Part shown: piece after piece, positions 1-64,000 of the stretch
Position numbering within the stretch: position 1 is the stretch's first letter
How the letters are laid out: the number at the start of each line of letters is the position of its first letter
DNA from: a virus
DNA: 64,000 nucleotides
Strand: one strand, 5' to 3'
IMG/VR virus record: IMGVR_UViG_3300028837_003734
Span: 1-64,000 of that record
Translations under genes and position numbers: made by a program
The notes under the pieces: model-generated
What the model was told of the DNA's origin: nothing
The model's input: only the letters and a program-made list of their open reading frames with translations
The model's database searches: none

Positions 1-39
1 TTTTTTAAAAAAATAGAGTGTTTAGATAGGTATATCTTT

Positions 40-227
40 ACTTTACATAAGTACCGTTATTAACGCAATATTCGATGAAATATTTTATGTAACCTTTATT
101 TTATAAAATAAATAGTTTACTTTACATAAGATATATTATAGGACTACTCATATGATGTATTATGTAATGAATTAGAAGGCAGAATACCTTAGATAATTTA
201 CTTTACATAAAATATGTATATGACCTG
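40..227. other. Cluster of five Xer/dif-like 28-bp sites (11-6-11 layout)
   Basis: TTATGTAA(AGT) arms at 40-50(-), 85-95(+), 119-129(-), 160-170(+), 200-210(-). Site 119-146 on the minus strand reads TAGTCCTATAA-TATATC-TTATGTAAAGT, close to B. subtilis dif (ACTTCCTAGAA-TATATA-TTATGTAAACT). Confidence 0.6.
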
Positions 228-264
228 TCATCTGACACCTTAAAAAAGCCAATAACCTAAGAAT

Positions 265-342
265 AATAACGATCAGATAACCTAAACACTTCTCTAAAAA
301 AAGAGAAGTATTTAGGTGTTTATCTGGTCGTTATTTTTTTTT
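265..342 (+). terminator. Long imperfect hairpin followed by T-run
   Basis: aataacgatcagataacctaaacacttctct (265-295) pairs with agagaagtatttaggtgtttatctggtcgttatt (302-335), then poly-T. Confidence 0.55.
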
Positions 343-370
343 AGAAGAAAAAATAAGGAACTATATATTT

Positions 371-562
371 ATGAAATATAAAACACCTCTACAAGCAATA
401 AAACAATTCTGTTTTGAATGCTCAGGGAATAGTTATAAGGAACGGGAATCATGCGATATAACAGATTGCCCCCTGCATCCCTTTCGACTGGGTAAAAGAC
501 CAAAACAACCGGAAAGGAAAATTAGAAAACCATCGAAAAAATCAAAAATAAGACAATCCTGA
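371..562 (+). CDS. Small phage protein, Cys/His putative Zn-binding (CFEC..C....CPLH)
   Basis: ORF track; Cys pattern; RBS-like aagga. Confidence 0.6.
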   Translation: MKYKTPLQAIKQFCFECSGNSYKERESCDITDCPLHPFRLGKRPKQPERKIRKPSKKSKIRQS

Positions 563-650
563 CCATCGTAATTGAAAGAATTTGAGCTGATTGATACATT
601 CATACCAGAACTTTAATTGAAAAAATAAAAGGGCTGTTTTTTAGGAAAAT

Positions 651-896
651 ATGACCAAAAAAATAGACGAAACCCAATTAATCAAAGACTTTCATGAAGG
701 CAAGCTTTATGCAGAAATTGCCCTTAAGCATAAATGCAAGATAGGGACTATAGCCTATCGGTTAAGAAAGCTAGGTTTGAAAAGAAATAAGCAAGGCTGG
801 GAGCTCTTTTCAGCAGAAGAAAAAGATTTTTTGAGAGGTCTAATGGATACTTACCGGGGCAGGAAACAACTGCTTGATATCTTAACAGACAAATAA
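651..896 (+). CDS. Small HTH DNA-binding protein
   Basis: YAEIALKHKCKIGTIAYRLRKLGL helix-turn-helix pattern. Confidence 0.55.
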   Translation: MTKKIDETQLIKDFHEGKLYAEIALKHKCKIGTIAYRLRKLGLKRNKQGWELFSAEEKDFLRGLMDTYRGRKQLLDILTDK

Positions 897-920
897 TAGA
901 AGAAAGAGAGAGAAGAACAG

Positions 921-1313
921 ATGGAAATAAACATTACCGGAGTAAATTTAATTGAATTTGTTAAAGAGGTATATGGGCTATCAGTTCCGGCAGGTTTGGG
1001 CTGGCTACATTTTACCGAAGGTGAGCTGACTGATGAAGAGGCAAAGGAAATATTAGATGTATGGAAAAATGATAAACAATTTGCCTTAGATATGGATTAC
1101 ATCAAAGGCCGGGCCTGCAAGATGACCGCATTTAGAAAAGAGAATAAATTGTATATTCGTTCTCCCTGGCATGATCATACGGATATACAACTAAAAAAAC
1201 TCTTAAAGGCGGTCTGGCCAGAAGATAAACCATTTCCAGAATTAAAAGCAGAGGAGCATGGTATCGGCTGCAATTGTATGCACTGTCAGAGCAAAAGGAG
1301 AACTAAAGCATGA
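921..1313 (+). CDS. Hypothetical phage protein
   Basis: ORF track; ATGA overlap with next gene. Confidence 0.65.
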   Translation: MEINITGVNLIEFVKEVYGLSVPAGLGWLHFTEGELTDEEAKEILDVWKNDKQFALDMDYIKGRACKMTAFRKENKLYIRSPWHDHTDIQLKKLLKAVWPEDKPFPELKAEEHGIGCNCMHCQSKRRTKA

Positions 1314-1876
1314 AAAAAGAGAGGGGTAAATTCTGCAGGGATTTGATAGTGAGTCTAGTAAAATTTTGTCAGCACTTTATAAATAAATACTTTAAAAAAG
1401 AGAAAAGTGAATTCGGCAGAGGTCTGGTAGTTTGCCTGGCTAAATTCTATCAGCACTTTTCTCCAGAATATTTAAAAGAAATAAATATTTGCAAAGAAGC
1501 ACTTTCTTCCTATTATGGCAATGAAGAAAAAGCTCTGAACCAGGGAATCACTTTATGGGCTAATGGCGCCTCGGATCACCTCTACGAAATAGAAGCACCA
1601 GAAGGAAAAGAATGGAATGAGGTAAGAGAGAAAGTAAAAATATTACAAGATTCAGGCTTGGAGATGGGCCATGGGATAGCCTGCTATACAAGGGGTACTA
1701 TCTATGCTTTAAAAGATGTTGAAAGGCTCCGGGAGCTAACTGAAGAGATATTAATGGCAGTGAATAATAAACTGAAATTAAATTTTCACTTTGCAGAATC
1801 GCAGGAGCTGGATATAAAAATGTTAATAAAAATAGACAATAAGCTAGGGTTAAAACCCGACTGGGGTGAGTGGTAG
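1310..1876 (+). CDS. Hypothetical phage protein
   Basis: ORF track; internal N-terminal duplication (KFCRDLIVSLVKF / EFGRGLVVCLAKF). Confidence 0.65.
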   Translation: MKKERGKFCRDLIVSLVKFCQHFINKYFKKEKSEFGRGLVVCLAKFYQHFSPEYLKEINICKEALSSYYGNEEKALNQGITLWANGASDHLYEIEAPEGKEWNEVREKVKILQDSGLEMGHGIACYTRGTIYALKDVERLRELTEEILMAVNNKLKLNFHFAESQELDIKMLIKIDNKLGLKPDWGEW

Positions 1877-2231
1877 GAAGTCTCTTTTTTTGCCGATAAT
1901 CAATGTAACGCTTTATTTATAAGGGTTTCAGTGATTATATCCGATTCGACCAGAGCGTCCACAAGGCATTTTTTGGGATGATTTTTCGCTGAATCGATGA
2001 AAGCCTTTGTTTATAAGGGTTTCATCGTTTTTTTGCCGATGCACCACGAGCGCCCACACGGCATTATTTGAAAGGGGCTGGTAGGGTTGGCTAGGAAGGG
2101 GCAAAAGAGGGGGCTTAAAAGCGAAATTTGAAGGCCAAAATTTTCCCGGATGGCTTAAATAAGAGAAAACTAACAAAATGATAAAATATTTGGAGAATAT
2201 TGATAAATATGAGTATTTTTCGATAAAACAC

Positions 2232-2261
2232 TTGACAAATGACTATGCAAACGCTTATAAT
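2232..2261 (+). promoter_or_regulatory. sigma70-type promoter
   Basis: TTGACA-18 nt-TATAAT. Confidence 0.55.
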
Positions 2262-2324
2262 GTAGTCAGGAATAAGGAAATCCTGAACTGGCAAAATTTA
2301 ATCTTAAAAATAGGTGGTAAATGT

Positions 2325-2549
2325 ATGAAAATGACAGAAGAGACAGAGCAGATGCTAGTGAAAAAGATAACCGAAATTTTTGAAGGACTTCCCGAGCAAG
2401 CCGGACGGGTTCACGGTAACATCTCCATCACGATTGAAGGAGATATCATTATAAGTTTTGATGATCCAGTAAAACGGGAATTAATCAGATTATTCAAGAA
2501 ACAATATATTTCACCACTGAAGCAGATTTCTAATTATAATAAGGTCTGA
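2325..2549 (+). CDS. Hypothetical protein (start moved from 2178 to ATG 2325)
   Basis: aggtggt RBS upstream of 2325; promoter lies inside the longer ORF. Confidence 0.5.
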   Translation: MKMTEETEQMLVKKITEIFEGLPEQAGRVHGNISITIEGDIIISFDDPVKRELIRLFKKQYISPLKQISNYNKV

Positions 2550-2582
2550 TATTTAACTTAATCAGAAAGGGGGTGGAGCAAA

Positions 2583-2786
2583 TTGGCAAGGGCTAAAGAA
2601 CCACAAAAGTTTATCGATAAATTTGCGAAAAAAGCCTTCGGTAGATCCCCGGCCAAGGCCGAAGAAAAACAAGTCTGTGTTTCTGTGGCAAAGAAATCAA
2701 AATGTCTGACTTCAGGGATGAGTTATCTGAGAGAGAGTATAAAATCTCGGGCATTTGTCAAAAAGTGCCAGGATAAAACTTTTTAG
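2583..2786 (+). pseudogene. Small Zn-finger protein with two compensating frameshifts
   Basis: Alternative frame restores CV(F)CGKEIKMSDFRDELSEREYKISGICQKCQDKTF; indels in homopolymers near 2680 and 2762. Confidence 0.5.
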
Positions 2787-2798
2787 AAAATATAAAAT

Positions 2799-2870
2799 AA
2801 GGAGGAAATCTTAATGGATAATAATAAAAAAAAATTCGATATTAGTAGGTATAGTGAGATTAAAGATGTA
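2799..2870 (+). repeat. Duplicate of the RBS and 5' end of the gene at 3431
   Basis: aaaaaattcgatattagtaggtatagtgagattaaagatgta occurs here and at about 3446-3488. Confidence 0.85.
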
Positions 2871-2951
2871 GATGTGAATGTGGCCAAGATTTAGATGTTA
2901 TGACTATAGGTGGTATAAGAATAGTAAGAGACATTTTGGAGGAGGGATAAA

Positions 2952-3398
2952 ATGAATAATGATAAAGACTACAAGGAATCGATAAGTTCGCTACTAAAGA
3001 TAACTGATGATATTAGTTTTCAGATTAAGCGTTTAAGGCACGATAATCAAGAAATGACCGAAGAGAATGATAAAATGATTGATGGTCTCCAAAAGAAACT
3101 AATATTTACAGAAAATCAGCTCAAAGAGATCTTAACCAAGTCTGAAGAGAATGTGATCAAAGTTAAATGTGGTTGGACTCATTGGAAAATACTGAAGGAT
3201 AAAATCGTGTTTACTGATAAGACGATAGAAGAAGTCGAAACAAAATATCCTGCAGAATCAGACAGATATGTCAAGACAGAGAAGAGCCTAAAGTTAAAAC
3301 CACTCAAAAGAGACATCGAATCTGGCGAAATTGTGCTGATGGAAATGACCAGAGAGACTCAGGAAAGGAAATTTGAATATAAATATACAGGAGATTAA
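2952..3398 (+). CDS. Gam/siphovirus gp157-like coiled-coil protein
   Basis: Helical N-terminus and C-terminal YVKTEKSLKLKPLK segment; next to recombination gene. Confidence 0.45.
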   Translation: MNNDKDYKESISSLLKITDDISFQIKRLRHDNQEMTEENDKMIDGLQKKLIFTENQLKEILTKSEENVIKVKCGWTHWKILKDKIVFTDKTIEEVETKYPAESDRYVKTEKSLKLKPLKRDIESGEIVLMEMTRETQERKFEYKYTGD

Positions 3399-3430
3399 AA
3401 TTTAAAAAATTTTAAGGAGGTAATTCTTAA

Positions 3431-4867
3431 ATGAATAATAATAAGAAAAAATTCGATATTAGTAGGTATAGTGAGATTAAAGATGTAACCAGTGTAGTAA
3501 AGTTGCCCATGGCGGAGGAGAAAATTAGACTGGGAGAAATAAGGATATCACCTAGAACCGGTGAGGAATATCCAGTTGAGTTAGACTACTTCAAATGTCC
3601 AAAGGAAGTCAGAGAGGTATTCGGGGATGAGCCCACCGAAATTACCGTGTTCTTTCCGATAGCTGATCGAAAAATAGTTTTTCAACAATCTTATGAAAAA
3701 TATGGGAAGAATAAGGCCATGCTATGTTGGGGAGACGGGATTACCGCACAACGGAAAAATCTCGAAGATGGGAGTTGGGAAGATAGAAAATGTCCCTGTG
3801 AATATTTAGGAAAAAGTTGTGACAAAAGGGGGCATCTGCGTTTTATGATGCCTTCAGTCTCCATAGGAAAATTCTATGAATGCCAAGTTGGGGGGACGGT
3901 TTCTTTCCAAGAACTAAATAGTGCTTTTTTTCTCGCTGAAAGAACCACTGGAGGCTACTGGGCTATGGTCCCCTTTAAGATGCGAAGGGTACAAAAAAGA
4001 TTGAAGATACCGGGAACAGCTAAAATGAAAACACATTGGGTGGTAACTTTAGAGCTTATGGCTACTTTAGAAGAAGTCAAGAGGGTTGCTGCCGGGGAAA
4101 TATTATATCTGGGCCAACGTAGAAAATATGAGCTCGAAATCCCCGATCTATCAGAACAAAAAGACGAAAGTAGAAAAGTTTATACCCAGGAGGAGCTGGA
4201 AAAAGAAGAACGAAAAGAAGCAGAGGCAAGGGGGATAACTGTGGAGGAATTAAGAGAATCAAAAGAAATAGAGGAGGCAGCAACAGAACGAACAGAGAGA
4301 GAGAACTCCAAAAAAGATTTTGAGGAATCAAAAGAACGTGAGGCCAAGTTACAGGAGGAGGTGGCTAAAGGTAAGCATAAAGTCAAATCATACCAGGAGA
4401 GTAAGACCATCTTCCAAAATAAAAAAGAAGAGGAGGCTCAAGTTATCGAAGGGGTGCTGAAAAAGGCCTCTGAGGTCGGTCTTAAAAATTGGGGACAGAT
4501 TATAAATTTTACCATAAAGAAGGGGTTACTACAGACTACACTTTCAGAAACCTCGTTCAAGAAGGTCTTGACCACCAATAAGGATATATATAATCGCTTA
4601 ATGAAGGCCCTGGAACCAACAGAGTCTGAGGAAGAGAAAGTGAAGTTAGATAAGATATTTAAGATCTTTAAAAAAGCAGGGATGTCTACCTGGAAAGAGA
4701 TAGCTTGGATTGCCTGTAAAGCGGATTTAAAAGAACCAGGAAGCCCGGTTGAAGAACTGCAACGAACCTTACTCGATAATCCGGAAGCGGTGGAAAAAAT
4801 AATAGAGATGGCAAAAATCGAAGAAAAAGAAGAGCAGGAAATTGCCGACGAGGATATACCGGAGTAA
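3431..4867 (+). CDS. Phage recombination protein (Gp3-like/recombination-directionality-factor-like N domain) with acidic coiled-coil tail
   Basis: IRLG..PVELDYF, CWGDG, CPC..C motifs; acidic DEDIPE C-terminus. Confidence 0.5.
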   Translation: MNNNKKKFDISRYSEIKDVTSVVKLPMAEEKIRLGEIRISPRTGEEYPVELDYFKCPKEVREVFGDEPTEITVFFPIADRKIVFQQSYEKYGKNKAMLCWGDGITAQRKNLEDGSWEDRKCPCEYLGKSCDKRGHLRFMMPSVSIGKFYECQVGGTVSFQELNSAFFLAERTTGGYWAMVPFKMRRVQKRLKIPGTAKMKTHWVVTLELMATLEEVKRVAAGEILYLGQRRKYELEIPDLSEQKDESRKVYTQEELEKEERKEAEARGITVEELRESKEIEEAATERTERENSKKDFEESKEREAKLQEEVAKGKHKVKSYQESKTIFQNKKEEEAQVIEGVLKKASEVGLKNWGQIINFTIKKGLLQTTLSETSFKKVLTTNKDIYNRLMKALEPTESEEEKVKLDKIFKIFKKAGMSTWKEIAWIACKADLKEPGSPVEELQRTLLDNPEAVEKIIEMAKIEEKEEQEIADEDIPE

Positions 4868-4874
4868 TAAGGCA

Positions 4875-4902
4875 TTAGCCTGTAGGATATATTATGTAAA
4901 GT
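4875..4902 (+). other. Additional dif-like site
   Basis: TTAGCCTGTAG-GATATA-TTATGTAAAGT. Confidence 0.45.
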
Positions 4903-5048
4903 AAATTAAATTGCCTATCCTGTGGTGTTATATTTAATCTTTAGTGATTAATATTAATGCCAGGTTTGGACTACGGTGCAGTAGGTGTGGAGAAGGTCGC
5001 AGGGTGGGGGTAGCCCTGCCGGGGTAGGCATGCCTTGGAGGTGAAGAA

Positions 5049-5432
5049 ATGGGAATGACACAAATTAAAATTAGAGAGCGAGAAAAAAAGATATTACAAC
5101 TGAGAGCCGATCATACACTAGAAGAAATAGGTGAAATGTTCGGAGTAACTAGAGAAAGGATCCGTCAGATCGAAGCGAAGGCTTTAAGGAGAATCGCACT
5201 AAGCAAGAGGTTTAAAGGGGAGGGCCCAGTGACTGTGGAATCAGACATTGAAAGACTGGAACTATCCCTCAGAGCAGATAACTGCCTAAGGAAATCTGGT
5301 ATAAATACAGTAGGGGATATACTCGAAAGTGGCCTATTTAATCTATTGAAAATGAAGAATTTGGGGCGTAAATGCACACAGGAGATCAGAAACGCAATAC
5401 GACGTTGTGGATTCCGGGTATGGAACATTTAA
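5049..5432 (+). CDS. sigma70 region-4 HTH fused to RNA polymerase alpha C-terminal domain
   Basis: [25 protein letters not shown] (sigma r4.2) plus [31 protein letters not shown] (alpha-CTD). Confidence 0.8.
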
Positions 5433-5477
5433 AGCAATAAGGAAAAAATTTAAGTGAAAGATATTTGGAGGTAAAAA

Positions 5478-5723
5478 ATGAAAATAATCACCAGAGGCAA
5501 AAGAATATCTAAATATTCAAAGGTAAATGGCTTGATGACGGTGGATGTCACCAATGATATATTTTGGCTAAAATTGGATTTTGATTCCGGAAGCGGGCAG
5601 TGCATTGTGGAGCTTTCAGAATTTGAAGTTGCTCATATAATCAATGTAGGTTTAAAAGACGTTAAAATTGTTGCTGCCTGTAAGAGACAAGGACAAAGCT
5701 CTGTGGAGGATTTTTTAAAATGA
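5478..5723 (+). CDS. Hypothetical protein
   Basis: ORF with ggagg RBS. Confidence 0.65.
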   Translation: MKIITRGKRISKYSKVNGLMTVDVTNDIFWLKLDFDSGSGQCIVELSEFEVAHIINVGLKDVKIVAACKRQGQSSVEDFLK

Positions 5724-5880
5724 AAGACTACAATATAATTATAACTTCAGTAAAGAATAGTTTAAAATTCCATTCCGAAGACTATGTAATGGGATATATT
5801 TACGCTCTATTAGATTGGCGAGTGATAAGTTCAGAGACATTTGAAAGATTAAAAGATTTTATAAAAAAGAAGGAAAAAAA

Positions 5881-6117
5881 ATGAAAGATGAAGGATTAAA
5901 ACTCTTACTACCTAAATCTGATTTATGTCAAGAGTGTGCTACAAAACACCATCTAAATGAACCTCATAATAAGGATAGCCTCTATTATCAAATGCATTTT
6001 AAAATAAAGTATGGGCGATTTCCAAATTGGGAAGATGCAATGGCTCATTGTGATGAGAGAACAAAACAATTATGGAGAAAGGAACTTGTTAAATTGGAGG
6101 TAATCCCATCAGGGTAG
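5881..6117 (+). CDS. Hypothetical phage protein (CxxC..H..PH)
   Basis: ORF track; Cys/His motif. Confidence 0.65.
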   Translation: MKDEGLKLLLPKSDLCQECATKHHLNEPHNKDSLYYQMHFKIKYGRFPNWEDAMAHCDERTKQLWRKELVKLEVIPSG

Positions 6118-6137
6118 ACAAACAAAGAGGGAGTAAA

Positions 6138-6383
6138 ATGATGACAAATCAAGAAACAGTGCAGGAAAGATATAGAAGATGGTGGAAAGGGAAATACTGC
6201 AAGCTCAGACAGAATCCCGATGGCAAATTTAAATATGTACAGACGGTCGAATGGATTGGTCCACCGAGTGGCTTCTATGGCTCGGTACATCTTCATTATC
6301 TTGACGGAACGGGGGATAGGGTTATTGCCTTTGGTATATTCAGGCCAAGAAAAAGCGATGTGATAGTAGAAGGAGAGAAATAG
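6138..6383 (+). CDS. Hypothetical protein, paralog of the C-terminal part of 12004-12711
   Basis: ETVQERYRRWWKGKYCKL..IGPPSG.YG...LHYLDGT shared. Confidence 0.7.
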   Translation: MMTNQETVQERYRRWWKGKYCKLRQNPDGKFKYVQTVEWIGPPSGFYGSVHLHYLDGTGDRVIAFGIFRPRKSDVIVEGEK

Positions 6384-6388
6384 ATAAA

Positions 6389-6793
6389 GTGAAAGACGTT
6401 TGGGAAGAAAAGAAAAAAAGAGAAGAAAAGGAAGCGATATTGAGAGGAATGAGTAGAGCTGGAAAGCACTGGGGTAGGATGGGAGCGTATAAACGTCGAG
6501 AAGGATTTCATCCTTTAGGATTGAAGAAGGCAAATAGATGGTTTATTGAAGGAAAGCTATTTTTTGATGATGTAGAAGAAAATAACAAAAGGAAAGCTCA
6601 TTGTAAAGTATGTGGTAAGGCGCTGATGAAAGAAGAGGGATATCGCATGCTTATTTATGCGTCTAACTGGTATAACTTATCCTTTTATTTTGGATGTGAA
6701 GAATGCAAGCATAAATTAGAGATCACCAGCTTTACGGAATCGGATCTCATCAAGATAGGAAATAAAAAAAAGAAGGGGGGAAGAAGAAAATGA
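6389..6793 (+). CDS. Hypothetical Zn-ribbon protein
   Basis: CKVC and CEEC pairs. Confidence 0.55.
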   Translation: MKDVWEEKKKREEKEAILRGMSRAGKHWGRMGAYKRREGFHPLGLKKANRWFIEGKLFFDDVEENNKRKAHCKVCGKALMKEEGYRMLIYASNWYNLSFYFGCEECKHKLEITSFTESDLIKIGNKKKKGGRRK

Positions 6794-7122
6794 AACCTGA
6801 AGAATTTATTAAATTAATGTATGAAAGGACACAAGGACTTCAGAGGAGTAAAGGCCAAAAAGAGGCTGACGAAATTCTAAACAAAATATCACGAAACTTA
6901 TATTCAGATGTACAACATGGTGCACTCCGCAGGTTAACAGTACGTAGCTTAAAAGAAATACTTAGAACCCTTCCCGAGAATCCTACCGAAGAGGATATCA
7001 ATACAACAACTAAGTTTATCGAATCTATAATTCTAACGGTCATATCCTGCATTTTGGGTGAAGGAGAAATATTAACTATAACTCCAGCTAAGGATACGAA
7101 TAAGAAGCAATCTGGAGATTAA
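6790..7122 (+). CDS. Hypothetical protein
   Basis: ORF track, overlapping start/stop. Confidence 0.6.
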   Translation: MKPEEFIKLMYERTQGLQRSKGQKEADEILNKISRNLYSDVQHGALRRLTVRSLKEILRTLPENPTEEDINTTTKFIESIILTVISCILGEGEILTITPAKDTNKKQSGD

Positions 7123-7126
7123 AAAA

Positions 7127-7387
7127 ATGAATAATTACGTGCAATTAAATAGTCTCCTGGATAGTGAGATGGGCACTATGATAGCTGTGATTTGTTTTAT
7201 CGCATTAATTTTCGCTATGGGGTTCTTCCTGGGGAGGATTATGAGGATAAAAAAATTAGAGGATAGATGGGATAAGATACTTGCGGAATATCAGAAAGCT
7301 ATCAATGAGATTTTAGAAAAGGCAGGAATATCTAAAGAGATAAGTTTAAAAAGGGGGACAATAAACCTTGAAGAAGGAAGCATTTGA
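7127..7387 (+). CDS. Small membrane protein
   Basis: One hydrophobic segment (IAVICFIALIFAMGFFLG). Confidence 0.55.
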   Translation: MNNYVQLNSLLDSEMGTMIAVICFIALIFAMGFFLGRIMRIKKLEDRWDKILAEYQKAINEILEKAGISKEISLKRGTINLEEGSI

Positions 7388-7469
7388 ATTCTCAAATATT
7401 TTTTCACCAATCGCCGAGGATTTTGAAGCACGAAAAAATAGGATTGGAGAAAAGAAAGGAGGAAAAGAT

Positions 7470-8012
7470 ATGGCTTTCAATGAGGAGTATCACTTAGAAG
7501 GACGCCCAGAATGGATAAATGACCTTTATCTTGAGTTGGATAAATATATTATATCTCTGAAGCCTGGAATTAGAAAGGGGTATCTGCAAACCTACATCAA
7601 GTATAGTTTTTCGGGATTACTATTTACTTACATACAAATCCGGAAAGGAGAAATTTTAAAAATCTGGGCTAAAATTCCCTATTCAAGTTTGGAGGGCCCC
7701 GTTCCACTGTTTGTCCGTGATTACGAAGCTACTTCACGACGGCCTGGGGTGATGATAACCTTCGATGACCAAAGAGATTATCTCTCGGAGAAGTCAGCAA
7801 TGCTTTCTACCACCTTTGAGATACTGGAAAGTGCATTTAAAAGTCTAACTGGCAAAAGGGTCACTAAACCGAAAGAACCAATGGTAGTATTCAAAACATC
7901 ATCAGTAAACTTGTCTGTGGATAATGACGGCTATATCGAAGTCAATTTCAAAATCCATAAAAACCAGAAGGGATTATTGGAGAAAATCCTGCAAGATACC
8001 ATCTACAGATAG
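7470..8012 (+). CDS. Hypothetical protein, DUF5655-like
   Basis: aggagg RBS before ATG 7470; LY..L...I......YIKY pattern. Confidence 0.45.
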   Translation: MAFNEEYHLEGRPEWINDLYLELDKYIISLKPGIRKGYLQTYIKYSFSGLLFTYIQIRKGEILKIWAKIPYSSLEGPVPLFVRDYEATSRRPGVMITFDDQRDYLSEKSAMLSTTFEILESAFKSLTGKRVTKPKEPMVVFKTSSVNLSVDNDGYIEVNFKIHKNQKGLLEKILQDTIYR

Positions 8013-8055
8013 GGATGAAAAAGAGTAAAAAAATAATTTTAGGAGGTGAAATTAG

Positions 8056-9285
8056 ATGAAATTTCTTCATATAGCTGATGTTCATTTAGGTATGGAAAAT
8101 TATGGGCGGGTGGATCCCTCTACCGGACTGCACACCCGATTAAAAGATTTTATAAAATGTTTTAGTTTTGCTATCGATATTGCCCTGGATGAAAAAGTGG
8201 ATTTAGTGATATTCACCGGTGATGCCTATAAAAATAGCAATCCCAATCCTACCCATCAACGTGAATTTGCCCAGCAGGCCTACCGACTAAGTAAAGCCCA
8301 GATTCCAGTAGTAATGATAAATGGGAATCACGATAATCCGGTATCTTTTGGTAAAGCTACCTCTTTGGATATCTTCGATACTTTAAACGTCTCCGGGATA
8401 AGGATAGTAACCGCACCCGAGTTATTAGATATTGAAACTAAAGGGGGACCGGTTCAAGTTTTTGGTCTGCCCTGGCCCACCAAGAATCTATTTCTTAGCA
8501 AGGAAGAATATAGGGGTTTTACTGATGAGGAAATTACTAAGGAGATTCAGAAAAGGGCGGGTAAAAAGATTAAGAAATATGCCCTGATGATGAAGCCGGG
8601 TATTCCCGCGATTTTTGCTGCTCACCTGGCTGCTGCAGAAGCAACTTATTCCGGTTCAGAGAGGTCGGCAATAATAGGGAGGGATCCGGTATTTTCCACT
8701 CAGGTATTGGCTCAAAAAGAATTTGATTATGTAGCTTTGGGACATATCCATAAATTTCAGGATTTAAATCTTAACAATCACCCTCCGGTAGTCTATCCGG
8801 GGAGTATCGAAAGAATAAATTTTGGTGAAGAGAAGGATGACAAAGGAGTCTGTTTGGTAAATATAGAAAAAGGCCAGACTTCTTATGAATTTATTCCGGT
8901 CCCCGCCAGAAAGTTCGTTACTATAGACGTTACTATTCCCCAAGGGCAAGACCCTACCGATACTTTAATTAAGGAGATCGAAAAGTGTGACTTAGCTGAA
9001 GCAGTAGCAAGAATATTTTATACCCTGCCAGGAGAGAAAAAGAACTTACTGGATTTTAATAGAATAAATACTGCTTTAGAAGAGGCTTTCTTGATAACCA
9101 CCATTGCCGAAAAGACTAGACCTCTTGAGCGAGTTCAAAGGGTAGAAATTTCGGAGAACTTAGGGATGCTAGAAGCCATGGATAAATATATCCAGAATAA
9201 TCCTGATTTAGTTCCTTTGTCTGGCGAATTAAAAACTTACGCCCAGAAACTTGAGCGAGAATTAGAAGATACGGAAGGAGGATAA
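8056..9285 (+). CDS. sbcD: SbcD/Mre11 nuclease
   Basis: HIADVHLG, GD, GNHD, ALGHIH, YPGSIER metallophosphoesterase motifs. Confidence 0.93.
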   Translation: MKFLHIADVHLGMENYGRVDPSTGLHTRLKDFIKCFSFAIDIALDEKVDLVIFTGDAYKNSNPNPTHQREFAQQAYRLSKAQIPVVMINGNHDNPVSFGKATSLDIFDTLNVSGIRIVTAPELLDIETKGGPVQVFGLPWPTKNLFLSKEEYRGFTDEEITKEIQKRAGKKIKKYALMMKPGIPAIFAAHLAAAEATYSGSERSAIIGRDPVFSTQVLAQKEFDYVALGHIHKFQDLNLNNHPPVVYPGSIERINFGEEKDDKGVCLVNIEKGQTSYEFIPVPARKFVTIDVTIPQGQDPTDTLIKEIEKCDLAEAVARIFYTLPGEKKNLLDFNRINTALEEAFLITTIAEKTRPLERVQRVEISENLGMLEAMDKYIQNNPDLVPLSGELKTYAQKLERELEDTEGG

Positions 9286-9289
9286 AAGA

Positions 9290-11878
9290 ATGATACCAGT
9301 AAAATTAACTCTGAAAAATTTTTTAAGTTACGGTGAAGATGTGCCCCCTCTTGATTTTACCCAGTTCCATGTAGCCTGTCTAGCCGGAAATAACGGACAG
9401 GGCAAATCCGCCCTACTGGACGCCTTAACCTGGACGGTATGGGGAGAAGGAAGAAAGGCCAGCCAGGAGAAGAAGGCCGATAACAGTCTTATTCGGATGG
9501 GCCAGAGGGACATGCAAACAGAATTTGTATTTGATTTAGAGGGTGATAGATATCGTGTTATTAGAGGTTTTTTCCTAGCCCCGAAGAGCTCTCGCTCTAG
9601 CTTGGAATTTCAAGTTTATGACCAAGAAGATAATAAATACGTCTCTCTTACTTGCCCCACCGTTCGCAAAACTCAGGAGAGGATTATTAAAACTTTAGGG
9701 ATAGACTATCAGACCTTCATTAATTCCGCCTTTATTCTCCAAGGACGGATAGACGAGTTTAGCCGAAAAGGTGCTCGGGAAAGGAAAGAAGTTTTATCCG
9801 AGATTTTAGGGCTTTCTCGCTATGATGAACTGGTCGATCTGGCTAAATCCCACCTTAAAGAAGTAAACAATATTATTATGACCAAAGATAGCAGGTTAGA
9901 ATATATCGCTCAGGAATTGGCCCAGGTCGATTTTTATAAAGAGAGGATAAAGGAATTATCCGAGGATCATTCCCGGGTCTCACAAAAAATAGAAGAAAAA
10001 GAAGAACAGATAAATAAATTAAAAGATAGAGTAAACTTCTTAAAACATAAAGGTGAACAATTTGATGAATCGATAAGAAGGATAGAACGGCTAGGACAGG
10101 AGATTACGCGAGGGCAGAAGGAGATTGAATCAAAGAAGGAAGAGATAATATCTTGTGAAGGGATAATCTCCCAGAAAGAGACTATCCTGCTTGGATTTAA
10201 GGATTACCAGAGATTCAATAGCGAAAATAATGAGCTTGTTTTAAAGCTACAGAAGATCAGAAAAGTGGAAGAGGAGAAGATTCTTATCGAGAGAAAGATA
10301 GAAGGTGAGAGGGCTGATCTGGTAATAGAGATTAGGAATAAAGAAGATAGGCATAAAGATTTACAGATTAAGGCTTTCCAGATAGAGGAATGGAAAACCG
10401 AGCTTTCAAAATTAGAAAAAAAGATTAAAGATATAAAATCTCTCGAAAAGGAGAGCGAAGAGATTCAGGAGAAAGGTAATAAACTTAAGGTGAGGTTAAG
10501 TAGTCTTAAAAATCAGATAGCAGGACTAGAAAAGGACATTGGGGATAATGAAGAAAAAATACGTCTATTAAGAGAGAATCCGGAAGGAGAATGTCCTTTG
10601 TGTGAGGCTAAGTTAAATGCCGATAGAAAGAAGAAGATTGAAGCCAATCTAGACGGAGAAATAAAGTTAAACCTTACTGGGATAGAGAAATTAAAGAGAG
10701 AGGAAGAAGAATCAGATATTCAAAGAGAAAAATTGGTAAATAGATGGAAAGAGATTAGAGAGGGCATAAAAGATAAAGATGCTTGGCAACAGCAATTAAG
10801 CAAGGCGCAGTTTGGACTTAAGGAATCTGAGCAAGCAACAAAGGTGATAATCGGTTTGCAGGAGGAGATTAAAAAAATTGAAAAAATAATAGCAGAGAAG
10901 AATTATGCCCTGGAGGAACAGAAAGAATTAAAAGGGCTTGAGGAACAGATTAAAAATATCGGTTATGATGAAGAAAGGTATCGTCAGCTTAATCGTAAGA
11001 TTGAAGAGCTGCATAATGCTCCGGTGGAGAGAGCGAGACTAGAAGAGGCGGAAAAGAAGATTGATTCTTTAAGGACAGCACTTGCTGAATGGCTGGAAAA
11101 TTACCAACAGAAAGACTTGGATTTTAAAGATCTGGAAAAAAAGATAGAGGAAATAAAAATAGAATTAAAGGAATTACCTTCACTGAAAGAAAGGCTAGCC
11201 CAAGAAGAACAATTATTGAAATCTGACCTCATCTCCAGGGAAGGGATCCTAGAAGAAAGAGGCGGGTATCAGGGCAAATTTGAGCAGTGCCTAAAATTAG
11301 AAAAAGAGAAGAAAGATATAGAAGAAGAATTAGAAAAAAGTCGGCAGGAGAAAAACATCTATGAAAAATTGGTGGTGGCCTTCGGGAAGAATGGAATTCA
11401 GGCCCTGATCATCGAAAATGCTTTACCTGAAATTGAAGAAGAAGCTAATAACCTCTTGGCTAAATTAACCAATAATGGAACTCAGATAACCATTGAATCT
11501 CTTCGAGACCTAAAGAGCGGGAGGATAAAAGAGACTTTAGATATAAAGATAAGTGATGAGATGGGCGTCCGGGACTATGAGATGTATAGTGGGGGAGAGG
11601 CTTTTCGGATAGATTTTTCTATAAGGATTGCTCTATCTAAATTACTGGCTAGAAGGGCTGGGACTAGACTGAGGAGCTTGGTCATAGATGAGGGGTTTGG
11701 AACTCAGGATGAAGAGGGCCTGGATAATATAGTACAGGCTATCCAGTCCATAAGTGATGATTTCGATAAGATATTAGTCATTACCCACCTGGAATCAATA
11801 AAAGAGGCCTTCCCGGTAAGGATTGAAGTAACTAAACTTCCAGAAATAGGGTCCCGCTACAAAATCACTAAGGATTAG
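9290..11878 (+). CDS. sbcC: SbcC/Rad50 ATPase
   Basis: Walker A GNNGQGKS, CPLC zinc hook, YSGGE signature, IDEGFG Walker B, long coiled coil. Confidence 0.93.
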   Translation: MIPVKLTLKNFLSYGEDVPPLDFTQFHVACLAGNNGQGKSALLDALTWTVWGEGRKASQEKKADNSLIRMGQRDMQTEFVFDLEGDRYRVIRGFFLAPKSSRSSLEFQVYDQEDNKYVSLTCPTVRKTQERIIKTLGIDYQTFINSAFILQGRIDEFSRKGARERKEVLSEILGLSRYDELVDLAKSHLKEVNNIIMTKDSRLEYIAQELAQVDFYKERIKELSEDHSRVSQKIEEKEEQINKLKDRVNFLKHKGEQFDESIRRIERLGQEITRGQKEIESKKEEIISCEGIISQKETILLGFKDYQRFNSENNELVLKLQKIRKVEEEKILIERKIEGERADLVIEIRNKEDRHKDLQIKAFQIEEWKTELSKLEKKIKDIKSLEKESEEIQEKGNKLKVRLSSLKNQIAGLEKDIGDNEEKIRLLRENPEGECPLCEAKLNADRKKKIEANLDGEIKLNLTGIEKLKREEEESDIQREKLVNRWKEIREGIKDKDAWQQQLSKAQFGLKESEQATKVIIGLQEEIKKIEKIIAEKNYALEEQKELKGLEEQIKNIGYDEERYRQLNRKIEELHNAPVERARLEEAEKKIDSLRTALAEWLENYQQKDLDFKDLEKKIEEIKIELKELPSLKERLAQEEQLLKSDLISREGILEERGGYQGKFEQCLKLEKEKKDIEEELEKSRQEKNIYEKLVVAFGKNGIQALIIENALPEIEEEANNLLAKLTNNGTQITIESLRDLKSGRIKETLDIKISDEMGVRDYEMYSGGEAFRIDFSIRIALSKLLARRAGTRLRSLVIDEGFGTQDEEGLDNIVQAIQSISDDFDKILVITHLESIKEAFPVRIEVTKLPEIGSRYKITKD

Positions 11879-12003
11879 AATAATTATTAAAAATTACTAA
11901 GGAGAAAAAAATAAAAGGGCTGATGAAATATGATTAAAACAATCCAGATATTTAAGGTAATGTCTGATTTTATAATAAGGATCCTCGATAATTTTGGACG
12001 GGG

Positions 12004-12711
12004 ATGCAAACTGCGGTGGTAGCAATGAATAGATTGATTTATATAGTGCTTATAGGCATGCTACTATCAATAACCTATGCTATTTATACCCTGCCAATCC
12101 CGATAGAAGCCGAAGAGTCAAAATACTTTATTATGACTTCGACGGCTTATAGTAATCACCAAAATTGTATTGCTGATAAATGGCGGGATGGCAAAACTGC
12201 AACTGGGACCCCTATAAGGGAAGGTATTGTAGCTATTAATGTGGATCTGATTGATGGTAAATGGGTAGTTAAAAGTCCTCTCAAACTTGGTCAAAAGATA
12301 TATATTGAAGGAATGGGATATTTTAGTGTAGAAGACACGGGGCCATTTACTGAGAAAGATTTTCATTTCGATATCTGGAATCTTGATGTCTATAAAGAAA
12401 ATTATGAACAGGCCAAAGAATGGGGAATTAAAAGAATCAAAGTTTATGTATTAGGGGGGATTAAAAGAATGAGAAGAGATGAAACAGTACGGGAAAGATA
12501 TAAAAGATGGTGGGAAGGGAAATATTGTAAGTTGGCAAAACAAGACAGGAAATTCAAATACGTACAAACGGCAGAGTTCATTGGTCCTCCAAGCGGTGTT
12601 TATGGCACTGTAATTCTTCATTATTTAGATGGTACTTTTGAACACGTTATTCCATTTAACCCGAATGCATTCAAGCCAAGAAAAATGGATGTTGAGGTGG
12701 AGGATGAATAA
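12004..12711 (+). CDS. 3D-domain (lytic transglycosylase-like) protein fused in frame to a paralog of 6138-6383
   Basis: TM/signal segment; STAY..TATG..IA..EDTG..LDVY 3D motifs; second ATG with RBS at about 12469. Confidence 0.7.
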   Translation: MQTAVVAMNRLIYIVLIGMLLSITYAIYTLPIPIEAEESKYFIMTSTAYSNHQNCIADKWRDGKTATGTPIREGIVAINVDLIDGKWVVKSPLKLGQKIYIEGMGYFSVEDTGPFTEKDFHFDIWNLDVYKENYEQAKEWGIKRIKVYVLGGIKRMRRDETVRERYKRWWEGKYCKLAKQDRKFKYVQTAEFIGPPSGVYGTVILHYLDGTFEHVIPFNPNAFKPRKMDVEVEDE

Positions 12712-12969
12712 ATGGAAATAATAGGCAAAGAATATAAAAAAAAACTGGTAAGTTCTAAGGTTGAGGTTACGCATTTTGTTAAAGTAAAATGTTCAATGAA
12801 AACCGAATTAACAAGGTTTATTTGGGGCAAAAAAAAATGTTTTATATGTGGTGGCAAATTCAAAGATGGAGATAAACCGATAGCCTGCATTACTAAAAAG
12901 GGAAAGAATAAAATAATCTGTGAAAAATGTTACCTAGGTTTACCTAAGGAAAAAAGAGGAAATGAATAG
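12712..12969 (+). CDS. Zn-ribbon hypothetical protein
   Basis: CFIC, CEKC. Confidence 0.55.
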   Translation: MEIIGKEYKKKLVSSKVEVTHFVKVKCSMKTELTRFIWGKKKCFICGGKFKDGDKPIACITKKGKNKIICEKCYLGLPKEKRGNE

Positions 12970-12974
12970 TAAAA

Positions 12975-13241
12975 ATGTGTGATTGTATTAATGTAAAAAT
13001 GGATAGTTATGATAATCAAATTACATTAAAAATGCCTAATGGTGAGTTGATGGGGATAGACAAATGTATAGCTGAAGAAATCAAACATTTGTGGTCATTA
13101 AAAATTAGTACAAATGGTTGTTGTTGTGGGCACAATATTAAAAAAGGCTATATAGGGGTTGATGATAAAGATATTGAGTTTATGAAAAAATTAGGATACA
13201 AAACAATTAAGTATTCTAAGAGAGTTTTGAATTTAGACTAA
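12975..13241 (+). CDS. Hypothetical phage protein (IDKCI..T.GCCCGH)
   Basis: Cys cluster motif. Confidence 0.65.
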   Translation: MCDCINVKMDSYDNQITLKMPNGELMGIDKCIAEEIKHLWSLKISTNGCCCGHNIKKGYIGVDDKDIEFMKKLGYKTIKYSKRVLNLD

Positions 13242-13320
13242 AAGGAGATAAATTTAGGCCGTATTTGGCATAGTAGAGTCTGGCAGATCAGTAAGCTGGG
13301 CGTCAGAAAGATAAAAATTT

Positions 13321-13412
13321 AATCAAGGCAGATAAAATAATAGATTGTGGGTCCAAAAGCCTGCTAATTTAGCGGGTAGCACCTCCACGGTTTTTATTTG
13401 TTTGCCTTGATT
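13321..13412 (+). ncRNA. Structured element, copy 1
   Basis: Outer stem aatcaaggcaga/tttgccttgatt; core gtgg..cctgcta-loop-tagcggg-tagcacctccac shared with 14194-14281. Confidence 0.55.
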
Positions 13413-13518
13413 TTTTGGACATTTAGATCGTAAAGAGAATTAGATAACTAAGATACATAATATGATTAACTAGGCAGAGTCCCGGCGGGAGACCTGAATT
13501 AAAAAAAGAGGTAAATTT

Positions 13519-13869
13519 ATGGATGCAATAGATATATTAACCAATTTTATGAACGCCTGGAAAGCTAACAACTGGTCAGAGATGCTTAAATATACCCAGA
13601 AGACCTGGAGAAGTAAAGAAAATAACAATAGTGAACTGCTAAAGAACTGGTTTTATTTAAAGGATTTACTTACTTTTAAAATATTAAAAATAAATCAAAT
13701 AAGTGAATCTTGTGTGGATGTACTTCTCAGCATAAGATATGTATTTGGTGATTCAAAACTAAGAGAAACGAAGATTAGGGCCCGGGTAATCTGTGAAATT
13801 GAGCCTTATAAGCCTGGCAAGGACGGGGAATGGGGAGTTAATCCAGTCGGTATATTAAGAGAATTTTAA
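13519..13869 (+). CDS. Hypothetical protein
   Basis: ORF with gagg RBS. Confidence 0.65.
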   Translation: MDAIDILTNFMNAWKANNWSEMLKYTQKTWRSKENNNSELLKNWFYLKDLLTFKILKINQISESCVDVLLSIRYVFGDSKLRETKIRARVICEIEPYKPGKDGEWGVNPVGILREF

Positions 13870-13891
13870 AATTAAATAAGGGGAGAGATTA

Positions 13892-14104
13892 ATGGAATTT
13901 TTTGATAATTTTAGGTCATTTACCGTGACTGAAATAGCGGAGATAACTGGTTTTAAGGTGGATAAAATAACCTTACTATTGAGGAAGGGGACATTGAAAG
14001 GCAGGAAGATAGGCCGGGTCTGGTACAGTAAAGGATGGGAAATTAGAAGGCTGATATCAGAAAATAGGAAGTTAGAAGAGCTAAAAAATAGATTTAGAAA
14101 ATGA
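13892..14104 (+). CDS. Excisionase-like HTH protein
   Basis: TVTEIAEITG....I..LLRKGTLKGRKIGRVW. Confidence 0.7.
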   Translation: MEFFDNFRSFTVTEIAEITGFKVDKITLLLRKGTLKGRKIGRVWYSKGWEIRRLISENRKLEELKNRFRK

Positions 14105-14193
14105 TAAAAATCAGTGAATTAGTGTGGAAAAGTGTTATATCATTGCCCCTGGAAGGTGTTAATTATGAAGCAAGAACCAAAAAATAAAGACTT

Positions 14194-14281
14194 AATTAGG
14201 GCAAACATTCTTATAAAATTGTGGATTCATAAGCCTGCTATTAGCAGGTAGCACCTCCACGGTTGGGTGTTTGCCTTAATT
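14194..14281 (+). ncRNA. Structured element, copy 2, directly upstream of the replication initiator
   Basis: Outer stem aattagggcaaaca/tgtttgccttaatt; same core as copy 1. Confidence 0.55.
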
Positions 14282-14321
14282 TTTTTATATCAGCCATCTA
14301 AAAAAAAGGGGTATTTATCTG

Positions 14322-15191
14322 ATGCAAAAAAAAGGCTGGATTAAGCTTTGGAGGAAGCTACAAAATAGTAATATCTGGAAGAGCAAGCCATTTTCTAAGG
14401 GGCAGGCTTGGGTGGACTTATTACTCAGAGCCAGCCACGATGACTATACTTTCGATTTTAAGGCTGCAAAAATAAAGATAAAATCTGGGCAAATAAAAAA
14501 CATGAAAATAAAGATAAAATCTGGGCAAATCTTTGTTTTTAAGAAGTCTCTGGCTACAGATTGGGGCTGGTCTAGACATAAAGTGAGCAATTTTTTAAAC
14601 GGACTAGCCGGAAACAACGGTAAAATAAAGGAAAATGACGCGTCGCAAATGAAGAAAAAAGGACACCATCGCATCAAAATTGGGACACCTTCAGGGACAC
14701 CTTATGGGGTGCTTGTAACTATTATAAATTGGGGGCCATATCAATTTAAAGAAAAAGAAGAGACGACTTCAGGGACACCTACCCTAAAACGCAAACGAAT
14801 TGAAAAGGACACTAACAAGAATGTTCTTAACAAGAAGATAATACATATATACTCCGGATTGCTAAATTTCTGGAATAGTAGGGATATTGTGATTCATACC
14901 AGTTTATCTCCCAAGACCGAAAAAAATATCCAGGACCGGATAAAAAGGATGTTGAAATATACCACTATTAAAGAAGTTAAGCAACGAATATCTAATTATG
15001 CAATTTTACTAAAGGGAGAAGAATATGACTTATGTACTTATACCTGGACTTTTCAAGAATTTCTCACCCGCTTCGAAAATGGGAGGACCGATAAGTTTGC
15101 AGACCTAGAAAAGGCTAAGCTTAATTTGAGAAAAAATAAGGGTGATGGAATGGAGGAATCTTTAAGAAAGATGGAGGAAGAAGATGGATAA
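14322..15191 (+). CDS. Phage replication initiator (O-like/DnaD-type N-terminus)
   Basis: GWIKLWRK..W..P....AWVDLLLRA, LATDWGWS, VTIINW; upstream of helicase. Confidence 0.75.
   Translation: MQKKGWIKLWRKLQNSNIWKSKPFSKGQAWVDLLLRASHDDYTFDFKAAKIKIKSGQIKNMKIKIKSGQIFVFKKSLATDWGWSRHKVSNFLNGLAGNNGKIKENDASQMKKKGHHRIKIGTPSGTPYGVLVTIINWGPYQFKEKEETTSGTPTLKRKRIEKDTNKNVLNKKIIHIYSGLLNFWNSRDIVIHTSLSPKTEKNIQDRIKRMLKYTTIKEVKQRISNYAILLKGEEYDLCTYTWTFQEFLTRFENGRTDKFADLEKAKLNLRKNKGDGMEESLRKMEEEDG
14658..14813. repeat. Iteron-like GGACAC(C) repeats, putative origin within the initiator gene
   Basis: aaaggacacc, tgggacacct, cagggacacct x2, aaaggacact. Confidence 0.55.
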
Positions 15192-15420
15192 GAAAAATTT
15201 TAACGAGATGATGAAGATATTCGGTAAGGTGTACGAAAAGAATCTGAACCCCGATGTCTTAAAAATATATTTTGAAATATTTAAAGAGATATCTGACGAT
15301 AAAACCGAATTTATTACCAAAGAATGCCTTAAAAAGTGCAGATACTTTCCCAGACCAGCCGATGTTTTTGAGTGTCTTGAAGAGGAAGGTCAAGCTTCTG
15401 ATTTACCCGATCTGGAATAA
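15184..15420 (+). CDS. Helicase loader/inhibitor-like small protein
   Basis: FPRPADV motif; lies between initiator and DnaB. Confidence 0.55.
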   Translation: MDKKNFNEMMKIFGKVYEKNLNPDVLKIYFEIFKEISDDKTEFITKECLKKCRYFPRPADVFECLEEEGQASDLPDLE

Positions 15421-15430
15421 GGAGAAAATT

Positions 15431-16711
15431 ATGTTACCGATAGAATCAGAACGGAATATTTCGGCGGAACAAGCCTCTTTAGGCTCGATGTTACTATCCC
15501 CGAGGGCCGTCTATGCTAGTGTGGAAATTCTGGAGCCTAATGATTACTATAAGACTTCTCATAGTAGAATATACCAGGTAATCCTCGAGCTATTCAATAA
15601 AAATATAGCTGTGGATCTGGTGACTTTATCAGAAGAATTGCAGAACAAAAACAAACTAATAGATATAGGAGGAATAACCTATCTGACCCAGCTGGTTAAT
15701 AGTGTACCTACTCCCGAGAATATAGAATTCTATAACCAGATTATTAAGAAAAAATCTAATCAACGAAAAATATTATTTATTTTAGAGGAACTAAAGTTAG
15801 AGAAGATAGACACCCAGAAGGCACTTGAAAAAATATCCCTGATACCGATAATCGAGATAAAGGAAGAAAACTTAAAAACACTATTGAAGAATACCTTAAA
15901 AATATCGGCAGAAGGAGTAGCCCACCGGTTTAAGATGGGACATCTTAATAGATACCTCGGGGGGATAGACAAAGGAGAAATAATAACTATTGGAGGATTT
16001 ACCAGCCAGGGGAAAACCTCATTTGCTATACAACTGGCTATAGATTTTATAGATGTGGTGGAAGAAAAAAAGATTCTTTATTTATCTTCAGAGATGACTG
16101 CACTAGAAATTTCTCGAAGATTGTTATCCAACTTGATGCCCAAGAATATCATGGATTTTAGGAAGGGAATATTCGATAAAGGAGAGAGAGAGGCCCTGGA
16201 TAGCATCGCTACCATAGTAGGGGATCATTGGAATTTGAATATCAAGAAGGTATTTGATATAGAGGACATAAGAAGATATATTCAAAAATATAATCCTGAA
16301 ATAGTATTCATGGATTACCTCCAGAACCTAGATAGGAAGAAGGCACTAACCGATTATCAGAAAGTGACTGGGAACATAAAAGACTTGCAGGGCATAACCC
16401 TGGGACGAGAAATATCCACTTTTGTGGTGAGTCAACTATCACGAGGCAATAAGAACATAATTAGAAAACCTAGACTCTCTGACCTTAGGGATAGTGGAAG
16501 AATTGAGGAATGCTCTCCCATCGTCCTTTTTGTTTACTGGGAAGAGCGACTCAAAGAAAAGATTGAGATGAGGACAGGTGGCGAATTACCAGAAAAGATG
16601 GAAATTCTGATTGCGAAGAATAGAGATGGGACGATTGGAAAATTTGCCTTAGATTTTTATCCAGAATATTGCCGGATAAAAGAAAGGGAATATACAGCAC
16701 ATGAGTATTAA
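15431..16711 (+). CDS. dnaB: Replicative DNA helicase DnaB-like
   Basis: AEQASLGSML, GQGKT-type Walker A (SQGKT), SSEM, DYLQ, SQLSR, LRDSGRIE, IAKNRDG; aaggag RBS at 15431. Confidence 0.9.
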   Translation: MLPIESERNISAEQASLGSMLLSPRAVYASVEILEPNDYYKTSHSRIYQVILELFNKNIAVDLVTLSEELQNKNKLIDIGGITYLTQLVNSVPTPENIEFYNQIIKKKSNQRKILFILEELKLEKIDTQKALEKISLIPIIEIKEENLKTLLKNTLKISAEGVAHRFKMGHLNRYLGGIDKGEIITIGGFTSQGKTSFAIQLAIDFIDVVEEKKILYLSSEMTALEISRRLLSNLMPKNIMDFRKGIFDKGEREALDSIATIVGDHWNLNIKKVFDIEDIRRYIQKYNPEIVFMDYLQNLDRKKALTDYQKVTGNIKDLQGITLGREISTFVVSQLSRGNKNIIRKPRLSDLRDSGRIEECSPIVLFVYWEERLKEKIEMRTGGELPEKMEILIAKNRDGTIGKFALDFYPEYCRIKEREYTAHEY

Positions 16712-16801
16712 ACCGTTCGCAAATCAAAAGAATAAGATGCATAGAGATAATAAATGGGAGACCTATGAGCAGAACAAGAAAAAATTATCCCATAAATATG
16801 G

Positions 16802-17107
16802 TTGGGATTCGAAACAGAATCCGGGCAGATATGGGCGGGCAGTAAAGTTGTTATGCAAGATAATGAAATTATAAGATCCAATAAAAAGGAACTTTTTAAG
16901 GGAGAGGAGAGGGATGTAGCGATGAGAAAAACATCTGGAGGAGCAAAGAAGCACGGCCGGAATAAGGAAAAATGCCAAAAATATAAGGAAGCGAATCGGA
17001 GGGAAGAGAATAAGATCAGGAAATGGAAGAAGCTAATTAAGAATTTATCCCCAGATAATAGCATGAGAAGACAGTTGGAAAAACGGATTAAAGAGGTGGA
17101 GAGATGA
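16802..17107 (+). CDS. Basic hypothetical protein (likely start ATG 16922)
   Basis: ORF track. Confidence 0.45.
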   Translation: MGFETESGQIWAGSKVVMQDNEIIRSNKKELFKGEERDVAMRKTSGGAKKHGRNKEKCQKYKEANRREENKIRKWKKLIKNLSPDNSMRRQLEKRIKEVER

Positions 17108-17346
17108 GAAAGTTCGAGAATCTATTAATTGTGCTTATAGTCATAATGGTTTTAGTAGGATTATGGGTCTCGTATTTGAGCTTTAAGATAGAAAAGAATG
17201 AACTTCTAATTAAGATTTTAATTAGCCGGGATGGGACCAACGTAGAGCTGATTGGAGCAATACAGGACAGGCTGGAGAGGCTGGAAGAAAGGTACAGTGA
17301 TTTTAAAGAGAACAGAGGATTGCTACTGTTAAGAGGATATCCTTGA
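17104..17346 (+). CDS. Small membrane-anchored coiled-coil protein
   Basis: N-terminal TM segment. Confidence 0.55.
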   Translation: MRKFENLLIVLIVIMVLVGLWVSYLSFKIEKNELLIKILISRDGTNVELIGAIQDRLERLEERYSDFKENRGLLLLRGYP

Positions 17347-17399
17347 CTAATGTATTGAGCAAATAAGAGGCAGAAAACTAAATTAGAAAGGAAGGCAGT

Positions 17400-17633
17400 A
17401 TGCAGAAAGCGATTAGAAAATATCTCAAGAAAGAGGCTGAAAGGATAGATAGTAGCATGGGTAAGGACTATATTAATCAGACCTTCGATATGCTCGATTC
17501 TGAGATCGACAAGGCAAAGAGAAGGGAAATTAAGAGGGCCAGAAGGAAGAAGTTAGGAGAATGGAAGCGAATAGAGAAAATGAACTGCGGGCATGATAAG
17601 AAAAGAAGGTTAAAAGGGAGGTCGAGAAGATGA
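17400..17633 (+). CDS. Hypothetical protein
   Basis: ORF with RBS. Confidence 0.5.
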   Translation: MQKAIRKYLKKEAERIDSSMGKDYINQTFDMLDSEIDKAKRREIKRARRKKLGEWKRIEKMNCGHDKKRRLKGRSRR

Positions 17634-17848
17634 CAAATAAAAGAGAAGAATTTAATCTGATTACAATTTATGGGGATGAAATTAAAATCATAACAGATTT
17701 AGACTGTATTGATGCTGTATATACAGAAATGCTAAGTGATCTAGACGCTAATAATATTTATTATGTCGGGGGGAATGGCGAATCAGCGATATTCAAAGGT
17801 CATGAATTAAGCGTGATAGATTTCAAAAAAGTTATAGGAAGAGATTAA
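17630..17848 (+). CDS. Hypothetical protein
   Basis: ORF with ggagg RBS. Confidence 0.55.
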   Translation: MTNKREEFNLITIYGDEIKIITDLDCIDAVYTEMLSDLDANNIYYVGGNGESAIFKGHELSVIDFKKVIGRD

Positions 17849-17857
17849 AAAGAAGAA

Positions 17858-18073
17858 ATGAAATTTAAAAAAAAGTATTTTTATTGGAGGTTAAATAAAA
17901 TGATAATAATTAGGAATATTATTATTGGTTTACTTCTACTTTTTATGTTATTTGTCTTAATAGACCAATTTAAAAGAAGTAGAATGCTGAATGAAAGACG
18001 AAAAAAAAGAATAATTGATAGTAAGCAAAAATTAAAACCAGAGATGCGAGATCCAATATTAAAAAGAGGTTAG
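17858..18073 (+). CDS. Small membrane protein
   Basis: Hydrophobic segment. Confidence 0.5.
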   Translation: MKFKKKYFYWRLNKMIIIRNIIIGLLLLFMLFVLIDQFKRSRMLNERRKKRIIDSKQKLKPEMRDPILKRG

Positions 18074-18087
18074 AATGCAGGCTAAGA

Positions 18088-18420
18088 ATGAAAATTAGAA
18101 ACCGGCTTTTAGATAAAAGAGAATATAAAGGGCGATTGACTGGGGCAGCAGATAAAATGTGCCCTTGCCGGGTCTGTTGGAATCCCCACGATTGCGGGTA
18201 CCGAGCAGGCAATGGTAAATGGATAACGGTAATGCGTTGTGTGACAAATTATAAAAGTGGCTGCCCATTCGATATCAATAAAGAACTACCAAGACCGATT
18301 CATGTTATCCGCGCAAAAGCTGGAAGGAAGGGGCAGACAAGAATATGTTTAAGGTGTGGCCAGAGAATAGTTATTGGAGAGGCCGATTTTATTACATTTG
18401 AAGCATATAAAAAATTATGA
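18088..18420 (+). CDS. Cys-rich hypothetical protein
   Basis: CPCRVC..HDC, CLRC. Confidence 0.6.
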   Translation: MKIRNRLLDKREYKGRLTGAADKMCPCRVCWNPHDCGYRAGNGKWITVMRCVTNYKSGCPFDINKELPRPIHVIRAKAGRKGQTRICLRCGQRIVIGEADFITFEAYKKL

Positions 18421-18429
18421 GGAGGCAAG

Positions 18430-18612
18430 ATGATGTTTCCTACCATAAAGACTTATTATGAGCAGATAAAAAGAAACAGTGAATTCAATGATTTTTCGAA
18501 GAGACTTAAAAAAAATATTGAGAAATTAGTGGTGAAGGATAAGAAATATTCCTGGGAAGATGAAGCTGACGTAAATTTTAGAAAGGCTGCGGTGGAAGAA
18601 AATGAAAAATAA
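18430..18612 (+). CDS. Hypothetical protein
   Basis: ggagg RBS. Confidence 0.5.
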   Translation: MMFPTIKTYYEQIKRNSEFNDFSKRLKKNIEKLVVKDKKYSWEDEADVNFRKAAVEENEK

Positions 18613-19330
18613 AATCGGGTGGTGTTCGATGACGTGGAATCCGTGCTGGGGCTGCAGGAACAACTGTAGCTATTGTTACGCCAGGGCAATAGCAAAGAGG
18701 TTTTGGAAACAGAGATATAGTGATGAGTTTAATTTTTATTATATGGCACATCCTAATTGGGTTTGGACAGGAGGTTACTTATCGGGTTTAAAGAATTTTA
18801 AACCTACATTTTTATATTCTCAATATGCTAAAAAATTTCCCCAAAAGACCCAAAAGATATTCGTGGGATCAATGAGCGAAATAGCTCATTGGAAAGATGA
18901 GTGGTTAGAAAAAGTGTTGGAAAAAGTAAAACAATATCCCCAACATATCTTCCAATTTCTGACAAGATATCCGGAGGTTTATGATAGATATATTTTCCCG
19001 AGAAACTGCTGGCTGGGAGTAACCATAACAAGAGAAAAAGATTTTGAGAGAGGGATCCCTTATCTATTTATTACGAGCTGCAATATAACCTTTGTGTCAA
19101 TCGAACCTATACTCGAATATATTAACCCCGGACCTTTTTTAAATGCAAATATTGATTGGGTGATCCTGGGAGCAGAGACCGGGAAGAGGAAGGGGAAGGT
19201 CATACCAAAAAGAGATTGGGTAGAGAATATAGTAAATTATTGTAAATGGAATAATATCTCGGTCTACTTGAAAGATAGTCTGAAAGAAATCTATCCGGAA
19301 AAGATAAAAATGTTTCCTAAAATTAATTAA
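18602..19330 (+). CDS. Phage Gp37/Gp68 (DUF5131) radical-SAM-like protein
   Basis: TWNPCWGC...CSYCYA, IFVGSMS, FLTR, SIEPIL, DWVILGAETG. Confidence 0.85.
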   Translation: MKNKIGWCSMTWNPCWGCRNNCSYCYARAIAKRFWKQRYSDEFNFYYMAHPNWVWTGGYLSGLKNFKPTFLYSQYAKKFPQKTQKIFVGSMSEIAHWKDEWLEKVLEKVKQYPQHIFQFLTRYPEVYDRYIFPRNCWLGVTITREKDFERGIPYLFITSCNITFVSIEPILEYINPGPFLNANIDWVILGAETGKRKGKVIPKRDWVENIVNYCKWNNISVYLKDSLKEIYPEKIKMFPKIN

Positions 19331-19348
19331 GAAAGGAGGAAAGAAGAG

Positions 19349-19645
19349 ATGACAGGAGAATTAAGCAGTGGAGAAAGTAAGAAACCAGCGACTACTGGGG
19401 ATATATCAAAAGTCGTTTTTTCCGTATTAGATCGGGCTAAAGAACTGAATATAATTATATCTGAAGTAAATAGCGAGCTAGTTGGTTCCCCGATGGAAGT
19501 GCAAGAGGAAAAGGATCTTGCCAAGAAGGCTTCCGAAGGATGGATTGAAAATGAATATAAAAGACTCTGCGAAATTAGAGAACAAATGAATAGAGTATCA
19601 GAGAGAATGCAGTTATTAAAAAGCCGGCTAAAGACGGAGAAATAA
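19349..19645 (+). CDS. Hypothetical coiled-coil protein
   Basis: ORF with aggagg RBS. Confidence 0.6.
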   Translation: MTGELSSGESKKPATTGDISKVVFSVLDRAKELNIIISEVNSELVGSPMEVQEEKDLAKKASEGWIENEYKRLCEIREQMNRVSERMQLLKSRLKTEK

Positions 19646-19660
19646 GAGAGGTGAACAAAG

Positions 19661-19732
19661 ATGTGGTATTGGTTCATAGGAATTGTAGTAGTGGTGGCAA
19701 TAGTAACATATTTAATATTAAAAAGAAGATAG
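19661..19732 (+). CDS. 23-aa membrane peptide MWYWFIGIVVVVAIVTYLILKRR
   Basis: gaggtg RBS; single TM helix; below ORF-track cutoff. Confidence 0.5.
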   Translation: MWYWFIGIVVVVAIVTYLILKRR

Positions 19733-19742
19733 AAATGAGAAT

Positions 19743-20585
19743 GGGGCGGAGTACTATTGGTATGTTATGTCTAAAGAGCTAATAGAAGAGGCATGTCTCT
19801 GTCCTAGTGGACCGGAAAGCTATAATAAAATTGCTTAAATTGCTACAATAAAGATGCTTCCGGTAGAGGATCGTGAGGCAGAATGCTAAAGGAATGGTGA
19901 TATAAAAAAGCTTGTAATATATCTGCTTTTGCCTCCCAAAAAAAAGAAAATTGAGAGATAGAACGCTAATAGGGAACTGTAGACTGGAGAATTGCTACTA
20001 AATATATGCTTCTATTATTAGATGACAGAAAGATCAAAGAGATGGGCAGAGAGCTAGGATGGTATTGATTTATTTAGTTGGCGAATGCCTCTGTCCGTCT
20101 CTAAGGATGGGGAGGCGGAGTACTGAAAAACATTTTATTCCGAAGATAGATAAAAGCCTTATGTCTCTGCCTAAATCTCCTCGGAAAGCTAAAAGGAAGA
20201 TGCTTAACATGCTATTAGCGAGGTTACTTCCGAGAAGAAGATACTGTGGGCAGAATGCTACTAATTCGATATCGATAGACTAAAGAATGTTTGCTTCTGC
20301 CTTAATAAAAGCTGGGACAGGCAAAGAGCTAAAATTATAATGACTTATTCGTTTAGGCCAAAATTGCCTTTTGTCTATCTTAGATATTAGAAAAAAAGGG
20401 AAGGAGAACTATTATAGCATTATATTCGAAGGGATTACTAATAGAAATATGTCTCTGACTGACAAAACGGAAAGTTAAAGCGATAATGTTTAATGTGCTG
20501 ATCAAGAATTGCTTCCGAATAAAATACTGCAGACAGAATGCTAGCGTAAGAATACGAAAAAGCTATTTATAGATTGCTTCTGCCT
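19743..20585 (+). ncRNA. TIGR-like stem-loop guide array, upstream part (12 units)
   Basis: Each unit: stem-(G/A)CTA-N9-TG..-(G)CTA-N9-TGC-stem, e.g. accggaaa GCTA taataaaat TGC ttaaatt GCTA caataaaga TGC ttccggt (19811-19864). Confidence 0.85.
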
Positions 20586-20611
20586 CGCTAAAGAAAGAAA
20601 GGTGATTTAAA

Positions 20612-21544
20612 ATGTATTTTGTTAAATGGTCCATTAAAAAGGAATTAAAGGTCTTTGATCTCGCGAATGAGAAATCCAAAACCATGGCCCCGAGCGTCGG
20701 AGAATTCTCCAAATTTCTGGATAAGATTGAAAAGGAAAATTCCTTCTATTTCGAGGAAGGTGGCGGAGACTCCTTTAAACTCTTAGCTAGGAGAAGGGGC
20801 CATCAGGTATTTACACTGCCGGGAATCAGAACTAAGGAGTGCCGGGAGAACCTGAAGCTACCAAAAACAGACAAGAACGACGCTTTTGCCGTAAAACATT
20901 TAATTAAGGAGCACCCTGAAGATTTTTATGAATTCAAAGAGCTAGACGAAATGACTGCCCGGATCAGCATAATATTCAAAGAGCGTGCTGATACTGAAAA
21001 GATTATGGTGGCGACTAAATTAAGGCTGTTCGCTCTAAAGAATAGATTAGAATTGGTGAATCTGAACGGATACGAGAAAGAGGCGGTGGAGAAAAAGGAG
21101 GCAGTTATCCAGGCCCTAGAAGAAGATTTCGAACTTCAAACTAAACTATTACAAGCAGAAGTAAGGAAACATCCTGTCTGGAAGGATTATCTAAAGGGGA
21201 TAAAGGGAGTCGGACCTGCAGTAGCCGGTGGCCTGATAACCGGTATTAAAAGGGCTTCCCGGTTTAGCGATAAGTATGCCCTGAGACATTATGCCGGAAT
21301 GGTAGCCAAGAAGGGGAATCAGAGATTTAACCACCAATTGAAGAGGGCATTATTTCATTTTGCCGAACAGGTTATACGACAGAATACTCCGATCTGGCGA
21401 AAGCTATATGATGATATGAAGATTTTTTATGGCAATAAACACCCGGATTGGAGTAAAGGCAAGATAAATAATTACAGCAAAAAGTTTATAGAAACACGAT
21501 TCTTGAATGAATTATTCGAAGAGATAAAGATGGTGGAGAGATGA
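20612..21544 (+). CDS. TasR-like RuvC+Nop-domain RNA-guided protein (IS110-related, no catalytic Ser loop, first RuvC Asp replaced by Lys)
   Basis: FEE, KTDKNDA, coiled coil, LKGIKGVGP, RF....LRHYAGM..N..LKRAL; embedded in the dual-spacer array. Confidence 0.8.
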   Translation: MYFVKWSIKKELKVFDLANEKSKTMAPSVGEFSKFLDKIEKENSFYFEEGGGDSFKLLARRRGHQVFTLPGIRTKECRENLKLPKTDKNDAFAVKHLIKEHPEDFYEFKELDEMTARISIIFKERADTEKIMVATKLRLFALKNRLELVNLNGYEKEAVEKKEAVIQALEEDFELQTKLLQAEVRKHPVWKDYLKGIKGVGPAVAGGLITGIKRASRFSDKYALRHYAGMVAKKGNQRFNHQLKRALFHFAEQVIRQNTPIWRKLYDDMKIFYGNKHPDWSKGKINNYSKKFIETRFLNELFEEIKMVER

Positions 21545-21973
21545 TGCTAAAAGCAATGTGCCCTTAGGCTAGAGTATGATTGCTCATCTCCGATAAAAAA
21601 ATGGAAAGTTGAAAATGTTAGGATGTAAATGTGAATTAGCATATCATTAATAACTTGTTGCTTTTTGACTTTCTAACTGAGGGGCCGGGTTATAAGGAAT
21701 GTTAGATATTGCATGTAATAAAATATTTACTGCTGGTCTTGTGCCTCCTCATAATCCAGTCTGAGCTACTGTAACGGAATAATATAGGGAAGGGATAAGG
21801 AAATGAAAATGGTGGAGAGAGGCTGACAATGAGAGGCTGACAATGACGAACTGAGCTGTTGAGATGACGTTATTTTTAATCTGCTCTAAACAGAATGATA
21901 TAGGAAAAAAAAGAATAGAGAGATAATGCTACAGATGAAGTGCTTTTAAGCTAATTAGAATATGCTTATTTCT
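21535..21973 (+). ncRNA. TIGR-like array, downstream part (about 4 units)
   Basis: e.g. gagatgat GCTA aaagcaatg TGC ccttag GCTA gagtatgat TGC tcatctc (21535-21591); agataat GCTA cagatgaag TGC ttttaa GCTA attagaata TGC ttatttct (21919-21973). Confidence 0.8.
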
Positions 21974-21992
21974 AAGAAAAGGAGGAATAAAT

Positions 21993-22277
21993 ATGTTAAC
22001 CATCTATAAATATCCGATCCCTGTAGAAGACCATTTCACTTTAGAATTGCCTAAGGATGCTAAAATACTGACGGTCCAAACTCAAAGAGGCGCTCCTTAT
22101 TTATGGGCAATGGTAGATTCAGAAACAGAAAAGGAAACTAGGTATTTTAGGCTAAGTGGGACCGGTCATCCTTTGGGTGAAGATTACCTCAGAATAATTA
22201 ATTATATAGGAACTTTTCAAATAGAAAATGGGGCATTAGTATTTCATTTGTTCGAGATTAAGAAAGGAGAATTTTAA
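21993..22277 (+). CDS. Conserved phage hypothetical protein (IYKY..LP..AKIL..LWA.VD..GTG..YIGT..VFHLFE)
   Basis: Recognisable phage motif; aggagg RBS. Confidence 0.75.
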   Translation: MLTIYKYPIPVEDHFTLELPKDAKILTVQTQRGAPYLWAMVDSETEKETRYFRLSGTGHPLGEDYLRIINYIGTFQIENGALVFHLFEIKKGEF

Positions 22278-22279
22278 AA

Positions 22280-22900
22280 ATGAGCGATTTTTATTGGGGG
22301 AAGAAAGAAGAAATACCACCCAAAGAGGACTCGAAGTCTCAGCAGGAAGAGAAAGCCCGTCCGTCTTTTGTCGAAGTGGTAGAAAATAGGATTTATTTCT
22401 ATTCTCGTATTGAAACAGAAAAAATATTACAACTTAATAGAAATATATTGAGCATGGGAATTAATTTGCAACGCGAGGCCACAATTCAAAATCGGGAGCC
22501 TGCTAATATCTATCTTCATATCCAAAGTTACGGTGGCAGTATCTTTGCAGGGATGGCGGGAATGGATGAAATAATTAAGAGCGTTGTTCCTGTCCATACA
22601 ATGATTGATGGGTGTTGTGCTAGTGCAGCAACCTTCTTGAGCGTTTGTGGAAAAAGGAGATTTATCAATCGTCATGCTTATATGCTCATCCATCAACTGA
22701 GTTCCTTTATGTGGGGCAAGTATGAGGAGTTTAAGGATGAGATCCAGAATCTGGATAAGATTATGGTGATGATAAAGCAAGTCTATAAAGAATATACGCA
22801 GATTCCCATGAGCAAACTTGACGGAATATTGAAGCATGACCTTTGGTTTGACGCTGGCCAATGCAAGGAATATGGTTTGGTGGATGAAATCATTGTTTAA
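22280..22900 (+). CDS. ClpP-like serine protease
   Basis: IQSYGGS, CASAAT, MLIHQ, DLWFDA..YGLVD. Confidence 0.85.
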   Translation: MSDFYWGKKEEIPPKEDSKSQQEEKARPSFVEVVENRIYFYSRIETEKILQLNRNILSMGINLQREATIQNREPANIYLHIQSYGGSIFAGMAGMDEIIKSVVPVHTMIDGCCASAATFLSVCGKRRFINRHAYMLIHQLSSFMWGKYEEFKDEIQNLDKIMVMIKQVYKEYTQIPMSKLDGILKHDLWFDAGQCKEYGLVDEIIV

Positions 22901-22946
22901 AATTTGGGGAAGATATTTAAAAAAAAAGAAAAGGAGATTTCTTATC

Positions 22947-23333
22947 ATGGATAAACACTATAGACACGGAGATATTTTGTTAATTAAAATTGATAAATTA
23001 CCTGAAAACATAAAATTTAAGGCTGAAGAGGATAAAATAATTCTAAGAGGAGAAGTTACCGGGCATGCTCACAGATTAAAGGGAAATGCTAAGATATTGG
23101 AAGTAGCCGAAAGGATTGCTAATAATCCGATTGGAGTTTGGGATGGGCAGATGCTCGTGGTGAACCCCGTTACGGCAGAACCAAAATCACAGGTAATAGG
23201 CTACGCAATGGTTAAAGAGCCAACAGAATTAATCCATGAAGAGCATAATGCCATAACTTTGCCTGTTGGAACTTATGAAATTAGGAGACAAAGAGAGTAT
23301 GATACAGATTATATCAAATTCGTTGAGGACTAG
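22947..23333 (+). CDS. Conserved phage protein (RHGD..GEVTGHAH..HEEH..RQREY)
   Basis: His-rich motifs; family usually paired with DUF6745-type genes. Confidence 0.75.
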   Translation: MDKHYRHGDILLIKIDKLPENIKFKAEEDKIILRGEVTGHAHRLKGNAKILEVAERIANNPIGVWDGQMLVVNPVTAEPKSQVIGYAMVKEPTELIHEEHNAITLPVGTYEIRRQREYDTDYIKFVED

Positions 23334-24141
23334 ATTAAATTCATGGAAAACTGGGGAGAATGTAAGGCATACCGAATATGGGGTCTACTACATACTGGAG
23401 GGGAGAGTAAGTGAATCGGATTTAAGATCATCACATTTTAATCCTTATGTTATTGAATTATATTTTGAGGTGGGAGAGGAAAGATTATGTAGTTATCATA
23501 TAGGGATACCTCCGATAAATGTGGCAAGTAGAATTCATACCATAATATTTTTTCCCTGGGATATAACTCTAGGAATTCTAAACAAGAGGAACTTAGCTGA
23601 AATCCTCTCCGAGGATATGAGCTTATTTAGTAACTTTCTGGATATAAGATTAATTCTTGGGGAGAGTTTGAGTTTGGGAAGAGATAGTATTATTTCTCGT
23701 GGATTTAAAACTTATCTGGAACGGTATCTCCAGGATATAGAGACGAAAATAAAACTGGAGATGGATTATCCTATAACATTTGGGGATATAGAAGGAACAG
23801 AAAATCTAGAATTAAGGGAGCAGGCATTAAGGAAATTTGGCTATGGGAACTATATAAGAGAAGGATTTGAGATGAATAAAATTCAATATATCATTCTTGG
23901 AGATGCCACCTTTCAGTATCCTCCTGATTTTTATGGTAGTATTCCAAGAGGGTATTTTAATGACAGAGAGGATAAAATCATAATCTTAACAGATGGCATA
24001 GCATTTTTACAGGTTAAAGATTCTTCAACTGGCAAACGATATTTTCTCAAGGTGCCTCCTGATATGTGTAGTGTGCAAGAGGCAAAAGCCTGGACCTTTG
24101 GATTAGAAAAGGATGAATATGATCCCACGATAGAAACTTAG
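23266..24141 (+). CDS. DUF6745-like protein
   Basis: NLELR, KDSSTG.RYFLKVPP....QEAKAWTFG....Y.P..ET C-terminus. Confidence 0.7.
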   Translation: MELMKLGDKESMIQIISNSLRTRLNSWKTGENVRHTEYGVYYILEGRVSESDLRSSHFNPYVIELYFEVGEERLCSYHIGIPPINVASRIHTIIFFPWDITLGILNKRNLAEILSEDMSLFSNFLDIRLILGESLSLGRDSIISRGFKTYLERYLQDIETKIKLEMDYPITFGDIEGTENLELREQALRKFGYGNYIREGFEMNKIQYIILGDATFQYPPDFYGSIPRGYFNDREDKIIILTDGIAFLQVKDSSTGKRYFLKVPPDMCSVQEAKAWTFGLEKDEYDPTIET

Positions 24142-24154
24142 GAGGAAGTAATAG

Positions 24155-24409
24155 ATGAGAAAACATAGACCGGTAAGTGACGAAGAATATAAAGACATTT
24201 TACAATGGCTAAACGAAGAAGTAGATATTAGGGCAGTATCACTTTGTGAGGAGCAAATTATAGTGATGAGGAATACTTTTTCATTCCAGAGATGGCAGTT
24301 GAGGAAGGCTTATCGTGAACTTGTGGTAGCCATGAGAGGAACCCGTATAGGTTCTATTTTAATATCGGTTGTAGAAAGAATTGACAAGATATGTGAAAAA
24401 ATATTTTAA
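24155..24409 (+). CDS. Hypothetical protein
   Basis: ggagg RBS. Confidence 0.55.
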   Translation: MRKHRPVSDEEYKDILQWLNEEVDIRAVSLCEEQIIVMRNTFSFQRWQLRKAYRELVVAMRGTRIGSILISVVERIDKICEKIF

Positions 24410-24435
24410 AAAATAGCGATCAGGAGGTTTTTTAA

Positions 24436-24690
24436 TTGAAGGTAAATGAAGTTGAACCTGGACAAATTTTTACTACTGATAAGACCCTCACCTATCCGAA
24501 GCTAAAACTTCATAAGGGATTTATAAGTATGGGGACCCAATATGTTTATTTATGCAGAGGGGACGTTTTGGCTTGGCCACTATCAGAGACTCAACTTAGA
24601 AAGATTATGAATAACTGGAGAATGAGCCAGGAGGAATTTGATAAATATAGGGAGGAGTTAATTAAGAAATATGACGTCCTTGAAATGTGA
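24436..24690 (+). CDS. Hypothetical protein
   Basis: aggagg RBS, TTG start. Confidence 0.55.
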   Translation: MKVNEVEPGQIFTTDKTLTYPKLKLHKGFISMGTQYVYLCRGDVLAWPLSETQLRKIMNNWRMSQEEFDKYREELIKKYDVLEM

Positions 24691-25036
24691 TTACGAAAAG
24701 GCTTGGAAGGAAATTGAAGAGATGTTCGGTGATGAAATAGTATATTACGAAGATAAAAAAGTGGGTAATACTGCAGGAAAATTAAAGCTTTACATGAAAG
24801 AGATTGAGGGAAGGCATAGGAACATAATAGATATCAGAAGGCGTAGTAATGAAGAGGTAGCCGGGCTTTTTATGAGGAAGTTCATGAATCTATTTGCCAA
24901 ATACCTTAATTTGAAGAATAGGTTAGAGGAATTAAATCAAGAAAGTATGGATGAAAAGGAAGAGATCTCTTATTTTAGACATGAGCTAAATCAGATCTAT
25001 CAATCTGTTAGGAGGGATATTGAGGAATATAAATAA
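24671..25036 (+). CDS. Hypothetical coiled-coil protein
   Basis: ORF track. Confidence 0.55.
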   Translation: MTSLKCDYEKAWKEIEEMFGDEIVYYEDKKVGNTAGKLKLYMKEIEGRHRNIIDIRRRSNEEVAGLFMRKFMNLFAKYLNLKNRLEELNQESMDEKEEISYFRHELNQIYQSVRRDIEEYK

Positions 25037-25057
25037 AATAAGAAAGGAGGTAAAACG

Positions 25058-25315
25058 ATGATTAAAATAGGCGATAAAGTAAAAGATACGGTTACAGGAC
25101 TTGAAGGTATGGTTGTTGCTAAGATTATTTATATGAACGGTTGTATTCAATATGAAATTCAACCTAAAGGATTAAAGGATGGCAAGATTATCAAGAGTGC
25201 ATGGATCGATGAAGGACAGCTCATCGTCAAAAGTAGAGCAAAGATGCAAGGGGAGAAAAAAGAGCTCCCCGGTGGGTCTGGCCATTTACCTGGTGAATTT
25301 AGCCATCCAGATTAA
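25058..25315 (+). CDS. Conserved phage SH3-like protein (GDKVKD.VTG.EG..Y.NGC)
   Basis: Motif; aggagg RBS. Confidence 0.7.
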   Translation: MIKIGDKVKDTVTGLEGMVVAKIIYMNGCIQYEIQPKGLKDGKIIKSAWIDEGQLIVKSRAKMQGEKKELPGGSGHLPGEFSHPD

Positions 25316-25333
25316 GGGGAGGAGAGTAATCAA

Positions 25334-25567
25334 ATGGGTATTGAAGGACTGAACGGTAGTGAAAAATTACATAGGTTAGGGAATAAAAATAGGATGACGG
25401 ATTATAATTTGCAATGTGTTAATTGCAGAAAAGAACGAAATATAAATTTAGTAGCACATCGAAATGACAAAGGATATATTACCGGATTTGTGATAGTTTG
25501 TAATGATTGTCTTAGGCTATTAGAGAAATTAAATAAAGCGGTTAAGATAGTTATAGAGAATGAATAA
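25334..25567 (+). CDS. Zn-ribbon hypothetical protein
   Basis: CVNC, CNDC. Confidence 0.55.
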   Translation: MGIEGLNGSEKLHRLGNKNRMTDYNLQCVNCRKERNINLVAHRNDKGYITGFVIVCNDCLRLLEKLNKAVKIVIENE

Positions 25568-25667
25568 TTAAAACTAAAGAGGAAGGTGATTAAATGAAAT
25601 TAAAGATAGGCGAAGAAAAAATTAAAGGATTCAGCAATCCGGTTAAAAAAGCAGAGAGAACTAACGA

Positions 25668-26069
25668 TTGGTGTTGGTGGACTTTGTTTGGTGCAGTAGT
25701 GTTTATGATAATTTTGGTGATATTAAAAATGCTGGGGAAGATATGATAAATGACAATTTAAAAACTCAAATAGGTGAATATTGTTATCTGGTACAAAGAG
25801 GAAAACCTTCTGCAATGCTGCCAGTGCAAAATAGATATGTCAATGAAGCAATGGAAATTGTAGAGGGATATAAAGATTTATATTATATTAACAAATATCT
25901 TTCAGATGGCTGGAGGGAATTTTGGATTTATAGAAAAACATTTATGTCGGAGGTAATAAAAAATTTACCGGAAAAGCCGAAGACGATATATGATCATTGG
26001 ATTATAGGTAAAGCTTTTGGCTACTCAGACGAGGCAATTGAAGAATATATTAATAAGGAGCAATTATGA
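25668..26069 (+). CDS. Hypothetical protein (likely start ATG about 25743)
   Basis: HWIIGKAFGYS..AI motif. Confidence 0.55.
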   Translation: MVLVDFVWCSSVYDNFGDIKNAGEDMINDNLKTQIGEYCYLVQRGKPSAMLPVQNRYVNEAMEIVEGYKDLYYINKYLSDGWREFWIYRKTFMSEVIKNLPEKPKTIYDHWIIGKAFGYSDEAIEEYINKEQL

Positions 26070-26129
26070 TGCACATATTTGTGATGGCATTCGAAAGAAA
26101 AGGAAAAAATAAAATTGATGAAAATTAAA

Positions 26130-26990
26130 TAACAATATAATGCTCCTGCAAGAGCATTAGAATGTTATTAAAAATTGATGAAAAATAAAGATATGCCTAA
26201 AAATGAAGTTCTGTAATGCTTATTATGTAAGGCTTTCGGAGTGCAAAAAACAAAATTAATTGTACCTCTAGAAAAAAGACTAAAAATATTGAAACGAAAC
26301 GCTAAAAAAGTATAAAAAAAGAGAAGTACAATTTGGGTTTGTAAGGGGTCAAACGCAGTGCTCAAAAATATCTTATTTTATTTTTAAGGAAAAAAACAGC
26401 ATTAAAAATGACCTCTGCAAAACTCTAATCTACACCTTAAAAAAAAAAAAAACGAAATTCGGAAAATCACAAAAAAATGAGCATTAGAATCGAGTCTTGC
26501 AAAAACAAGATCTAATGCTCCAAAATCTCTTAAAAATATTTTAAGGAAAATCTGAGCATTAGAAATGAGTCTTGCAGAACCGAAATGTAGTGCTCTAAAA
26601 ATGCTAAAAATAAAAATAGGGATTTTTCGAGAGATAGAAATAGCCACCTGCAAAACCGAATTCTAGATCTCTTTTTTTTCCCGGAAACTAAATTTAAAAA
26701 TTCTGAAAACGAAAGACGTTTTTTAACCTCTTGCAGGAGCATTAGAAAGACGATAGAAAAAGCACGAAAAATAAAATAAGGGAATTTCTGCGGGTGCTGA
26801 AACGCTTATAAATAAAGAGTTACAAGACACTAAAAAAGGTTTTAATTGTACTTCTCTAAAACTACGCCAAAAATAAAATAACTAACGGTAAAAATGAAGG
26901 TAAAAAAGAGATGTAGGTTTTGGGTCTGCAAGGGGTCAAATGCAATGCTCGAAAAAACCTTAAAATATTTTTAAGGAAAAAAAGAGAAGT
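26130..26990. repeat. AT-rich non-coding block with nested direct and inverted repeats
   Basis: GAGCATTAGAA x4; TAATGCTCCTGCAAGAG (26138) inverted at 26728; about 65-bp direct repeat at 26332 and 26919; CTTAAAA..TTTTAAG palindromes. Confidence 0.75.
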
Positions 26991-27072
26991 AGTTTTACTG
27001 TTTGCGAATGACAGAATGTTGCTGCCCAAAATATTGTAAAAATAAAATAAGAAAATTTGGGAGAAAAAGTAT

Positions 27073-27948
27073 TTGAAAATTGGCATTTTTGATATTGATA
27101 GCAAATATCATAATTTAGCTTTGATGAAATTATCAGCATGGCATAAGAATTTTGGGGATCATACGGAAATATATTTGCCATTAATGAAAAAAACTTATGA
27201 TAAGGTTTATGTTTCAAAGATATTTTCAAAGGGAAATATTAAAGAAGAATATATTCCTGAAAATGCTATTATCGGCGGATCGGGTTTTAATCTAAAAACT
27301 GTTTTACCTTATGATATGGAACATATTAAGCCAGATTATTCTCTTTATAATCTTGATTATTCTCTGGGCTTTACTACCCGGGGCTGTATAAGAAATTGCA
27401 AATTTTGTATTGTAAGGGAAAAGGAAGGCTACATAAAGGAACACGCAGAAGTGGAGGAATTTTTAAATTCTAAATCAAATGTAGTGGTTCTGTTGGATAA
27501 TAACTTTTTAGCCTTACCGAGCCATATTAAAAAATTAAAAAAATATATAGATAAGGGCTGGATAATGGATTTTAACCAGGGGCTGGATATAAGATTGATT
27601 AATGAAGAGAATGCTGAATTGCTGGCCAGAGTGAAACATCTAAAGCAAATACATTTTGCCTGGGACCTGATGGATTATGAAAAAGAAGTAAAAGAAGGAT
27701 TAAAAATATTATTTAAAGCAAGAGTCAAGCCGTATAGGATAATGGTATATATCTTATGCAACTACAATACTAATTTTAAAGAAGATATGTATCGGTTTGA
27801 AGAATTAATCAATTTAGGCATAGATCCCTTTATAATGATTTATGAAAATGGGAATAAAAAAATAAGAGACTTTGCCCGGTGGGTAAATAAGAGATTATAT
27901 AAGGTTTGCGATTGGGATAATTATAAAAGGAGCAGTGATAATAAATGA
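27073..27948 (+). CDS. Radical SAM protein (phage type)
   Basis: NLALMKLS, TRGCIRNCKFC (CxxxCxxC), LDNN, DFNQGLD. Confidence 0.85.
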   Translation: MKIGIFDIDSKYHNLALMKLSAWHKNFGDHTEIYLPLMKKTYDKVYVSKIFSKGNIKEEYIPENAIIGGSGFNLKTVLPYDMEHIKPDYSLYNLDYSLGFTTRGCIRNCKFCIVREKEGYIKEHAEVEEFLNSKSNVVVLLDNNFLALPSHIKKLKKYIDKGWIMDFNQGLDIRLINEENAELLARVKHLKQIHFAWDLMDYEKEVKEGLKILFKARVKPYRIMVYILCNYNTNFKEDMYRFEELINLGIDPFIMIYENGNKKIRDFARWVNKRLYKVCDWDNYKRSSDNK

Positions 27949-28190
27949 ATCTTATTAAATGGTTAAAAATAAATAGCGATATAAAATTAGGAAAACTTAA
28001 AAACAGGGATTAAAAAGGATGATGTAATAGTAATTGAATCTGTATCTCCTATTGGAGATTATATTAAAAAAAATTTTGTAGATCAGTGGCGTAAGATATT
28101 TCCGGATAATCTCATTATATTCCTTGCCGGAGATGTTAATTTAGAATATCTGGATGAGAAAGAAATGAATAGAGCTGGATGGTATAGATA

Positions 28191-28628
28191 ATGAGGAATG
28201 TAGCGAGGGGCGGTTACCGGGAAGATTTAAAACAATATTTCAGGTCAAAGATGGAGGCTAATATTTGCAGGTATTATAAACTTACTGAGATCGACTATAT
28301 CTATGAACCGAAAGAATTTGAATTTAAGACCATTAAACGTGGTAATCGATATTATAAACCAGATTTTTATTTACCTATAATAGATTTATGGGTAGAATGT
28401 AAGGGATGGTTTCGACCAGAAGATAAAACTAAACTTAGACGATTCAAGAAATATTATCCAAAATTATTCAAGAAATTAAGATTTATAATACCGGATAAAT
28501 ATTCAAGAAGTAAATCAAATGGTGAGATGATTAAATTCTTGTGTGATGATTTAGGAATAGATTTTGATGATATAATAAGCTACAAGGAAATAGAAGAGCA
28601 CGGTAAGCTGATCCCCGGGTGGGAATAA
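28191..28628 (+). CDS. PD-(D/E)XK endonuclease (resolvase-like)
   Basis: FRSKME, YEP, YKPDF, VECKG. Confidence 0.75.
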   Translation: MRNVARGGYREDLKQYFRSKMEANICRYYKLTEIDYIYEPKEFEFKTIKRGNRYYKPDFYLPIIDLWVECKGWFRPEDKTKLRRFKKYYPKLFKKLRFIIPDKYSRSKSNGEMIKFLCDDLGIDFDDIISYKEIEEHGKLIPGWE

Positions 28629-28646
28629 TTGGCTAACCCAAATTAT

Positions 28647-28823
28647 GAGGCATAGGTAGTTCCTAAAAAATACATTGGCGTAAATTACTACCCGCCTTTA
28701 AAATCATAAGGCATAAGTGGTTCCTATAAACAATTCTGAACAATTGAAATTACCACTCGCCTTAATTAAAAAACATAGGGCATAGGCAGTTCCTATAATT
28801 CAGGTTTGATTTACTGCCCGCCC
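28647..28823 (+). ncRNA. Three tandem covarying hairpin RNAs
   Basis: GGC-ATA-[ggtag|agtgg|ggcag]-TTCCTA-loop-TTA-[ctacc|ccact|ctgcc]-C-GCC at 28647, 28708, 28778. Confidence 0.75.
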
Positions 28824-28839
28824 GAAAAAGGAGGTAAAA

Positions 28840-30834
28840 ATGTTAGCGACAATTCGGTTATTTAAGGCCTTGCCAATTAAAACAAAACAAAAAAAATCAC
28901 CCACTGAAGAATTATTGAAAGAAACTATTAAACGGGGGTTTATCTTTTCCCCGACAGTTATTAGTAACTATTCGGAAAGTCAATTACATGAATTCATAAA
29001 ATTAGTTGGAGAAATAGAAGGGATAACTAAAGAAGAGCTCAACGCCTCTTTTCATAAATCTTGGAAGAAGGTAAAGGAAGCAGACATAGAGCAGTTGGTT
29101 GTAGAGCAGGTTGCCCATTATCTCACGACTTATGGCAAAAAAGACCCCATAAGATATCTATTTCAAAAGGAACATTTGGAGAATTGGAAAGTACAAAATC
29201 TATCTGAAAAAATATTTAGCTTAAAGGATTTTGATACAAGTAAGATTTACGATAAAGATTACGTCTACATTCCTAAAGAAATATTGGAAATCCCTGAAAT
29301 AAATGTAGATGAAATAAAATTGGTAGTTATAAAAGGATATACCAAACATGAAATTAAAGATAAATTGATGAAACTGCTTAATTCTGGGATTGCCTTAAAA
29401 GAAGACACGATAAATGATGTTGTAGATGTGGCTTTGTTTGTAGATATAAATGAAAAAGAAATCGAGACTGTAAAAAATAAGGAAGTCAGGGTTATTTTAT
29501 ATGAATATCTGAATCTGATTCCCGAAAAACCTGTCGAATTCCTTCGGTATCTTGTTTATGTTGCAACAGATAAAACATTATTGATTAAAAACAAAGAATT
29601 AATAGATGAGATAAAGGAAAAGAAGAATATCAAGATTGTTAAACTTTTTAGAGATTATGATAAAAAATACGGATTAGAAAAATTAGCGGAAATATTTCTG
29701 AGATTCAAGCCCCTATTTTTGGGTTTTCGTACTAATAGAGAATTAAAAACAATTATTAATCGGATAAGGAAACTTGCCATCAAATATCATCGGCCAATGC
29801 CAGAAGACTTTTTAAATTGTGTAACAGCAAAAATCAAAAAGGGTGAGAAAATCGATAGGGATAAATTAGAAAGTGAATTAGAAAGGGTTAATGTTTGGAG
29901 AAAAGTAAGATTGGCTTATGCCTTAAAATTCAGGACGAAAGAAGACATCGACTCGATTTTATACAGAATACGGAATGGAAAAGCGTTCGCTGAAGACTTC
30001 TATTTTAAGAACAAAGAGATGGCAAAAAATATTTTAGATATTGTCTTAGATTCTACCATTAAAGACATTGGGAAAAATCTAAAAGGCAAGAAAATTTATA
30101 TCCCCGATTTTATGCATTATGCTTTACCTACCTCCTTAAAACAATTCACGGGTAACTTTCCCTCAGGGACGTATATCTCTGTTCCACAGGATATGATTGT
30201 TGGAATTCATTGGGGAAATGTTAAACATAATAGGATAGATTTAGACCTTTCTTTAATCTCTCCATCAGTTGGAAAGATTGGCTGGGATGCTAATTATAGG
30301 ACAAACGAAGGGAATATTTTATTTTCAGGTGATGTTACCGACGCGCGTGAACCTAAAGGGGCTACAGAATTATTTTATGTGGAAAGACAATCAAAAGATG
30401 AGTTCATCCTTTTCTTAAACTACTTTAATTATGATAGTGAAATAAAAGTCCCTTTTAAAATAATTGTTGCTAAAGAGAAGGTCAAAAATTTCAGAGAAAA
30501 TTATATGGTTAATCCCAATAACATTGTTTCAGTTGTCCAGTCTGAGATTAGTCAAAAACAAAAGATACTGGGATTATTGATTACTACAGTAAATAGAAGT
30601 AGATTCTATTTTGCCGAGACATCAATAGGCATGTCAATCACGTCACGTAATAATGAAGTTGCTGAAAATGCCAGAAAATATCTTATAAATTTCTATCAGA
30701 ATAGTATAGAACTCAAAGATATTTTATTGAAAGCTGGAGCTAAATTAGTTGACGATAAGGATAAGAGCGATATTGATTTATCTCCTGAAGTATTAGAAAA
30801 AGATACAATTTTGAATTTACTAATTGAAAAATAA
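28840..30834 (+). CDS. Large helical protein with C-terminal TerD-like domain
   Basis: GIHW.N...IDLDLS, FSGDVTDA..GATE motifs; helical N-terminal two-thirds. Confidence 0.6.
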   Translation: MLATIRLFKALPIKTKQKKSPTEELLKETIKRGFIFSPTVISNYSESQLHEFIKLVGEIEGITKEELNASFHKSWKKVKEADIEQLVVEQVAHYLTTYGKKDPIRYLFQKEHLENWKVQNLSEKIFSLKDFDTSKIYDKDYVYIPKEILEIPEINVDEIKLVVIKGYTKHEIKDKLMKLLNSGIALKEDTINDVVDVALFVDINEKEIETVKNKEVRVILYEYLNLIPEKPVEFLRYLVYVATDKTLLIKNKELIDEIKEKKNIKIVKLFRDYDKKYGLEKLAEIFLRFKPLFLGFRTNRELKTIINRIRKLAIKYHRPMPEDFLNCVTAKIKKGEKIDRDKLESELERVNVWRKVRLAYALKFRTKEDIDSILYRIRNGKAFAEDFYFKNKEMAKNILDIVLDSTIKDIGKNLKGKKIYIPDFMHYALPTSLKQFTGNFPSGTYISVPQDMIVGIHWGNVKHNRIDLDLSLISPSVGKIGWDANYRTNEGNILFSGDVTDAREPKGATELFYVERQSKDEFILFLNYFNYDSEIKVPFKIIVAKEKVKNFRENYMVNPNNIVSVVQSEISQKQKILGLLITTVNRSRFYFAETSIGMSITSRNNEVAENARKYLINFYQNSIELKDILLKAGAKLVDDKDKSDIDLSPEVLEKDTILNLLIEK

Positions 30835-30841
30835 ATATTTA

Positions 30842-31062
30842 CCTGCCCTGCGTGCATTGCGGTAACAATGCTGAAAGTGGAACTAAGGTTAACCGGCGAA
30901 AGGGCGTCGTCTTAGTCTGGGATAAGTTACTAAATGTCGGCCAGAGGCTAAGTCCCGACCGTCTTGCAAAGGTTAGTAGCTGGATATTGCCTTTGCGTAG
31001 CGACCCTAAAAATGCGTTGGCGGAAAAAAGTAACAAAGCAGGTTTAACCCTGTCAGGGCAGG
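30842..31062 (+). ncRNA. raiA-motif-like large structured RNA
   Basis: 9-bp closing stem cctgccctg/cagggcagg; ordered blocks TGAAAGT, CGGC..TAAGTCC..CCG, TTAGTAG, GTAGCGA as recalled for the raiA motif. Confidence 0.55.
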
Positions 31063-31151
31063 CGAAAAAGAAATAGAAAGAATAATTACAAATTTTCGTG
31101 ATGCCATATTAAACTATAATAATCAAAATTGGGAACGGAAAAAGGGGCTAG

Positions 31152-31418
31152 ATGATAATAATATTTAGGAGTCTGTCTATCGCTATACTTATTTGGATGC
31201 TAATATTTTTTCTACATGGCTTCTTTAGAGAGCTTTATAAGATTTTAAAAGAAAGATATGAAGATTGGGAAAATAAGAAAAGGATTTTACATGAAGTAGA
31301 CAAATTAATTAAAGAAGGTTTTTTTGAGCGGGAAAATAGAAAAAAAGGAAGTATGAGAATAACGGTAAAAGGAAATAAAATAGTTATAAAAGAAGAAAAA
31401 GGGGGAATAAGGGAATAA
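31152..31418 (+). CDS. Small membrane protein
   Basis: N-terminal TM segment. Confidence 0.5.
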   Translation: MIIIFRSLSIAILIWMLIFFLHGFFRELYKILKERYEDWENKKRILHEVDKLIKEGFFERENRKKGSMRITVKGNKIVIKEEKGGIRE

Positions 31419-31443
31419 CAATAACAATGGATTGATTCTGTTT

Positions 31444-31472
31444 TTGACAGAAATCAATTAGTTTGATAAAAT
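31444..31472 (+). promoter_or_regulatory. sigma70-type promoter for the modification cluster
   Basis: TTGACA-17 nt-TAAAAT with TG extension. Confidence 0.6.
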
Positions 31473-31596
31473 TCAATTAGACAATCGAATAAGATAAGGT
31501 CTAAAAGTTAGGTCAATGGCCTAGGCTCTTTAGGATTATTTAAGAATAATTTGAAAGGGTTTAGGTCATTTTTTATTTCTTAGGAGTAAACCATCA

Positions 31597-32292
31597 ATGG
31601 ACAATAGAAGGCATGTAGTTAATGTATCAGGGGGTAAAGATAGTGTAGCGATGTTGCTTAGAATGTTAGAGCTGGGCCAAAGAGTTGACGAGATCCTATT
31701 TATGGACTCTCAATTGGAATTATCAGATACCTACAAATATATAGATAAGTTAGAAAATCATATCGGAAGGAAGATAACCAGACTAAGGTCGGAAAAGAAT
31801 TTTTTTAGGCTTTTCTATACTCTAATTACTCGAGGCAAGATGGAAGGAAGAATCAGAGGTTTCCCCATGGTAAATTTCCCTTGCTGGTGGGAGCGGGACG
31901 GCAAGGGCAAGATAATGGACCGACATAATCGAGGGCAGATTGTCTATGTAGGATATGCAGCAGACGAGGAGAGGAGACTGAAAAGATTTTCTGATAAAGG
32001 TAAAAATATTGAATTTAGGTTCCCTTTGATCGAATGGGGATGGGAAGAGAAGGATTGTTTTAAATATCTAGAAAAGAAGGCCCTAGTTAATCCCATTTAC
32101 AGGCAGGGATATAAGAGAAATGGCTGCTGGTTATGCCCCAGGCAAAACAAAGAAGCTCTGAGATGCTTATATAATAATTATCCGAATTTATGGAGAATAT
32201 TAAGGACATTGGAAGAAGATAGCCCCTTGGGATTCGGGTTTCATTCTCCTCTGAATAAGCTTGAGGAGGAATGGAATAAGAAATATTTTTAA
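31597..32292 (+). CDS. PAPS reductase-family protein
   Basis: SGGKDS PP-loop, FPLIEW, RNGCWLCP. Confidence 0.85.
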   Translation: MDNRRHVVNVSGGKDSVAMLLRMLELGQRVDEILFMDSQLELSDTYKYIDKLENHIGRKITRLRSEKNFFRLFYTLITRGKMEGRIRGFPMVNFPCWWERDGKGKIMDRHNRGQIVYVGYAADEERRLKRFSDKGKNIEFRFPLIEWGWEEKDCFKYLEKKALVNPIYRQGYKRNGCWLCPRQNKEALRCLYNNYPNLWRILRTLEEDSPLGFGFHSPLNKLEEEWNKKYF

Positions 32293-32311
32293 AACTAGGG
32301 AGATATTTTGA

Positions 32312-33748
32312 ATGAAATATCCCGAAGATTTTATAAATAAAATAATATGTACTGATTGCCGGGAAGGCATGAGAGATATTCTGGATGGGAGTATTGATTT
32401 GATGGTAACGGATCCCCCTTATGGTTACGCATTCATGCAACGGAATTGGGATAAAGCTTTAGTAAATATGGGCACTTGGAGGGAATGTTTAAGGGTGTTA
32501 AAACCAGGAGCCTTTGCCTTTATTATGTGTGCTCCCAGACAAGACGTATTAAGCAGACAGATAATAAATCTAGAGGAAGCGGGATTTATAACTGGATTTA
32601 CAAGTCTATATTGGGCCTATGCCAGTGGTTTCCCGAAGGCAAGTAATATTGGGAAAATGGTAGATAAGAGATTGGGAGTAGAAAGAGAAAATGGAATTAA
32701 AGTACCTAGACACTATCCGGACCAACAGCATTGGGGGAAACCTACAAGTAGAAACATAATAGCACCATTTACTCCAGGCGGAAAATATGAAGGAGAAATT
32801 GAAATTGCTATGAAAGAAATAACAATTCCCGCTACTCCCCAAGCTAAAGTTCTAGATGGCTCTTACAGTGGATTCCAACCTAAACCTGCAGTAGAAGTTA
32901 TCCTTGTGGTGATGAAACCATTATCAGAGAAAACTTATATGGAGCAGGCCCTAAAGAATAGGAAAGGGATAACTTGGCTTGATAAGGGGAGGATACCTTA
33001 TAAGGGGAAAAATGATTTTATAATTTCCCACCATAATAAACAATTAAAAGAGAAGGATAAATCAACGGGAATGTTTGGAGCTACAAATGGATTCGGATTA
33101 CTCGAATCAAATATATCCCAAGGCCGTTTCCCTGCCAATCTTTTAGTAAGTGATGATGTATTAAATGATGGAAATAAACATTCATCAAAACATACTCGAT
33201 TACGAGAACGATTTAAACAGTATAGACAGAGAAGCAATATTTATATGGATACAAATAAGATGCTTAATTGGAAGAATATTTATTACGATTCTGGCTCATT
33301 TTCTCGTTATTTTGACCTCGATAAGTGGTGGGTAGAGAAGATCAAACAACTACCTGAATCAGTCCAAAAGACTTTTCCTTTTCTAATTGTGCCAAAGGCA
33401 AGCAAGACTGAGAAGAACAGAGGATGTGAGAAATTAGAGGAGAAAGCAAGGGCAAATATAAATAAAATGATGGGAGAAGCAGGGAATTTTAAAACTGGGA
33501 GTGGCAATGTAAGGACTGTTAAATTTAAAAACCACCATCCCACCGTGAAACCAATCAAACTAATGAGCTATTTAATTATTTTAGGCAGCCGTACAAATGA
33601 TATTATACTGGATCCCTTTGTAGGAAGCGGGACGACTTGTATTGCAGCTAAGATGCTAAACAGAAGATATATCGGATTTGATAATGACGGGGGATATGTC
33701 GAGATTGCACGGTCTAGAGTAAGAGCGATAGAAGCAGTTTTAATTTAA
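32312..33748 (+). CDS. DNA N4/N6 methyltransferase (beta class)
   Basis: TDPPY, HPTVKP, DPFVGSGTT. Confidence 0.9.
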   Translation: MKYPEDFINKIICTDCREGMRDILDGSIDLMVTDPPYGYAFMQRNWDKALVNMGTWRECLRVLKPGAFAFIMCAPRQDVLSRQIINLEEAGFITGFTSLYWAYASGFPKASNIGKMVDKRLGVERENGIKVPRHYPDQQHWGKPTSRNIIAPFTPGGKYEGEIEIAMKEITIPATPQAKVLDGSYSGFQPKPAVEVILVVMKPLSEKTYMEQALKNRKGITWLDKGRIPYKGKNDFIISHHNKQLKEKDKSTGMFGATNGFGLLESNISQGRFPANLLVSDDVLNDGNKHSSKHTRLRERFKQYRQRSNIYMDTNKMLNWKNIYYDSGSFSRYFDLDKWWVEKIKQLPESVQKTFPFLIVPKASKTEKNRGCEKLEEKARANINKMMGEAGNFKTGSGNVRTVKFKNHHPTVKPIKLMSYLIILGSRTNDIILDPFVGSGTTCIAAKMLNRRYIGFDNDGGYVEIARSRVRAIEAVLI

Positions 33749-33786
33749 ATGATATTCTTTGGGTATTTTTGAGGAAATTATAACCA

Positions 33787-34413
33787 ATGTCAAAAATAAT
33801 TCTTGATTTATGCGGTGGAACAGGGGCTTGGAGTAAAAAATATAAAGAGGCTGGATATATCGTGATAAATGTTACTTTACCTTTTTATGATGTTTTAAAG
33901 ACTGAGATAAAAGGCAAATATATAATCTTCAAAGGTGGGATCGAAAAACCGCTCAGGTTTAGGATTGATGATATCTATGGAATATTAGCCTCACCTGTTT
34001 GTACTATGTTTAGCCTGGCTAGGACAAGTGCTAAAACACCGAGAGATTTTAGGCAAGGTATGGAATTGGTAATAGCCTGCCTAAATATAATTTGGGAATG
34101 CCGTTATGATCATAAATTAGCTTTTTGGTGTTTAGAAAATCCGATGGGCTATTTAAGACAATTTTTAGGTAAGCCGGTATTTACTTTTGACCCTTGCGAC
34201 TTTGGGGATTCTTACACGAAAAAAACTGATTTATGGGGATACTTTAATATACCAAAAAAGAAGCCAGTAGAACCTATTTTTGTTACAGACAGTAAGAGTA
34301 GAAAGAGATATAGCCAAATACATTTTTCGGCCGGAAGTGGTCAAAAATCCAAAATGTTAAGAAGCATTACCCCATCGGGTTTTGCTCGAGCATTCTTTGA
34401 AACGAATAAATAA
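33787..34413 (+). CDS. Short C5-methyltransferase-like phage protein
   Basis: LDLCGGTG, ASPVCT, LENP, KKTDLWG, RSITP. Confidence 0.7.
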   Translation: MSKIILDLCGGTGAWSKKYKEAGYIVINVTLPFYDVLKTEIKGKYIIFKGGIEKPLRFRIDDIYGILASPVCTMFSLARTSAKTPRDFRQGMELVIACLNIIWECRYDHKLAFWCLENPMGYLRQFLGKPVFTFDPCDFGDSYTKKTDLWGYFNIPKKKPVEPIFVTDSKSRKRYSQIHFSAGSGQKSKMLRSITPSGFARAFFETNK

Positions 34414-34450
34414 ATGATGGCTCGGGATCTCGACTAAAGGAAGTTTATCA

Positions 34451-36064
34451 ATGATTAATACAATAATTTTAGGACACGCTTTAGATGTCTTACCACAATT
34501 ACCAGCAGAATCAGTCAGTTGTATCACTACCTCGCCACCTTATTGGGGTCTCCGGGATTATGGAATTGAGCCGGTAATATGGGATGGGGATAAAAACTGT
34601 AAGCATGACTTTGGCGAATATAACTCAAAATTGTTACATGAAAATAGGCAAAATTTAGATGGTGGCACGTTAGGCAATCCAAAATATAGAGAAAATCTGC
34701 ATGGTTTTGGTAATGCAAAAGCAGGATTTTGCTCTAAATGCGGAGCTTGGCGCGGTAGCCTTGGCCTTGAACCGACCTTTGAATTGTATGTAAAGCATTT
34801 ATGCAACATCTTTGACAGAGTAAAACGGGTATTAAGGAAAGACGGAACCTGCTGGGTAAATATAGGAGACAGCTATGGAGGCAGTGGGAATGCTTCAGGA
34901 CACAGAGAGGACACAAGAAATTTAGGCTATAAAACTTCAGAGATGGGAGCTACTAAGGGTAATCAAAAAACTACTAGACAATATGCTAAAAGTTTATTGG
35001 ATATCCCCTATCGCTTTTCAATAGAGATGATTAACCGGGGTTGGATCAAGAGGAATACAATTATCTGGTGGAAACCGAATTGTATGCCTGCAAGTGCAAA
35101 TGACCGGTTTACCATAGATTTTGAATATTTATTTTTCTTTACCAAAAACAATAAAGCTATATTCTGGACCAACGAAAAGACTTTAGAATGTGTAGATAAA
35201 AAACCACTGGGAATTAAGGGGGTAGAGGGAGAAGACTGGGAATGGAGACTAATCGGAGAAAATTATAATACTAAAATAAGCAGGGAGGATGCTGAAAGAT
35301 ATAATTCTCTTAAAGCAAGAAAATATAGAAAGAAAGAATGGAAAAAGGTTTCATTATGGAAAGGACATGATTATTGGTTTGAGCAGCAGTTTGATAAATA
35401 TGCACTTAGTACGTTACCTCGGATGAAAAGAGGAGTCAACGTTAATAAATGGACATTCGGGGCTGATGGACAGACCCCACATAATTTGAGCCAACCGAGA
35501 TTAAATAAGAAGAGGGGATACAAAACAAAGCAGCCGGAGAAGGAAATACAAGGACCGCAATATCATGGCAAAGATATCAGTTATGGCAAACAAGGCCGCA
35601 ATAAACGTTGTGTCTGGAAGATACCAACAAAAAGTTTTAAGGCAACCCATTTTGCAACTTTCCCCGAAACATTAATCGAACCGATTATTAAAGCAGGATG
35701 CCCTGAATTTGTCTGTAAGAAGTGTGGGAAGGCAAGGTTAAGGATATATAAGTTTACAGGAAAGTATGAAAAATGTGGGGGCAAAGATAGCATAACAGCA
35801 GAGAAAATACATAAAGCTAGTCCCACAAGCACATTATTGACCGGTAAGAGAAAAGTTAATGAAGAAATTGGTTACACTAACTGTGGCTGCGATGCAGGTT
35901 TTGAGGGCGGTATAGTTTTAGATCCCTTTATGGGGGCCGGGACTACCGCGTTGGTAGCCTTAAAACAGAGAAAAAGATTTATAGGGATTGAAATAAAGCG
36001 AGAATATATAGATATGACAAATAGGAGAATCAGAAAGGTTCAGCAAGAATTCAATTTAGGATGA
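34451..36064 (+). CDS. DNA N4/N6 methyltransferase with Zn-ribbon insertions
   Basis: TSPPYW, HFATFP, DPFMGAGTT; CSKC, CKKC, CGC. Confidence 0.9.
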   Translation: MINTIILGHALDVLPQLPAESVSCITTSPPYWGLRDYGIEPVIWDGDKNCKHDFGEYNSKLLHENRQNLDGGTLGNPKYRENLHGFGNAKAGFCSKCGAWRGSLGLEPTFELYVKHLCNIFDRVKRVLRKDGTCWVNIGDSYGGSGNASGHREDTRNLGYKTSEMGATKGNQKTTRQYAKSLLDIPYRFSIEMINRGWIKRNTIIWWKPNCMPASANDRFTIDFEYLFFFTKNNKAIFWTNEKTLECVDKKPLGIKGVEGEDWEWRLIGENYNTKISREDAERYNSLKARKYRKKEWKKVSLWKGHDYWFEQQFDKYALSTLPRMKRGVNVNKWTFGADGQTPHNLSQPRLNKKRGYKTKQPEKEIQGPQYHGKDISYGKQGRNKRCVWKIPTKSFKATHFATFPETLIEPIIKAGCPEFVCKKCGKARLRIYKFTGKYEKCGGKDSITAEKIHKASPTSTLLTGKRKVNEEIGYTNCGCDAGFEGGIVLDPFMGAGTTALVALKQRKRFIGIEIKREYIDMTNRRIRKVQQEFNLG

Positions 36065-37024
36065 TGCAAAAGGAGGTTGAAATCGAGTTAGAATTTATCG
36101 AATTATTTGCAGGGATAGGGGGTTTTAGATATGGACTTGAAAATTGTAGAAATGTTTTACAAAGCAAGACTGCCAAGAATATACAAAAAACTATGCCCTG
36201 CGTTGAGAAAGGGGAGGCAAGGTTTGCTTGTGTTTTTGCCAACGAATGGGATAAATACGCCTGCAAAATCTACCGAAAAAACTTTGGGGAAGGAGAATTA
36301 TATGAAGGAGACATTAGAAAAATCCCAGCCGGGTCTATTCCAAACCACGACCTTCTCACTGCGGGATTCCCTTGTTAGGCTTTTCTCAATTGCTGGAAAA
36401 CGAAAAGGATTCAACGATACTCGCGGAACTCTGTTCTTCGAAATATGCAGGATTGCGGAAATTAAGAAACCTCGTTTACTTCTGCTTGAAAACGTCAAAG
36501 GGCTACTTAATCACAAAAAGGGGGACACTTTTAGAATTATCCTCGATTCGCTTTCAGAATTGGGGTATGACTGTGAATGGGAGGTGTTTAACAGCAAGAA
36601 TTTCGGAGTCCCGCATAACAGGGAAAGGGTGTTCATTGTCGGACATCTTAGAGGAAGAAGCGGACAAAAAATATTTCCTATCGGAGGAATCAGAGAAGCT
36701 CCTCGTAAACAGGATGGGATTGACTTTAAGATAATACACAATATATATGGAGGCTTCGGGGAAAAAACGGTTAGAGAATTTAAAAAATATTCTCCAACAA
36801 TTAGGACATCCAAGGGCGGAGGACACCTGCCCATGATAGTGAAAGATAATAAAATACGAAAGATAACCCCGATAGAATGTGAAAGATTACAAGGCTTTCC
36901 TGATAACTGGACGAAAGGAATAAGTGATATTCAGAGATTAAAGTGTTTAGGGAATGCAGTTACAGTGAATGTGGTTGAAGAGATAGGAAAGAGAATTGCC
37001 AAAGTTCAGCAGGAGATATTTTAA
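36061..37024 (+). pseudogene. DNA cytosine-5 methyltransferase broken at the PCQ motif (TAG plus +1 frameshift)
   Basis: FAGIGG..GFPC then TAG; continues FSIAG..ENV..RER..ERLQGFP..GNAV in another frame. Confidence 0.8.
36302..36734 (+). CDS. Overprinted alternative-frame MTase small subunit (M.EcoHK31I beta-like), also frameshifted at about 36381
   Basis: WGMTVNG..SLSDILEE...KYFLS motif in an alternate frame inside the C5 MTase. Confidence 0.55.
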
Positions 37025-37858
37025 ATGAAGTATCCTGAAGATTTTATAAATAGAATAATATGTGGGGACCATTTAATAGCAATTAAAGATATTCTCAATG
37101 ATGTAATTGATTTAACAGTAACAAGTCCACCCTATGAGGAATTGAGAGACTATAGAGGGTTTATATTTGATCATAAAAAATTGATAAAAGAATTGTTTAG
37201 AATTACTAAGATAGGTGGGGTATTGGTTTGGGTGGTAGGAGACCAAACCATTGATGGTAGCGAATCAGGTAATTCTTTTCGGCAAGCTCTTTACGCTAAA
37301 GAGATTGGATTTAATTTACACGATACAATGATTTATGAGAAGAATAATTGCAGATACCCAGCAGGAAAAAGATCTGTAAGATATAGTAATTTTTTTGAAT
37401 ATATGTTTGTATTTTCAAAAGAAAAACCTAAAACAATAAATCTTATTAAAGATAGAAAAAATAGATGGGCAGGAACTAAAGGCTTTGGTTTACAAAGTTT
37501 TAGGCAGAAAAATGGGTCATTATTAAGGGAAAATCATAATGAAATTTCAAGAAGAAAGAGGACCGATTTTTATGGATGTAGGAGTAATATCTGGCGTATG
37601 AATACAGGATATGGATATAGCACAAAAGACAAAATAGCTTTTGAACATCCTGCAATATTTCCAGAACAGCTAGCACAAGACCATATAATCAGTTGGAGCG
37701 ATAAAAATGATATTGTTTTAGATCCGATGTGTGGAAGCGGAACAACTTGCAAGATGGCAAAAAAATTGGGTAGGAGATTTATTGGAATTGATATAGGTCC
37801 AGAATATTGTGAAATTGCAAGAAAAAGGGTTAATTCTATTCCAGAATCTTTATTTTAG
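37025..37858 (+). CDS. DNA N4/N6 methyltransferase
   Basis: TSPPY, HPAIFP, DPMCGSGTT. Confidence 0.9.
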   Translation: MKYPEDFINRIICGDHLIAIKDILNDVIDLTVTSPPYEELRDYRGFIFDHKKLIKELFRITKIGGVLVWVVGDQTIDGSESGNSFRQALYAKEIGFNLHDTMIYEKNNCRYPAGKRSVRYSNFFEYMFVFSKEKPKTINLIKDRKNRWAGTKGFGLQSFRQKNGSLLRENHNEISRRKRTDFYGCRSNIWRMNTGYGYSTKDKIAFEHPAIFPEQLAQDHIISWSDKNDIVLDPMCGSGTTCKMAKKLGRRFIGIDIGPEYCEIARKRVNSIPESLF

Positions 37859-37867
37859 AGGTTAGTT

Positions 37868-38059
37868 ATGGAAAAAATAAAAATAGAATTCATGGCGAGT
37901 CTTCCACCGATACAGTCGGCAATAAATATTGACGGCCAGGGAGATGGGGCGAGGATAAAGCTGGATATCCCGGCAAGCGAGATGGAACAGGTAATAGAAT
38001 TGCAAAAATTAACTAGGAAGTCCTTTAAAGTTATTATCGAGGAGATGTCAGATTATTGA
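37868..38059 (+). CDS. Hypothetical protein
   Basis: ORF with gagg RBS. Confidence 0.6.
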   Translation: MEKIKIEFMASLPPIQSAINIDGQGDGARIKLDIPASEMEQVIELQKLTRKSFKVIIEEMSDY

Positions 38060-38074
38060 GGTGAGATCTAGATA

Positions 38075-38494
38075 ATGCATGAATCAAATGAGATGGAAAT
38101 GGAAAAAAGAATATTAGAGGTATCGGGGATGCTCTTAAGTGGATTATCTACCAAAGAAATACTTCACTATGCTTCACAAAATTGGGGTGTTTCAGATAGG
38201 CAAATCAAAACATATATAAGGCGTTGCTATACCTTGTGGCGTCGAGATTTTCAGAAGAAGAGAAAAGCGGGTTTAGACTATCATTTGGCTAAACGAGAAG
38301 TCCTATATAATAAAAATTTTAAGAGGGGGGATTTTAACGCTTGTTTGGAAATTGCTAAGGATGAAGCGAGATTGGAAGGATTATACGTAGAACGAAAAGA
38401 AGTTGGGACTCCTGGCTCTTTTGCAGAATGGGTCAAAGCGGTAAAAGAGGAGAAGGAAAGGAGACGAAAGAAAAATTCTAGCTCAAATAGATGA
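38075..38494 (+). CDS. Terminase small subunit (putative)
   Basis: HTH-like N-terminus, ARLEGL motif; directly upstream of TerL. Confidence 0.65.
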   Translation: MHESNEMEMEKRILEVSGMLLSGLSTKEILHYASQNWGVSDRQIKTYIRRCYTLWRRDFQKKRKAGLDYHLAKREVLYNKNFKRGDFNACLEIAKDEARLEGLYVERKEVGTPGSFAEWVKAVKEEKERRRKKNSSSNR

Positions 38495-38555
38495 AAAAGA
38501 TATACATCTATACGATGAATATGATAATGACTGGAATAAGTTTGCCAGGGATGGT

Positions 38556-39941
38556 TTGGGAGTTCGGCTAGACCGAAAGCAAAGACAGATATTGGAAACA
38601 ATACAGGTATACCGGAGAACATCGGTCAGATCGGGCCACGCAGCAGGAAAAGACTATATGGCAGCGGTTGCCTCTTTGTGTTTTTTATATCTTAATGTTC
38701 CCTCAAAGGTTATCAATACAGCACCGACCGATAGACAAGTTATTAATATTATGATGGCTGAGATAGGCAGGATATATAGAAATGCCCAGATAGATTTGGG
38801 GGGGGACCTATGGACTCATAAGATAACCTTCGGAGATCCAGACTGGTTTTTGTTGGGCTTTAAGACCAAAGACAAGAAGCCAGAAGACTGGACTGGTTTT
38901 CACTCTCCCAATCTTATGGTAGTGGTTACTGAGGCGAGCGGGATAGATCAGGTAACTTTTGATGCTATAGAGGGAATACTTACTGGTAATAGCAGATTAG
39001 TTTTGATATTTAATCCGAATAGGACTACCGGAGAGGCATACCAAAGTACCAGAAGTCCTCTATATAAAGGAAAGTTTAAGATAAGCTGTCTAAATTGTGT
39101 GAACGTCAGGGCTAAAAAAATATTGATCCCCGGACAGGTGGATTGGGAGTGGATTGATGAGAAGATCAGAAAGCCAGGCTGGGTAGTAGAAATTAGCGAG
39201 GGAGAAGTGAATGGAGACTCCTATGATTTTAAATGGGAAGGCAAATGGTATAGGCCTAACGATTTGTTCTTAGTTAAGGTTATGGGAGAATTCCCTCGAG
39301 CAACTGAAGACACCCTAATTCCTTTAAACTGGATAGAGATGGCCAATGATAGATGGCGAGATTTAAAAGGTAAAGGAGAAGGCGCTTTAAAGTTAGGGGT
39401 CGACGTAGCCGGCATGGGAAGGGACCTTACCGTATTCGCTTTCAGAAGGGGAAGTGTTATTGAAAGAGTGAAAGCTTACAGTAAACAGGATCATATGGTG
39501 ACCGTGGGGAGAGCAAAAAATGAATTAATAAAGAAAGAGGATATCACCTATATAGATTCAGCAGGAGAAGGGGCTGGAGTCTTTTCGAGATTAATAGAAC
39601 TAAAGGCTAACGCGGTCGGAGTTAAGGCCTCAGAATCAGCAAAGGGCATGACCGATCTAACTGAGCAGAGGACCTTTGCCAATATGAGAGCCTATCTATA
39701 TTGGGCTGTAAGAGATGCCTTAGATCCCGCATTAGATGGGGAGTTAGCTCTGCCTCCCGTAGATGAGTTGACTCAGGACTTAACCGAGGTGCATTGGAGC
39801 ACCAGAAGTAACGGAGATATCCTAATCGAAGAGAAGGATAAAATTAAAAAGAGATTAGGCCGGTCCCCGGACTACGGAGATGCGGTAGCCAACACCTTCT
39901 CGGGGAAGAAGAAGCGAAAAGAGGCGGAGGTATTCGTTTAA
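38556..39941 (+). CDS. terL: Terminase large subunit
   Basis: SGHAAGKD Walker A, VVVTEA Walker B, NP, GVDVA..G.D, SPDYGDA nuclease motifs. Confidence 0.9.
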   Translation: MGVRLDRKQRQILETIQVYRRTSVRSGHAAGKDYMAAVASLCFLYLNVPSKVINTAPTDRQVINIMMAEIGRIYRNAQIDLGGDLWTHKITFGDPDWFLLGFKTKDKKPEDWTGFHSPNLMVVVTEASGIDQVTFDAIEGILTGNSRLVLIFNPNRTTGEAYQSTRSPLYKGKFKISCLNCVNVRAKKILIPGQVDWEWIDEKIRKPGWVVEISEGEVNGDSYDFKWEGKWYRPNDLFLVKVMGEFPRATEDTLIPLNWIEMANDRWRDLKGKGEGALKLGVDVAGMGRDLTVFAFRRGSVIERVKAYSKQDHMVTVGRAKNELIKKEDITYIDSAGEGAGVFSRLIELKANAVGVKASESAKGMTDLTEQRTFANMRAYLYWAVRDALDPALDGELALPPVDELTQDLTEVHWSTRSNGDILIEEKDKIKKRLGRSPDYGDAVANTFSGKKKRKEAEVFV

Positions 39942-39968
39942 TATTTGATTAAGTGAGGCGAAAAAAAT

Positions 39969-41462
39969 ATGACCGAAGAAATAAAGAAAAAAAAGCAGGC
40001 CGCCGAGGTTCACGTTACCCTTACCAAAGGGCAACAATTTATACAGACTTCAAAAGGAGTTTATCCTTTGTCTGCTCTAAAGAAATACGAAGTCAAAAAG
40101 ACTTCCAAACAGATTAAAGAGGAAGAGCAATTTGGAATTAATGAGCTGGTTGCTCCCCCCAATTCTCCCACCAGTCTGCTTCAATTATACGATATGAATT
40201 CGACCTTTAGTGCTTGCGTAAATCAGATAGCCGAAGATGTAGCTGGACTGGGCTGGAGGCTGGAGTTAAAAGAGGGGGAAGAAGAAGATGAAGATGAGAA
40301 AAAGAAGATTAACGGACTCTTGGATAAACCCAATCCGGAAGAGTATTTAAGGCACATATTGAAAGAAATGCTTATCGATGTAGGGATAATAGGCTGGGGT
40401 GGATTCGAGATAGTGAAAAATAGAATCGAAGAAGTAGCCGAGATATGGCATATTGCTGGACATACTTTCAGGATCCATAAAAAGAAGAAGAAATTCTGCC
40501 AACAAAGAAATAATGATAAGGTCTGGTTTAAGAGGTATGGGGAAGAAAAAGATATCTCTCCAGAGACTGGAAAGGTAAGCAAACTTGGCTTAGAGGATAG
40601 AGCAAGCGAGTTAATCTATTACAAAAGATACTACCCGAGATCGGATTATTATGGAGCCCCTCCTATCCTATCAGCAGTAGGTTCTCTGGTCGGACTTATT
40701 GGGATCAGGGATTATAATTTATCTTTCTTTGAAAACTACGGGGTTCCTGCAGCCTTAATCACCCTCACCGGAAAATGGAAAGATGGTTCAGCGAAAAAAA
40801 TTAAGAATTTCTTGGATACCGAGATTAGGGGATCCGAAAATATGCATAGGACTATGGTCTTCCAGGTCCCGGATGAGAACGCTAAATTTCAATGGCAGCA
40901 ATTGTCCGTGGACATAAAAGAGGGAAGCTTCAGGCTGTATAGAGAATCCTTGCAAGAAGATATACTCATTGCCTATTCCATGCCTGGGGAACGAATTGGA
41001 GTTAGGCCAAGAGTAGGAAAATTAGGTGGGGGTAGTATGACTACGGAAGCGACTAAGATATATATAGAATCGGTAGTAGAACCCTTACAGAAGGATATGG
41101 AAGACATTATTAATGGCCCGATTATCGAGCAAGGACTGAACTGCCATAAATATGTGTTTAAACTTAATACTCTGGACATTCGAAATATTGATGCAGAAGG
41201 AGATAGATATATTAAGTATATTGAACATGCCATGATGACCCCCAACCAGGCTAGAAATAAATTAGGTCTGGGAAAGCCCTATATTGGTGGAAATAATTAC
41301 TACATGAAGAGCGGTCTGGAAGTAGTAGGTGAAGAGGAGCTGGAAAAGAGGGAAGACAAATTTATTAAGGCGATGGAAGATCTTAAAGAGGGAATTAACA
41401 GATTAACTGAAGATGATTTTCTTAAAGAAGTGGGGAAAGACGAAGGAAAGTTAGGGGACTAA
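39969..41462 (+). CDS. Portal protein (PBSX/HK97-like)
   Basis: YYGAPP, FFENYGVP, MTPNQAR; position after TerL. Confidence 0.88.
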   Translation: MTEEIKKKKQAAEVHVTLTKGQQFIQTSKGVYPLSALKKYEVKKTSKQIKEEEQFGINELVAPPNSPTSLLQLYDMNSTFSACVNQIAEDVAGLGWRLELKEGEEEDEDEKKKINGLLDKPNPEEYLRHILKEMLIDVGIIGWGGFEIVKNRIEEVAEIWHIAGHTFRIHKKKKKFCQQRNNDKVWFKRYGEEKDISPETGKVSKLGLEDRASELIYYKRYYPRSDYYGAPPILSAVGSLVGLIGIRDYNLSFFENYGVPAALITLTGKWKDGSAKKIKNFLDTEIRGSENMHRTMVFQVPDENAKFQWQQLSVDIKEGSFRLYRESLQEDILIAYSMPGERIGVRPRVGKLGGGSMTTEATKIYIESVVEPLQKDMEDIINGPIIEQGLNCHKYVFKLNTLDIRNIDAEGDRYIKYIEHAMMTPNQARNKLGLGKPYIGGNNYYMKSGLEVVGEEELEKREDKFIKAMEDLKEGINRLTEDDFLKEVGKDEGKLGD

Positions 41463-41465
41463 AAG

Positions 41466-41660
41466 ATGGTGGATATAGAAAAATTCATTAAAAAGATAGA
41501 ATTAGAAGGTTATGTAAAGGAGACCCTGGCGGAGATAGTGCAGATGTTAGATAGGAAGATTAAAGAGGATATGCCGGGAGTCAGGATAGCCATCAGAGTA
41601 GAATTGGGAATAGCAGATGGCCGGACTCCCCAGAGGAAAAATAATGAACGAAATAGTTAA
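41466..41660 (+). CDS. Hypothetical protein
   Basis: ORF track. Confidence 0.45.
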   Translation: MVDIEKFIKKIELEGYVKETLAEIVQMLDRKIKEDMPGVRIAIRVELGIADGRTPQRKNNERNS

Positions 41661-41789
41661 TAAAGCAAACTGCCGAATAATACACTATTATGGTTCGGCG
41701 TCTTTTACCAATGGTTCTTACTTTTTATACGGATATGAGGAAGGTAAAGACTTGACTGGAAATGTTGTAGTAAAGGAGCTAAGGGAAGT

Positions 41790-43355
41790 ATGCCGTTAAC
41801 CAGTGAAACTGCAGAAGAATTAGATAGACTTTTGGATATATTCTTTGAAAAGATTGGCCGCAAAGAAAGGATGAGGAAGCAGATACTTAAATTGATGGAT
41901 GAGTGTGAGGCCTATCTCTATCCTAAGATCCGGGATTGTATGCAACTATCTCGGAAACAGATTATCAGGGATATCAAAAATAGGATCTTAAAATTTGAAA
42001 AGAAGTCCAAGTCTCAAATAATAGTGGATTACGTGGACTGGGAGACCATAGAAAGAAGTGAAACGAGCATAATCAAACCGGCCTATCTAAATATAATGGA
42101 GAGAGCTGGCAATTTATCCCTTGCTCAGGCCAGGATCGAGGCCTCTTTTGACGTAATAAATCCCCGTTCGGTAAAGTGGGCCGAGAAATACTCCTCAGAA
42201 TTGGTCACCCTGGTAGGCAAAGAGACAAAAAAGGGATTACGAGAAATAGTGACTCAAGGGGTAAAAGAAGGAAAGACTCTTAAAGGGATAGCAAAAGATA
42301 TTGAGAAGATGGGCATTGGACTTAATGGAAGGCAGACTAAGGCTTTGTATAAATATAGGGATTTGATGGAAACCCAGAAATTGCCTTCAAAAGTAATTAA
42401 GGATAAGTTTGACAAATACTACAATAGGCTACTAAGGGAACGTAGCGAAATGATATCCAGGACAGAAGTTAACCGGAGTGTAAATGAAGGATATTTGGAT
42501 TCACTGGAGGGAACTCGGTATGAAGAAGTAGAGATATCTTCAGCCGGAGATGCCTGTCACCTATGTTTAGATATGGCCGGGATAAGGTATAAAAGAGCTG
42601 AGGCAAGAGGGCGCTTGCCCGCTCATCCTGATTGTCGATGTCATTGGATTGTAGTAATTCCCAGAGCAAAGAAACCAAAAGTCCCCAAGAAACCCAAAAA
42701 ACCGGCACTTGAGATTCCGGGTTTTTCACCTGCCCGGACTTTTAAAGAAGCGGAAAGATATGGGGAAAACTTAGTTAAACCCGAAGGGAATATATCTGGG
42801 GCTAACTTTGGTAGGATGAGCTTGGATAATGCTAATATGGTTAATGAACGGCTAACCGGTTTAATAAACGATTATAAAATTAAACCTGATTTTATCGGGA
42901 GTTCTCAGGCTGTAAGAAGGGCGATTAAAAGAGTGTATCCAGGGGTAAAGTTTTTCCCGGTTAGTGGCCATACATTTGCTGAAACAGTAACTCTACCAAA
43001 TAATGAAATAGCTATAGCTTTTAATGAGAAATATTTTAAAAAGGGTGGGGAGGTTCTGTTAAAACAACAATTAGAAAATTGTTTTGCTAGCGGCTTCCAT
43101 AAATTAAAGAATATAGAGCATATAGTTGACCATGAATATGCTCATATTTTGGATATAGTTAAAAAGTTATCTGTAAAGTCTGATTTTGTAAAACATTATA
43201 CCTTCTTAAAAGACAGGTCTTTGGTAAAAATGGCGATAAGTGGGTATGCTGAGGCCGATGGTTTAACCGAAAGTTGGGCTGAAATATTCGCTCTTTATAG
43301 GGCGGATAAACTGCCACCTTTAAGAAAAACATTAGTTGAGGAGTTATTAAAATGA
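41790..43355 (+). CDS. MuF/SPP1 gp7-like head morphogenesis protein with C-terminal HExxH (zincin-like) extension
   Basis: ISRTE, C..C, PAHPDCRC; Pro/Lys linker; HEYAH..SGYA..ESWAE. Confidence 0.8.
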   Translation: MPLTSETAEELDRLLDIFFEKIGRKERMRKQILKLMDECEAYLYPKIRDCMQLSRKQIIRDIKNRILKFEKKSKSQIIVDYVDWETIERSETSIIKPAYLNIMERAGNLSLAQARIEASFDVINPRSVKWAEKYSSELVTLVGKETKKGLREIVTQGVKEGKTLKGIAKDIEKMGIGLNGRQTKALYKYRDLMETQKLPSKVIKDKFDKYYNRLLRERSEMISRTEVNRSVNEGYLDSLEGTRYEEVEISSAGDACHLCLDMAGIRYKRAEARGRLPAHPDCRCHWIVVIPRAKKPKVPKKPKKPALEIPGFSPARTFKEAERYGENLVKPEGNISGANFGRMSLDNANMVNERLTGLINDYKIKPDFIGSSQAVRRAIKRVYPGVKFFPVSGHTFAETVTLPNNEIAIAFNEKYFKKGGEVLLKQQLENCFASGFHKLKNIEHIVDHEYAHILDIVKKLSVKSDFVKHYTFLKDRSLVKMAISGYAEADGLTESWAEIFALYRADKLPPLRKTLVEELLK

Positions 43356-43531
43356 ACGAGATAATTTGCGCAAGATGTATTCATTTTATTAAATCTGAAA
43401 AGAAATTTAATAAATGTAAAGCGTTTCCCGAATTGCCTGGAATCCCCTGGGAAGTTGTATCGGGGGAAAACGACCATAGTCGTAAAATAAAAGGCCAGAC
43501 AGGCGATTATGTGTTTAAAGAAAAAAGATAG
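43352..43531 (+). CDS. 59-aa Cys/His protein (CARC..CKAFP..IP..DH) coupled to the MuF gene
   Basis: ATGA overlap with the MuF stop; below ORF-track cutoff. Confidence 0.6.
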   Translation: MNEIICARCIHFIKSEKKFNKCKAFPELPGIPWEVVSGENDHSRKIKGQTGDYVFKEKR

Positions 43532-43593
43532 ACTTTAAGATTAAAAAATTAACTGATATACCAGATTTGGTATGTTAGTTATTAGATAAGTAG

Positions 43594-46488
43594 GTGATAC
43601 TATTGAAATTAGAAGATATAACGAAATCGAACTTAAAAAAAGTTACTGATTTAGGGTTATATGAATTGAGATTAAGGTTTGAAGGAGTACATCATAGTCT
43701 TCATCACAGATATCTGAAATTTGAAAAAAAGGAGCCTTTAATTCAAATAAATTGGGATAATTTCTTCAAGAGATATAAGTGGCTAGCGGAAGAACTTGCG
43801 ACCAGAAGACTGATATACAGTCGGAAATCTATCGATTTAGATTTAGAAAAAAGCGAAAAAAAATTTGATATAGAAATATTAGGAACTTATGCCCAACTTA
43901 ATTCCCCTCTCGGCAAACACTTTTCTCTGCTTATCCGTCACAAGGATAAAAGGATTCTTATCGACCCGGCAGTACATAAGAAAGATATAAAAGAGGACTT
44001 GGATCTTATAGTTGTGACTCAAGCCGATAAGGATCACTGGGAATATCTTAATGAATACAAAGGTATCTCGGTCTATACGGTAGGAGCAATATTCGACCGG
44101 CTACCCAAGAGCGAGGATACGCATTTATTCCTTAAACTGCTAAAGATTGACGGGTTAGAGATTATCCCGATCAAGACTACTCCGGCAGTCGGAACACCCT
44201 CCATGGGTTTAAGATTAGGCCTAGGAAAGAAGAAAATATCGATCTTACCCGAATTCTTAGAATTAGGGAGGGCGCAGAAGGACCTGATACGAGGGACTGT
44301 CTGGATTTGTGGAGTGGGAGATTATGAGACAGATCCGGAGAAAGAGGAAAAGAAACTTTCCTTTCTCTCTCTCCTGCGATTGGCAGAGGAATTGAAACCG
44401 AAGGCAATATATCTTACTAATTTAAGAAAGGATATTTTAAGACAAAAAGAGAAAGTTAATACCGGACTTAGGTTATGGAATGGTAAAATTTTATATGATG
44501 GTGATATCTTGGAAGAGAAGGATTTTGAGAAGAGAGAAAAATGGGGCTTGAACAAGCCGGCCTATCGAATATTTACTTTCGAGGATCTTAAGAATACTCC
44601 CCATTTCCAGGAAGGAAAAGCAGTTGTAGAAGCCAAGTTTGATGGGATGAGAACGAAAATTATAAAGAAAGGCAAAGATATAATTATAATGAGTGATCCC
44701 GAAGATATTAAAGGCTCTCCTATCAAGACTGAGAGATTACCCTGGCAGGTAGAAGAGCTTGAGAAGATGAAGGGAGATTTTGTAGGTGATGCAGAAGTTA
44801 TAATGATAGATAAGGAAAAGAATGAATGCTTACATAGAACCGCTACTAATTCTCTCTTAAACGGGAAATTTGACCCGACTGAAGCTAGTAAGAAAGCTCA
44901 TATTTACATTTTTGATATTGTGGAATATGAGGAAAAAGATATTAAAGACTGGCCCCTTAAAGAACGAAAAGAGCTACTTAGCAAATTCAAGGATTCTGAG
45001 CACATTCATTTTCTCACAAGTTCAACCAATTTACAGAAAGATGCCTTATCTTATATTATGAATTTAGAGGATCTCAAGCAGATCGAAAAGGCTAAAGATA
45101 AAATAATGGGCTATGCTCATAAAGGCGGTCCTTATCCCAAATATATTGCCGAGGGGGTAATGGTTAAATTACTCAATACCCCTTACGAAGTGCCTCAAGA
45201 CCATGGTGCTTGCAAATGGAAAGAAAAGTATGAGATTGATTGCCTGGTAGTAGGCAAAGAGGAAATTATCAGGGAAGGAAAGAAGACCGGGAATTGGAAT
45301 TATGAATTAGTTGTAGGACCCATCGATGAAGAGTGGGCAGAGGCCATAGGCAGAAAAGACAAGAAGGCAGTAACAGAATTTAAAGGAAAGTTTTATAACC
45401 ATATAGGAAAGTCAGATAATACGAAACAGGATGTGGCGATAGGCTCGATACTAAGGGTGGCCAGCGAAGATGTTAATAGTTACGAGACCGACGTTCCTAA
45501 ATATCCCTATTATAAAGCTTATGTGAGCGTGGTATTACAACCGGTTCCGGAAAAGAATGTACCTGATAAGATATTTGTATTGGAAAGACTCTCCGGATTC
45601 ACTCCGCGGAGAGAGGCCCTTGTAGAGAAAGGAATTAAAGATGATGTCAAAATTAGCATAGACGAGGGGAAGATCCCAAAAGAAATATATAAAACACATG
45701 CCAAGGAAAATGAACCACTTCCTAAGGAATTTTATAATGATTACCGGGAGGGGGAGGCCTTTATGCAGACCCACATCCGGGGATTGGAGCCGGAGGAAGT
45801 AGAGAAATACAAAAAGGGGAAGATAACCTTAGCCAAGCTTTTCGAGGGTCATTCGATACATCTTGATGATAGGATGAGCTTCTCCGGATTGAAAAGGCTG
45901 GTGCAATGGGTAATTACCGATAATAATGTAGAAAGTTATTTACGGATGTTGAAAGGTGAATTAGTAGAGACGGCAAGTGGAGTGAAGAATGTGGCAAAAT
46001 CCTTTGCCTTAGTAAAGCCCAGTGCCGAAGAACCGGGAATGGTTAAGAAAATAGAGGGGATAAAAGAACCGAGCATAAGCAAGAAGGGAGCAAAGATACT
46101 TGCTGATTTACAGATAGTGAAGGGTTCGTATTTTATCTCTCCGGGAGAAGTAGGGGCTACTGCATACAAATATGCCTGGATGGGCCTTATCTGGCGAGGG
46201 AAAGTTAAGAGCGGAATCGGAAGGAAAGATTATCATGAGTATTTTTATTATCCTGATGAAAAATTGCCAGAAAAGAATAAAGAATTAGTAAAAGGAAGAT
46301 ATGTTGTTAAGGCTTTTAAGAGGCCGAAAGGAGCAGGTAATTACTGGCAGATTTGGAAAGCTACAGAAGGATTCCCAGCAGATCCTATCGAGCATAAGGA
46401 TTCGGGATATTATATCCTCGTACCTGCTGGGGAGCTTAAAGCGATTGGCCGGGAGCACTATGAATATGGGAGGAAAGAACCAGAGTGA
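43594..46488 (+). CDS. Multidomain protein: degenerate metallo-beta-lactamase fold + ATP-dependent DNA ligase + LigD phosphoesterase-like tail
   Basis: LIDP..TQADKDH; EAKFDG.R, DAE, IFDI, EGVMVK, KWK ligase motifs; QTH.RG..HLDDR. Confidence 0.75.
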   Translation: MILLKLEDITKSNLKKVTDLGLYELRLRFEGVHHSLHHRYLKFEKKEPLIQINWDNFFKRYKWLAEELATRRLIYSRKSIDLDLEKSEKKFDIEILGTYAQLNSPLGKHFSLLIRHKDKRILIDPAVHKKDIKEDLDLIVVTQADKDHWEYLNEYKGISVYTVGAIFDRLPKSEDTHLFLKLLKIDGLEIIPIKTTPAVGTPSMGLRLGLGKKKISILPEFLELGRAQKDLIRGTVWICGVGDYETDPEKEEKKLSFLSLLRLAEELKPKAIYLTNLRKDILRQKEKVNTGLRLWNGKILYDGDILEEKDFEKREKWGLNKPAYRIFTFEDLKNTPHFQEGKAVVEAKFDGMRTKIIKKGKDIIIMSDPEDIKGSPIKTERLPWQVEELEKMKGDFVGDAEVIMIDKEKNECLHRTATNSLLNGKFDPTEASKKAHIYIFDIVEYEEKDIKDWPLKERKELLSKFKDSEHIHFLTSSTNLQKDALSYIMNLEDLKQIEKAKDKIMGYAHKGGPYPKYIAEGVMVKLLNTPYEVPQDHGACKWKEKYEIDCLVVGKEEIIREGKKTGNWNYELVVGPIDEEWAEAIGRKDKKAVTEFKGKFYNHIGKSDNTKQDVAIGSILRVASEDVNSYETDVPKYPYYKAYVSVVLQPVPEKNVPDKIFVLERLSGFTPRREALVEKGIKDDVKISIDEGKIPKEIYKTHAKENEPLPKEFYNDYREGEAFMQTHIRGLEPEEVEKYKKGKITLAKLFEGHSIHLDDRMSFSGLKRLVQWVITDNNVESYLRMLKGELVETASGVKNVAKSFALVKPSAEEPGMVKKIEGIKEPSISKKGAKILADLQIVKGSYFISPGEVGATAYKYAWMGLIWRGKVKSGIGRKDYHEYFYYPDEKLPEKNKELVKGRYVVKAFKRPKGAGNYWQIWKATEGFPADPIEHKDSGYYILVPAGELKAIGREHYEYGRKEPE

Positions 46489-46503
46489 AGGAGGAAATAT
46501 TCG

Positions 46504-46692
46504 GTGGCTCGTTTTGATTGGATGGAGAAGATAAAGAGGAAAGAAGACAAAATCACAATAGATCAAGCAATAGAATGGTTAGAGAGTCAGCCTAGAATAG
46601 GACGTAATGTGAATAATTGTTATATTGAGCCTGAGGATGATGCATTGGATAAAATTATTGATTTACTCAAGCGTTTGAGAAAAGGAAAATAA
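46504..46692 (+). CDS. Hypothetical protein
   Basis: aggagg RBS, GTG start. Confidence 0.5.
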   Translation: MARFDWMEKIKRKEDKITIDQAIEWLESQPRIGRNVNNCYIEPEDDALDKIIDLLKRLRKGK

Positions 46693-46698
46693 TTAATA

Positions 46699-46801
46699 GC
46701 TTGCCTAGCGTTTTGGACGTAGGGGATAGGTCTGTTCCACGATATCTAAGATATGGAGGCTGATCACCACCGATATAGGTTCGAATCCTATCAAGACAAG
46801 C
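46699..46801 (+). ncRNA. tRNA-like element (T-arm present, no clear cloverleaf)
   Basis: ATAGG-TTCGAAT-CCTAT T-arm at 46775-46791; gcttg/caagc end pairing. Confidence 0.35.
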
Positions 46802-46855
46802 GTCTTAATAATCAGTAGGCAGATAGACAGATAGAAAGAAAGGAGACAGATAGAT

Positions 46856-47164
46856 ATGATATTGAAATTTAGAATGATGACTCATGGAAAACCGGCTGCT
46901 TGGAGAATAATTGATAAGGTTAGAAGGGTGGATTGGGAATATGTAGATGCAACAGACGTTTTAAAGAAAAGAGCCGAGAAAGCGGGAATTGTGTTTATAT
47001 GTTTACGTAAGGAAGACCCTGATGCGCCAGGAAGTAAGCGAGTGGCCGAGGTGCGGATTATGTTTGAAAGTGGAAATCAAGATATGTTTTATACTGATGA
47101 AATGGTGTTTATTTTAAACGATGAAGGAAAGACTTGCGATACTATTAATAGCCCAGTTCATTAA
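46856..47164 (+). CDS. Hypothetical protein (..FILNDEGKT..)
   Basis: aaggag RBS; flanked by an inverted repeat. Confidence 0.65.
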   Translation: MILKFRMMTHGKPAAWRIIDKVRRVDWEYVDATDVLKKRAEKAGIVFICLRKEDPDAPGSKRVAEVRIMFESGNQDMFYTDEMVFILNDEGKTCDTINSPVH

Positions 47165-47220
47165 ATAAATCTTACTGCCTACTGGTTGTTCATTTTAAGG
47201 AAAGAGATGAGGTGATTTAA

Positions 47221-50200
47221 ATGGAGTTAAAAGAAATAAAAAAATTAACAGAACAGGGAGAGGGAGAATATTTTGAGGATGTAGAAAAGGGTTGCAGACC
47301 AGCCTTTGGATCTCCTGGTGGTAAAAGGTATTTAGCTAAGACTATAGTTAGTTATATTCCAGAACATAAAACTTACGTTGAGAATTTTGTGGGTGGCGGG
47401 GCAGTATTTTTTGCTAAAGAACCGAGTGAAGTCGAAGTTATAAATGATTTGGATAAAGATATCGCTTTTGCCTATAGGTTTATGAAAAAAATTAGTGATG
47501 AGGATTTAAAAAAACTAAAAAAGAAAAATTGGGTAGGGAATAAAAATCATTTTGATAACCTTAAAAAAAGTAAACCCGAAAATGATTTAGAGCGATTTTA
47601 TAAATTCGTATACACGATGAGATTTTCAAGATTTAAAAATTATGTTAGTTCCTTTGAAGGTCAAGAAGCTGACTGCACCTCCGCACTCCCCAACGTAAAA
47701 GAGAGATTAAAAAATGTAAAGATAGAGAATAATGATTATAAAGAAAGTATTAATTATGATTCTAAAGAAACTTTTTATTATCTGGACCCACCCTACCCTG
47801 ATACCGAGAATAAAACAATTGGTGGTAATATCAGTCTAGTAGAACTTCATGATTTTTGCAAAAAAATAAAAGGAAAATTTATACTTTCTCTTAATGATGT
47901 TAACACAATTAAGGAAGCATTTAAAGATTTTCACATAAAAAAAGTTAAGGTATTACAAAGCTTTTCTAATACGGAAGGAACACAAGAATTCAGGAGGGAA
48001 CTTCTTATCTCTAATTTCCCACTTAAGAAAGAAAACATCTATTTATCAAAGAGTGATGAAGTTTTAATTGAGGACCTTCCTTCATTTGTGTGGATCCCTG
48101 AGTTTATAAATATTGCCGGGTCTCTCTTTTACGAGAGGGAGGGCAATCGAAAGCCTAATGATATCGATATCTTAGTGAGAGCAAAAGAAGAAGACGATAA
48201 ATTTACCATAACTCTGGATAAATCTTTAAGACTAAAGATAGATAGGATCTTGGAGCAGAGGGTGGGAAAGATGTCCGGAAAATGGTTAACTCCGGAATGG
48301 CTGGGATCGACTTTCGGGCCCAACTGGAGATACCAGACCGGCTGGGATTTAGTATTAGTGCCCCATCAGCCACAGGAGATTAGAGAGATGAATGAACCGG
48401 AGTTCGCATCAGAATTTTATAAAGAAGAAAATTACGAGGAATTTTGTGATTTTGGGGGCGGGCACTTCTCTAAATTTGTTGAGGAACACCCAGAATTTGA
48501 ATCTGAGGAATTTAGAGAGTATGTGATTGTGCATAATAGAGCGGACCGGGACTCTGGAGAATTAGAAGACATTGCTGCTTCTGAGATTTTAAGACTCGCA
48601 AAAGAATTTGCCCAGGAGAAAAATATCCAAATTAATAAAAGACATAGCAGAGAAAAGTGTATGGAATGTGACAAGCCACCCTTTTGGGAATGTTTATGGG
48701 CTGAAGGAATAGGCCATGCTTGGTTTTGTAAGAAGCATTTTAAAGAATGGGCCACAACCGGTGACGGCAAGGGTGAAATAGTTTATGTCAAAGAAGTAAA
48801 AGATGGCATAGCAGCCAAGAAATTTGGGGAAAATAGAAATCCAAATATCTGGGCTGAATTAAAGAGAGAATTCGCCAAGGAATTTTATAAGAAATTATCA
48901 GATAAACAAAGAGAAGAATATGAGAAAGAGACAGCCGTTATTAATGAGAATAAAAAGAAACCTCAAGCTGAGAAAGTTCACAGGTTTAAATCAGCTAAAT
49001 GGACACACCCTAATGGGCATCCACGTTGTTTGATATGTGGCAGTGATTCTCCAGTAGGTGGAGTTTGTAATATGCCAAATAGTTGGTATGAAAAACATAG
49101 ATACGACGATGAGGAAGCCTGGAAAAAAGAAAGAGAAATTCTAAGGGAAAAGGGGATAATAAAACAGGGAATAGATTGGGTAAATTCTCCCACTTTAGCC
49201 TACTTGAGCGTATATGGAGAAATGCCTAATACACCTTTAAGAGGCAGAAGTAATTATCCTAAACGAATATGGAATGATAAAGAGGTTGATAAAGAATTTA
49301 AGGATAATTGGTTAGAAGACTTAAATAGTATTCCTGATATAGAAGTAAGAGCAACTGATATCGGGCATTCTGCTGATAGAGTTGCTTTTGTAGTATTTAG
49401 ATTTAAAGACAAAAAGAATGATAGCAAAGCTAAAGATATAGCGGATAGTCTGAATAAATTAGCGGAACTATATTGTAAAAGCGATATTGGAACAGAAGGA
49501 CGACCTCGAATTTGTGTAGCTGGCAAAATAAAATTAGGAGATAAAAATTGGGAGGAATGGTGGAATAGTTTAGCCGGGAAGATTAAGGGAATTGTTAAAG
49601 AAGAGTTTGAAAAGCTTGACCTTGAACAATTTAAAGCAGAGGGAATAGACGATGATCTTAAAAATCCTGCAAAGCGATGGCGGGAATTACTGGCCGACAT
49701 TAGATATTTATTCAATAGTGGTTATCCCAAACTCAAAGAAGGAGAAAAATGGGGAGAATGGGATTTAACTATACTACTTAAATATGGATCTAAAATTGTG
49801 GATACGCTTAGAAATAAATGTTATTTCACTTTGATACCGGCAAAGATAGGAGAAAAAGAATATAAAAGTTCATATTGGAAAGCATACAGAGAAGCAAGAG
49901 AAAAAGGGTATATAAAATCTAAACCGCCCACGGAGAGAGAAGTTAAAGAATGGGATGAGAAGCGAAAAGAAATAATTAAGGATGGGCAAGAAATAGCCAA
50001 ATTTACTTTTAAGAAGATCGATGAGGCAGAGCATATAGTTGGTGGAGTAGTCTATTTTAGTTATAAAACGGATTCGCAGCAGGACTGGACCTCGCCTCCG
50101 GAAGTCTGGAAAGCTCTAAAGCATTTTATGCTCAAGAAAAAGACTATAAAAGTTATGCACCAAGGAGTTAAAAGAGATATACCAATTATAGAGAATTATT

Positions 50201-50376
50201 TTTCGGAAGAACAGCACCATAAAGGTGGCATGTCTCCAAAGAATCTTTTGGAAAAAGGAGATTGGTGGATGAGCGTATATCTTGGGGATAAAGAAAACAA
50301 AGATATTTGGGAAAGAGTATTAAAAAAAGAACTGACTGGATTTAGCATGGCCGGGAGGGCTTCGAGTCCTAGATAA
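47221..50376 (+). CDS. Polyprotein: D12-class DNA adenine methyltransferase + nucleotidyltransferase-like + Zn domains + C-terminal XkdF-type prohead protease
   Basis: PGGKR, F.GGG, INDLD, LDPPY; GS..NDIDIL; CMEC/CLIC; IVGGVVY..DSQQD..MH..W..LTGFSMAG. Confidence 0.75.
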   Translation: MELKEIKKLTEQGEGEYFEDVEKGCRPAFGSPGGKRYLAKTIVSYIPEHKTYVENFVGGGAVFFAKEPSEVEVINDLDKDIAFAYRFMKKISDEDLKKLKKKNWVGNKNHFDNLKKSKPENDLERFYKFVYTMRFSRFKNYVSSFEGQEADCTSALPNVKERLKNVKIENNDYKESINYDSKETFYYLDPPYPDTENKTIGGNISLVELHDFCKKIKGKFILSLNDVNTIKEAFKDFHIKKVKVLQSFSNTEGTQEFRRELLISNFPLKKENIYLSKSDEVLIEDLPSFVWIPEFINIAGSLFYEREGNRKPNDIDILVRAKEEDDKFTITLDKSLRLKIDRILEQRVGKMSGKWLTPEWLGSTFGPNWRYQTGWDLVLVPHQPQEIREMNEPEFASEFYKEENYEEFCDFGGGHFSKFVEEHPEFESEEFREYVIVHNRADRDSGELEDIAASEILRLAKEFAQEKNIQINKRHSREKCMECDKPPFWECLWAEGIGHAWFCKKHFKEWATTGDGKGEIVYVKEVKDGIAAKKFGENRNPNIWAELKREFAKEFYKKLSDKQREEYEKETAVINENKKKPQAEKVHRFKSAKWTHPNGHPRCLICGSDSPVGGVCNMPNSWYEKHRYDDEEAWKKEREILREKGIIKQGIDWVNSPTLAYLSVYGEMPNTPLRGRSNYPKRIWNDKEVDKEFKDNWLEDLNSIPDIEVRATDIGHSADRVAFVVFRFKDKKNDSKAKDIADSLNKLAELYCKSDIGTEGRPRICVAGKIKLGDKNWEEWWNSLAGKIKGIVKEEFEKLDLEQFKAEGIDDDLKNPAKRWRELLADIRYLFNSGYPKLKEGEKWGEWDLTILLKYGSKIVDTLRNKCYFTLIPAKIGEKEYKSSYWKAYREAREKGYIKSKPPTEREVKEWDEKRKEIIKDGQEIAKFTFKKIDEAEHIVGGVVYFSYKTDSQQDWTSPPEVWKALKHFMLKKKTIKVMHQGVKRDIPIIENYFSEEQHHKGGMSPKNLLEKGDWWMSVYLGDKENKDIWERVLKKELTGFSMAGRASSPR

Positions 50377-50470
50377 ATTATTAAAAAATATCCCTTGACT
50401 GGGGTATTTTTTTATATTAATCGGGTTTGGTGCGGTGTGGCGTGGTGAGCGACTGCCTTTCGGGCAAGAT

Positions 50471-50499
50471 TTGACAAAGTATATTTTTTTTAGTATTAT
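50471..50499 (+). promoter_or_regulatory. sigma70-type promoter for the capsid operon
   Basis: TTGACA-17 nt-TATTAT. Confidence 0.6.
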
Positions 50500-50556
50500 A
50501 ATTACGAAAATAGAATAGAGCTTTAAATAGGGAAATAATGTTCAGGAGTTAAAGCA

Positions 50557-50730
50557 AAACGCTTTAGGCTTTCTAAAATTATTAGAAAAGTTTAAGGCGT
50601 TTTTTTATTTTAAAATTTAATATTCAAAAAGCAAGTTTAGGAAGATGAGATCCTGAAGAAAAAGCGGATGCTCAGGCTTTTAAATTGTAATGAAAATTTA
50701 AAGGTTTGGGCGTCCGCTTTTTTTTATTTT
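50557..50730 (+). terminator. Two long hairpins with T-tails in the leader of the scaffold/capsid genes
   Basis: aaaacgctttaggctttctaa/ttagaaaagtttaaggcgtttt and aaaaagcggatgctcaggctttt/aaaggtttgggcgtccgcttttt. Confidence 0.55.
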
Positions 50731-50761
50731 CGAGGCACCCTAGCTAGTAGAAGGTGATTAG

Positions 50762-51649
50762 ATGCCGAGAGAATTATTGGATATCGATATTGACGAAATT
50801 AGTCTGGTCGATATTCCGGCAATAAAACGAAAATTTCTAATTGTTAAAAAAGATAAAAAAGATATGCAGAAGTCAATTGAGCAAAGACAAGGTGATTCTG
50901 ATATCGAAAATTTAAATAAGGAGGGAAAACTCGAAATGAAAGAACTGATAGAGATTTATAAAAGTTTAACTGGTGATAAAGAAGATTTTTCTGAAGAGCA
51001 AATTGAAATCCTAAAGCGGCTTTCTCCCGAGGATGTTAAAGCCATCAAAAATGCTATAGGCGTCCTAACTAAATTCAAGGGAGATATGTCCAAAGAATTA
51101 CAAGATGCCATAGCAGTCTTAGCTAAATTCACAGCAAAATATCCTTACCCCTATCCTTACCCAGCTAAGAAATCTGACGAAGACTTAGAGAAAGCGGGAA
51201 GGAAAATTTCTAAGGATACTCTGGCGGCGATTAAAAAGGCTATCAATATACTCAGTGGCGTTCTCACCAAGGGAGATGAGACTAAAAAGGCTATTGCTGT
51301 CCTTTCTGATCTCCTTTCTGAGGAAGAGCAGAAAGCCCTTAAGAAATCTGATGAGGAAAAAGAAAGAGACGATAGGGAAAAAGAAATGGTCGATAAAGAA
51401 AAAGAACGAGATGAAAAGTTTGATAGTGCTATAAAAGGTGCCAGCGAGACCATAGAAAAATTAGGAAAGGATTTAGGGGAAAAGGATAAGAACATATCTG
51501 AACTAACTAAAAGACTGGAGACTTTGGAAAAAGCTAAGGGCACTAAGAAACAGATAGAAGGTCAAGATGAAGACGATGGAGACGGAGAGGTCAAGAAAAG
51601 TGATGACCCCTGGCCTTCTTTTAACTTTGAAGTAGTAGCCGAAGAATAA
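50762..51649 (+). CDS. Capsid scaffold-like protein
   Basis: EISLVDIPA N-terminal motif, charged coiled coil, directly before the capsid gene. Confidence 0.7.
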   Translation: MPRELLDIDIDEISLVDIPAIKRKFLIVKKDKKDMQKSIEQRQGDSDIENLNKEGKLEMKELIEIYKSLTGDKEDFSEEQIEILKRLSPEDVKAIKNAIGVLTKFKGDMSKELQDAIAVLAKFTAKYPYPYPYPAKKSDEDLEKAGRKISKDTLAAIKKAINILSGVLTKGDETKKAIAVLSDLLSEEEQKALKKSDEEKERDDREKEMVDKEKERDEKFDSAIKGASETIEKLGKDLGEKDKNISELTKRLETLEKAKGTKKQIEGQDEDDGDGEVKKSDDPWPSFNFEVVAEE

Positions 51650-51670
51650 TTTTAACCATAAAGAATCGAG

Positions 51671-52801
51671 GTGAAAAAAATGATAACTAATAAAGCATTA
51701 TTAAATAAAAGGAGCTTTTTAAAAGCCATGAAGGCTCTGCCGGATATTACTCTGCTTCCAGAAGAGGCCGATAAGTTTATTGATTACGTAGTGGACCAAT
51801 CCTTCTGGAAGAATAATGCCCGGATCGTAAAAATGGAAAAGGTCGAAAAGAACTTAAGGTACCTAGGGTTTAAAGCCGGCACCAGGTTTTTAAAGCCGGC
51901 AAATAAATTTGCCGCTTCGGATTATCTAAAAGAGTTTGCAGAGGGCAAGGTTACCCTACAAGCACAGAAAGTGCGGGGTGCGGTGGTAATCTATGATGAT
52001 GACCTGGAAGAGGGCATCGAGGGACAGGCCTTTGCCGATCATCTTATGAAGATAATAGCCAAGAAGGTAGCCAACGAGATCGATGAGGCGTCCTATTGCT
52101 CCCATCCTGGATTTGCCGATACGGATATTAGAAGCCTGTGGGAAGGTTTTAGATATAGACTCTTATACGGATTTCTTTCGGAAGGAGGGAGAGAAAAAAC
52201 TGGGACTTTCCCGAAAGCAGCAACCATTCTGGATGCTTCCAATAGCTTAGCTGGACACGATTCCGACTTTGCCAAGACCGGCAAGATAGCTGAAAGGATT
52301 AAAGTGGATACTACTTATACCGGAGACTGGGAATTCAAGTTTTCCAAGATGCTGGCAGTAATGCCTTCTAGGTATAAATTACTGGGATTGAAAAATCTGA
52401 GGTTCTTCTGCAATGACATCATTCCTAATGATTATGCCGAGGCCTTAGCTACTCGAGCCACTATCTTAGGGGATAAGGCCCTCTTAGGTGAAAATGACTT
52501 ACCATTCAGGACTGTTCCCATTGCATCAGTACCACTTATGCCTATCACTTACCAAAAGGTAGGGGCAGTGGGATCCACCCTCGGGCGAGAAGCCTATGAA
52601 GGAGACGATGCTGATGTGTACGCCGATGCTATTTTAACTCCTAAGAACAATTTCATCATCGGCATCCAGAAGGAGCTGACTCTGGAGAGCAAGCGTGCCC
52701 CAGAAGACCAGGCCCAATACGTCTTCTACAACCTGAAGATAGACATAGCAGTTGAAAACCCCGAGGCAGCGGTAATATTGGTAAATGTGACTCATGGCTA
52801 A
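51671..52801 (+). CDS. Major capsid protein (XkdG/HK97-fold)
   Basis: LLPEEADKFI, LEEGIEG..F, ILTPKNN..GI; size and position. Confidence 0.85.
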   Translation: MKKMITNKALLNKRSFLKAMKALPDITLLPEEADKFIDYVVDQSFWKNNARIVKMEKVEKNLRYLGFKAGTRFLKPANKFAASDYLKEFAEGKVTLQAQKVRGAVVIYDDDLEEGIEGQAFADHLMKIIAKKVANEIDEASYCSHPGFADTDIRSLWEGFRYRLLYGFLSEGGREKTGTFPKAATILDASNSLAGHDSDFAKTGKIAERIKVDTTYTGDWEFKFSKMLAVMPSRYKLLGLKNLRFFCNDIIPNDYAEALATRATILGDKALLGENDLPFRTVPIASVPLMPITYQKVGAVGSTLGREAYEGDDADVYADAILTPKNNFIIGIQKELTLESKRAPEDQAQYVFYNLKIDIAVENPEAAVILVNVTHG

Positions 52802-52818
52802 AATGAAGGAGAATAACT

Positions 52819-53094
52819 ATGCGATTTAAGATAATCAACCGGGCAGGTTCTCGGGATATATTTTCGGGCGGGGTGAGGTATTATCTCGCTCGAAATGAGA
52901 TATTTCCCACCAATGATCCTCAACTTGCTGGGGATGCAGGCAAACTGCCCTTTATAAGTGTAGTTAAAGACTTATCAGAGTATGAAGCGATGAATTTCTT
53001 CAAGCTAAAGAAAATAGCTAAAGGGAAAGGAATCGAATTTGATAAGAGAATTAAAAAGAGAGAACTAATTAATAGGTTAAGTGAGGTGAAATAG
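52819..53094 (+). CDS. Small head protein with Rho-N/HeH-like C-terminus
   Basis: LKKIAK..GI....KKRELI. Confidence 0.55.
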   Translation: MRFKIINRAGSRDIFSGGVRYYLARNEIFPTNDPQLAGDAGKLPFISVVKDLSEYEAMNFFKLKKIAKGKGIEFDKRIKKRELINRLSEVK

Positions 53095-53095
53095 A

Positions 53096-54178
53096 ATGAA
53101 AAGGGATTTAAGTACCTTAGATAGAGACATAGGTCAACCTTGGAGCAGAATAATTCAGGAGGCATTCAAGCATGGGATTGACTGCACTATAATGCAAGGT
53201 GGTTTGCTACCGGGTAGGAAAGTTCAAGGCATTCACGAAGTGAGTAAGACCCAGAATTATCTTTTAGAGTCACGTCTCATGACAAGGGATGGTAGGGTAT
53301 TTTATTATGCTAAGGCAGGTGCTGCTTGTTCTGCTGGCATAGGTTGTAAATTTTACGGCACCTTGAAGTGGGATGGTGGTACCGCCGTAGCTGTTAAAAC
53401 TAAAGGCAAGACTGTAATGATTAGAAACGACGGTGTCAATTTTACGAAAGATGAGCTTTATGGTGGATACCTTTTACTGCACCATGTTACCAATATGCAG
53501 AACAGGCGTATAATCGCTAACGATGCAAATCCTGCTGCAACTGCTCAAACCATAACCGTTGTTACTGCAGGAGCAGCGGGGGCAGGTAGTTTTGGAGTAG
53601 CAGATGATAAGTCATTGCTATTTACTAAAGGCACAAAAATAGAAGTATATGGTGACACAGCCAATGACGGATTTTATACCGTGAAAGCCGATGCAACTTT
53701 TTCGGTAGACACCACAACAATAACTGTTGAAGAAGCAGTACCATCAGCTACTGTCGCTGGAACCATCACAGGCATAGTAACTCTTACTCTCGAGGAGGCT
53801 TTATCGGGAGATTTTGCTGTAAATAACTGGACGGAAATACTTCCAAACCCCTACGCTGATTTACGAGGGGCAAAACTAGCTAATGAGAGAGTTTCACATG
53901 CAGGTATACCAGGAACTGAGGCCGCAGTAGATGAATATTTCTGGGTGCAGACTTGGGGACCTTGCTGGATTGAACCAGGTGGCGGTTCTCCTAATGGAGT
54001 GGGAGTTGGAGTTAATGAACGGACTGTCGTCTTTGTAGGTGACGGTAGTGTAAATGCGGTAACAGATATTTCACCTGCAGCTGCCTCTGAAGTTGGCTAC
54101 CAAGTTGCAGGGTTTATCATTCAGAACGATAGTGGCGGCGCAGGCCCTCCATTAGTTATGCTCCAGATTAGACCTTAA
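53096..54178 (+). CDS. Capsid decoration/fibre-like protein
   Basis: DGRVFYYAKAG, FWVQTWGP; Gly/Ala/Thr-rich. Confidence 0.6.
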   Translation: MKRDLSTLDRDIGQPWSRIIQEAFKHGIDCTIMQGGLLPGRKVQGIHEVSKTQNYLLESRLMTRDGRVFYYAKAGAACSAGIGCKFYGTLKWDGGTAVAVKTKGKTVMIRNDGVNFTKDELYGGYLLLHHVTNMQNRRIIANDANPAATAQTITVVTAGAAGAGSFGVADDKSLLFTKGTKIEVYGDTANDGFYTVKADATFSVDTTTITVEEAVPSATVAGTITGIVTLTLEEALSGDFAVNNWTEILPNPYADLRGAKLANERVSHAGIPGTEAAVDEYFWVQTWGPCWIEPGGGSPNGVGVGVNERTVVFVGDGSVNAVTDISPAAASEVGYQVAGFIIQNDSGGAGPPLVMLQIRP

Positions 54179-54192
54179 TAGGAAAGGCTTTT

Positions 54193-54230
54193 TAGGGGTT
54201 GTGCCGTAAACAGCCCCTTTAAACTTTTTT
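54193..54230 (+). terminator. Intrinsic terminator
   Basis: aggggttgt..acagcccct followed by T-rich tract. Confidence 0.6.
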
Positions 54231-54269
54231 GTAAGTGAAGAGAATTAATTGGATTGCGAGTGATCTTTA

Positions 54270-55892
54270 ATGCCAGAAAAAGCTAAAGGCAATTATATAA
54301 CCGAAGATGATGTAGATAACTGGGGATTAGCGATCAGTGCTACTGCTGGATTTGTTCCAGATAATGTGGATACCACAACCGAGCAAATTACGGTGGGTCT
54401 AGATATTCCTACCGGTTCGAAGATAAGGTTTAGTTCTACCGGGGTCCTGCCAGGGGGACTTGAGGCAGATATAATTTACTATGCAATCAAAATTAGCACT
54501 ACTGACTCTATTACCATTATCCAGGTCGCAAGGTCTCCGGTTAATGCTGCTGCTGAAACTCCTGTTGCTATCGATATAACTTCACTGGGAGTAGGAACCC
54601 ACACCATAGATGTTGGCGAAGGAGAAACTCTAGCCGACCGTCAAGCCGTCATAGACGAAGTGGAAGCCCAAGTCGAACGGATAACCAAGGACTATTTTTA
54701 TCCCAAGACCTTTTATGACTTTTTAGATGGCAACGGCAGGGATAGGCTATTTCTTCCTATCAGGCAGAAAATATTATCGATTAACTATATGGCCATAAGC
54801 CAGGTCGAAGTTTCTACCATAGATAAAACTGGCACAGATATAACGAGCGCTAGTTTGTTTGTTAATGATGATAAGGCTAATAATAAAGCTTTTACCGACG
54901 GCGTTGGTGATTGGAAGGTTACCAGTACCGGAGGAGCAACTTTTGCAAGTTCTACTGGTGGAGAGACCGACAATGGTGGTAAATACACATTTGATGATAG
55001 TGGAGTAACGACTATTTTAACATTAGACGACAAGGACGGGACTGTTTTAAAATATTTAGAAGTAGGAAAAAAATATGGGATTACAATTTATGCTAAAAAA
55101 GGAGCTAACTGGACTGGTGGAAAGATAACTATAAAGTGCGACGGACAGAGTAAGGAATTACCTGATTTAACTGCGGAGTTCGTTAAGACAGTATTCGATT
55201 TTACGGCTAATGGAATTGACGCCACTATAACTATCGATTGTGCTACTCCAGCTGCGGATGATGAATTATGGATTGATACTCTGGAATTTGTCCAATATAC
55301 CGGAATAGCAGGGAGATACACAGCTACTCTAACCATTTCTACTACTGCAGATTACTATAAAGGCAATTATCTGGGGATCAAGGACGCTTCAGAACGAGTA
55401 AACAATTTATGGGGTAGCAGGATTTTAGGCAATACCGCAACTGATCCGGTCACGAAAAAATCCGTCTTTACCTTAGAACAGCCACTTAAAGCTACACTGG
55501 TAGAAGAAGATGTCGTATCGATTATAACCAACTGGAACTGGGATAATGATTGTATTTATCGAAGTCCACTGGGCATTACCCGCGAACTGGGAGCCCTTAT
55601 GGAACCGTCGGAGTTTTTTCTTAACGGTTATTTCCCTAAAGGCCATGGCAATATAGAAGTTAAGGGAACTATAGGCCATTATAGCTGTCCCGAGGCGATT
55701 AAAAATGCCTGCATAATCTTGGCTAGGGATGAGAATGATCCGACCTTATATGAGCATTATGAATTTGAAAAGGAGTCCATGGGCCGGGTCTATTCCTATG
55801 ACCGGGGAGGAGAAGAATACTTGAGTGGGATTATCGAATGCGATAGATACCTAAAACGGTATGTTAATCGAAAACCGATATTAGTAGCTTAG
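54270..55892 (+). CDS. Head-tail adaptor with inserted beta-rich/CBM-like domains
   Basis: NYIT.DDV, VERIT..YF, FPKG..NIEV....G....PEAIKNA adaptor motifs around inserts. Confidence 0.65.
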   Translation: MPEKAKGNYITEDDVDNWGLAISATAGFVPDNVDTTTEQITVGLDIPTGSKIRFSSTGVLPGGLEADIIYYAIKISTTDSITIIQVARSPVNAAAETPVAIDITSLGVGTHTIDVGEGETLADRQAVIDEVEAQVERITKDYFYPKTFYDFLDGNGRDRLFLPIRQKILSINYMAISQVEVSTIDKTGTDITSASLFVNDDKANNKAFTDGVGDWKVTSTGGATFASSTGGETDNGGKYTFDDSGVTTILTLDDKDGTVLKYLEVGKKYGITIYAKKGANWTGGKITIKCDGQSKELPDLTAEFVKTVFDFTANGIDATITIDCATPAADDELWIDTLEFVQYTGIAGRYTATLTISTTADYYKGNYLGIKDASERVNNLWGSRILGNTATDPVTKKSVFTLEQPLKATLVEEDVVSIITNWNWDNDCIYRSPLGITRELGALMEPSEFFLNGYFPKGHGNIEVKGTIGHYSCPEAIKNACIILARDENDPTLYEHYEFEKESMGRVYSYDRGGEEYLSGIIECDRYLKRYVNRKPILVA

Positions 55893-55905
55893 TGAGGATT
55901 AGGAA

Positions 55906-56232
55906 ATGAGAATTATCGGACCTCGAAAGAGATTTATTCTGATAGAAAGAAGTACTGTGGGAGAAGAAACATCCGAAGGGCAGGCAATCACCTGGAAAGA
56001 AACCGAAGAATTCGGAGGAGTGTTTGATTCGCTAAGAGGAAGGGAAGGCATCTCTTACGACAAGACCGGGGTGATTGCTGATTACCGTCTTTATACTGAA
56101 CACCCTAATATCACCGAAAAGCATAGAGTGAAGCTAAAGGGAACGAGCAGGATTTTTGACGTTAAATATGTCGATCCCAAGCTCTTAAAAAATAAGATAT
56201 GGGTGGTGGATCTGTTTGAAAGGAAAGAGTGA
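55906..56232 (+). CDS. Head closure (stopper) protein
   Basis: Size and position; I....RV.....FDV..VDP. Confidence 0.65.
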   Translation: MRIIGPRKRFILIERSTVGEETSEGQAITWKETEEFGGVFDSLRGREGISYDKTGVIADYRLYTEHPNITEKHRVKLKGTSRIFDVKYVDPKLLKNKIWVVDLFERKE

Positions 56233-56638
56233 ATTCAAATTTGAGTGGAAAGGTGACGAAGTTGAGGGGGTTATGAATAGAATTTCCCACACCCGACTTG
56301 ACGACCTAGGCCATCTTTTAGTTAGAGAAATTAGAGAGGCTATATCACAATTAGGAACAGGAAGGAAATATATAAGGAAGGGCAAGGTCCATATAGCTTC
56401 CGCCCCCGGAAAGCCACCAGTCATCTGGTATGGTGGGTTACATGGCTCAATTTTCTTTATGGAAGCTGTGAAAGGAAATATCTTTTTTATGCATGTGGGC
56501 ACCGGAGGAGAAATAGGAGAATATGGAAAATGTTTAGAGTTTGGAACAGAAAATATGGCTGCCCGGCCTTGGCTGGGAGTGACTTTAGAGAAATCTAGGG
56601 CCATGATTAAGGAATTCCTTGAGGAAGAGTGGTTTTAG
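56216..56638 (+). CDS. HK97 gp10-like neck protein
   Basis: ASAPGKPP, LEFGT..MAARPWL. Confidence 0.75.
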   Translation: MKGKSEFKFEWKGDEVEGVMNRISHTRLDDLGHLLVREIREAISQLGTGRKYIRKGKVHIASAPGKPPVIWYGGLHGSIFFMEAVKGNIFFMHVGTGGEIGEYGKCLEFGTENMAARPWLGVTLEKSRAMIKEFLEEEWF

Positions 56639-56639
56639 G

Positions 56640-57077
56640 ATGGATGTAATCGCCGCAATAAATGCCGAGATATTTAGATATTTAAGGGATGACAAGACCT
56701 TGCCTGGTAATTTAGCAGGAATAATGGGAAACAAAAATATCCGGGTCGGTCGGGCCTTAAGGTCAGATGTATTCCCTTATATCACTTTTGGGATCAGGCC
56801 TTTTGTGGACCCACTTATGCCCCTGTTAGGAACAGGGACTCTGGAAATCCATTTATGGGATAAACATAGTCTAACGACCAGAGTTAACAATATGAGGGAC
56901 AGACTAATTTGGCTAATGGACCTCCATGAGTTTCCTCTCCTAGGAGAAGAGGCGAAAGGGGTGAGAATATTTTTTGATAGTAGTGACATGATTGAAGAGG
57001 AAGAGGAATTTATTAGACATTTAGTTATTTTATGTACTGTGAAATATATCAGGAAATCAAATATAAATGTTAATTAA
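56640..57077 (+). CDS. Tail terminator/completion protein
   Basis: FPYIT motif; position before the tail tube gene. Confidence 0.65.
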   Translation: MDVIAAINAEIFRYLRDDKTLPGNLAGIMGNKNIRVGRALRSDVFPYITFGIRPFVDPLMPLLGTGTLEIHLWDKHSLTTRVNNMRDRLIWLMDLHEFPLLGEEAKGVRIFFDSSDMIEEEEEFIRHLVILCTVKYIRKSNINVN

Positions 57078-57100
57078 AAAAAGAAACGAGGTGATAAAAA

Positions 57101-58351
57101 ATGACAGTTAAGAGTGGAATAAGTGAAAAGACCCCAGGTAGTATATTAGTGGACGCGGGTGCCATATATTTGAATTATGGTCTTCCGAATGTAAGGCTCT
57201 TGGGAGCTACTAGGGGCGGAAACGAATTTAATTTGAATAGAGTAACCAGAAATATAGAAATAGATGGTCTAAAAGGAGCAGTAAAAGGTTTAAAAAGAAT
57301 AACCGAAGTGAACCCTCAAATTACAGCAAACTTGATTGAACTTACAGTTGAAAATTTAGTATTAGCAATAGCAGGAGCGAAGGCTACGACTACTCCGACC
57401 ACAGATGTATTAGCTGAATATCTGGGAGTGGGAACTGCGGCAGTAGACGATTTTGATTGTAATCACCTTACGGTAGTACCTCTGTCGGAGAAAGTCTATA
57501 TAGATGAGGTTCTTGTGAGTAGAGTTCTGGTAGGAGATTCGCTTTTCATAGGCGTTAATGCAGCACAGAATAAAGGATTTGATTCAACAATAGGTGACTG
57601 GGCGGCAGGAACTGGTGGAACGTTCGTGAGTGCAGATGGAGGAGTAGTAGGTTTTGGAGGCAAATACACAGTAGGAGACGATCCTTCAACTGATTTACCG
57701 AGTTTGGATGATGACGATGGTTTGGTCTTGACGAATTTAGTAGCTAACAAGACTTACAAATTCGTTATCCGTGCAAAATTTGAAACTGCCTGGACCACTG
57801 GGGGAGTAGTAACTGTACACATAGATGGACAAGATTTCGCATTACCTGAGTTAACAGATTCTTATGCCCAAACTGTAATTTATTTTACAGCCTCAGGAAC
57901 AGATGCAACAATTACATTAACTTGCGCAACTGCACCGACGAAAAATGATATTTTATGGATAGACAGTTTAGAGTTTAATGAATATGAGGGAGATTACACC
58001 ATAGATTATACTACGGGAGATGTGCAGTTCATATTCGAAGGCGTTCCCGATGTAAATGAAGAAGTAACAATTGCGTATGCTTACTATACTCCCGGAACTC
58101 CAACCCACTATGCCATAACTGGAGGAGAAATAGAGGATTCCGACTATATAGATAACGTAGCACTAGTGGGTGAAATTTCTGGCAAGGGACAGCCGGTTAT
58201 CTGCGTAGTGAAAAATGCTCTTGCGGATGCAGGGTTCGCTTTAAGTACGGCACCAAGGGACGAATCGGTTCCGAGTATAGTTTTTACAGGCCATTACTCC
58301 GGAGCAACTGCAGACGAGGAACCCTGGGAAATAAGATACCCGCGAGTATAG
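57101..58351 (+). CDS. Major tail (tube) protein with CBM-like insertion
   Basis: DAGAIY..LGATRGG..R.IEIDG N-part and FTGHY..PWEIRYP C-part split by an insert of about 230 aa. Confidence 0.8.
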   Translation: MTVKSGISEKTPGSILVDAGAIYLNYGLPNVRLLGATRGGNEFNLNRVTRNIEIDGLKGAVKGLKRITEVNPQITANLIELTVENLVLAIAGAKATTTPTTDVLAEYLGVGTAAVDDFDCNHLTVVPLSEKVYIDEVLVSRVLVGDSLFIGVNAAQNKGFDSTIGDWAAGTGGTFVSADGGVVGFGGKYTVGDDPSTDLPSLDDDDGLVLTNLVANKTYKFVIRAKFETAWTTGGVVTVHIDGQDFALPELTDSYAQTVIYFTASGTDATITLTCATAPTKNDILWIDSLEFNEYEGDYTIDYTTGDVQFIFEGVPDVNEEVTIAYAYYTPGTPTHYAITGGEIEDSDYIDNVALVGEISGKGQPVICVVKNALADAGFALSTAPRDESVPSIVFTGHYSGATADEEPWEIRYPRV

Positions 58352-58378
58352 TCTTAATTTAAAAATTAACTAAGGAGA

Positions 58379-58870
58379 TTGGTAATGCCTGAAGAAAAAA
58401 AAGATAAGAGGACCTTCGAGAAAGAAATAGAGCCACTTATTGGTGATACACCTATTGTTACAATTAAAGGCAAAGAATACAAGATGAGACGCCTGGGGAT
58501 GGCCGATACTTTCAAGCTGGCCCGGATTATAGCCATCGGTGCAGCCGGCATAGGAAAAGAAATCAGTAGCTTAGAGATGACTCCGGAGGCTGCAATCGGA
58601 TTATTGATTGTGGGATTTCCCTATGCAGACCAACAAATCTTAAATTTATTTGCTGATGTACTCGGGGTCAAGCCCGAGGAGATAAGGAACCCCGATATAT
58701 TCCCGATGGGGTCAGAAATAGAAATAATCAAGGCCTTAGTTGAGCATATAGACGTGAAGGCTTTTTTTACCAGATTAACCGGGTTGCTGGAGATGCCGAT
58801 ATTGAAGGAGTTTTTGAAAAAAACCTCGACCTCATCCAGGAACGATACGGCTGGACCGACGAAGAAATAA
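58379..58870 (+). CDS. Tail assembly chaperone (G)
   Basis: Between tail tube and tape measure genes; slippery T TTT TTT at 58762-58768. Confidence 0.75.
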   Translation: MVMPEEKKDKRTFEKEIEPLIGDTPIVTIKGKEYKMRRLGMADTFKLARIIAIGAAGIGKEISSLEMTPEAAIGLLIVGFPYADQQILNLFADVLGVKPEEIRNPDIFPMGSEIEIIKALVEHIDVKAFFTRLTGLLEMPILKEFLKKTSTSSRNDTAGPTKK

Positions 58871-59157
58871 AATACCACATACCCTATGCCCGGTTTATGC
58901 AATTAGTCAGAGTCGCTTCCAGTCAAAAAGTAGAAGAGATTAGATTGAGGATGCGAGAACAGGCCTATCTGGGATGGCTGATATATCTATTGCAACCGAT
59001 TGCAATTAGAGAACACCGGATGACTTTTCAGGAATGGCTAAGAGGTTTGGGTCTTGCTGAAGGAGAGGAGAAAGTTGAAGACCTAGAATCAATGAAAAAG
59101 AAAGCCTTGCAGATAGCCAATAGAATAGTGGAGATGGATAAGAAACCTAGGAGTTGA
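58762..59157 (+). CDS. Tail chaperone -1 frameshift extension (GT)
   Basis: -1 frame is open from the slippery site: FYQINR..LDLIQERYGWTDEEI..PYARFMQ.. Confidence 0.7.
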   Translation, partial: FFYQINRVAGDADIEGVFEKNLDLIQERYGWTDEEIKYHIPYARFMQLVRVASSQKVEEIRLRMREQAYLGWLIYLLQPIAIREHRMTFQEWLRGLGLAEGEEKVEDLESMKKKALQIANRIVEMDKKPRS

Positions 59158-59163
59158 TAAATA

Positions 59164-62037
59164 ATGGCAATGGAAATCTTTAAATTAATGGGAACGGTTG
59201 CCATAAATAAAGACCAGGCTTTAAAAGATATTAAGGCAGTACAAGATCAAGCCAAGCGAGCCTCTACAGAAATGGGAGGCTCTTTTACTAAATTTAGCGG
59301 ATATGTGGAGCAGCATTCTGCCCAGATAAAAAAGGCTGGCAAGATGATGACCATATTCGGCGGGATTGCCACTGCTGTCTTTACCGTTGCGGTTAAAGGT
59401 GCGGCTGATTTCGAGACCCAATTAGCCAATGTCTCCACCATGCTTGACGCTTCAGCCATGAGAATTTTGCCGGAGTACAGAAAGGGTTTGCAATCTTTAT
59501 CCGTAGAATTTGGGGAATCAACTGAAACACTTTCTAAAGGACTTTATGATATTCTATCAGCCAGTATACCTCCCGCTGAGGCCTTAGGTGTATTGGAAGT
59601 TTCTGCCAGAGCAGCAGCTGCCGGCATCACCGATACTGGAGTGGCAGCCGATGCTATAACTACCATATTAAATTCTTATGGGTTTAGTGCTGATAAGGCT
59701 GGGATGGTGAGTGATAAATTATTTGCCATCGTCAAGGAAGGTAAGACTACCTTTGCTGAGTTGGCACCTTCGATCGGAAAGGTGGCTGCCACCGCTTCAA
59801 TGGCCGGATTAAGTTTTGACGACTTAGGTGCCTGTATTGCCACTATGACTAGGGCTGGTATCCGGACAGAAGAAACCATGACCGCTATTAATGGTGTGCT
59901 GATAGCATTTCTCAAACCAACCGATGAGGCCATAGCAGCAGCGGGAAAATTCGGTTTAGAGCTTAATACCACAACCCTTCAGACCGAAGGCCTGACCGGA
60001 GTAATGGAGAAACTGACCGACGCAACTGCTGAACAGCTTGCCGAAATATTCCCTAACATCAGAGGTTTAAAAGGAATGGCCGCGGCTTTAGGAGATGCCG
60101 AAGGGTATGCTAGAAGTTATGCACTAATGTTAGAATCGGCTGGTCTTACCCAGGAAGCCTTTGCTAAACAATCGGATACCCTGAATTTTAAACTGGATCA
60201 ACTGAAATCAATGTTTAATGTCATAAGAGTTACTATAGGCGATGCATTGATTCCCGCTGTGGAAGATATCACTGAAAAAGTTATGGGAGCCATCATAAAA
60301 GTTAAAGAATGGACCGAAGCAAATAAACCTCTTACCGAGAGTTTAGTCAAATGGGGGGCCGGTGTTAGTGGGGTGATGTTAGTCTTAGGACCACTTATGA
60401 TGATGCTTCCGGGCTTGGTTATTGCTTTGCCCAAGATTGTTGTTGCAATAAAAGCAATAAGTTTGGCAATATCGGGAGCTGTTGGTGGGTTAGCCCTGCT
60501 TTCACCCCAAGTAGCCGGAGCAATATTATTGACCTTGGCGGTTTATGATATTTATACAAAAGTAGTAAAGGTTTTAAAGGAGGGCGAAGGGATTTTAGAG
60601 GAAGGCAAAAGAATCAGGGAGGCTGAAGCTGGAGCTATTGAAGCTCAAACTAGAGCAAATGAAAAGCTACGAGAAGCTTATAACCTAACTGATGAGGAGA
60701 TGCAATATTGGATTGAGAATCACAAATTATCGGCCTCTGTGTTGGAACGGGTCGCACAGCATTCAAGAGATTTAGCTAAAATTCAATATCAATTAATTAG
60801 TACTGGAAGTGACCTTAGTGAAGTTACAGCAGAGACTACAAAGTCTTTTGAGGAGCTCGATGGGGCTATCCTAAATACGATTATCAAGGGAGGCGAGCTT
60901 TCTGAACAGCAAGAGGATTATATGGAAAGACGTAAGCGGGTGTCTGATCTTGACCGCACAGTAACTCAAAGGAAGATTGACGATTTAGATATGGAATGCA
61001 TTACTTTATTAGCTAATATGGATACTAATTTAATGACGATGGAGCAGATTGATGAATATAGGCAACTTATGCTTGATCATATTATTGCAGGATCTTCAGA
61101 GAGAGAAGAACATTTAAGAAATTTGCAAGAAGTTGAGGATAAGTTATTTGAACTAGAACATACCCAAGTTGAGGTTAGAATTAGAGATTTAGAAAAGGAA
61201 CGAGATGCCCGAATTGAGGCTGCAAAAGAAGCTATGCTGTCAGCAGAAAAACAGGCTGAAGCAATTGAGAAATTTAAAGAAGCCTTTGACAGGGAGAAAG
61301 CCTCGATTTTGGAACTTGCAATTGCGAGAAGTGAGAAGGAGATAGCCGGTATAAATGAAGCTATTGAACGTCGTAAAGAGGCAGGCGAGTCAATTGATGA
61401 ACTAATTAAAAAACGAAATGCAGAGATTGAAAATCTTAATAAATTAAAAGGGTCTTACGGCGAGACGGCTGTGGCTGCAGAAAAACTTGCCGCTGCGGAG
61501 GCCAAAAAGAAATTATTTAAAGTGGTTGATGCCGAAGGAAAGACAATTGGATTTAGGTCTCAGCATCAGTTGAGTCAAGAGGAATCCGCTGCTGGCGTAA
61601 CCTTAGTGCCTATGATGAAGGGTGGTTTGGTTCAAACTTTTATAAATGCTATTAAACATTTGGCTGGTGGTGGAACCACAGATACCGTTCCCATTATGGC
61701 CACTCCCGGAGAATATGTGATTAAAAAAGAAATGGTAGATTTTATCAGAAGGACCGGAATGGTGACCGGGGGTTTAGTAGAAGCAATTAGAAAAGGCCTA
61801 CCTACACCGAATCCTGCTTTTGCTGAAGGAGGAATAGTAGGAAGATGGACAGGAGCTCAGCTGGGTACTGCCCCTTCTGGGGGAGTTTGGAGCGGTAGCC
61901 TTGTTTTTGGCAGTGGGTCCATTGTTATAAATGCCAAAACTCTTGATGATGCTACTATAGACCAAGCGGGTGACAAGATAATGCAGGTAGTGCACAAAAA
62001 AGCCAGAGACGCTGGTTGGGTTTTCGGGAGGAGTTAA
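59164..62037 (+). CDS. Tail tape measure protein (TP901-like core)
   Basis: Ala-rich helical repeats, GKTTFAEL, TM-like segment, GG..TDTVPIM.TPGEYV. Confidence 0.9.
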   Translation: MAMEIFKLMGTVAINKDQALKDIKAVQDQAKRASTEMGGSFTKFSGYVEQHSAQIKKAGKMMTIFGGIATAVFTVAVKGAADFETQLANVSTMLDASAMRILPEYRKGLQSLSVEFGESTETLSKGLYDILSASIPPAEALGVLEVSARAAAAGITDTGVAADAITTILNSYGFSADKAGMVSDKLFAIVKEGKTTFAELAPSIGKVAATASMAGLSFDDLGACIATMTRAGIRTEETMTAINGVLIAFLKPTDEAIAAAGKFGLELNTTTLQTEGLTGVMEKLTDATAEQLAEIFPNIRGLKGMAAALGDAEGYARSYALMLESAGLTQEAFAKQSDTLNFKLDQLKSMFNVIRVTIGDALIPAVEDITEKVMGAIIKVKEWTEANKPLTESLVKWGAGVSGVMLVLGPLMMMLPGLVIALPKIVVAIKAISLAISGAVGGLALLSPQVAGAILLTLAVYDIYTKVVKVLKEGEGILEEGKRIREAEAGAIEAQTRANEKLREAYNLTDEEMQYWIENHKLSASVLERVAQHSRDLAKIQYQLISTGSDLSEVTAETTKSFEELDGAILNTIIKGGELSEQQEDYMERRKRVSDLDRTVTQRKIDDLDMECITLLANMDTNLMTMEQIDEYRQLMLDHIIAGSSEREEHLRNLQEVEDKLFELEHTQVEVRIRDLEKERDARIEAAKEAMLSAEKQAEAIEKFKEAFDREKASILELAIARSEKEIAGINEAIERRKEAGESIDELIKKRNAEIENLNKLKGSYGETAVAAEKLAAAEAKKKLFKVVDAEGKTIGFRSQHQLSQEESAAGVTLVPMMKGGLVQTFINAIKHLAGGGTTDTVPIMATPGEYVIKKEMVDFIRRTGMVTGGLVEAIRKGLPTPNPAFAEGGIVGRWTGAQLGTAPSGGVWSGSLVFGSGSIVINAKTLDDATIDQAGDKIMQVVHKKARDAGWVFGRS

Positions 62038-62388
62038 ATGGAGATTAAATTGGGCATTCTAGATTCAGAAATTCCTTTTTATTATGTAAATGTAAATGAC
62101 GAGACCATTAAGCCAAAATCTGAGCATGGAGTTATTTCAGGTGGTATTAAGTTTCAGGAAGCTCATAACTCCCACAAAGTTTATTCTTTTGAGTTTGTCT
62201 ATTTAACTTATGCTGAGAAAGTAGCTTTGGAAGCGATCTTTGTTCTACCAAATATTTTAAATGTCAAGTTTGAAACTGAGAGTTTTGATGTTAATCATAG
62301 CATAAAATTCAGAAATCCGTTTAGTGTGATCCGTAGCCAGAGAATACCATCTGGCTACGAAGCTACTATTGTGGGGGTGGAGGTTTAA
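62038..62388 (+). CDS. Distal tail-like protein
   Basis: Position after the tape measure gene. Confidence 0.5.
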   Translation: MEIKLGILDSEIPFYYVNVNDETIKPKSEHGVISGGIKFQEAHNSHKVYSFEFVYLTYAEKVALEAIFVLPNILNVKFETESFDVNHSIKFRNPFSVIRSQRIPSGYEATIVGVEV

Positions 62389-62391
62389 TTT

Positions 62392-64000
62392 GTGCAAGAT
62401 TTAAAGGGCTTGGCTACTACGGATTTTGATGTAAAGTCACATGTAGCTGTGGGAAAAATAAAGGTTGATACAACGGGTTGGAATAATTTTCAGGAATTAC
62501 CCGACGTCGAATCATGTAGAATTAGCAGCAATTTAATCGATGAAGTAATGTTGTTTTCAGCTGCAAGTTTTACTATAACCTGTTTGAATACTGATGATAG
62601 ATATTCGTGGTTAGATGAGGGGGCGACCCATTATAATTGGTTACGCCAGGGAAGAAAAATTAAATTATACATTGGAATTAGGGTAAGTGATACAAATTAC
62701 CATTGGAAATGGATTACCGGCAGGATAGATGAACCTAAATTTACTCAGGAGGCAGGCGAGGAGATTTGTACTATAACTGGCAGATGCCTTATGAGAATGC
62801 TCATTGAAAATAGAATGAAGCAAGTTTATTGGGGGGCTCAGAGATTTTTTAATACTTATGATAGTAAAGATGAATATCCAATGCCGGCAGGTTGTACGGG
62901 AGTTCGTTGTACGGGGGTTCACCGGGCTTTTCTCGATGCGAAATATCCTTATGATGGCACTAACTTGAAGGAAATTACTCTCAATTCGGGCTGGACTTAC
63001 GACTGGACAACTAATATATTCTTGTTATTAAGAAATATTATTCCTTATTATGACGGTAATAATAATTTGGTGGTTTATTATTTCAAATCTCAGGTTCCGG
63101 AGGAAGTAGTTGCCGATATTTTAGTTGAATCAGGATTTCTAAGAGAAGATGAACGTATATCCTGGCTTGCAAATAGTGATTACGTAACGCCTACCGGTAA
63201 AACTATTGACAGAGTTTGGTTTAATAAGGGAACCACTTGTTTGGAGGCCCTTAGGTTGGTAGCGGAGGCAGTTCAGTATCGATTTTATCCCGATCACGAT
63301 GGCAATCCTATTTTTAAGCCACCGCCAACTTCCAGCGCTGCGGTTAAGTTAATAACTGTAGATAATATTACTATTAATAATCGCAGGGAGTTAGTTGGTG
63401 AAGTTAAAAATCATATAATTGTTAAAGGTGAGGAGAGAAAGAAATTAGTTAAAATACCAACCGTTACCACTCATGCAGCAACTGTTGATGTTGATCTTGA
63501 AGTTGCGATATTGTATGGAGTAATGGATTCAGATGGTAAGGGTGGCGTGAATAGAAGAGGATTTCAGTGGGGTGTTGCTTTACTTGCTACCGGAGATTGG
63601 TATGAAGATGGTCCTTTTGAAATAGGACAGTTTGAGCATCAATTGACTGAATCGGAGTTAGATGATTTTGTGCTTGAGGACGGGAATATAACAATTTATG
63701 ATATTAGTGTTGCTGCGGATAAGATTAATGTATCCTTTAGCATTTCTACAGGCACGAAGATCTATTTTAGCTCAACTGACACTCTGCCTGACCCTCTGGT
63801 TGCGGGAACAGCATATTATGCCATTAAGACGGATCCGTTGCGTATTCAGGTAGCAGCAACAAAGGATGATGCTTTAGCGGGAATCCAGATAGATTTAATC
63901 GATCGGGGAATTGGAGTTCATACCGTGACATTGAGCATAGGTCACTGGTATCGGGCATTTGTAAGAAATTCACAAGGAATGTTTTTTGGTAAATGGATTT
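62392..64000 (+). CDS. Tail hub/baseplate-like protein, truncated by the window end
   Basis: GTG start after ggagg; frame open to the end; contains a GTKIYFSSTDTLP..YYAIK domain shared with 54270. Confidence 0.65.
   Translation, partial: MQDLKGLATTDFDVKSHVAVGKIKVDTTGWNNFQELPDVESCRISSNLIDEVMLFSAASFTITCLNTDDRYSWLDEGATHYNWLRQGRKIKLYIGIRVSDTNYHWKWITGRIDEPKFTQEAGEEICTITGRCLMRMLIENRMKQVYWGAQRFFNTYDSKDEYPMPAGCTGVRCTGVHRAFLDAKYPYDGTNLKEITLNSGWTYDWTTNIFLLLRNIIPYYDGNNNLVVYYFKSQVPEEVVADILVESGFLREDERISWLANSDYVTPTGKTIDRVWFNKGTTCLEALRLVAEAVQYRFYPDHDGNPIFKPPPTSSAAVKLITVDNITINNRRELVGEVKNHIIVKGEERKKLVKIPTVTTHAATVDVDLEVAILYGVMDSDGKGGVNRRGFQWGVALLATGDWYEDGPFEIGQFEHQLTESELDDFVLEDGNITIYDISVAADKINVSFSISTGTKIYFSSTDTLPDPLVAGTAYYAIKTDPLRIQVAATKDDALAGIQIDLIDRGIGVHTVTLSIGHWYRAFVRNSQGMFFGKWI

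Follow-up and report, generated by a model that had tools for sequence, protein, structure and literature searches.

A likely stem-loop TIGR-Tas system of the TasR type in a marine-sediment tailed phage

TIGR-Tas systems, a family described recently, are compact and target DNA under RNA guidance with no need for a PAM. Does a tailed phage carry such a system, and if so, would its protein cut DNA or bind it? The question is raised by a locus in the IMG/VR record IMGVR_UViG_3300028837_003734, in which the gene for a 310-amino-acid protein (tasR) has hairpins on both sides. An earlier note, made from the sequence alone, had described this locus as about 16 dual-spacer hairpin units around a RuvC+Nop protein. 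We analyzed positions 1 to 64,000 of the record (“the window”) and, where stated, the entire genome of 76 kb.

We trained a covariance model on 13 hand-delimited units and ran it without filters against both strands of the 64-kb window. The model recovered the 13 training units at 37–53 bits and also matched three units that were absent from the training set (units 1, 6, and 15 in Table 1). Overall, there are 13 strong units, one clear unit, and two weak units, all on the plus strand between 19743 and 21975, with 12 upstream of tasR and four downstream. The count of about 16 holds if the two weak, decayed units are included. All 11 of the spacer pairs that the earlier note listed were found in place, framed by CTA or TTA on one side and TG on the other. 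Outside the locus, no match on either strand of the window exceeded 14.4 bits, and a single minus-strand match within the locus reached 15.2 bits. The last 12 kb of the genome had no matches. The array is a single-copy module, as the model found no units elsewhere in the 76 kb; its other matches are in 88 related loci, discussed below. Searches of the locus against Rfam (no family at E ≤ 1) and with PADLOC gave no match, and a scan for promoters and terminators found no excess over shuffled sequences. Because contigs from three independent sediment studies carry the identical sequence, the locus is not an assembly artefact. Among the sequencing runs listed as containing the locus, none was of RNA, and a metatranscriptome from the same sample as one of the DNA runs gave nothing at the locus.

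Table 1. Hairpin units, gene, and remnant at the locus. Spacers are given as first / second; scores are from the covariance model.
Feature	Scaffold type	Position	Strand	Boxes and spacers	Score (bits)	Remarks
Unit 1	A	19743..19806	+	irregular second box ATA-GAAGAGGCA-TG	29.1	E 1e-3; outside training set
Unit 2	B	19809..19867	+	CTA-TAATAAAAT-TG ... CTA-CAATAAAGA-TG	53.1	spacers same in L001
Unit 3	C	19875..19936	+	AAGGAATGG / TAATATATC	42	L001 spacers differ at matching position
Unit 4	D	19955..20019	+	ATAGGGAAC / CTAAATATA	43.8	spacers same in L001
Unit 5	E	20043..20098	+	GGATGGTAT / GTTGGCGAA	43.9	
Unit 6	A	20112..20174	+	boxes decayed	18	E 0.27; stem intact; hairpin in RNA fold
Unit 7	B	20178..20236	+	AAAGGAAGA / TTAGCGAGG; second box D is TT	41.4	
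Unit 8	C	20247..20304	+	CTAATTCGA / AAGAATGTT	47.5	
Unit 9	E	20318..20377	+	AAATTATAA / GGCCAAAAT	39.2	spacer A 1 nt different in L001
Unit 10	A	20398..20462	+	TTATAGCAT / ATAGAAATA	37.5	
Unit 11	B	20464..20522	+	AAGCGATAA / ATCAAGAAT	47.1	
Unit 12	C	20530..20587	+	GCGTAAGAA / TTTATAGAT	45.7	
tasR (310 aa)		20612..21544	+			RuvC fold 1-107 (K5, E48, D87, D90); coiled coil ~110-184; Nop-type RNA-binding ~185-310
Unit 13		21536..21593	+	AAAGCAATG / GAGTATGAT	44.5	tasR stop codon within 5' arm
Unit 14		21607..21671	+	GGATGTAAA / ATAACTTGT; TTA boxes	37.3	
Unit 15 (weak/decayed)		21691..21754	+		11.4	E 7.5; possible remnant only
Remnant copy of tasR 3' end and unit-13 5' arm		21800..21846	+			contains 14-nt tandem repeat
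Unit 16		21918..21975	+	CAGATGAAG / ATTAGAATA	51.6	scaffold is a paralogue of that of unit 13

The unit alignment and the covariance model agree with the proposed layout of two 9-nt segments between fixed boxes. The consensus is stem-(G)CUA-N9-UG-loop-(G)CUA-N9-UG(C)-stem, so that the CUA/UG box pair is used twice per unit, each time around a hypervariable 9-nt segment. The box columns of the alignment hold 1.0–2.0 bits of information (most of them 1.6–2.0), versus 0.0–0.9 bits for the spacer columns. The stems had been said to vary between units while staying complementary, and this stands: 90.5% of the cells are paired, versus 46–56% if the partner column is slid by 1–3 positions, all nine stem pairs show compensatory changes on both sides, and none of 500 shuffles reached the observed covariation score. 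One correction is needed, in that the 5' arm has a conserved one-nucleotide bulge just before the closing G.

The first downstream unit overlaps the stop codon of tasR. In the related locus L001, the stop codon is TAA and the 3' arm of this unit has a C to T change, which keeps the pair. Further downstream, a direct repeat (D14; 21521-21546 versus 21800-21825, 81%) and a tandem repeat (21817-21846) were found. Within the array, scaffold types recur in blocks, A-B-C(-D)-E, with new and unrelated spacer pairs.

To which family does the protein belong? In a sequence search of the PDB, the best match was TaTasR (9MTY), with E = 3.3e-13 from the single sequence and 3.5e-23 from a family profile, at 23–24% identity; TasH (9e-5) and IS621 (0.004) were weaker. 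In Foldseek, the AF2 model of the protein (pLDDT 92) again matched 9mty best (1.7e-12), with IS621 (about 1e-8) and TasH (about 1e-5) behind it. In the VIA fold comparison, 9mty scored Z 22.2 (271 aligned residues, rmsd 4.4), TasH scored Z 18–19 on residues 112–310, and IS621 scored Z 17.9. The RuvC and Nop assignments of the earlier note were borne out. RuvC of T. thermophilus aligns to residues 1–107 (Z 8.5), as does the RuvC domain of 9mty; residues 108–310 comprise a coiled coil and, in the C-terminal half, a Nop domain (Z 9.0 to Nop5). A symmetric homodimer through helices 117–183 is predicted, with an ipSAE of 0.68 (the best of three controls reached 0.00), a partner pLDDT of at least 87, and at least 94% of contacts shared between runs. 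In calibration, 20 of 30 proteins solved as same-chain pairs reached the ipSAE mark, against 1 of 23 solved as single chains; as a similar complex (9MTY) is already solved, the prediction may pass through likeness alone. The best NCBIfam family is NF052498, TIGR_Tas_endo (78.1 bits, E = 9e-22). This is below the curated cut-off of 100, and we take the protein to be divergent within the wider Tas family and not an equivalog of NF052498. A tblastn search of the INPHARED phage collection with the 310-aa protein had no match, and a search of genome contigs found just one distant relative, in an Aminicenantes MAG.

Alternatively, the locus could be an insertion sequence of the IS110 family, that is, a bridge-RNA-guided recombinase inserted in the phage, with the hairpins as bridge-RNA-like elements. 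Pfam reports PF02371 above its cut-off (30.7 bits) and PF01548 weakly, PHROGs annotates the protein as “transposase”, the fold resembles IS621 as noted above, and sister phages lack the module at the same position. IS110/IS621 (PDB 8WT6-8WT9; PMC11208158) also shares the combination of RuvC, coiled coil, and C-terminal RNA-binding domain, as well as two-segment guides that read both DNA strands. Against this, the NCBIfam IS110 model (NF033542) scores 47.1 bits versus a cut-off of 140, and versus 78 bits for TIGR_Tas_endo. The IS110 serine nucleophile, S241 in IS621 (PMC11208158), is missing, and its absence already contradicts a bridge recombinase: residues 228–245 (AGMVAKKGNQRFNHQLKR) contain no Ser, and the IS621 profile alignment stops at R240, opposite K234, so that S241-G242 would map to G235-N236. 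Furthermore, the first Asp of the DEDD tetrad is gone, the RNA part consists of about 16 dual-spacer units in tandem, not of a single two-loop bridge RNA, and we saw no sign of IS mobility: the module is single-copy, and its slot in the sister phages is filled with other small genes rather than being a clean empty site. We consider an IS110 insertion to be extremely improbable, in line with the earlier note.

The Nop fold raises another alternative, a box C/D-like sRNP that guides RNA modification (such as 2'-O-methylation), with a dead RuvC-like domain that recruits a methyltransferase as in Nop5. Box C/D proteins (Nop5/Nop56/58; Z 8–9) share the Nop domain, the coiled-coil dimer, and an inactive RuvC-like N-terminal domain, and their RNAs carry two guides next to short box motifs; the RuvC site of the phage protein is probably disabled, as in Nop5, and the phage encodes several methyltransferases. 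Their matches, however, are to DNA methyltransferase families, and they are over 10 kb distant. The protein is far nearer to the DNA-targeting TasR and TasH than to Nop5 (Z of about 9, versus 18–22 for Tas), the unit consensus lacks the RUGAUGA/CUGA K-turn boxes, and none of the genes adjacent to tasR encodes fibrillarin or L7Ae. An RNA-modification role is therefore very unlikely.

Given that TaTasR is the best match by both sequence and fold, that the units have the published layout of stem-loop tigRNAs, and that 88 loci share the arrangement, the description as a stem-loop variant of TIGR was apt. We are confident that the locus is a genuine member of TIGR-Tas, and it is likely, if less surely so, to be a phage-encoded stem-loop system of the TasR type.

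Would this TasR cut? In the profile alignment, the motif “avDWa” of the family is aligned to “AVD11WS” of TaTasR, and K5 occupies the position of D11. An intact RuvC DEDD tetrad is absent: E48, D87, and D90 are present, and Lys replaces the first Asp. Among 22 proteins at 83–100% identity, this position is Lys in 21 and Arg in one, while it is Asp in all 51 of the readable relatives at 39–60% identity, and the full DEDD is retained in sister clades that have arrays of this kind. In TaTasR, D11A abolishes cleavage (PMC12045711), and mutation of the first Asp abolishes recombination by IS621 (PMC11208158). Dead stem-loop TasR proteins have been described as RNA-guided repressors, and the dead pocket of PateTasR is filled by an Arg (Xu et al. 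2026, bioRxiv 10.64898/2026.09.09.750476). As all 22 close relatives have Lys or Arg in place of the first catalytic Asp, we predict a nuclease-dead binder or repressor, and for the Lys5 clade this seems somewhat more probable than a cutter.

The other possibility is that the same TIGR-TasR system remains an active RNA-guided nuclease or nickase, in which Lys5 is tolerated or compensated, and that it cuts host or competitor DNA. E48, D87, and D90 are invariant or nearly so within the Lys5 clade, which would allow residual or altered catalysis such as nicking; the sister clades keep DEDD; and TasR and TasH proteins with intact sites are nucleases (PMC12045711). Yet the replaced residue is the very Asp whose loss inactivates TaTasR and IS621, and a basic residue is fixed in its place, reminiscent of the Arg in the pocket of PateTasR. 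We view continued cleavage as unlikely.

The 9-nt segments vary in a guide-like manner. In related loci, the covariance model gave 317 matches at E ≤ 0.01, in 88 loci encoding relatives, all of them on the strand of the gene. The 226 units of the clade at or above 83% identity carry 148 different spacer pairs. Units with the same scaffold within one locus always have unrelated spacers. At positions that match between this locus and L001, some units have the very same spacers and others have entirely new ones, and the boxes and stems are kept throughout. (Spacer distances between same-scaffold units of different loci are bimodal, but each array has several units with the same scaffold, and this paralogy confounds the comparison, so the evidence for guide variability that we used is the matching positions with L001 and the within-locus comparison.) Across homologous loci, the 9-nt segments turn over. 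The array and tasR together occupy a variable accessory slot.

The earlier note had proposed that 18-bp targets be sought in both orders, and nothing rose above scrambled controls. The 148 close-clade spacer pairs were joined as A+rc(B) and as rc(B)+A and looked for on either strand of the 76-kb genome, of G001 (a sister phage that lacks tas), and of G002 and G003; matches at up to 2–3 mismatches were no more common than for four scrambled configurations. Unit 3 has one 17/18 match at 12308-12325, and the controls yield similar single matches. Nor was there self-avoidance: the phage's own genome contains the central 6–12-mers of predicted targets as often as it does the controls. Spacer-like 9-mers are no more frequent in the dyad array (26109-27059) than its AT-richness explains. 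These empty searches would fit hairpins that are structural or regulatory repeats (REP-like elements or attenuators) instead of guides. But the boxes keep nucleotide-exact positions relative to two hypervariable 9-nt segments, in the 88 loci the units strictly accompany a tas gene and share its orientation, and the layout is identical to that of experimentally processed stem-loop tigRNAs (PMC12045711; Xu 2026). We consider non-guide repeats to be highly improbable.

How does the locus compare with published systems? The earlier note had implied that it was new, and this did not survive: stem-loop TIGR arrays are already published (Faure et al. 2025, PMC12045711, Fig. 7), as are 2,559 such arrays and two structures of stem-loop TasR (Xu 2026). 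The locus brings no new principle. As in the stem-loop TIGR-TasR systems of Xu 2026, the predicted hairpin tigRNAs are about 54–65 nt with two spacers of about 9 nt and variable, covarying stems; a YUN/UG box pair is used twice; units lie upstream, downstream, and overlapping the 3' end of the gene; and the RuvC site is probably disabled and the short C-terminus lacks the Y/H processing loop. The box pair is CUA/UG here versus CUU/UG, the host of the system is a marine-sediment tailed phage rather than a CPR bacterium, and the catalytic tetrad here has a single replacement (D to K/R), with DEDD in the sister clades. By description rather than direct sequence comparison, PateTasR (329 aa) and CsTasR (547 aa) resemble the 310-aa protein in having RuvC, coiled-coil, and Nop domains, and the size is near that of PateTasR.

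TaTasR (PMC12045711) has the same domain order, a coiled-coil dimer, and dual 9-nt spacers followed by UG. Its tigRNAs are 36 nt with fixed edge and loop repeats (UG...CCA) and its DEDD is active, whereas in the phage locus the palindromic stems vary, the boxes are CUA, and Lys stands at the D11 position. That CUA takes the place of CCA was noticed correctly; it is a variant of the published boxes, CCA in TaTasR and CUU in PateTasR. The stem-loop TIGR-TasA systems (PlTasA, BlTasA, and MbTasA; Faure 2025, Guan 2026, Xu 2026) share the stem-loop arrangement, with sub-arrays flanking the gene, and a probable output of DNA binding only, but TasA lacks the RuvC domain, while the 310-aa protein keeps a complete RuvC fold.

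By analogy with these systems (Faure 2025; Xu 2026; Guan 2026), the array and tasR would be transcribed together on the plus strand and cut to single hairpin tigRNAs of about 55–65 nt. A TasR dimer, held together by the coiled coil, would bind one pseudo-symmetric tigRNA, with each protomer reading one CUA/UG box pair, and the two spacers would each pair with a different strand of one uninterrupted 18-bp DNA site, with no need for a PAM. We infer DNA targeting by TasR at this locus through homology only. With Lys or Arg in place of the first catalytic Asp throughout the clade, the protein would most likely not cut but bind DNA under RNA guidance, and so block the transcription or replication of DNA from the host or from competing elements.

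As a natural example, the locus is well resolved, and its relatives are many (over 80 loci, and the close-clade spacer pairs described above). The clade with Lys or Arg, beside sisters with intact DEDD and with an array built of blocks, is convenient for studying cutter-to-repressor transitions and spacer turnover, and a 310-aa protein with guides of about 60 nt may be of interest to tool developers. More tentatively, and with considerable doubt, a stem-loop TasR may have recently turned from cutter to binder in one phage lineage, by a single fixed change from Asp to Lys or Arg beside DEDD-intact sisters, and the arrays may grow when blocks of several units are duplicated and both spacers are then replaced. 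If this is true, the clade would offer a natural matched comparison of active and dead forms for studying the targets of phage TIGR systems and how their spacers are renewed.

We wrote 13 of the hairpin units around tasR, the gene for the 310-aa protein, in register. Each has an 11-nt 5' arm, CTA, a 9-nt spacer (A), TG, a loop of 6-15 nt, a second box (CTA, or TTA/CTG), another 9-nt spacer (B), TG, and a 3' arm that starts C-T-T. All eleven spacer pairs quoted in the earlier note are present. Its claim that the stems differ between units but stay complementary also held up: when the 13 units are aligned with MAFFT, the stem has nine pairs with a one-nucleotide bulge ahead of the closing G-C pair, and pairing in the stem cells is 90.5%, versus 46-56% with the 3' partner column offset by 1-3 positions. 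Nine of nine pairs show two-sided changes, and the observed covariation score was reached by 0 of 500 shuffles. A covariance model of these 13 units (R1), run unfiltered on both strands of the 64-kb window, recovered all of them and added three units that it was not trained on. This gives 12 units upstream and 4 downstream of tasR, all on the gene's strand; counting two decayed ones, the total of 16 agrees with the earlier estimate of about 16. One minus-strand match within the array scored 15.2 bits. Outside the locus, R1 scored nowhere above 14.4 bits on either strand of the window, and the final 12 kb of the genome contained no matches. An Rfam search of the locus gave no family match.

For the protein, Pfam reports PF02371 (E = 4e-7), with PF01548 below threshold. 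The sole significant match in a single-sequence search of the PDB is 9MTY, a TIGR-TasR structure (E = 3.3e-13); with a family profile, the matches are 9MTY (3.5e-23), TasH (9e-5), and the IS110 bridge recombinase IS621 (0.004). The top NCBIfam family, NF052498 ("TIGR-Tas system RNA-guided endonuclease"), scores 78 bits, below its cut-off of 100. Foldseek ranks structures against the AlphaFold2 model (pLDDT 92) in the order 9mty (1.7e-12), IS621 and ISCro4, TasH, and Nop5-type proteins. VIA-align comparisons with Tas, IS110, and Nop5 structures, as earlier proposed, gave Z = 22.2 for 9mty (271 residues, rmsd 4.4), 18-19 for TasH (across residues 112-310), 17.9 for IS621, and 9.0 for Nop5; with Z = 8.5 for Thermus thermophilus RuvC across residues 1-107, the description as a RuvC+Nop protein stands. 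A symmetric homodimer is predicted via two long helices (residues 117-183), with an ipSAE of 0.68 (best of three controls, 0.00), partner pLDDT of at least 87, and at least 94% of contacts shared between runs. In calibration, this mark was passed by 20 of 30 proteins whose solved structures are pairs of one chain and by 1 of 23 proteins solved as single chains; a comparable complex, 9MTY, already has a solved structure, so the pass may show no more than likeness to it.

Could the gene instead encode an IS110 bridge recombinase? We rejected this because the serine nucleophile is missing (residues 228-245 contain no serine; S241-G242 of IS621 (PMC11208158) would correspond to G235-N236) and the NCBIfam IS110 model scores 47 bits versus a cut-off of 140. 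Furthermore, a sister phage (L090/G001) whose flanking genes encode proteins 83-90% identical to those here has five small ORFs at this position and neither tasR nor units, and three further relatives have different genes there, so the TIGR-tasR module sits in a variable accessory slot. Among these four phages, we saw no clean empty site or pointer to IS-type transposition, in line with the earlier view that this is not an IS110 insertion. In L090:1760-3500 (IMGVR_UViG_3300008517_000034) and L092:1360-3500, the place of the module is taken by small ORFs of 79-138 aa or by one of 277 aa; some replacement ORFs in the sister-phage slot are Cys-rich.

There are over 100 homologues of tasR in sediment and subsurface metagenomes, and we fetched 7 loci from viruses and 80 from metagenomes for comparison. 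In the family profile, the N-terminal "avDWa" aligns to "AVD11WS" of TaTasR (the protein in 9MTY); the window protein has FVK5WS and lacks an intact DEDD motif. Cleavage by TaTasR is abolished by D11A (PMC12045711), and the equivalent of D11 is essential in IS621 (PMC11208158). Across 74 tas ORF products from the fetched loci, the residue at this position is Lys (21) or Arg (1) in the 22 proteins at 83-100% identity and Asp in 51 of 51 readable relatives at 39-60% identity. E48 is present in all 74 proteins, and nearly all of them retain D87 and D90. A basic residue has thus taken the place of the key metal ligand, a fixed change specific to this clade, and on balance we predict from it that the window TasR lacks nuclease activity. 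An Arg occupies the dead pocket of PateTasR, a published stem-loop TasR (Xu et al. 2026), and resembles the Lys/Arg of this clade.

R1 identified 317 units (E <= 0.01) in the fetched loci, all on the gene's strand. These lie upstream, downstream, or, in some distant relatives, within the coding sequence, an arrangement described by Xu et al. 2026. In L006, L079, L080, and L081 (about 36% identity, longer at about 360 aa), R1 matches fall within the tas coding sequence (for example, L006:504-566 and 738-797, within the tas match at 391-1479) and look like the intragenic tigRNA units of that study. The close clade has 148 distinct spacer pairs among 226 cleanly parsed units. Spacers are moderately A-rich and C-poor. 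Within a locus, units that share a scaffold never have related spacers (each 9-mer differs at 3-9 positions), and just 2 of the 148 pairs occur on clearly different stems, so scaffold and spacer pair stay together. At matching positions in L001, a syntenic phage (90% protein identity), spacers are identical in units 2, 4, and 13 and 1 nt apart in unit 9; in others, both spacers are replaced while boxes and stems are kept. The 9-nt segments are therefore not invariant, which answers the refuting condition of that kind set in the earlier note.

The upstream stems in the window comprise five scaffold types, ordered A-B-C-D-E, A-B-C-E, A-B-C, and every copy of a type has unrelated spacers. Downstream, unit 13 overlaps the stop codon of tasR; the stop is TGA here and TAA in L001, where a C-to-T change at the opposing position of the 3' arm keeps the pair intact. 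This overlap, a decayed duplicate of the region, and the scaffold of unit 16, a paralogue of that of unit 13, suggest that the downstream array grew through duplication.

For each of the 148 pairs, we searched both strands of four genomes (the window phage, its sister G001, which lacks tas, and the relatives G002 and G003) for targets of the form A+rc(B) and rc(B)+A. Matches were no commoner than in four scrambled control configurations. Central 6-12-mers of predicted targets are not avoided within the phage's own genome. The most obvious places for natural targets would be host DNA or unrelated mobile elements. One segment within an ORF whose product has no known family has an exact unit 3 spacer A with near-copies of rc(spacer B) on either side, agreeing with A+rc(B) of unit 3 at 17 of 18 positions; this may be chance (roughly p = 0.05), as control configurations yield similar single matches.

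The virus record is a single contig of 76,069 bp, of which the window covers the first 64 kb. Gene annotation indicates a tailed phage (large terminase, portal, head morphogenesis protein, and tape measure) that also encodes a DnaB-type helicase, SbcCD, and several DNA methyltransferases, with nearly all large ORFs on the plus strand. The locus consists of about 870 nt free of ORFs, tasR, and about 430 nt of non-coding DNA. The identical array is present in contigs from three independent sediment studies. Looked for in RNA sequencing runs, the locus appeared in none. Two other repeat regions lie downstream; in the dyad run, TIGR spacers are not enriched beyond its AT-richness.

Positions of features in the window
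Feature	Position	Remarks
SbcCD genes	8056-11878	
ORF, no known family	12004-12711	
Match to unit 3 spacers	12299-12325	TATATATTG-AAGGAATGG-GATATTTTA
Small gene	19349-19645	upstream of locus
23-codon ORF (MWYWFIGIVVVVAIVTYLILKRR)	19662-19732	single hydrophobic helix, directly 5' of first unit
Untrained unit	19743-19806	29 bits
Untrained unit	20112-20174	18 bits
tasR	20612-21544	310 aa, + strand
Untrained unit	21691-21754	11 bits
Decayed duplicate	21800-21846	tasR 3' end and unit 13 start
94-aa gene	21993-22277	downstream border; then ClpP-like protease gene
Dyad run	26109-27059	1 kb, non-coding; dyads roughly 42 bp, period ~75-82 bp; arms conserved, inner segments vary, AT-rich palindromic linker between
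Example dyad	26479-26521	GAGCATTAGA-N9-TTGCAA-N9-TCTAATGCTC
Radical-SAM gene	27073-27948	downstream of dyad run
Three tandem hairpins	28648-28823	GGCATA-stem-TTCCTA-variable loop-stem-CGCC; 5-bp stems compensate
664-aa ORF	28840-30834	no PHROG match; hairpins directly 5'
DNA methyltransferase-like proteins	32312-36064 and 47221-50376	at least 3 (478, 537, 1051 aa)
Ligase-like protein	43594-46488	964 aa

TIGR-Tas was defined by Faure et al. 2025 (PMC12045711), whose stem-loop arrays form sub-arrays around the gene and have two 8-12-nt spacers, flanked by motifs like box C/D, and palindromic stems that vary. A catalogue of 2,559 stem-loop arrays comes from Xu et al. 2026 (bioRxiv 10.64898/2026.09.09.750476), who also showed RNA-guided repression and solved two structures of stem-loop TasR, in which the RuvC domains are dead and the boxes are CUU/UG; Guan et al. 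2026 reported the structure of a stem-loop TasA. Our locus has all of the testable sequence features that define stem-loop TasR, save two: its NCBIfam score is under the equivalog cut-off, and its DEDD motif is not intact. Its box is CUA, whereas that of Xu et al. is CUU. Overall, it is well supported as a genuine stem-loop TIGR-TasR system, carried by a phage from marine sediment and probably nuclease-dead; the earlier note had read it correctly as a stem-loop TIGR, a kind already published. Specific here are the CUA box, a D-to-K/R change that is fixed in the clade while its sisters keep DEDD intact, the order of scaffolds in blocks, and the location in a variable slot.

Follow-up and report, generated by a model that had tools for sequence, protein, structure and literature searches.

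In TaTasR, the D11A substitution abolishes cleavage, and TasRs with a predicted inactive RuvC domain have already been listed (Faure et al., 2025; PMC12045711). In the IS110 recombinase IS621, Mg2+ is held by D11 and E60, S241 is catalytic, and mutation of any DEDD residue or of S241 leads to loss of activity (PMC11208158). Two further TasRs, PateTasR and CsTasR, have been solved and neither cleaved DNA (Xu et al., bioRxiv 10.64898/2026.09.09.750476); in CsTasR the first two catalytic positions are occupied by R8 and V126, and in PateTasR R91 fills the pocket. The same preprint describes guide-dependent, reversible repression by CsTasR, which repressed a reporter, and by a nuclease-less TasA, while the maturation of stem-loop tigRNAs in E. 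coli is taken by its authors to point to a host RNase (10.64898/2026.09.09.750476). RNA-guided repression by natural dead TasRs is an idea that has been described before and is not new.

Here we analysed a TasR encoded by a tailed phage whose contig derives from marine sediment and has a relative in IMG/VR. A contig of 95.9 kb is present in one sequencing run and offers a route to the full genome. The window, i.e. the whole stretch of DNA that was analysed, is 64 000 nucleotides long (positions 1 to 64 000 of IMG/VR record IMGVR_UViG_3300028837_003734). Tailed phage functions are represented by portal, head-morphogenesis, DnaB-like helicase, SbcC-like and several methyltransferase genes. The neighbours of tasR encode DUF5131, DUF7352, ClpP-like and DUF6745 proteins and include no nuclease partner. 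At least three large DNA methyltransferase-like proteins are encoded at 32312–36064 and 47221–50376, one of which (1051 amino acids) has methyltransferase matches at both ends. A non-coding stretch of approximately 1 kb (26100–27060) contains several palindromes of about 42 bp (GAGCATTAGA ... TGCA ... TCTAATGCTC), spaced about 75–80 bp, which do not have tigRNA architecture and look like iterated protein-binding sites or an origin.

The tasR open reading frame is intact and its product, hereafter the phage TasR, begins with MYFVKWS. A Shine-Dalgarno-like AGGTGA lies 7 nt 5′ of the start, and an in-frame TGA lies three codons 5′ of it, which fixes the N-terminus and makes it impossible for an N-terminal extension to supply an Asp. 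The AlphaFold2 (AF2) model (pLDDT 93, pTM 0.88) has an N-terminal domain of RNase H type, followed by two long helices that form a coiled coil and by a C-terminal domain made of helices (Table 1). By sequence, the sole significant solved relative is 9mty, the TaTasR–tigRNA–DNA complex; a profile built from diverse homologs and compared with solved structures matched residues 7–296 of 9mty (E 1e-59), with TasH and IS621 next, and Foldseek likewise ranked 9mty first for the AF2 model, at full length (E 2e-13), followed by IS621/ISCro4 and TasH.

Among family models, Pfam PF02371 (Transposase_20, the IS110-type C-terminal domain) was passed with 30.7 bits (cut-off 21.3) and the match to DEDD_Tnp_IS110 was sub-threshold. 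The best NCBIfam match was the TIGR-Tas system RNA-guided endonuclease (NF052498, TIGR_Tas_endo; 78.1 bits, under the cut-off of 100), and the IS110 model NF033542 failed with 47.1 bits against a cut-off of 140. The features that define a TIGR-Tas TasR are present, namely a Nop-type domain, a RuvC/RNase H fold followed by a coiled coil, and an adjacent dual-spacer guide array with box C/D-like motifs. The phage TasR nonetheless falls outside the NF052498 endonuclease equivalog both on score and on its tetrad (K-E-D-D), and outside the definition of an IS110 bridge recombinase on the serine loop, the DEDD tetrad and the NF033542 score.

Table 1. Features of the tasR locus, with positions in the window.
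Feature	Position	Strand	Basis or remark
Upstream array, 12 stem-loop tigRNA units U0–U11	19743..20586	+	Single-unit folds, block duplication, orthologous units in related phages
tasR gene, 310 aa, RuvC-like + coiled coil + Nop	20612..21544	+	ORF, Pfam, NCBIfam, Foldseek
RuvC-like (RNase H fold) domain, aa 1–115	20612..20956	+	AF2 order b1-b2-b3-a1-b4-a2-b5-a3-a4
Codon 5, AAA = Lys, first DEDD position (TaTasR D11, IS621 D11)	20624..20626	+	Alignment to 9mty
Codon 48, Glu, second DEDD position, kept	20753..20755	+	Invariant in K and Asp-bearing clades, 0 changes on tree
D87-K-N-D90, third and fourth DEDD positions, kept	20870..20881	+	Aligned with TaTasR 'NDEND', IS621 'TDTVD'
Coiled-coil helices, aa 110–184, predicted dimerisation domain	20939..21163	+	AF2 helices 110–146 and 154–184; analogy with 9mty
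A134-T-K-L137, first coiled-coil helix; family consensus R-x-K-N (TaTasR R130, N133)	21011..21022	+	Fixed K-clade versus D-clade differences
Nop-type C-terminal domain, aa 188–310	21173..21541	+	Pfam, AF2 model, profile alignment
G229-M-V-A-K-K-G-N-Q-R-F-N240, short loop where IS110 carries the S241 loop	21296..21331	+	IS621 has an 11-residue insertion here
Downstream array; D0, D1, D5 clear, D2 likely, D3/D4 ambiguous	21535..21974	+	Folds, orthologous units

An initial annotation of this DNA, made from its letters alone, had claimed that Lys stands at the first RuvC Asp and that the Glu and the acidic residues of KTDKND are kept, and both observations were borne out. In the profile alignment, the family motif 'avDWa' (I7-L8-A9-V10-D11-W12 in TaTasR) corresponds to Y2-F3-V4-K5-W6 of the phage TasR, K5 falling on D11 of active TaTasR and on D11 of IS621. 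In the AF2 model strands 1 and 4 finish with K5 and E48, respectively, and helix 87–100 starts with D87 and D90, all canonical RNase H positions. Only one of the four catalytic residues is therefore replaced, E48, D87 and D90 all being present. D16, initially named as an acidic residue that might take over in the active site, was rejected, as it is Asn in 6 of the 22 close homologs described below and variable elsewhere. Two acidic residues gained on helix 1 (E31 and D37) also seem not to be Asp replacements, and those gained in the clade as a whole appear to include no obvious substitute for the lost Asp.

The phage TasR has no other known catalytic centre, lacking both the IS110 serine and the C-terminal Y/H loop that serves tigRNA processing in dual-repeat systems; the protein ends at residue 310, one residue past its last helix. 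The absence of the serine loop had initially been taken as a second sign of disarmament. The absence itself is real, since in the profile alignment the phage TasR lacks the 11-residue insertion which in IS621 carries the SG (S241) loop between 'AGL' and 'LRRALY'. The argument built upon it does not hold, however: the insertion is also absent from TaTasR and TasH, and because the loop is missing from every Tas protein, active nucleases included, it is uninformative about disarmament.

A total of 106 homologs was found, of which 22 were full-length at ≥ 78% identity and 74 were alignable at ≤ 60% identity. The sequence MYF[VI]KW is present in all 22 of the former, and all 74 of the latter have Asp at position 5. 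Once metagenomic loci had been added, the group with a basic residue (hereafter the K clade) comprised 41 distinct sequences, with Lys in 40, once through AAG instead of AAA, and Arg (AGA) in the remaining one. Codon 5 was AAA, AAG or AGA in twenty further metagenomic loci, and contigs from three other studies that cover this codon showed no variant. The single Arg and the synonymous AAG indicate that it is a basic residue at position 5 that is under selection, and with K or R in 41 of 41 members of a monophyletic clade Lys5 is conserved and not a private mutation, the possibility that had at first been raised against it.

The K clade is monophyletic (support 1.0) and sits on a long stem (0.52 substitutions per site) within a set of Asp-bearing clades. 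DEDD was dominant among the best 150 of 2,393 wider-family representatives; several degenerate signatures occurred, but K-E-D-D was not one of them. A family-profile search of GTDB genome contigs found no relative, and a search of IMG/VR with the sister protein P0031 found none either. A viral contig (L027) encodes an Asp-bearing relative, 52% identical and with DEDD complete, whose flanking stem-loop units carry AUGCUA and UGCUU boxes as well, which indicates that the K clade arose inside a lineage of apparently nuclease-competent stem-loop TasRs.

The ratio dN/dS (Nei–Gojobori, 120 pairs, median dS 0.8) was 0.078 for the whole protein, 0.08 for the RuvC-like domain, 0.065 for the coiled coil and 0.073 for the Nop domain. 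The low ratio that the initial annotation had proposed to look for was thus found, and values of about 0.08 overall and in the RuvC-like domain indicate that both the gene and this domain are functional, with no decay. Constraint on the RuvC-like fold is as strong as that on the RNA-binding part.

Within the pocket, E48 is unchanged throughout the K clade and D87 and D90 are kept in 37–39 of the 41 sequences. Parsimony placed four changes at D87 and D90 in the K subtree (length 3.40) and two in the rest of the tree (length 23.8), i.e. a rate about 14-fold higher in the K clade than outside (conditional binomial p ~0.003), an excess made up of four changes at the tips of the tree, in metagenomic sequences. 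Outside the K clade 35 sites are near-invariant, and of these only 10, 87 and 90 have changed twice within it. This faster change at D87/D90 represents relaxed constraint, the pattern expected after loss of catalysis. The stem branch also carries R134A and N137L, at residues conserved from TaTasR to the sister clades. On the stem branch, divergence was somewhat greater in the RuvC-like than in the Nop domain: the K clade and its sister have a RuvC-like identity of 0.55, compared with 0.63 for two Asp-bearing sister clades, Nop identity being approximately equal in both comparisons (0.64–0.65). The helix motif R-x-x-N-R extends from TaTasR through the sister clades, its N-R part occurring also in IS621, and reads A-x-x-L-R in the whole K clade.

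The tigRNA units on either side of tasR number at least 15 and are stem-loops with two spacers each. Both flanks are non-coding and consist of hairpin units of 50–74 nt, each with the order closing stem, xGCUA, spacer A (~9 nt), internal loop, spacer B (~9 nt), UGCUU and closing stem; the internal loop starts with a UG.UU-like and ends with a.GCUA-like sequence. The clearest unit lies at 19812–19863, and every clear unit ends in UGCUU or a close variant adjoining the closing stem. These arrays are the stem-loop form of the TIGR array, with the CUU-containing box known from stem-loop systems. Unit U4 (20038–20102) has a spacer B of seemingly only ~5 nt, and the spacers of U2 are 12 nt and 10 nt long. 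The upstream array is made of repeated blocks of unit types (A-B-C-D-E, A-B-C-E, A-B-C) with periods of ~369 and 286 nt. Downstream, the first unit, D0 (21535–21591), overlaps the tasR stop codon. The segment 21521–21546, comprising the last 24 nt of tasR and the start of this unit, is repeated with 81% identity ~280 nt further on (21800–21825), the translations reading EMKMVERG and EEIKMVER* respectively, and this copy of the tasR 3′ end has the look of a remnant left when the array grew by duplication.

Phages of the K clade have array scaffolds and many spacers in common. Spacers of orthologous units were 91–98% identical between phages whose tasR genes differ by a dS of 0.4–1.3 (about 0.8), a spacer identity that is biased to conserved units as those with replaced spacers fell under the matching threshold. 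In unit U7, 18 of 18 spacer bases are identical in five loci, which argues that the guide sequence is under selection and its targets therefore stable. Such conservation is more in keeping with regulatory targets that stay fixed than with an arms race. Across loci L001–L014, units U1, U7 and U8 are nearly invariant and the last two units 5′ of tasR carry a few discrete spacer 'alleles' common to otherwise diverged phages, so that spacers seem to be replaced by the exchange of cassettes and not by steady acquisition.

Searches for targets gave no hits above background. In the 76-kb contig, 13 spacer pairs searched in both published geometries (gap 0–2, ≤ 3 mismatches) had no self-target above chance, and matching in any orientation within 30 nt gave 14 matches compared with 8–21 for shuffled spacers. 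Exact targets of the conserved unit U7 were found in one and three unrelated IMG/VR contigs, i.e. at chance level. A site for U6 over the tasR ribosome-binding region (20583–20602; spacer B 9/9, spacer A 7/9, 2-nt gap), in an AT-rich and purine-rich stretch, was not distinguishable from chance; the same position would be the place to look for autoregulation of tasR.

Taken together, we infer that the phage TasR is probably a natural nuclease-dead, RNA-guided DNA binder or repressor, i.e. that it would bind DNA and repress without cleaving. The initial annotation had reached a similar view of a disarmed programmable binder or repressor, and it stands in so far as the replaced residue is the counterpart of TaTasR D11, K/R is fixed in a clade under selection, constraint on D87/D90 is relaxed and dead TasRs have a precedent; its serine-loop argument has to be dropped, and for its proposal that host or competitor genes are targeted the searches gave no match above chance. 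By analogy with solved TasRs, a single stem-loop tigRNA of the arrays on either side would be taken up by a TasR dimer, and the two ~9-nt spacers of this RNA would pair with opposite strands of a DNA site of ~18 bp. With Lys (Arg in one relative) in place of the first metal-binding Asp, the catalytic Mg2+ site should be unable to form, and because the first metal ligand is now a cation the complex would stay bound without cutting and could block transcription or other DNA transactions. The Lys or Arg most likely forms salt bridges with E48, D87 and D90 and neutralises them, so that the fold would be kept. The RuvC-like fold would then persist as a scaffold holding DNA and RNA, and such a role for the neutralised pocket would account both for the strong purifying selection on the domain and for the partial retention of its carboxylates.

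A rival explanation, which we regard as unlikely, is that the K-E-D-D site is a working nuclease or nickase in which the Lys amine takes part of the role of one metal or positions the nucleophile. PD-(D/E)xK nucleases provide a precedent for such a catalytic Lys. The invariance of E48, the large retention of D87/D90 and the dN/dS of 0.08 at a dS of 0.8 would all fit an active site, as would the selected basic character of position 5 itself and a lineage that was probably a nuclease recently, its nearest relatives having full DEDD and the same type of tigRNA. Yet we are aware of no nuclease of RNase H fold that functions when Lys or Arg replaces the first Asp, and D11A kills TaTasR. In CsTasR this position is Arg and no cutting occurs (the Glu is missing there too), D87/D90 evolve ~14 times faster here than in DEDD clades, and the stem branch of the K clade also lost the family-conserved R134 and N137. 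A wider version of this reading, in which the K(R)-E-D-D pocket has become a novel centre of catalysis or of sensing (for instance a one-metal or metal-free nickase assisted by Lys, or a site of tigRNA maturation in stem-loop TIGR systems), seems distinctly improbable to us; were it true, the invariance of E48 and the retention of D87/D90 would mean that the pocket is still doing chemistry.

It is very unlikely that the RuvC-like pocket has been put to another use such as cutting of precursor tigRNA at the conserved CUU box. Every clear unit does end in UGCUU or a close variant, and the other acidic residues of the pocket have been retained, but no observation ties this pocket to RNA, and a host RNase is what the preprint authors point to for the maturation of stem-loop tigRNAs in E. 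coli. Moreover, identical boxes serve the sister proteins with DEDD, which makes the swap to Lys unnecessary for tigRNA processing. Explaining Lys5 by an error in sequencing or assembly, by a private mutation or by decay of the gene, as the Asp of all homologs at ≤ 60% identity might suggest, is scarcely credible; these options were excluded by the 41 distinct K/R sequences from many samples, by the agreement of independent studies and contigs at codon 5, and by full-length copies that are all frame-intact with a dN/dS of 0.08.

With its 310 amino acids the phage TasR is a compact candidate for a PAM-free programmable DNA binder, and the spacers conserved across diverged phages point to fixed regulatory targets. 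The K clade offers a clean natural experiment, i.e. a single Asp-to-Lys/Arg swap in proteins whose closest relatives have DEDD and the same stem-loop guide scaffold. Matched K/D pairs (50–60% identical) are a route to what turns a TasR nuclease into a binder, to whether K5D, with or without A134R/L137N, restores cutting, and to why a basic residue recurs at position 5 (cf. R8 in CsTasR).

Among known systems, the parallel with engineered dCas9 (D10A) and natural Cas12k is functional only: a RuvC-family site is likewise disabled at a metal-binding carboxylate and RNA-guided DNA binding is kept, but guide architecture and protein family are unrelated. IS621 (8wt6) has in common with the phage TasR the succession of RuvC-like domain, coiled coil and Tnp/Nop fold (Foldseek E 3e-9), the DxxD motif and the concept of a dual-loop guide RNA, whereas the phage protein has neither the S241/G242 loop nor the first Asp and is accompanied by guide arrays instead of one bridge RNA. 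TaTasR (9mty) is closer, with the same domain order, a D-x-x-D motif, a Nop domain and no IS110 serine loop. Unlike the phage TasR, it has D11, dual-repeat tigRNAs of 36 nt and a longer loop between Nop helices, carries R130/N133 where the phage TasR has A134/L137, and extends ~35 residues beyond the aligned end (residue 296 of 331), where the phage protein has none. By their published descriptions, CsTasR and PateTasR resemble the phage TasR in their RuvC-like, coiled-coil and Nop domains, CUU-box stem-loop tigRNAs, lack of a Y/H loop and basic residue in the catalytic pocket, PateTasR being also of similar size (329 amino acids). However, CsTasR has lost the Glu as well and PateTasR is without canonical residues, while the phage TasR swaps only the first residue; and in contrast to these proteins of CPR bacteria and Patescibacteria, the phage TasR is phage-borne, has no large insertions and stands beside sister clades in which DEDD is intact.
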